DNA from: Psammoneis japonica
Taxonomy: Eukaryota
DNA length: 20,000 nt
Assembly (NCBI GenBank): GCA_008632985.1
Contig: QPGO01000014.1
Span: 548,871-568,870, forward strand
Reading direction: 5' to 3'
Shown here: positions 1 through 20,000 of the stretch, piece by piece
How positions within the stretch are numbered: position 1 is the stretch's first letter
How the letters are laid out: the number at the start of each line of letters is the position of its first letter
Program-made: the position numbers and the translations under genes
Notes under the pieces: generated by a model
What the model saw: only the letters and a program-made list of their open reading frames with translations
What the model was told of the DNA's origin: nothing
Databases searched by the model: none

Positions 1-1584
1 GCGTTCTGTGCAATTCTGCTTCATCACGGAGGAAATCACCATGGGTGCTTCGTGATTGTCAACAATGGCATTCATGAGATCCGTACCGGCAATGGTAATG
101 ACACCATCACTGCCAGCATTGGCCATGGCTGCAGTATAAAGAGTGGTAGGAATGGGGGATTGTGTCAGTGATTGTCTTTCCAAATTCAAAAAAACATTGC
201 GCAATTTCATATTCAATACAGTATTAGTCTCACCTTCTTGAATTCCACCAAACTCGGCAATGGGCACACGAAACTGTTTGCGGATACGCGAATAGGCCCC
301 CACGGCACTTGCGACTCCTCGTGCCGCACCGACGGACCCCGCCGGCAAACTCACACCACGTCCTTCGGCCAAACACTCGACAAACATGTGCCATCCAAAG
401 CCACACCGTTCTTGCCCACCCAAAATGGACGACATGGGGATCCAAACGTCTTCGCCTTCGACGGTTCCATTCATAAAGGCAGCATTGAGCGGGTAGTGAC
501 GAGGACCCATGCGGAGGCCTTCGTGGTTGCGTCTGGAGAAAAAAGCAATGGATGATGAAAAAAGTGAGATATTAAAAAATTGCAAAAATCACAATTCCCA
601 TTCCATTACACTCACTCCAACAATGCCACAGTAAACCCTTCATCACCCTTGCCCTTGAGCAAATTATTGGGATCCGACAGATTCAATCCAATCCCAACCA
701 CTCCCGCCACGGGCGCCAGGGTAATGTATCGTTTCTTAAAGGTCGCTCTCACTCCCAGTTCTCCATTACGCTCTTCCACAACACAATCACTCCCAATCAA
801 GACGTGGCATCACTCCCGAGTGTGGTCCCGTCAAACCAAAGCACGGGATGAGCGTCCCGTCCGCCAAGCGTGGCAAAAAGTACTCCTTTTGATCTGCGTA
901 CCGTATCGCATCAACAATTCGCCCGGTCCCAACGAATTGGGAACCGCCACGGTCGCATTGGCATCAAAGCAATGCGTCGCAAGCTTGGCCAAAATCATAG
1001 ACACGGCTTGGGTGGAAAAGCCCAAACCGCCCCATTCTTTGGAAATTTTGAGTCCAAAGAAGCGTTCGTCACGCATGTAATCCCACGCCTCCTTGGTAAA
1101 GTCCTTATCGACCGACACTTGATGATCGTTCAATAAACTACAAAGCGTATTGACTTGATTGTCCAAAAAATCCTGTTCTTCTTGGGTAATGGCAGGCTTG
1201 TACGTGTCCAACAACTTTTTCAGAGAAGGGCTTCCTCCGAAAATGTCTCTGTCAAAGCCTGAGAAATAAAAATAAAAACGTGTTGTCAGTACACTAGCAT
1301 GCAATCACAACTACACAAAACATACGTTTTGACAATATATTTTTATACACACCAATCGTTCCACATCCGAGCGCAACTTGTTCGGTTTGAGAAATGGCCG
1401 GCATGACACTCTTGGCCCAACGATAGACTCGTTTGTCAACGCCATGGACCAAACCCAAGAGGGTTCGTGTCTGTTGGACTTGATGATGATTGGAGAGAGC
1501 AGTAGTAGCAGTCCATGGTGCAGCAGTGGAGACTGTCGCTAGTGAGCGAGGAGCACTCCGAGTGGCGCTCTTGGAAAGCATCAT
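1..1584 (-). CDS. fadE: FadE-type acyl-CoA dehydrogenase with probable mitochondrial transit peptide; 5' part only. Exons 1584-1353, 1258-616, 532-234, 128-<1; three apparent 1-nt deletions in exon 2
   Basis: The spliced translation gives MPAISQTEQVALGCGTIGFDRDIFGGSP...FFGLKISKEWGGLGFS...[47 protein letters not shown]...KRYITLAPVAGVVG...RHYPLNAAFMNG...GWHMFVECLAEGRGVSLPA...YSRIRKQFRVPIAEFGGIQE...SSVMKQNCTER, all hallmark FadE-clade motifs. The N-terminus MMLSKSATRSAPRSLATVST is S/T/R-rich with no acidic residues. Confidence 0.92.
129..233 (-). other. Intron 3 of the acyl-CoA dehydrogenase gene (105 nt)
   Basis: GTGAGA...TACTGCAG; removal joins GGIQE-A-MANAGSDG in frame. Confidence 0.85.
533..615 (-). 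other. Intron 2 of the acyl-CoA dehydrogenase gene (83 nt)
   Basis: GTGAGT...TTTTTCTCCAG; removal joins VALL-E-RNHEGLRMG in frame. Confidence 0.88.
1259..1352 (-). other. Intron 1 of the acyl-CoA dehydrogenase gene (94 nt)
   Basis: GTGTGT...TTTATTTCTCAG on the minus strand; removal joins TI-G-FDRDIF in frame. Confidence 0.85.
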
Positions 1585-1949
1585 GGTTGTCAACAACAAA
1601 ATGCGTTGAAACGAAAAAAGATTGTGATGATGTGATGCTTCTCTTCTTTTGCCTCCGATCGATCATGGATCCCTCCAAATCGTGATTGCCGTAGAATTCT
1701 ACGTGATTGTAGTACTGGTTTGGTAGCGTGTCATGTCGGATCGATCTGATGCATTTTCTTGATTGTACGGTAAGATCGTACTGAAAATCTACGTAGCATG
1801 ACACTTCTGGCAGCTGGGCCGTGACGCGCCGCGGTGTTGAGTCGAATGACTCAATCACACGATTGGGAATGACGCGGCGCGGCGGGATTGAGGAAGACAT
1901 CGCCAAAAAATTAAAGAAGCGCAACAAGAGGTGCAAGCAACAGAGCTGA

Positions 1950-4043
1950 TCTAACTGTTGATCATGCTTTGAACATGCTGAGGGTGACAGGAGATTATGT
2001 GTGTCATGCAGGGAAAACAACAGTGTTGCAAGAAGTGCGCACACAACTCCAAGGAGACCACAGCCAGCTTCTCCCTTTGTCACAATGATCATTGTGTGGC
2101 GCTGCTCGATGGCAGCAGCAGGCACCTCTCAAAGAATGACTTGGCACCTTGTCTCTGTGCAGTTCTTCTTTGTCCAATCCTTCCAAGATGCTCCACAGTC
2201 CATCATCTGGTGTGAGTGACACCAAAGCATGACCCCTCCCAACAAGCAGTGCCTTGACACAGCACCCCTGTGTTCTTTGGCGCGGCACTGCTCTCTGGAT
2301 CCAAGCAACTCTTGAGGTCAGAGAGCCCAAGTTGACTCATGTGTCTGTGTCTTCTCAAGCTCTCCAGTTCTTCCCATGCAACTCTCTGAGAGTGTGCGAT
2401 GCTCTGGCTGGCTCTTCTGTCAGCAACTGCTTTGGTGGTGACAGCTGCAAAAAAGCAGGCATGGAGAGAGCTGGGGAGAGTGCTTGCATTGTGTGCCTGT
2501 GTCTCCTGCCACAACAGGCATGTGTGCACTTGTTCAGCTGTGAAAAAAAGGCAGAAATTGTGGAAAGAGCTTGCTGTTGTCCTCCAAGAGCTTTTCAAAA
2601 CAAAAAAAAATGGCACAAACAAAACAAGGCAGTCCATTGTGGCCGCTTGCCAGCACAAAACAAAAATCCGAGCTGAGCTGGCCTCGCCAACTCCAACAAG
2701 TCAAAGCATGCAAAGCTGCAAGCTGAGCAAAAAAGTGCCCAAAAAAAAGAAAAGGAAGGTGCGATGATGCATGGCCAAGGGTGTTCCATCAGCCACAAAA
2801 AGGCCAACAAGCTCATTTGGAAGCTGACTGCAATTGGCAAAAATGAAAGCCAATGCAAAGTTTCCAAGGGGAGGGGCATGTTGAACACAACTGGCTCTTC
2901 TGTCAGCAACTGCTTTGGTGGTGGCAGCTGCAAAAAAGCAGGTGCAGAGAGAGCCAGGGTGAGTGCTTGTGTCTTGTGCATGTGTCTCCTGCCACAACAG
3001 GCAGGTGTGCACTTGCTCAGCTGCAAAAAAAGGGTGGCAAATGTGGAAAGGGCTTGCTGCTGTCCTCCAAGAGCTCTTCAAAAAACAAAAAATGTCACAA
3101 ACAAAACAAGGCAGTCCATTGCAGCTGCTGGCCAGCACAAAACAATGACCTGGGCTGAGCTGGCCTCACCAACTCCAACAAGTCAAAGTGTGCAAAGCTG
3201 CAAGCTGAGTGAAGAAGTGCGCCCAAAAAGAAGAAAAGGGAGGTGCGATGCATGGCCAGGGGTGTTCTGTCAGCCACAAAAAGGCCAACAAGCTCATTTG
3301 GACTGACTGCAATGGCCAAAAATAAAAACAAAGACAAAGTTGCCAAGGGGAGGGGCGTGTTGAACACAACACACTGTGCCAAATGAAAAGTGACACATCA
3401 AAAACAGAAGGCAGAAGCTCGTCCTGCATCTGGCGCCATTTTGAAAAGCTGCAGTTGCTTGTGCCTCACAGCACACACCTTTTCTGGACAAACAGTCTGC
3501 CCCTAAAGTGCCAAGACTAAGGGCACATGGCAGGAGTGGCAGCCAAGTTGTGTGCAAAGGATGAGAGGTGTGAGCAACATGGAGATGTTCAAAACTCGCA
3601 GCTTCTTTTTTTAATTTTTTGTTGATGTCAGTCAAACGCTTCTCAGCCACTTGCTGGCAGGTGCAAGAGAGGAGTTGGGAGGCATTGCAGGCCGACAAAG
3701 AGGTCTCAGTTGCTGCAGAGATGTGGAGCATTCCTTGCCCAGTGCACTGAACGTTTCAGTGTGAGTGTTGAGCAGATCAGACAGCCAAGGTTTGAGGGAT
3801 CAGCTGCACAATCATCTGGCAACAGCAACTGGCTGTCTGGTGATGAGACACTGTCAAACAAAACATCATTTCTGAAATGACACGTTGTTTCTGTGACAAG
3901 CAGAAGTTGTCTCCTCCGGTCGTTTCGGTTTGAGTTGGAAACTGTTCGTTCATTGACATTTTGGATTGTGTGAGAGCCTGTGAGGTGAAGTGCGAGCGCC
4001 GCTGAATCCTGCTTTGGCAGTTTCGGTTTTGCCCGCGCGAAAG
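1950..4043. other. TpA- and CpG-depleted degenerate domain 1 (probable decayed repeat or transposon-derived DNA, family unidentified)
   Basis: No TA dinucleotide between 1998 and 3322 and only four more up to 4043. Few CG, abundant TG/CA. Contains an internal tandem duplication and only short Tyr-free ORFs. Confidence 0.8.
2408..3369 (+). repeat. Diverged tandem direct duplication: ~483-bp unit (2408-2890) and ~479-bp unit (2891-3369)
   Basis: Both units begin CTGGCTCTTCTGTCAGCAACTGCTTTGGTGGTG and end GGGGAGGGGC(A/G)TGTTGAACACAA. They are collinear throughout, with many TG<->CA differences. Confidence 0.95.
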
Positions 4044-4292
4044 TATCTGAACAAAAACAGTCCATAGAAATTCTGTTCCCCAGTGCGCACGGGGTCTTTG
4101 CCATTAGAATTACTGTATCAGGTAGAAAACGAAGTAGAGTCTGTCCAGCGTTCTCCAAAATATCCATGCGCACTGATTGATAGACCTTCTTCTTAGTTCA
4201 CGTAATGTTCTTTGGACAGAACATGTTCAAAGCTTCCCGCACCCTATGATAGAGTGATTTGTCCACAAAAAGATGTCAACCGCGACGTGACA

Positions 4293-5551
4293 ATGGTGAT
4301 GTTCCCCAAAGCTCAGTTGCAACTTGTTGTTGCTTCTGCTTTTAGGTTCCTCACTTCTCAAGCATTGAGGCCCCTGCGATTGGATTCGCCGCTTAACCAA
4401 GAGTACTTTGTGTTCAGCCATAATGCAGCTACGGGCTATCTTGCAAACAAGCAAGGAATTGAAGGTATTAGGCTTGGCTTTTTCAAGAATCAAATAGGCA
4501 ACTTCACGGAGCAGCTCGGTTGTGGTGCTCGAGCTTTCGACCTTCGTCCTGCTGAAATCGACGGTGACATCTTTTTTCGGCACGGGGGCGTGCTGGTGCC
4601 TGAGATATCCTTCCAGAACGGAATCCAAGAAATTTTGGATTGGTCCGCATCGGATACATCTGAATTGATTTTGCTCAAGATCTCCAAGTGTCGGGACGGC
4701 GAAAACTGTGATGCCATTTCGACGATTCTTGCGAACTTGGGAATCGAATACATTACGGACTGCAGCGAGTTTGGAACTCTCACTGTTGGAGAGGCACTAA
4801 ACAAGAGTCAGGTTCTGGCTATTGAAGGTTCTTGTTTCATTCAGAACTTTAATGACACCCTGGAATGCCATGGGTTCTTGCCCGACGATAACGATCCTGC
4901 AAATGTAGCTGCAGTACGAGATTGCGTCCCAGATCTGGAATCTGAGATTAGCCTAGAACAGTTCGCGGGCATTTTCCTGTGTCTACAGGTGGCTCTCACG
5001 CTCGATAAGGTCAACCTTTTTGATTGCTGGAGTAGTAGCAGCTCGAAAGATTTTCCTGTAACCCAGCTTTTCAACCATCTCAAGGAAGTTGTGCTGCGGG
5101 ACCACCACAAGATGGTTTGCCTTGGCAGTGGCAAGCTCTTTGGCAAGGTGGGGAAGATACCGTCGTGCTTTCCACGTTTCGCCCTCTCCCGTTACCCCTT
5201 GTCCCTGACCTTACAAGTCTAGAGATTTCAAGCCTTCTCAAGAATAATGAGGAATCTCAAATCAACCGTCTGGTTTTGGAGTTGGTTACGGACTTGGTAA
5301 AGAACAATACTATTCTAAATTTGGTAGAGGTGGACTTTGTATGTGAGACGTATGGTCGCCAGCTGTTGTCGGCGGTGAGACCAGATGATGCGGCTGTGGG
5401 AACGCCCATGCCTACGTCAATGGCGTCACCGCCAACGACGACACCGCCAACGACTCCGACGCCCACTCCTTCTAGCGGAACCAAGGCGGGACCGCTCATG
5501 TTTGTATCTCTTTTTGTTATTCTTGTTTCGGAGATTGTCCAGCTTGTTTAG
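4293..5551 (+). CDS. Secreted PI-PLC X-domain (PLC-like phosphodiesterase) protein with Pro/Thr linker and hydrophobic C-terminal tail; one apparent 1-nt deletion near 5095
   Basis: Signal-like N-terminus MVMFPKAQLQLVVASAF. Motifs SHNAATGY, NQ..FTEQLGCGARAFDLRP and FFRHG supply the two catalytic His positions. Coding continues in the 5117-5551 frame (WQWQALWQ...LNLVEVDFVC...PTPTP...LMFVSLFVILVSEIVQLV). Confidence 0.78.
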
Positions 5552-6001
5552 ATGAGCTGCGAAATGTTGCTCGCTTGTGGTGACCTGGACATACGCGAGT
5601 GTTGGGGACAGTTCAGATTTGTGAATGGTACAATTTAAATCGAGGGATTAAGGTATTGCTGTTTGTTTTAATACCGGTAGTAACCACGTGCTATGTGTTA
5701 TACCTAATAATATAGTACCGTTCATTTTGTTGTACCGGTAGATCTCGTCCTTGAATCTTGGTCCACAAGCACTGCCATGGTTTCAACATCTTCAAAGCGC
5801 GGCAGAAAAGAATGCAATCCATGATTTCGACACCTTCGTGTACTACAGCTCACTACTTGACACTGTCGTGAATACCACTTTAGCTCACATTGCATCCATA
5901 GTCTTGGTAATGCCAAATTGGCTAGAGGAAACTGGAAATCATCTGTGAAAGGACATAATGTGTCACGTGTAAATCTTCTTTTTCTTTCTATTTGTCTTTA
6001 T

Positions 6002-6928
6002 TTACAATTTAGCATCACTGCTATTCTCTTTTGATTGTCGAAAGCCTTCCAACATATTGATAATGTACACAAGCCGCTCTTTTGTCGATCGATTCGAGAG
6101 CCACGTCAGTCTCGAAAAGGAATCATTGTGCGCCAAAACGAAACGAAGTGCCCAAAACGAGTACTGCTCCACATCAATGGGAGGCAAGCCCGCGTACAAC
6201 AAGTTGTGACGAGTCTTTACAAAGTTCTCCAGCAAATCTAGACTATACGATCTCAAGGCCAATACCTCTGTCATGGAAGCGTCATCGCTATTTGATTCGT
6301 CATCATCGTGCACCATCACGTAATCCGTCGCACGGGTCAAAGGCGGAGCGTCCGCTACATCATTAATGGGCACTTGTTCTTGCTTCAAAACACGCACTCG
6401 CGGGCCAGCAAGGCACTGCACCAGTATATTGCCTCCGGCTGGCAATTCTGTGTGCTCCATAATCCGTACAAGAATACAAAGGTCACTCTCTACATTTTCC
6501 GATGCGGGTGACATGCGAGCTCTCAAAATGTACAGGCCGTTTCGTTCGATTGTGGCTTCCTTGGCCAACAGTTTGTATCGTGGTTCAAAAAAGTTAAAAT
6601 CCAACACTTCACCCACGAGAGCAGTAGAATTAAAGTCAAAAATGGGTAGCACGGGAGGCAATTTTTGCTGTGGATCCCATACGGTCGAGAGTTCGTTGCA
6701 GCATCGAAGGGCCTCAAAGATATCGACCTGTTCTCTTTTTTCACTGCCACCTTTGAAAGTATTTCTCAGCAACTCACAAACTTGTTTTTTGTTGGATGGC
6801 AGAGGCACATCACTTGGTAGTACAGCTGCAGCGTATTTTCCAAACACTTGCGGATACCGACCGCCACCAGAAGCTCGCAACATGGCTCGATACACGGTTC
6901 GAATTAGACGAGGATTGGATAATGACAT
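6002..6928 (-). CDS. LON peptidase substrate-binding (N-terminal) domain protein with LYR-like N-terminal helix; no ATPase or protease domain
   Basis: Intact ~308-aa ORF from ATG 6928. LPIFDFNSTALVGEVLDFNFFEPRYKLL, CLAGPRVRV and YSFWAL...WLSNRSTKERL match the LON_substr_bdg pattern. The N-terminus contains IRTVYRAMLR. Confidence 0.78.
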   Translation of the reverse strand: MSLSNPRLIRTVYRAMLRASGGGRYPQVFGKYAAAVLPSDVPLPSNKKQVCELLRNTFKGGSEKREQVDIFEALRCCNELSTVWDPQQKLPPVLPIFDFNSTALVGEVLDFNFFEPRYKLLAKEATIERNGLYILRARMSPASENVESDLCILVRIMEHTELPAGGNILVQCLAGPRVRVLKQEQVPINDVADAPPLTRATDYVMVHDDDESNSDDASMTEVLALRSYSLDLLENFVKTRHNLLYAGLPPIDVEQYSFWALRFVLAHNDSFSRLTWLSNRSTKERLVYIINMLEGFRQSKENSSDAKL

Positions 6929-9393
6929 GGTCGTAAGTTGAAGATGCAAAACAAAATCAATCTATTAAGCCACAAGGTCAACCGGTGGTCCATTGTGAAG
7001 GTAAGTACGGGGATCATGAGGAAGGAAGGCGGCGGTAAAGCACCATGGTCTGTTGATGATCCTGATCTTACTCTGATGATGAGTCAGCGCGTCATGCGTT
7101 TTAGTTTCGTGTGCTAATTCAGTCTTGCATCGGTTGATTTGATGTGCTGATTGAACGCGGAGGGGAAAATGGCAAACCCAAAACGTGGGACGTACCACAT
7201 GACCTCGGCGTTTGAAGATTCATTGTAATTGTGGTTGTGCTTTGTGTTGTTTAGGCGTGTAGGATACCTGTAAGACTCGACAAGGTCGTGGATGACTTGG
7301 AGGGGATCATGAAGGATGCAAGGGAGATTGAAGACGAGAAAACAACGGTCTGCCCAGTCGTCGCAAACAACGTGGAAGTCTACAAGATTGTTGGTGATGA
7401 ACATTCAGCAGTTCGATCGTGCAATGAAGCGTGCCGCAAAAAAGAAAAGGGACTCGACTGGGAAGCTCTTGCTGCTGCTGCAGTCATGGCACTGGAGGCA
7501 GAAGTTGGGCACATCACCAGCGTGGTCAAAAACTTTGCAATCTTGCAGCAGCAGCAGCTCCTTTTCTTGCCTGCTCTCAATTGACCATTGTGCAGTCTGT
7601 GTGTCATTCACCCATGAATTTTTTCTCTGTCACAGCCACCATTGGAGAGAGATTGTGTGGTGGACTGCAGCAATCCAACAGCATTTTCTCATCACATTTC
7701 CCTGATGCACAACTGAGCGTGCATCATTTTGCTCTGATCCATTTAAAAACCCACAACAGGTGTCCTTGCCTTTTCCTCCCAAGTCCCAGACAGTTTTTGC
7801 TGCAGCCAGGCAACAACCTCCTCACCCCAGTTTGATGACATTTTTGGGAACATTTGTGGGAGACACCTCCATCAAGAGCATCCTGCCATTCTGCAGTTAA
7901 ATGCAGGCATGGCAGGTCTGCCCACAACAGCATTTTGTCAGCTGTCAGTCTGGCACTGATTTTGTCACATTGAGCAACCCAGTGCAACACCCAGTGCTTC
8001 TCTTCACAATTGGGGCTGGTGGGTCATTCTCAGCAGCAATGGGACATGGGCAACATGAGGGCATTGGTCGCCAGAAGCTCAGAAAGTGGTGGAGAGAAAA
8101 CAAGCTCATTGTCAGCTCACAACCAGATGACCCCCAATTCCAAGGATCCATTTTCAGCCTTTTAACTCTCAAAAAAAGCTGATGGGGACAGCACGTGAAT
8201 TCTCAGAAAATGACACAGAAACACAGAGGGCCACCTCTCTGCTGCACCTGGGTGTTTGCACATGTCTCCATCACCAGGTTTTCTGTGAAGCCAGAATGCA
8301 AACATTCAAGAATGCCAGCATGCCAAGAGACATTTCCTTGCAACACATGTTGCAGCTGTCAGCACCACATGGGAAATGAGTGAGTGAACACCCTTTGCTT
8401 GCACAGGAGTTGAGATGATGTCAGATGAGAAACAGAGTGTCGATGAGGGCATGTGGTTTTTTGCTTCAGATCTCTCATTGGTTCATTTGCAGAAAAGTCT
8501 TTTTGGGCAAGTGAAGAATGCACAAGGCACAGAGCAACACCTGGTGCAACCCAAACAAAAACATGAATTGAGTGAGAGCAGGGTCATCATTTCTTGTGCC
8601 CACAGGAACTTTGTTGCTTTCTCATTTCTGAGCAGGGACTCTTGCATGAGTGAACTTGCCATCACACAGGGGCACAGTGCAAGCAGTCAAGTGCTTGTTG
8701 TCAAGTCCCTTGAGGGTGTGCTCATTGGCCTTTTGGTGAGCTGCACACTCATCTCCATGGCCTCCAAGTTTTAACCCCACCTGTCATGTCCATCAAATGA
8801 TCACCAAACATGTTTGGGAAATCTGTTGCAGCACCCCCATCCAGAGCACCCAGCCACTCAACCACAGCCAGATCTGTGGCAGCAAGATCTCCACTTGAGC
8901 TGCCCTCCAGAGCTTTAAGATCACATCTTCTGGTGCTGCCCAAACATCCTTCCAAAAGTCATGTGTGCCAGATTCAGGCAAGATTGTAACAGCATTGGTG
9001 CAATTTTTGGCAACTCCAAGCAACTGACTGATGCACTTCTTTTTGTGTGAGAAATGAAGTGGTGTGCCATTTGGCACCAATCAATCAGTGAGAGCACCAA
9101 GATGTCAGGTGTGTTGAGCCAGAAATCTCTTCCTCTGGGACTTCATCATTTGTCCTCTGGTTGTTTCACATGTGCCGTCAGATGCAAGAAACATTGAGGC
9201 ACCCTGCAGTCATGAACAACAGCTGTCACTGTGTCCAGATGTGGCCCCCTTTCTTGTGCAAGGAAGAAAGCTCATTGCAGCCATGACCATTTGCAAAGAC
9301 ACTCCCAGGTTGTCACTGTAAATCAATTTAACCTTTGCAAAAAACATTTGGTTGGAGAGCAGAGCCTGCAGTTTGTTGCAAGAAATTGTGTTG

Positions 9394-9467
9394 ACCACAG
9401 AGCTTTCTTCTGTGCTTTTCTTTCAGATGGACCACAGAGCTTTCTTCTGTGCTTTTCTTTCAGATGG
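9394..9467 (+). repeat. Perfect 37-bp tandem duplication
   Basis: ACCACAGAGCTTTCTTCTGTGCTTTTCTTTCAGATGG occurs at 9394-9430 and 9431-9467. Confidence 0.97.
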
Positions 9468-10544
9468 CATGTGTGCCCCATCCCAGGTTGTGACCTCAAG
9501 AGTGTTCTTGGCAGTGGCAAGACCACTGCTCCACTTTTTCACCAACATCTTGGGAGAAGCAGTCAATGTGTGCATCATGAGGTCAACATGGCAATCCCAG
9601 TGAGCTTCAGTGTCACAGCCATTGCATGACCCATCTCAACTCTCAGAATCATTGCAAGAGAAAGCACATGTCTGGGCTGCCACAAACAGCAATGAGCACT
9701 TCTGTTGTCAGCTCATTCCACAACAACATTCTCTTCATGGTGAGCAGTTTGGAGCAAGTGAGCTGAATCACTGCACTTGCTTCTTGCACTCATCAATGCC
9801 ACAAATGTTTCAGCCAAAGCATCAGCTGCTCTCTTTGGCATGCACTCTTGGTGCACATGACATTTCCTCCTTTTGGACAGAAGCATCAGAGAGAGACTCT
9901 GACTTCAGTGGTGACATCAGCTCCAGATGTGGCAGTTTTTCCAGATCTGCCTGAGCAGGTTTTTGCAATTCAAAGACCAACACTGCTCCTTCTTGTTGCA
10001 ATGGGATCTTGACCTTGTTCTGGGTCCACCAACATGGCAGCAGCCATGCAAATGGGAATGTTCCTCAACAGTTTGTGCTCTTTGCAGCATGGACTTGCAA
10101 CAACAGTGCCATCAGGACTCAAAAACATTGTGGGTGCAAGTCCAAACTGCTCTTGCAATTGTGCGCCCTCAGCACTTTGGGCTGATTGGATTGAGTGATG
10201 ACTGTCTTTGAGGAAATGTCTGGTGCCTGCAGGTTTGGATGAGTCCTTCCTAAAATGACCTTTGTGCTGGTGCAATCATTCATAAAAAGAAACTAACATG
10301 AAAGTTTGGATGAACACAAAGGCACAGAAAATTGGATGTCATCAAAACATGTGAGTTTCTTTTGAACAAAGGAAGCAGATCTTAACTTTGCAAGGATTCC
10401 AAAACACAAGTGGTGGAGAGATTGATGGAGGAACATCAAAGGTGGCAGCTCTCATGTGGCAACTGACACTTGTTGGCATGCATCAGAAAAGAAGAGACAG
10501 CGCAGAGGATTGGCCACCTGCTGAGCCAAACAACAAGCAACACA

Positions 10545-11785
10545 TGCAGTTGTTTGTCACACCTTTCTTGAAGTGAGTGCCTCTCAGATGGACAGCAATT
10601 CCTGCATTGCTTTTTGACCACATTCAACAAGTGTTTGTCCTGCAGCTCTGTTTCTTGCACAATGTTTGTGTTGCGGCCAGGAAAAAAGACACCATGTCCG
10701 GCCGACTGCAATGACGAAACCAAACTTCCTCAAATGGGTCTGCCTTGTGAACAGTTCCCAGTGCCTCCCTCACCCAGTGAATGCTGCAGCAGCTGTTAAC
10801 CTGAAACCTGAGGAGGACAGACCAAAGACTTGCACCACACATTTTTGAATGTCACCTTGCTTCACCAGGTGTGCTCAAGCCCCATCGGTTGTTTTGTTGC
10901 ATTGCTGGGTTTGTTCCCAAAGCAGCTGTCTCCCCTTTGATGGATGTTGGATCCTGAATGTCCAGGCAGCCCCACAGACTGTTGCTGCAGTTTTTTTTTG
11001 CAGTTCCTAAACTTGTCCATGTCATTGCAGGTGACCCAGTCCACATCACCTGGGGCCCCAGTTTGATGAAAAATGTTGACTTGAGCTGCAGTCTGAACAC
11101 AAATGTTCCTTGCACGCGTTCACATTGAAGGGCACATGCACAATGTGATTGACGTCAAGCCATGGGGGACTGGACAGATCAGGATCCTTGCTGCAAATGT
11201 GGAAATGGTCAAACCCCTTGAATTTGAGCACATGATGACATGTGATCCACTTGGCGGGGCCGGAGCAATGTCAAAATTCTGCGTGAGCATCACCGTGACA
11301 AGTTTTGCTTCTGGAGAGGGCTGTTTGAGAGGCTGGTGGAGTTCAAAATCTACATTGTCCCTCATGCTGCAGGTGTGATTGTAGACTGCAGTGTTGGAAA
11401 CCACTGGGTCAGGTCCCTGGGAACATCAAAAAGAAATTCCCGATCCATCTTTGCAACCTCACGCAACAATCTGAGAGCCACTCTGCCATTGCAGGCCGTG
11501 CAGCACCCTTGGACCACTTGGGGATCTCCTTCTCTTGGCACACATTCTTTTTTTTGCAAGAGTGAAATGTGCCATCCAACAGTGGGAATGTTGGTTGGCG
11601 ACATTCTTGTCTGTGCAGGGAGGGGGTGTCAAGACAATTGTGGCAAAAAGAGGGACTTCTTGTTTGATCAATCTTTCATTGTGAGCAAGAATCTTTTTGT
11701 TGGCTTCTGCATGGCATGTTTTGAGGAGAGATTTGTCATGAAGATTGGCTGCATTGCTTGTGGTTGCGGGAGTGGCAGTGGTGCT
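10545..11785 (-). pseudogene. Decayed GT92/DUF23-like (GT-A fold) glycosyltransferase, copy 1
   Basis: The minus strand reads AKWITCHHVLKFKGFDHFHIC (family pattern EWI.YH...GFDHFYIY) and VDWVTCNDMDKF (pattern WV..xDxDEF). Multiple frameshifts and stops. Confidence 0.75.
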
Positions 11786-11819
11786 GGCACTGGCAGGTTG
11801 TGGCTGGGGTTTTGTGGGT

Positions 11820-12440
11820 GTGATCATGTCACATCTGAGCCTGACAAAATCCTCCTCACACAATTTGTTGATGCTTTCCAGGGTGTGGGAGTCAAAATCT
11901 TTGGAGTCAGCTTCTGAAAGGATGGGGGCAAATGCAATGGCAGGCCAAAGTTGAAACCATGTTGTTGCATGAGTGTTGGAACTCCACAGTGAGATTCTCA
12001 CATTTCAACAAGTGCACGATGGTGGCTTTGTTGTCCTCATCAAAGGCACACAGACATTGAGGCAACAAGTGCCCACCTCCAATGCCATTGCAGTTTGCGG
12101 CATGCTCAATTTCTTTTTTGTCCATCTGTTGAGCTCATCTGCACCGTGCTCAGGTTCATGTTTTCTGAACCATTTGCAGCAGAACTCTGAGAGAACTTGA
12201 TCACAGAGGTTTCAAACAACAGCAGACAGGTCTGTGCCTGGCACCTCACAGAGGTTGTTGTTGGGCTTGTTCTCTGTGAGCCAATGAGGTGGCGTGTGCC
12301 AAGCAGGTCCTCCACAACTGACCTCCCGGTTTTGGAAGGGAACCGTCATGGGCTTGGCAGGGGTGCAGTCCTTCCCCAGGCAGTGCCTTTTGTCATGGCC
12401 TCCCCCTTTGCTCAAATGGTGGCAAAATCCTCACTGGACT
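11820..12440 (-). pseudogene. Decayed sulfotransferase family 2 domain, copy 1 (core plus C-terminus; lacks the N-terminal PSB loop)
   Basis: PAWHTPP; GTDLSAVV*NLCDQVLSEFCCKWF (from LFAVVRNPYDRVLSEFYY); GGHLLPQ; HLLKCENL; KDFDSHTLESINKLCEEDFVRLRCDMI (from IN.LY.EDF..LGYDM). Confidence 0.78.
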
Positions 12441-13963
12441 TGTGGATGAAGTGCGCTTTCGAAGCACAAAAAAGAGCTCCGCATCAAACACCATTGTCGA
12501 CCATGTGTGCGAATTCCTGGGCAAGCGGGTGGCAGATTTGAGACCAGTTCTTGGATTGCTTCTTTTCCCTTTCTGTCACTTGCTTCCTGACCGCCTCCTC
12601 GTAACACTGCTTCAACACATCAAATTCATTTGGAAGCAACACATCATGCAACGTCTTTGCTTCAAAAACTGCTGTCATCTGAGCTTGGACAGGGTCATTT
12701 CCTGTCCATTTCGTGCAACAGGCTTCATCGGGCCTTCCTGTCATTGGACAGCGGTCCCGTTCTTCAGAATCCGCATGGCAGGGTAGACACGGGTCCAACA
12801 TCACAAAATGGCTCAAACACAAACGCATTGAGGAAGCTTTGCTCCACGGTTTCATTCGTCAGCAACGTCTTGCTGACGACGGTTGTTGCATGCAATGGTG
12901 CAGTCTTCTACAGTGGAAGCCTGGTTGTTTCGAACTTCTCTTTGAAAAGATTCGTGAAATCTCCCACTTTTCAATGGCAGGCAGACAGCATCGCTTGCTT
13001 CTTTGTTCATTGAACTTGCTTCGTTTGCTTGTTGTTGCACTGCCAGCATTGCCATTGGTGGCAAGATGGTCGATGATGCCATTCTTTCTTGATCATGACA
13101 TCGGAATGCTCTAAAATGTTGCTCAAAAACTTCATCGTATTTCCAACAAATTTCTCGGGCTAGTTCCAGTCTGTTCTTGCCTTTTTCTCCTCTGGTGTCA
13201 GAGAGCATTCTTTGTGTTTGACGTTGAACCAGGTCGTAAAAATGTTCCCCTGTGAAAGAACCAGTTCCTCAACTTTATTCACCATCGGCTCTGCAACATC
13301 TTCAGAGGTGCACCTCAACATCGTTCGCCATCATCTTCATTGTCACATGCCTGGTGTTCAACGGCTCCAATGTTCATGGTCCGGGAAAACACTGCAATTG
13401 TGCGTGAAACGTGCCAGGACACGAATCAAAATCTTTGGGAGTCAGCTTGTCAAAGGGTGGGGGCAAATGCAATGGCAGGCCAGTGTTCAAGCCACATTGT
13501 TGCATGAGCATCGGCAACTTCATTGTGAGATTCTTGCATTTCAACAAGTGTGTGATGGTGGCTTTGTGGTCTTCATCAAAAAGTGTGTGGCCATTGGGGC
13601 AACAAGTGTCCATCTCCAATGCCGCTGCCATTTTGCAGCATGCTCATTTTTTGGTCCATCTGTTGCACTGCTCATCTGCACCATGTTCAGGTCCATGTTT
13701 TCAAACCATTTGCAGTGGAACTCTGAGAAAGTTTCAAATGACTGCAAACAGGTCTTTGCCTTGTGCCTTGCAGGAGTTGTTTTTGGGATCATTTTCCAAG
13801 AGCCAATGGGGCACCAGCACATGCCAAGCAGGTTTTCTAAAACTGACCTCCCAGTTTTGGAAGGAAACCATCATGGCTTGGTGGGGGTGCAGTCTTTCCC
13901 CAGGTAGCACATTCATCATGGCCTCCCCCACCACTCAAACAGTGGCAAAACCCTCACAGGACT
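11892..13963 (+). repeat. Dispersed direct repeat pair B: ~11892-12440 and ~13426-13963 (~0.55 kb each)
   Basis: Shared start TCAAAATCTTTGG(G)AGTCAGCTT...GGGGGCAAATGCAATGGCAGGCCA, collinear to GTGGCAAAA.CCTCAC.GGACT. Confidence 0.93.
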
Positions 13964-14230
13964 CCCGCTTGATTGGAGGCAGCAACTTGTGTTGCTGTGC
14001 CACCTGTCTTTGTAGTGTGAGCCACCAGTTCAAGCTGTGGTTTGTTGCTTTCTTGTCAGTGGGTGGACAGTGTGTTTCACTGGTCCTTCAACACTGCATC
14101 TCCTTGATTGGCTTGAATTTTTCTCATTGTGAACGAAAAGCAATCATCCAATTGAGAAAGGAGAAGACCAAACAAGTTCCATTGAGCTCACCAGTTAGAT
14201 TTGTTTTGGTCAGGACTTGTCGCCGGATGA
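13426..14230 (-). pseudogene. Decayed sulfotransferase family 2 domain, copy 2 (N-terminus plus core; truncated after KDFDS)
   Basis: QLELVAHTTKTGGTATQVAA..AGVL*GFCH contains the 5'-phosphosulfate-binding loop (KTGGT at 13996-14010). Then PAWHV, GKDLFAVI*N, SEFHCKWF, HLLKCKNL and KLTPKDFDS. A possible signal-anchor remnant CLVFSFLNWMIAF lies near 14135-14175. Confidence 0.78.
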
Positions 14231-14270
14231 CCAATGCCAAGCCAACACTTTGCCCATCACATTTCACATT

Positions 14271-15760
14271 TGCAGTTGTTTGTTGCGCCTTTCTTGAAGT
14301 GAGTGCCTTTCAGATGGACAGCAATTCCTGCATTGCTTTCTTGACCACATTCAAATTTGTCCCGTAGCTCCGTTTCCTTCACAACGTTCTTGTTGTGGCT
14401 GGGAAAAAAGGCACCCGTGTCCAGCCATCTGCATGACAAAACCAAACTTCCTCAAATGGGTCTGCCTTGTGAACAGTTCCTGTGCCTCTCTCACCCAGTG
14501 AATGTTGCAGCAGTCAAGCTGAGAAGGACGGACCAAAGACTTGCATTGCACATTTCTGAACGTCGCCTCGCTTCACCAGGTGCACTCGAGCACCATCAGT
14601 TCTTTCGTCACATTGCCAGGTTTGTTCCCAAAGCCAACTGTCTCCCCTTGTGGCAGAAATGTTGGATCCTGAATGTCCAGGCAGTCCCGCAGACTGTTGC
14701 TGTGGATTCCGCACGGTTCTACAAACTCATCCATGTCGTTGCAGGCAACCCAGTCCACCATGCCCATGGCCCCAGTCCGATGCAAAATGTGACTTGAGCA
14801 GTGGTCTGAACACAAAACATTCCTTGCACTGTGTTCACATTGAAGGGAATGCAAGTGATGCAATTGACATCAGGCAATGGGGGACTCATTAGATTGGGAT
14901 CCTGATGTAAATGTAGAAATGGTCAACCCCCATGAAATGAGCACATGATGGCATGCATCCACTCGGCAGCTAGAGCAATGTCAAAATCCCGGACCAGCAC
15001 GGCCGCAACAAGTTTTGCTTCCAGAGAGGGCTGTTTGAGAGGATGGTGGAGTTCGCAATCTACACAATCTTGCATGCTGCAGGTGTGATCGTAGACTGTG
15101 ACATTGGAAACCACTTGGTCAGGTCCCTGGGGACATTGAATGGAAATTCCCAATCCGTCTTTGCAACCTTGCGCAATGACATGAGCTTCCCTGCCATTGC
15201 AGCACCACGCAGCATCCTTGGACCACTTGGGGATTCTTTTTCTGTGCAACCGTTTTTTTCCAAGCAATGTGGGCAAGAGTGAAATGTGCCATCCAGTGGT
15301 GGGAATGGGTGTCGTCTTTGTTCTCGTCCATGTGGGCAGGGAGCGTGAGAACAATTGTCATAAAAAGTGGAACTTTTTGTTTGATGATTCTTTCATTTCA
15401 GCAAGAATCTTTTTGTTGGCTTCCATCAGCATGTGTTGAGGAGAGATTTGCCATGAAGATCGACTGCATTGCTTGTGGTTGCAGGAGTGGCAGCAGCACT
15501 GGATGCCTCCTGCATTGTAGACTCCTCTGCATGTTATGTTCATTTTCTTCCATTTGATTTTCACTGGCAGCTGCAGCAAAGGCAGCAGTGCCACAGGGCC
15601 ATCTTAACTTGTTCCCACGTGGTCAAGACGACTGTGAATGCCCCTTGCTGGCATTGCATGAGAAGACAGCCAACAAGACACAAGCCATCAACGCTTTCTG
15701 GCTGCCACTGACTGCCGACACTGACTCTAGGTCTGACAGCATTGGCATCATAATGTCTTG
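14271..15760 (-). pseudogene. Decayed GT92/DUF23-like glycosyltransferase, copy 2
   Basis: AAEWM...MGVDHFYIY (14907-14933) and VDWVACNDMDEFVEP (~14715-14760). A possible signal-anchor remnant ALMACVLLAVFSC lies near 15655-15695. The 5' boundary is uncertain. Confidence 0.75.
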
Positions 15761-18291
15761 CTGCTCCTCAATGTGATGGTGTCAGCGAGACTAAAGTGGA
15801 TGAAGGTGATGGCATGCACTTGTTTTGTTGAGCATCCCATGATGCCTGCATTGCAAACAAAGGAAAAGTGGGAAAAAGGAGGGACGATCATTTGTGATGA
15901 CGAGTTTTGAATGAACACTCTCTGCCACCACTGTGATGGCATCCGGCAGCATCACATTGTAAAACATCCATCAGACGCAACTGGAGATGTCGGAGAAGAT
16001 CCCACAGCAGTTCCGCCACCTTGAACCTTGAACAACTGAGTCATCTTTGGATGAGTTGCTTGGTGCAGGACTTGGATCTGCATCAAGAAAACCATGCCAA
16101 TCTTGAAAAGGTAATTCAAATGATGGTGCACCAGGAAGCAGCTGCTGATCATTGCTGTTGAAGTGCATGAGGATGTGTTCTGAGTTTGGCTGCCCATGGT
16201 GCAACCATTTTTTTCCTCTGCTGACTGCTGATGACTGATGACCAAAGACTGTGGATGGAATTTGTTCTTGTCCAACGCGATGGTGTGTGGTGCTGTGCAA
16301 ACTGTCAAAGTCATTTGTCAAGGTCATTGCAACATTTCTGCCCCATTGATCATGTGATTGAGATTCAAATCCATTTGTTCTTCTCACAAAATCATTGTGA
16401 GATCTCTCTTCTTCAGTTTCTAGCCACAATTTCTCACAGAGAACTTTCACAACACTGCACTGCAACCTTGAGCTTCTGCTCTTGTCTGCTGCAAAGCTGC
16501 TTTGCTGCTTCTTTGCTCTGTCCAGCAGCTCCTCTGGCTGCAGAGGTGGGGCATCATGATTTGCAGAGCATTGTCAAAAGTTGAACATTGTGTGTTGTGA
16601 ACTTTCAAATGTGCAATGTTTTCTTCAAAGAGATGGGAATGAACTGGGTGGAAGATTGTGGCCTGCAGAAAAGCACCCAAAATGCACGGACCTCATCTGC
16701 AAGCATCAGTTCAAGCAATGTTCAGAGTCCTCTGCTGGGGCAACAACCTGGGAAAAGAATGCAGGTGTGGTCCAAAGCACTGATCTGTCTTGATGCAAGC
16801 AAATGACAGTGGGCACAAAGTGTTTCAAAAACATGAGCCGTGCACAATTTTTGCACCTGCAGTCTGACTCAGGAGTGCTGGGGGCTCTCTTTGCTGAGCA
16901 CATGATCTCCCTCTGTGGTGGTGCTGGAGGCTGAGTGAATGCATGTGTGCACCTGTGCATGCATTAAAGCACAACCACCAAAACTGAAACTTGCTGTGCT
17001 CCCTGCCAAACACTGGACGAGATTGCACAGCAATTTCTTGCTTGAGATCTCCACATTTCGCTGGGCTCACAGGGCTGATGATGTCTCTGTTTCAAAGCAT
17101 GCTCAATGGCTCCTGTGGCCTCTGTGACAGCAAAGCTTTTGGTGCTCTGCTCTTCTAAATTGCAAAACCATTTCCAAAGTTTCTTGTCATTTTTTGTTCT
17201 CATTTTGGCCCGGGATCTGATCTCACTTTTGGTCTTGGCTCGCTCTTTTTGTTCCGTTGAGGAGGATGAGGATGCCGACAGAGGGATGGAAAGAGTCAAA
17301 CATGGGGGTGATGCTGCAACAAGGGCACCACCACCTCCTCAAACAATGAGGAGGAACACATTTGAACATGAAACAGGCTCCATGCACCAGGCAGCTGCAA
17401 TGATCTCCAGCCCCCATGTCAAAGAATGCAAGGCAAAGAAGGTGAGAGCTTCTGCGAGAACCTTGGCCTCAAAAACTTCATCAAAAAGCACCGTCATTCT
17501 AGATCCATGCCAAAATGGACAGATTCTTTCTGAAGTAGAACTAAAAGGTTTGGATGAACAACTGAGCCTCTCGCACTCTCTAGAAGGAATTTCCAATTTC
17601 CCTGGCAAACGGTTGTGGATGCCGATGAGACAGATGATGGTCCAAATTTGCCATGTTTCTACACCTCTACACTTTCCTTCAGATGCTCTGCAAATATTCT
17701 TCCAACATGCCCTACACACAGTAAATAAAATGTGACTGTCATCGTTGTCCCATGAATGCTTCGTGAAAATCAAGATCATTGGAAAGTGCCGAAAATGACG
17801 ATCCAAATTTTTGACGTCGCTGACAAGGATCAGTTACGCACTGAGGCACAGCTGTTGGAAAGTACAGCTTCACCGTCAAGCCTTACATTGAACAACGGTT
17901 GGAGGAACCGAGACGGAAAATTACAACATATCGAGCCGCGTATCGTTGGGCATGCTCACGATACAACAACGATCGTCACGTCTCTGTCTCTTCACGTTTC
18001 TGTTGCTGAACTTTGACAACGGGGTGTGGCACAGTAGCCATAAGTTTAGTTTCGCATGGGCGCCTTGATGTCGCCCTCCGAGCCTTACTGCCTTACTTCA
18101 TATTAGAAACGAAAGCGTATATCAAACAAAGATCCCAGCCTTGATCCTGGAAAGCTCCCTACATTCGACTGTTTTCCATGTTTCATGATGCCTCTTTTTC
18201 GACAAAAGTGAGATCATAACTTCTTTTCTAGGCCAAATGTAAATCGAAAAATCTCTGACGACTATATTCTACCATATCAACATCTTATTAT

Positions 18292-18978
18292 CTAGTGGCC
18301 TTCTTCCTCTTCAGCTTCGATGCCAAGTTGGTGGTCCAATTCCATAAGCAATTGCGGTGCACCCTTGACCTTCGCCAACACAGATCCAACCTTTTCTTCT
18401 GCATCGATTTGTTCCATATGAAATGGATTAAGGAAGGCTTTGCACCCGTACTCCCCGCATCTATCAGCGGCGTCTGCAAGGCGGAGAAGGTTTTGAGTAT
18501 TGGTTTTCTCTGCATGAAGTATATCCTCCCATACCTCTGCCTCGGTGATCCAATCACACTTTGGCGCATCAAGAGCTTTCAACTGGACGGGAAAGTTTCG
18601 TTTCATGGCAAAGTCGAGAATAGCAAGTCCGTGGCCTCGCTCTTCGCCTGATTCTTCCAGCATCCATGCCGCCATTCCTGGAAGTCCGCGATCATGGCAC
18701 CAAATCGAGGCACTCAGGTACAGTTGCGAGGCCGCCAATTCAACAGATACCTGATCACTCCAGAGGTTCACCAACTCTTGCGATGTGCTTCCTGTTGTCA
18801 TTTCCGGAGTGGCTGGGTATGCAGGAGTCACGGTTTTATCGGGAGCGACAGGGCTTGATACTTGAGGGCTTCGGACTGCCGCCCCACCTCCGTTGAGCTG
18901 ACTCAAATATGGAGATTGAAGAGCCGACGCCGGTGCGGCGACAATAGCGGCAAAAAGAGCAGTAGCGGACAACTTCAT
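18292..18978 (-). CDS. FTN: Ferritin, diatom type, with bipartite (signal plus transit) plastid-targeting presequence
   Basis: MKLSATALFAAIVAAPASA|LQSP resembles an ASAFAP-type cleavage site. The mature domain QVSVELAASQLYLSASIW...GMAAWMLEESGEERGHG...DFAMKRN...AEKTNT...FLNPFHMEQIDAEEKVGSVLAKV carries the ferroxidase Glu/His/Gln ligands. Single intact ORF. Confidence 0.95.
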   Translation of the reverse strand: MKLSATALFAAIVAAPASALQSPYLSQLNGGGAAVRSPQVSSPVAPDKTVTPAYPATPEMTTGSTSQELVNLWSDQVSVELAASQLYLSASIWCHDRGLPGMAAWMLEESGEERGHGLAILDFAMKRNFPVQLKALDAPKCDWITEAEVWEDILHAEKTNTQNLLRLADAADRCGEYGCKAFLNPFHMEQIDAEEKVGSVLAKVKGAPQLLMELDHQLGIEAEEEEGH

Positions 18979-19049
18979 CGTCGTTTTTGTTTCATACAAC
19001 TTCTTTACTGTATTACGTATTTTGTTATGCGTTGGTGAAGGCGATCAAT

Positions 19050-19954
19050 NNNNNNNNNNNNNNNNNNNNNNNNNNNNNNNNNNNNNNNNNNNNNNNNNNN
19101 NNNNNNNNNNNNNNNNNNNNNNNNNNNNNNNNNNNNNNNNNNNNNNNNNNNNNNNNNNNNNNNNNNNNNNNNNNNNNNNNNNNNNNNNNNNNNNNNNNNN
19201 NNNNNNNNNNNNNNNNNNNNNNNNNNNNNNNNNNNNNNNNNNNNNNNNNNNNNNNNNNNNNNNNNNNNNNNNNNNNNNNNNNNNNNNNNNNNNNNNNNNN
19301 NNNNNNNNNNNNNNNNNNNNNNNNNNNNNNNNNNNNNNNNNNNNNNNNNNNNNNNNNNNNNNNNNNNNNNNNNNNNNNNNNNNNNNNNNNNNNNNNNNNN
19401 NNNNNNNNNNNNNNNNNNNNNNNNNNNNNNNNNNNNNNNNNNNNNNNNNNNNNNNNNNNNNNNNNNNNNNNNNNNNNNNNNNNNNNNNNNNNNNNNNNNN
19501 NNNNNNNNNNNNNNNNNNNNNNNNNNNNNNNNNNNNNNNNNNNNNNNNNNNNNNNNNNNNNNNNNNNNNNNNNNNNNNNNNNNNNNNNNNNNNNNNNNNN
19601 NNNNNNNNNNNNNNNNNNNNNNNNNNNNNNNNNNNNNNNNNNNNNNNNNNNNNNNNNNNNNNNNNNNNNNNNNNNNNNNNNNNNNNNNNNNNNNNNNNNN
19701 NNNNNNNNNNNNNNNNNNNNNNNNNNNNNNNNNNNNNNNNNNNNNNNNNNNNNNNNNNNNNNNNNNNNNNNNNNNNNNNNNNNNNNNNNNNNNNNNNNNN
19801 NNNNNNNNNNNNNNNNNNNNNNNNNNNNNNNNNNNNNNNNNNNNNNNNNNNNNNNNNNNNNNNNNNNNNNNNNNNNNNNNNNNNNNNNNNNNNNNNNNNN
19901 NNNNNNNNNNNNNNNNNNNNNNNNNNNNNNNNNNNNNNNNNNNNNNNNNNNNNN
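19050..19954. other. Assembly gap (905 N)
   Basis: Run of N. Confidence 1.
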
Positions 19955-20000
19955 CACCGCGCATCACACGAACGTTGCTTCCCTTTCTCAAGAATCCATC

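Follow-up and report, generated by a model that had tools for sequence, protein, structure and literature searches.

Regional TpA hypermutation beside CpG decay in two intergenic islands of a diatom genome, probably of the same kind as the Bigelowiella natans process

Results

Genes and TA-depleted islands in the window

The window, that is, the whole stretch of 20,000 nucleotides that was analysed, holds genes of normal composition and two islands of DNA from which the dinucleotide TA has almost vanished. The left-hand neighbour is an acyl-CoA dehydrogenase gene (1..1452, minus strand) with three introns, normal composition and an intron-skipping contig from run X2, and the right-hand neighbour is a ferritin gene (18292..18999, minus strand; Pfam PF00210, E = 2.5e-21) with normal TA and CG. 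Both mark the diatom lineage: the dehydrogenase exon at 235-531 shares 89-96% identity with diatom proteins, and diatoms are the closest named relatives of the ferritin. In the protein atlas, the dehydrogenase gene met generic acyl-CoA dehydrogenase clusters only, and the gene at 4212-5222 had four matches, all unnamed; neither outcome is informative on lineage. A tRNA search of the stretch found none. The main island (7383..17499) is bordered by an expressed gene on its left and by the ferritin gene on its right, and the second island (1997..4043) fills the space between two expressed genes. Contigs of run X2, which skip introns, cover the flanking genes and none of the island bins, a pattern that is in itself no evidence of silence.

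A dinucleotide count of the main island gives 48 TA in 10,117 bp, an observed/expected ratio (o/e) of 0.07. Mononucleotide shuffling of the same sequence (1000 shuffles) yields 685 ± 20 TA with a minimum of 624, and the count predicted from the density in the flanks (0.0384 TA per bp) is 389. The longest TA-free run spans 1220 bp (11382-12602) and the next 922 bp. The left border is abrupt, with a TA at 7381 and the next one only at 7744; toward the right border there is a TA at 17156, and TA density is normal from 17500 on. CG is depleted as well (n = 134, o/e 0.23), TG (n = 1114, o/e 1.68) and CA (n = 1102, o/e 1.84) are in excess, and AA, TT and AT are ordinary (o/e 1.23, 1.20 and 0.86). 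The flanks at 4100-7200 and 18000-19000 have TA o/e of 0.59-0.61 and CG o/e of 0.87-0.93. These values bear out the first-pass annotation of this DNA, which had described about 50 TA in about 10 kb, TA-free runs above 1 kb, strong CG loss with TG/CA excess, and neighbours in which TA and CG both occur freely. The borders it drew for the main island also hold, but it had overlooked the second island, where only 4 TA occur in 2,047 bp and one TA-free run reaches 1327 bp.

Within the main island, 500-bp windows show that CG loss is real but uneven (o/e 0.00-0.68), whereas TA is uniformly lost (0.00-0.21). The loss of TA and CG is approximately offset by the gain of TG and CA, thus leaving the GC content unchanged (0.478 vs 0.46-0.49 in the flanks), and YR dinucleotides make up 0.237 of the steps in the domain vs 0.242 in the flanks. 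TG and CA per kb are balanced in the islands, which fits action on both strands, as had been claimed in the first-pass annotation. With TG/CA as the end product of both TA and CG, GC stays static while tyrosine codons and the stops TAA and TAG are erased; these two stops are absent from the TA-free DNA and TGA is the sole one remaining. Consequently, long false ORFs appear, one of them a frame of 319 codons at 13408-14367, and the recoding of every tyrosine hides protein homology.

Repeats and domain searches

Three repeat pairs are present in the islands, most of whose sequence is single-copy within the window. Repeat B (11889..12440) pairs with B' (13423..13963) at 77-81% identity, and in the second island a unit of about 481 bp is present twice in tandem (2408..3370), with 87-88% identity between the copies. 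A perfect 37-bp tandem duplication (9393..9467) inside the main island is the sole array that the tandem-repeat search detected. The CA/TG doublet is the most frequent dinucleotide difference between B and B' (19 cases), the tandem copies of the second island differ by 10 such doublets, and the three pairs sum to 57. We rejected these doublets as proof of TA-derived change after duplication, since a two-copy model with CG decay only predicts 144; CpG ancestors alone suffice, and the doublets are therefore uninformative on TA. A Pfam scan of 13 long ORFs matched the flanking genes only. Six-frame Pfam read-through of both islands, with stops written as X, detected no reverse transcriptase, integrase, transposase or capsid domain; its matches were confined to a sub-threshold GT92 relic and a chance Ctr match.

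GT92 pseudogenes and the polarised test

The GT92 match belongs to two glycosyltransferase-like pseudogenes, which form a DNA repeat with 79-82% identity. Copy A' (14433..15481, minus strand) is the better preserved, with its coding remnants spread over three reading frames and an in-frame TGA; tblastn with the proteins P0004, P0006 and P0007 gives E values of 1e-39 to 1e-41, and a phmmer search of 1.84 billion proteins matched P0004 at E = 2e-13. Copy A (10631..11785, minus strand) is more decayed, with one frame and several in-frame TGA, and is matched by residues 56-449 of P0004 (tblastn, E = 2e-25). The relic matches PF01697 weakly (E = 0.0056, 16.8 bits, below the gathering cut-off of 23), while the intact homologues P0004-P0007 score 57-72 bits. 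Falling below the cut-off yet linked by tblastn (E 1e-25 to 1e-41) to intact homologues, it is a decayed descendant rather than a working member of the family. Among metagenome and viral contigs, patterns for GT92 relatives were matched but none was confirmed by tblastn.

The intact relatives allow the direction of change to be read at conserved columns, taken as those in which at least three of the four intact homologues agree, in both relic copies; this polarised part covers about 2.2 of 12.2 kb, and direction elsewhere is assumed by analogy. None of the 21 conserved tyrosines is kept; nine have become cysteine and three histidine (TAY to TGY or CAY). By comparison, 47 of 84 conserved F, H, C, N, D and W residues are kept (p = 6e-7). 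The control changes, A>G in the codon contexts CpA, ApA and GpA, occurred at 1 of 42 positions (H>R 0/12, N>S 1/10, D>G 0/20), as opposed to Y>C at 9/21 (Fisher p = 9.9e-5). T>C in the TpT and TpG contexts was likewise seen at 1/42, although Y>H by itself is not significant (3/21 vs 1/42, p = 0.10). Single references give the same picture: with P0004, 32 tyrosines, none kept, 10 cysteines and 3 histidines; with P0006, 28, none kept, 9 and 5; with P0007, 33, two kept, 10 and 8. At the nine conserved tyrosine columns of copy A' the codons are TGC (seven), CAT (one) and CGG (one). At one tyrosine column copy A has CAC where copy A' has TGC, which indicates independent hits after duplication. Conserved arginine columns changed to glutamine, cysteine or stop at 7/19, in keeping with CpG decay. 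The intact relatives hold 12-25 tyrosine codons and hence cannot be TA-free. Taken together, tyrosine turning into cysteine or histidine while the controls changed at 1/42 points to a directional TpA-specific transition rather than to a TA-poor origin, GC-biased gene conversion or Pol eta.

Wider sequence context of TA loss

TA loss depends strongly on the flanking bases. The islands hold a single RTAY where the flanks hold 90 (0.6% on a per-bp basis), and 26 YTAR where the flanks hold 43 (34%), with the reservation that the flank baseline for this bias is mostly coding DNA and that some surviving TA may be new. TA before G is among the better survivors, TA before T survives worst, and TGC is enriched 1.97-fold in the islands. 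CG loss has no such dependence on the flanking bases (0.25-0.29).

Sequencing evidence

Contigs of the public DNA run X1, which may derive from the same strain as the assembly, have a word depth of about 55 and cover all 30 bins; 62 of 139 pieces are at least 99% alike to the window, and they reproduce the TA-free sequence. Single-base indels at 798, 814 and 893 in an exon are corrected by X1 and X2 contigs, so X1 appears to be an independent read type. These indels are real assembly errors that suggest a long-read assembly, and to that extent they favour the idea, also raised in the first-pass annotation, that consensus or basecalling errors at modified bases turned TA into TG/CA. Nevertheless, the X1 contigs, which are short-read-like and of De Bruijn type, cover every bin of both islands without restoring TA. 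Over the 139 pieces, paralogues included, the differences come to 58 places with G>A and 74 with C>T vs some 340-640 missing TA, and the tyrosine to cysteine/histidine pattern is in frame with a real gene family. We therefore give an artefact very little credence.

Discussion

Proposed explanation

We propose that two regional mutation processes would have acted on the two islands, whose decayed repeats and pseudogenes lie between genes. The first would be CpG decay of the ordinary type, from CG to TG/CA. The second would be a TpA-specific transition, giving TpG on one strand and CpA on the other, that would have removed about 90% of TA steps with 5'-RTAY as its best target, i.e., with a pyrimidine after the target A on either strand. 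Such a process may inactivate unwanted DNA; its candidate enzyme is an ADAT2/TadA-like deaminase that would be recruited to silenced chromatin and convert adenine to hypoxanthine in DNA. The explanation as a whole, CpG decay plus regional TpA hypermutation akin in kind to that of Bigelowiella natans, has in our judgement a probability of about 0.7; it builds on the direction, TpA specificity, regional restriction, strand symmetry and wider context bias observed here. The first-pass annotation had already postulated a second process besides CpG decay that turns TpA into TpG/CpA in a bounded domain, and had held that A>G should then depend on context; the polarised test, on its approximately 2.2 of 12 kb, agrees on both counts (tyrosine 0/21 kept; Y>C 9/21 vs 1/42). 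Of the two enzymes it had suggested, Pol eta falls with the undepleted AA, and a TadA/ADAT-type deaminase stays the best guess.

TadA and ADAT2-ADAT3 act naturally on A34, whose 5' neighbour is always U33, so that the target is a 5'-UA step; for bacterial TadA the sequence read is UAC. Such a target matches TA here, and also TAC>TGC, the commonest outcome, found at 7/9 tyrosine codons of copy A'. We know of no natural ADAT that hypermutates chromosomal DNA regionally.

Alternative explanations

The chemistry could instead start from thymine, by TET/JBP-like oxidation to 5-hydroxymethyl- or 5-formyluracil mispairing with G, or by error-prone repair or glycosylase action at T:A in methylated chromatin. 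TpA is palindromic, so sequence alone cannot separate T>C from A>G; the symmetric RTAY bias can equally be read as a purine before T, and the co-located CpG decay ties the TpA process to modified chromatin. In dinoflagellates and in the telomere repeats of kinetoplastids, base J and 5hmU are placed on the T of TpA. Yet 5hmU opposite A is only weakly mutagenic, and nothing seen at this locus points to thymine modification. In the only experimental precedent, B. natans, where the question is also undecided, the authors favour adenine deamination (bioRxiv 10.64898/2026.01.13.699255). On balance we regard a thymine route as unlikely. An RNA route, in which double-stranded transcripts undergo ADAR-like A-to-I editing and are then reverse transcribed into the genome, would agree with the repeats in the islands and with the preference of ADAR targets for a 5' U (discussed in bioRxiv 10.64898/2026.01.13.699255). 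But the contiguous, sharp-bordered blocks span tandem repeats, GT92 pseudogenes and single-copy DNA that are mutually unrelated, and the six-frame Pfam scans of the islands hold no reverse transcriptase or integrase relic. TAG survives better and TAT worst, the opposite of the 3' preference of ADARs, and ADARs are not known outside animals. The B. natans mutations, moreover, arose in situ in integrated DNA (bioRxiv 10.64898/2026.01.13.699255). We consider the RNA route highly improbable.

It is similarly improbable that the islands were TA-poor from the outset, as a foreign or mobile element, or were kept so by selection against TA, with mutation explaining the CpG decay only. About 10 of 12 kb are without an identifiable ancestor, which leaves room for such an origin; where the ancestry can be read, however, the relics keep none of the 21 conserved tyrosines and carry the exact one-step products cysteine and histidine, and the family's intact members are well supplied with tyrosine codons. 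The first-pass annotation had named TA-poor source copies as a finding that would contradict it, and those members dispose of this objection. In addition, unrelated sequence classes are equally depleted within common borders, and the in-frame stops and frameshifts of the relics exclude selection on coding. A general AT-to-GC force such as GC-biased gene conversion, or Pol eta-type WA>WG repair errors, would each produce A>G changes and retains scarcely any probability. GC is the same as in the flanks and AA, TT and AT show no depletion, which led us to reject gene conversion; the Pol eta signature fails on AA (o/e 1.23) and on N>S in ApA (1/10) and D>G (0/20) set against Y>C.

Comparison with known systems

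The closest precedent is the study of Mettrop et al. (bioRxiv 10.64898/2026.01.13.699255, version of 2026-04-14) on the rhizarian B. natans, in which giant-virus and virophage DNA integrated into the genome undergoes TpA hypermutation. There, the signature was demonstrated by mutation accumulation, with a de novo rate about 1000-fold above background in some lines only, and an ADAT2 homologue is the agent that its authors put forward. This preprint of 2026, on a single rhizarian alga, is so far the one report of TpA-specific hypermutation in silent DNA. Our literature search found no report of it in diatoms, so that the novelty suspected in the first-pass annotation holds for diatoms but not for the signature itself. 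When the cluster cut-offs given in the preprint are applied here, 12 of 19 1-kb windows pass, ten consecutive ones (7001-17000) and two in the second island (2001-4000). In both organisms TpA is lost and CpA and TpG are gained on both strands of bounded regions beside normal genes, by GC-neutral or GC-raising transitions that run counter to the usual AT bias.

The two cases also differ. The host here is a diatom (Stramenopiles) and not a chlorarachniophyte (Rhizaria), and the depletion is far deeper (Rho TpA 0.07 vs 0.45 in the B. natans NCLDV region). CpG decay lies within the same borders here, whereas the term CpG has 0 occurrences in the preprint's main text, which likewise carries no discussion of a wider bias comparable to RTAY/TAY. 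Whereas viral insertions are the targets in B. natans, the identifiable target here is a duplicated GT92 pseudogene: the six-frame search gave no other relic and no viral or transposon domain, a scan of viral contigs gave no relative, and about 10 kb have no match. We infer that the diatom process is of the same kind as that of B. natans. Given the co-located CpG decay and the lack of any viral or transposon domain found here, the two systems may nonetheless be non-homologous. It is a tentative possibility, which we hold to be somewhat less probable than its opposite, that diatoms and chlorarachniophytes share an inherited, chromatin-targeted defence by adenine editing of DNA, from TA(Y) to TG(Y), acting on both strands of silenced DNA, which in the diatom would be coupled to CpG methylation and saturated.

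Among better-known systems, fungal repeat-induced point mutation (RIP) also makes regional, context-specific transitions in duplicated or unwanted DNA and destroys its coding capacity. RIP changes C>T mainly at CpA (TpCpG in basidiomycetes), makes TpA and lowers GC. Here, in contrast, TpA is destroyed and GC unchanged, and with both the TpA excess and the GC drop absent from the main island we rejected a RIP signature. CpG decay by 5mC deamination would account for the CG loss and part of the TG/CA gain, and the islands do combine CG depletion with a matching TG/CA gain. It cannot produce the TA loss, which is more uniform and alone shows a flanking-base bias. Animal APOBEC3 and ADAR similarly disable invading nucleic acid (retroviral DNA and double-stranded RNA, respectively) by deamination, but APOBEC alters C and not A, ADAR acts on RNA, and the pyrimidine bias 3' of the target here differs from the ADAR preference. 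Cytosine methylation is reported in the diatom Phaeodactylum tricornutum (PMC6604790), and passages of the same paper, a mutation-accumulation study, name CG, CC and TG when listing mutable contexts and mention no TpA effect.

Significance

For annotation, the islands are a warning, as TA-free DNA yields long false ORFs and masks homology. Whether the B. natans process is lineage-specific has become a testable question, and transformation, CRISPR and mutation-accumulation protocols exist for diatoms. A TpA signature in a diatom, deeper and with an RTAY motif and CpG-depleted islands, suggests that the process is widespread across a major eukaryotic branch, one to which the main primary producers of the ocean belong. 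It would provide a naturally occurring enzyme activity able to edit the adenine of chromosomal DNA, as well as a new way of inactivating transposons or pseudogenes. If the reading of a shared defence is true, it would represent an ancient genome defence of the SAR supergroup, with a standing comparable to that of fungal RIP and with a natural editor of adenine in double-stranded DNA.

TpA-depleted islands and their borders

The main island (7383-17499; 10,117 bp, GC 0.478) contains 48 TA dinucleotides, an observed/expected ratio (o/e) of 0.07, and 134 CG (o/e 0.23), with TG (1114, o/e 1.68) and CA (1102, o/e 1.84) in excess and AA (1.23), TT (1.20) and AT (0.86) at ordinary levels. Shuffling the island 1000 times gave 685 ± 20 TA (minimum 624), and 389 would be expected if TA were as dense as in the flanks, i.e., the neighbouring genes and spacers of normal composition, where o/e per 500 bp is 0.4-0.8 for TA and about 0.7-1.15 for CG. 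TA depletion in the island is uniform (o/e 0.00-0.21 per 500 bp), whereas CG depletion is patchy (0.00-0.68), and the longest TA-free run is 1220 bp. These counts bear out the first-pass annotation, which had described about 50 TA, TA-free runs over 1 kb, CG loss with TG/CA excess, and neighbours freely containing TA and CG. A further such island, absent from that annotation, lies at 1997-4043; its 2,047 bp hold 4 TA and include a TA-free run of 1327 bp. Pyrimidine-purine (YR) steps as a class are kept (0.237 of steps in the main island vs 0.242 in the flanks), and thus TA and CG have been swapped for TG and CA with GC unaltered.

Both borders of the main island are abrupt: on the left, the TA at 7381 is followed by the next at 7744, and on the right, a TA stands at 17156 and ordinary TA density begins from 17500. 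At the right-hand borders of the two islands (3883-4043 and 17211-17499), CG frequency picks up again 130-300 bp earlier than TA frequency; on the left, the CG and TA borders of each island lie within about 100 bp of each other. An 846-nt contig from a public RNA-like run (X2, whose contigs skip introns) matches 7212-7469 with 17 mismatches and then continues into unlike sequence containing TA and CG. The divergence begins precisely at the window's transition into the TA-free island, so that this border coincides with a homology break. The left flank of the main island seems to be shared with an expressed paralogue.

Assembly reliability and lineage

The window was also compared with contigs of a public DNA run (X1), possibly from the same strain as the assembly and apparently of another read type. 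The X1 contigs (word depth about 55) cover 30 of 30 bins, 62 of the 139 matched pieces being at least 99% alike to the window, and they do not restore the missing TA of the islands. G>A and C>T differences between X1 and the window amount to 132 places, paralogues included, vs several hundred missing TA. A basecalling artefact, which the earlier reading had proposed to look for in raw reads, is therefore an unlikely source of TA loss, because an apparently different read type reproduces the pattern. X1 contigs about 98% alike to the window, from alleles or young paralogues, carry adjacent double changes between TG and CA relative to it at 9065-9066, 9086-9087, 9852-9853, 12217-12218 and 12220-12221, which make up five of the 40 differences listed, and X1 has TA where the window has CA at 8556 and 12242. 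Turnover of YR steps therefore seems to have continued beyond the split between these copies.

Single bases at 798, 814 and 893 and 15 bases at 5426 are present in the X1 and X2 contigs and missing from the window, apparently as residual indel errors of long-read assembly; the frame of an acyl-CoA dehydrogenase exon (616-1257) is broken by the window's indels, with two stops in the best frame. A one-base insertion at 5090, within the gene at 4212-5700, is found only in X2 (depth 1587; 0 of 59 in X1) and may reflect allelic variation, an error or a difference at the RNA level. The flanking genes are of diatom affinity. Another exon of the acyl-CoA dehydrogenase gene (235-531) matches proteins at 89-96% identity, and every named source of these is a diatom, including Skeletonema, Seminavis robusta (Seminavis being placed in Bacillariophyta, Stramenopiles, by taxonomy look-up), Grammatophora oceanica, Chaetoceros tenuissimus and Epithemia. 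The nearest named relatives of the ferritin adjoining the main island are also diatoms (Amphora coffeaeformis 62%, Nitzschia inconspicua 53% and Epithemia clementina 50%), together with entries bearing truncated MMETSP names, the closest match of all (66%) having a source without a name. No match to either gene is 100% identical. A scaffold gap of 905 N (19050-19954) directly follows the ferritin gene, and ORFs called across it are meaningless.

GT92 pseudogenes and polarised substitutions

Self-comparison within the window revealed direct repeat pairs at 10545-11778 with 14271-15493 (79-82% identity) and 11889-12440 with 13423-13963, two tandem units of about 481 bp at 2408-3370, and a perfect (100%) 37-bp tandem duplication at 9393-9467, which, being intact amid heavy mutation of the main island, postdates most of the decay. 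Six-frame Pfam scans of the islands, with stops read as X, gave no transposon or viral domain, the sole signal being a minus-strand GT92 match below threshold. A phmmer search of 1.84 billion proteins with the read-through of 14222-14884 (minus strand) returned four matches (P0004-P0007), led by P0004 (476 aa, E 2e-13, 48% identity); all four are genuine GT92 proteins (57-72 bits vs a Pfam cut-off of 23). By tblastn, both copies of the first repeat pair are GT92-family pseudogenes, copy A (10631-11785) lying in a single frame interrupted by several TGA and copy A' (14433-15481) spread across three frames.

Ancestral states were taken at the protein level from these intact homologues, using columns where at least three of the four agree, and were scored in both relics (about 2.2 of the 12.2 kb of island DNA). 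No conserved tyrosine is kept (0/21): nine became Cys (A>G at TpA), three His (T>C at TpA), and the remaining nine Gly (3), Arg (2), Ser, Leu, Ile and stop (1 each). The motif VDYYNIHWV of P0004, for example, reads LDCCNIHWV in a relic. The same transitions in other contexts are near zero, namely His>Arg at CpA (0/12), Asn>Ser at ApA (1/10) and Asp>Gly at GpA (0/20) for A>G, and Phe>Leu at TpT (0/13), Cys>Arg at TpG (0/11) and Trp>Arg at TpG (1/18) for T>C. Retention of other residues was 9/13 for Phe, 10/18 for Trp, 6/12 for His, 7/11 for Cys and 10/20 for Asp. Both Tyr>Cys vs pooled A>G controls (Fisher p = 9.9e-5) and Tyr retention vs six control residues (p = 6e-7) are significant; Tyr>His by itself is not in these two relics (p = 0.10). 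Tallies made with single homologues agree with the consensus columns, and the polarised, context-controlled spectrum that the first-pass annotation had called for supports TpA>TpG/CpA over the DNA covered.

The nine conserved Tyr codons of copy A', the better preserved of the two, are now TGC (7), CAT (1) and CGG (1). At one Tyr column, copy A has CAC and copy A' has TGC, indicating independent mutation after the duplication; another is TGC in both. Conserved Arg columns became Gln (3), Cys (2) and stop (2) of 19, the expected CpG products. TG/CA doublets are the main differences between repeat copies (57 across three pairs), but CpG ancestors alone can explain them, so they are uninformative on TA.

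Sequence context and strand symmetry

Surviving TA are a non-random sample by flanking bases (R, purine; Y, pyrimidine). RTAY occurs once in the islands and 90 times in the flanks (island/flank ratio per bp 0.006), TA with mixed flanks 25 and 128 times (0.111), and YTAR 26 and 43 times (0.342). This dependence is significant (Fisher p = 2e-9 on one of two count sets), with a flank baseline that is mostly coding DNA and some present island TA that may be new rather than survivors. With both strands counted, island TA reaches 3% of flank density before T and 6.5% before C, compared with 17% before G and 23% before A. The most enriched product is TGC (1.97-fold), and CG loss has no flank dependence (0.25-0.29). 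TG and CA are balanced in all 1-kb windows except two, which skew oppositely (|z| about 2.2-2.5). Together with the surviving TA classes, this balance points to a process acting on both strands with a preference for 5'-TAY.

Mechanism and comparison with Bigelowiella natans

The islands thus carry a directional, TpA-specific, strand-symmetric and regionally bounded transition process with RTAY bias, atop CpG decay. Its core, regional TpA>TpG/CpA change on both strands beyond CpG decay, had been proposed from the sequence, and the Tyr test, the TG/CA balance and the borders uphold it. Pol eta, suggested in the same annotation, did not hold up and is excluded or unlikely since AA is untouched; the same grade applies to GC-biased gene conversion, as GC is unaltered, and to RIP, which runs in the opposite direction. 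That the islands were TA-poor from the start is likewise excluded or unlikely given the Tyr test, as is RNA editing followed by retro-copying, in view of contiguous blocks of mixed content, no reverse transcriptase relic and the wrong 3' bias.

TpA hypermutation as a kind of process was already on record from early 2026, in mutation-accumulation lines of Bigelowiella natans (Rhizaria). According to the available text of that preprint (Mettrop et al., bioRxiv 10.64898/2026.01.13.699255), a single integrated giant-virus region and a single virophage region together accounted for 231 of the 302 nuclear mutations; of these, 230 were A>G or T>C changes located at TpA. The TpA rate was about 6e-7 per site per generation in some lines only, and an ADAT2 homologue was put forward as the enzyme. 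The cut-offs given there, applied here, are passed by 12 of 19 1-kb windows, 10 of them consecutive. The host here is a diatom, in another supergroup branch, and near-saturation, co-located CpG decay, the RTAY motif and an identifiable non-viral target are new relative to the B. natans account; its main text, as available, makes no mention of CpG, diatoms or trinucleotide/flanking context. Literature searches covering diatoms, TpA and dinucleotide hypermutation, RIP, mutation accumulation and B. natans gave no other report, and the passages available from a P. tricornutum mutation-accumulation study mention no TpA effect. Within these searches, the suggestion that the process was not known in diatoms stands, but its kind had been published.

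We are most confident that the process in this diatom would be the same kind as in B. natans. Somewhat less firmly, it may be targeted to silenced, probably methylated chromatin; the CG-poor and TA-poor borders agree at the left edges and are 130-300 bp apart at the right. More tentatively, an ADAT2/TadA-like enzyme could be deaminating adenine in DNA to hypoxanthine. In tRNA, A34 is, as far as is known, always preceded by U33, and bacterial TadA reads UAC, which fits both a TA target and TAC>TGC as the main outcome. From sequence, thymine-centred chemistry is a possible alternative to adenine deamination.

The process also bears on annotation. TAA and TAG are nearly absent from the main island (70 vs 516 TGA, both strands), and this scarcity in TA-free DNA lets long stop-free frames arise. 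Those of 200-319 codons at 13408-14367 (+), 11246-11917 (+) and 15971-16573 (-) have no Pfam match and are probably spurious; such frames are a hazard to gene callers.

Follow-up and report, generated by a model that had tools for sequence, protein, structure and literature searches.

Results

Gene content and composition of the locus

The window, i.e. the whole stretch of 20,000 nucleotides that was analysed, has in its normally composed flanks two genes whose nearest named relatives are diatom proteins. These are an acyl-CoA dehydrogenase gene (1..1304, minus strand), whose split over two frames implies an intron, and an intact ferritin gene (18292..18999, minus strand; rhoTA 0.48, rhoCG 0.86). 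Two islands purged of TA and CG lie between them. Island 1 (1997..4043) has symmetrised observed/expected (o/e) values of 0.03 for TA, 0.25 for CG and 1.73 for CA/TG, and contains 4 TA in 2 kb; its AT is also low (0.52) and its GC high (1.42). For island 2 (7382..17499), which has 48 TA in 10.1 kb, the values are 0.07, 0.23 and 1.76. Thus, the islands have o/e values of 0.03-0.07 for TA and 0.23-0.25 for CG versus 0.54 and 0.94 in the flanks, where TA is also mildly under-represented, and the island boundaries are sharp, the composition changing within about 100 bp. GC content is 0.48-0.50 in the islands and 0.47 in the flanks. Between the islands, a long ORF with weak similarity to PI-PLC-X (4206..5222, plus strand) has a normal composition. 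The flank spacers between long ORFs have rhoTA values of 0.50-0.75 and rhoCG values of 0.97-1.14, including two putative non-coding spacers at 5223-6001 (rhoTA 0.75, rhoCG 0.97) and 17834-18291 (rhoTA 0.73, rhoCG 1.14).

Repeats within the window make up about 30% of island 2. They include pair A, the two GT92 copies described below, and pair B (11889..12440 and 13423..13963, both on the plus strand, 77% identity). Island 1 contains a tandem duplication, pair C (2408..3370, plus strand), whose units 2408-2891 and 2891-3370 are 87% identical. The assembly of the window has a gap of 905 N.

The only recognisable gene in the islands is a cellular-type GT92 gene, and no recognisable intact gene was found within them. 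No viral or transposon Pfam families were identified in the 78 island ORFs (E <= 0.05), a result to be read in the light of heavy mutation, which may hide domains, nor in 36 further fragments that were scanned; the five weak Pfam matches of the 78 ORFs at this E-value were all below the cut-offs. The preliminary description of this DNA did not mention the islands, of which the GT92 pair forms a small part.

A pair of GT92-like pseudogenes

Both GT92 copies are on the minus strand, copy 1 at 10607..11806 and copy 2 at 14353..15440, as established by frameshift-aware alignment to a profile of nine homologues, tblastn and composition. The frameshift-aware alignment of copy 1 covers profile columns 49-462 with 7 frameshift steps and 3 in-frame TGA codons, and that of copy 2 covers columns 76-455 with 9 frameshift steps and 1 in-frame TGA. 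Neither copy has an intact reading frame and both are pseudogenes. Their pseudogene status and frameshifts were absent from the preliminary description. Copy 1 is the more heavily mutated (rhoTA 0.05, rhoCG 0.24) and copy 2 the lighter one (rhoTA 0.13, rhoCG 0.43).

The assignment of both copies to GT92, proposed earlier, is supported only indirectly. On the one hand, a 144-aa ORF of copy 2 (14923-15357, minus strand) retrieves intact homologues (E 4e-20), and 6 of the 7 homologue proteins retrieved with the window ORF have a precomputed PF01697 domain. The similarity is colinear with the family and includes the motifs G-V-D-H-F-x-x-Y and N-D-M-D-E, the latter being NDMDEF in copy 2 and NDMDKF in copy 1. 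On the other hand, no fragment of the window reaches the curated Pfam threshold for GT92 (PF01697), the best one (14351-14572, minus strand) having an E-value of 0.016 and a score of 15.3 bits, below the cut-off of 23 bits.

Self-blastn showed 78.9% identity between the copies, with alignment spans of 10545-11778 and 14271-15493. The 1251 columns of the MAFFT alignment comprise 973 identities, 172 transitions, 61 transversions (a transversion divergence of 5%) and 45 gap columns. The duplicates are old, differing at non-YR sites by 6.8% transitions and 2.2% transversions. Transversions at YR sites amount to 7.8% versus 2.2% elsewhere, an excess that counts against the explanation favoured below.

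Direction and spectrum of the changes

Two 18-nt sites, which read gcaaatgtggaaatggtc in copy 1 (11193..11210 of the window) and gtaaatgtagaaatggtc in copy 2 (14907..14924), had been described as encoding DHFHIC and DHFYIY and as differing at two positions only. The minus-strand reading confirms both peptides, and exactly 2 of the 18 bases differ. In copy 1, the His is encoded by CAC and the Cys by TGC (codon columns 256 and 258). Copy 2 keeps two of the rare remaining TA of island 2 here, at 14908 and 14914, and direct reading shows that its DHFYIY is flanked by indels of 1 nt relative to copy 1.

It had been proposed that Tyr is the ancestral state and that TA was lost. Eleven intact homologues span the motif (P0001, P0002, P0003, P0005, P0006, P0007, P0009, P0010, P0011, P0012 and P0013), one of which, P0012, has exactly DHFYIY. 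None of the eleven has His or Cys at either site, so the proposed loss of TA is not refuted. For the second site the proposal holds: since Tyr is present in 11/11, the change TAC>TGC is firmly polarised. At the first site, 5 homologues have Phe, 4 have Tyr and 2 have Trp. TAC>CAC is the parsimonious direction there, even though the family has Phe as frequently as Tyr.

Changes at TA are strongly enriched over the full gene, which again leaves the proposal unrefuted. Nine columns at which at least 75% of the homologues have Tyr give 18 codons in the two copies; these are TAY in 1, CAY in 6, TGY in 11 and anything else in 0 cases. Hence, 17 of the 18 Tyr codons have been replaced, all by CAY or TGY, whereas other conserved residues are kept in 124/178 codons (Fisher p = 1e-7). 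Arg is kept in 5/17; of the 12 codons that took its place, 9 are CAN or TGN (p = 4e-4). The codons in which these changes end are stable, with His kept in 8/8, Gln in 6/6, Cys in 7/8 and Trp in 8/10. All four in-frame stops of the two copies are TGA.

The fate of ancestral dinucleotides points the same way. The 70 polarised changes are 14 TA>TG, 6 TA>CA, 18 CG>CA, 3 CG>TG, 8 other transitions and 21 transversions; 20 A>G/T>C changes lie at TA and 5 outside it. TA is therefore a target, as proposed, but not the sole one, CG having been lost about equally (21 changes). Between the copies, CG is conserved at 7% and TA at 27% of sites, compared with 68-84% for other dinucleotides. Relative to the flank density, TAY is reduced to 0.03-0.07, TAR to 0.17-0.23 and all four CGN to 0.23-0.29. 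Any rule for the flanking base is weak, because the His-type changes have 4 pyrimidines and 2 purines as 5' neighbour, without a purine preference.

The opposite polarity would be that of fungal RIP, which yields CA>TA and TG>TA in duplicated DNA (PMC2621366, in the part consulted); the TA of copy 2 would then have been gained from CA/TG by C>T, with His and Cys being ancestral. This is almost certainly wrong: the homologues have Tyr at these columns, none of them having His or Cys there, and TA is nearly absent from the islands instead of being enriched, at a GC content close to that of the flanks. The homologues at the Tyr columns, the retention of other residues and the TA depletion together refute a gain of TA.

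A slower process deserves more attention. Given their age, the copies could have changed slowly over a long time under a genome-wide context bias against TA and CG; the islands would then be old, non-functional DNA at mutational equilibrium, and the flanks would have been kept by selection. The absence of a recognisable intact gene from the islands and the already reduced TA of the flanks fit this explanation. However, the putative non-coding spacers of the flanks are undepleted, the edges of the islands are sharp, and the TA loss at Tyr codons exceeds the background level of transitions tens of times over. We therefore regard slow neutral decay as unlikely, though still worth considering.

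Independent mutation of the two copies

Columns 276 and 279 of the profile are Tyr in 8/8 homologues each. Copy 1 has CAC and CAT there (11138..11149, minus strand; His, His) and copy 2 has TGC and TGC (14853..14864, minus strand; Cys, Cys), so that the two copies resolved the same ancestral TA in different ways. Eight Tyr columns are mutated in both copies, four with an equal and four with a differing product, a ratio that fits an independent choice. At the four differing columns CAY in one copy stands opposite TGY in the other, a pattern that can only result if each copy mutated an ancestral TAY on its own, on one strand or the other; the earlier claim that both strands are hit is upheld.

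The same is seen when CA-versus-TG doublets are counted and compared with the mean and maximum of 2000 permutations. Pair A has 31 such doublets versus 5.3 expected (maximum 12), pair B 20 versus 2.5 (maximum 9) and pair C 10 versus 0.7 (maximum 5). The excess of 31 over 5.3 shows that mutation after the duplication was independent in each GT92 copy.

These data also bear on an artefact, namely that modified bases were miscalled or that converted reads entered the assembly. The single-base indels that separate the copies and the N gap would agree with a flawed assembly. Against this, the paralogues that carry the changes are 79% identical, with a transversion divergence of 5%, the two alternative products are found for one and the same ancestral site, and the stop spectrum is coherent. 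Furthermore, since the N gap is sized, the assembly was probably scaffolded from short or Sanger reads. An artefact is very improbable.

Discussion

The changes in this locus have a direction, are specific for two dinucleotides, arose independently in the copies after their duplication and are sharply confined to the islands. The explanation that we favour, and consider rather probable, is that a duplicated GT92 gene and the islands were subjected to two island-confined, dinucleotide-specific transition processes. The GT92 glycosyltransferase gene would first have been duplicated; both copies, some 10 kb of their surroundings and the separate 2-kb block with the tandem repeat would then have been exposed to both processes. 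The first would convert TpA to TpG and CpA by changing an A that follows a T to G on either strand, and the second would convert CpG to TpG and CpA. Both would converge on CA/TG, with losses of about 93-97% for TA and about 75% for CG. In coding DNA, Tyr would become His or Cys, and Arg would become Gln, His, Cys, Trp or a stop, and the purged islands would be left with TGA as almost the sole stop codon.

Our literature search for TpA-directed DNA hypermutation found only a 2026 preprint on a chlorarachniophyte, and none for diatoms. Its subject is a hypermutation specific for TpA that affects viral DNA integrated in Bigelowiella natans (Mettrop et al., bioRxiv 10.64898/2026.01.13.699255). According to the portion of the preprint available, de novo mutations occur there only at TpA and give TpG or CpA, A>G or T>C changes make up 210/211 and 20/20 mutations in the hypermutable regions, and a homologue of ADAT2 is proposed as the agent; CpG has zero mentions in the main text (10.64898/2026.01.13.699255). 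The signature of the window matches that of this system (10.64898/2026.01.13.699255). TpA is changed to TpG/CpA in both, 17/17 changed Tyr codons being CAY or TGY here, and both have depleted clusters with raised CpA+TpG, in regions rich in unannotatable ORFs. Both of the published cluster thresholds are passed by 12 of 19 1-kb intervals of the window. Ten of these form a consecutive run (7001-17000), and the other two (2001-4000) make a run shorter than three.

There are also differences. The host of the window is not B. natans and looks diatom-like instead of chlorarachniophyte: the database has no ferritin or acyl-CoA dehydrogenase identical to those of the window, and the best named matches are from diatoms. 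The target that can be recognised is a GT92 gene of cellular type, present in duplicate, instead of viral or transposon DNA, whereas the preprint emphasises foreign DNA as target. The depletion is far deeper, with rho values of 0.03-0.07 compared with 0.45 reported for an active NCLDV region, and mutation was seen live in B. natans, while the process in the window is read from its sequence. Finally, CpG is co-depleted in the islands. Since the hypermutable regions of B. natans, as far as the preprint describes them, spare CpG, the CG loss in the window would require a second process.

This second process is probably the usual deamination that methyl-CpG undergoes in DNA that is silenced. CG>TG/CA changes, a CG o/e of about 0.24 and an equal effect on all four CGN are all features of methyl-CpG decay, and the loss is limited to the islands. 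However, such decay leaves TpA untouched, and accounts for about half of the polarised transitions (21/49). The islands would represent silenced domains of chromatin, and their host would be a diatom-like alga.

Could a single trigger have depleted both dinucleotides, as their loss from the same islands might suggest? In the second phase of antibody hypermutation, polymerases of the Pol eta type introduce errors of the form WA>WG. If T:G mismatches from methyl-CpG were repaired in patches by an error-prone polymerase, TA loss would be a by-product. However, the WA motif would also hit AA, which is undepleted in the islands (o/e 1.22-1.37), and a sub-region at 12450..13420 has lost TA (rhoTA 0.12) while mostly keeping CG (rhoCG 0.71), from which it follows that the two losses are separable. 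Besides, TpA hypermutation in B. natans proceeds, in the preprint's account, without C>T changes. We consider a repair by-product improbable.

Slightly less probable again is that thymine is the target. TET/JBP-type oxidases produce 5-formyl or 5-hydroxymethyl pyrimidines, which are prone to mispairing. An oxidase of this type acting on T in TpA and on 5mC in CpG would give T>C and C>T, and the convergence of both TA and CG on CA/TG within the same islands would follow from a single activity on 5-methylpyrimidines of palindromic YpR. Against it stands the partial uncoupling of the two losses; moreover, T>C on one strand and A>G on the other leave the same sequence.

We thus return to two processes. 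The analogy with B. natans suggests that the first is an enzyme-driven, locus-targeted DNA hypermutation, like the one live in that organism, and the likeliest agent would be an adenine deaminase requiring a 5' T. The natural substrate of ADAT/TadA, A34, follows the conserved U33 in tRNA. The A>G outcome and the preference for a 5' U/T resemble those of ADAR/ADAT/TadA enzymes, whose known roles, however, are on RNA, whereas in the window the changes affect both strands of DNA, in copies that did not arise by retro-copying.

Like RIP, the changes are transitions at specific dinucleotides on both strands that ruin duplicated DNA, each copy separately. Unlike RIP, which makes TpA from CpA, they destroy TpA, the islands are not AT-enriched and most of the island DNA is unduplicated within the window. 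With a TpA o/e of 0.03-0.07, an unchanged GC content and the opposite polarity, the islands do not belong to the RIP type.

The Tyr codons of the paralogue pair prove the direction of change independently and at the level of the sequence, in what is apparently a different eukaryotic lineage from that of B. natans, and the window shows the long-term end state, i.e. DNA almost without TA or CG. Lacking TAA and TAG stops, such islands have long ORFs in all six frames, which invite false gene calls. If the first process is enzymatic, its enzyme would be a natural DNA editor that converts A to G in a strict sequence context, of relevance to genome defence and base-editing tools. Tentatively, a diatom-like stramenopile may combine a locus-targeted adenine-editing defence, changing TpA to TpG on either strand of the DNA, with CpG methylation to erase both palindromic YpR dinucleotides wherever DNA is silenced, duplicated or unwanted. 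Such a defence would be a functional counterpart of RIP, shared with the rhizarian Bigelowiella and hence possibly ancient within SAR; if true, it would imply a natural adenine deaminase for double-stranded DNA with strict 5'-T specificity.

Codon changes in the GT92 copies

The preliminary description had claimed that two paralogous copies of a GT92 glycosyltransferase gene show the loss of TA at conserved tyrosine codons of the family motif. The sequences at 11193-11210 (copy 1) and 14907-14924 (copy 2) are as claimed; they differ at two of 18 bases, and their minus-strand translations are DHFHIC and DHFYIY, respectively. Tyrosine as the conserved state holds for the second motif site, which is Tyr in all 11 homologues covering the motif; the first site is mixed (Phe in five, Tyr in four and Trp in two). 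Intact homologues having His or Cys at both sites were not found among these 11, none of which has either residue at either site, and one of them (P0012) carries exactly DHFYIY.

The two copies are located at 10545-11778 and 14271-15493. Self-blastn identified them as direct copies (repeat pair A) of 78.9% identity, and in a MAFFT alignment 973 of 1251 columns are identical, the remainder comprising 172 transitions, 61 transversions and 45 gap columns. A 144-aa ORF (14923-15357, minus strand) had 10 matches among 1.84 billion representative proteins (best E 4e-20, 44% identity), and a profile search from nine of the ORF matches returned seven proteins, six of which have a precomputed PF01697 (GT92) domain. 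The top Pfam match in the GT92 region was also PF01697, on the minus-strand fragment 14351-14572 (E 0.016), which does not reach the Pfam threshold. None of the stop-free fragments of this region had a Pfam match at or above the curated cut-offs and, besides GT92, there were a few chance-level matches to unrelated families.

The copies were aligned to a profile of nine homologues (P0008 excluded; 482 of 656 columns kept, each with at least four residues) by a frameshift-aware dynamic programme of our own, and the indels adjoining the motif were confirmed by eye. Copy 1 contains seven frameshift steps and three in-frame TGA codons, and copy 2 contains nine frameshift steps and one in-frame TGA, the frameshift positions being approximate in both. 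Thus, both copies are pseudogenes. Compared with 11186-11250 of copy 1, the stretch 14900-14960 of copy 2 lacks a single nucleotide at each of three places, which fall within roughly 60 nt surrounding the motif. Jointly these 1-nt deletions bring back the original frame, and frame 'a' of copy 2 is therefore open except for the TGA at 14923-14925; on the sequence, this could be due to coincidence, past selection or an assembly error.

Changes at TA sites are enriched over the whole gene. In columns covered by at least six homologues with at least 75% consensus, only one of 18 copy codons at Tyr-conserved positions still encodes Tyr, the other 17 being CAY (six) or TGY (11), versus 124 of 178 codons retained for all other conserved residues pooled (Fisher p = 1e-7). 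Six weaker Tyr columns (50-75% Tyr) provide 11 aligned codons, of which two are CAC, three TGC, six others and none TAY. Columns 246, 276, 279 and 377 have CAY in one copy and TGY in the other, which indicates that the ancestral TAY was resolved separately in each copy. As for Arg, five of 17 codons are retained, and CAN or TGN codons, two of them TGA stops, make up nine of the 12 replacements. The TA-loss observation is thus genuine, and its interpretation as TA loss is supported.

To polarise the changes, each replaced codon was assigned to the nearest codon for the consensus residue; eight ambiguous cases were skipped and seven multi-change cases kept. The resulting 70 changes comprise 14 TA>TG, six TA>CA, 18 CG>CA, three CG>TG, eight other transitions and 21 transversions, and some of the transversions are probably genuine lineage differences from the family consensus. 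Purine-position changes outnumber the others by 32 to 9 (17 to 9 within Tyr and Arg codons); we do not claim a strand bias, because most of the 32 versus 9 excess is a detection bias at codon position 1. A metagenome scan for related DNA with a six-sequence alignment matched 120 stretches, none of them a relative, and a back-translated ADPFEEVW pattern hit 19 metagenomic loci, all with ordinary TA and CG and none encoding a GT92 relative or resembling the copies. These scans yielded no nucleotide-level outgroup, and the polarity therefore rests on the protein homologues.

The TA- and CG-purged islands

The focal pair is a minor portion of something larger and of more interest, namely two islands purged of TA and CG. 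Strand-symmetrised observed/expected (o/e) values in 1997-4043 (island 1) and 7382-17499 (island 2) are 0.03 and 0.07 for TA, 0.25 and 0.23 for CG, and 1.73 and 1.76 for CA/TG; those of the flanks are 0.54, 0.94 and 1.22. GC content is similar in islands and flanks, and the island boundaries are sharp, within about 100 bp. The flank spacers between long ORFs retain TA (o/e 0.50-0.75) and CG (0.97-1.14), which speaks against a slow, genome-wide neutral bias. The other rivals considered were collateral repair errors of the Pol eta type, thymine oxidation, reverse polarity and artefact.

Among stop codons, TAA and TAG are rare in the islands and TGA is common. The near absence of the first two explains why every one of the six frames contains stop-free ORFs with lengths of 100-320 codons, such as the 319-aa ORF at 13408-14367 (plus strand); none of them has a Pfam match above the curated cut-offs. 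Gene finders would probably over-call in both islands. Searching 78 island ORFs at E <= 0.05 revealed no viral, transposon or other recognisable Pfam family, the five weak matches (E 0.005-0.047) all lying below the cut-offs.

Relative to the flanks, the density of TAY is 0.03-0.07 and that of TAR 0.17-0.23; CGN stands at 0.23-0.29, with all four alike. Among surviving TA, which include those at 14908 and 14914, one of 52 is in RTAY context in the islands, versus 91 of 263 in the flanks. These survivors support a simple rule restricting the change to RTA or TAY; the bases 5' of the His-type changes give it no support, and it is regarded as a weak tendency. In the approximately 1-kb segment 12450-13420, located between the two copies of repeat B (described below), TA has been lost (o/e 0.12) and CG mostly kept (0.71). 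Hence, the two losses are separable, and TA loss can occur alone. ApT is low (o/e 0.52) and GpC high (1.42) in island 1, and weakly so in island 2 (0.86 and 1.17); the island 1 skew may point to ApT as another site of A>G change, or just reflect the composition of its 483-bp tandem repeat.

Divergence between repeat copies

Besides pair A, the window contains repeat pair B (11889-12440 with 13423-13963) and the tandem pair C of island 1 (2408-2891 with 2891-3370); no further, older repeats emerged from a purine/pyrimidine-collapsed self-comparison, in which only these three pairs exceeded the shuffled maximum of 32. Between copies, 7% of CG and 27% of TA occurrences are conserved, and 68-84% of those of other dinucleotides. 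Adjacent CA-versus-TG double transitions number 31, 20 and 10 in pairs A, B and C, the means of 2000 permutations being 5.3, 2.5 and 0.7 and the maxima 12, 9 and 5. Of the transitions in these pairs, 105 of 172, 50 of 78 and 25 of 41, respectively, are changes among pyrimidine-purine (YR) dinucleotides. At non-YR sites of pair A, transitions amount to 6.8% and transversions to 2.2%; the duplication is therefore old, and TA loss has been tens of times faster than the background.

In all three pairs, sites within YR dinucleotides show transversions at about 3-6 times the frequency of other sites (7.8% versus 2.2%, 6.5% versus 1.1% and 5.3% versus 1.2%), an excess that may stem from error-prone repair of deaminated bases or from alignment effects. 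Repeat B is found upstream of the first GT92 copy and downstream of the second, so the region cannot be read as one A+B unit simply repeated in tandem; this layout may reflect a third unit whose GT92 part was lost.

Possible mechanism and relation to known systems

Our analyses show that the loss of TA and CG is directional, dinucleotide-specific, confined to the islands, later than the duplication and present on both strands. TA loss would be explained by a targeted adenine deaminase requiring a 5' T, and CG loss by methyl-CpG deamination within a silenced domain. ADAT/TadA enzymes target A34, which is preceded by the conserved U33.

The flanks contain a ferritin gene, an acyl-CoA dehydrogenase gene with an intron and a PI-PLC-X-like ORF. 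The best solved relatives of the ferritin are 4zlw and 3e6r (E 1e-44 to 1e-45), which we take to be diatom ferritins, and its nearest Atlas cluster is mainly Bacillariophyta. In a large protein collection, its top match is 66% identical and the named matches are from Amphiprora, Amphora, Nitzschia, Epithemia, Extubocellulus and Attheya. The top matches of the acyl-CoA dehydrogenase fragment are 75% identical; nearly all its named matches are diatoms (Helicotheca, Skeletonema, Seminavis, Chaetoceros, Striatella, Epithemia and Grammatophora), with one labelled Alexandrium. Neither protein has an identical counterpart in that collection; on these grounds Bigelowiella natans was rejected as the source, and the host is a diatom-like alga that the collection lacks. 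Immediately upstream of the ferritin gene is a run of 905 N (19051-19955), either a sized gap in the scaffold or masked sequence.

Of the older analogues, fungal RIP comes closest, but its direction at TA is opposite to the loss seen here. A full-text literature search returned one relevant report, a preprint on Bigelowiella natans (10.64898/2026.01.13.699255), and no others. According to its available text, 231 of 302 nuclear mutations in mutation-accumulation lines fell in two integrated viral regions, where A>G or T>C accounted for nearly all of them and every such change was on TpA; an ADAT2-like deaminase was proposed as the agent (10.64898/2026.01.13.699255). Like the B. natans clusters, 12 of the 19 1-kb windows here, 10 of them consecutive, pass both thresholds that the preprint text gives for TpA-depleted clusters. 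On the other hand, the lineage here is diatom-like and, judged against the available text, TA depletion is much deeper, CpG is co-depleted (the term 'CpG' does not occur in that text), and the recognisable target is a duplicated cellular-type gene. The islands of P. japonica thus represent a further instance of a kind of feature that has been described just once before, in B. natans.
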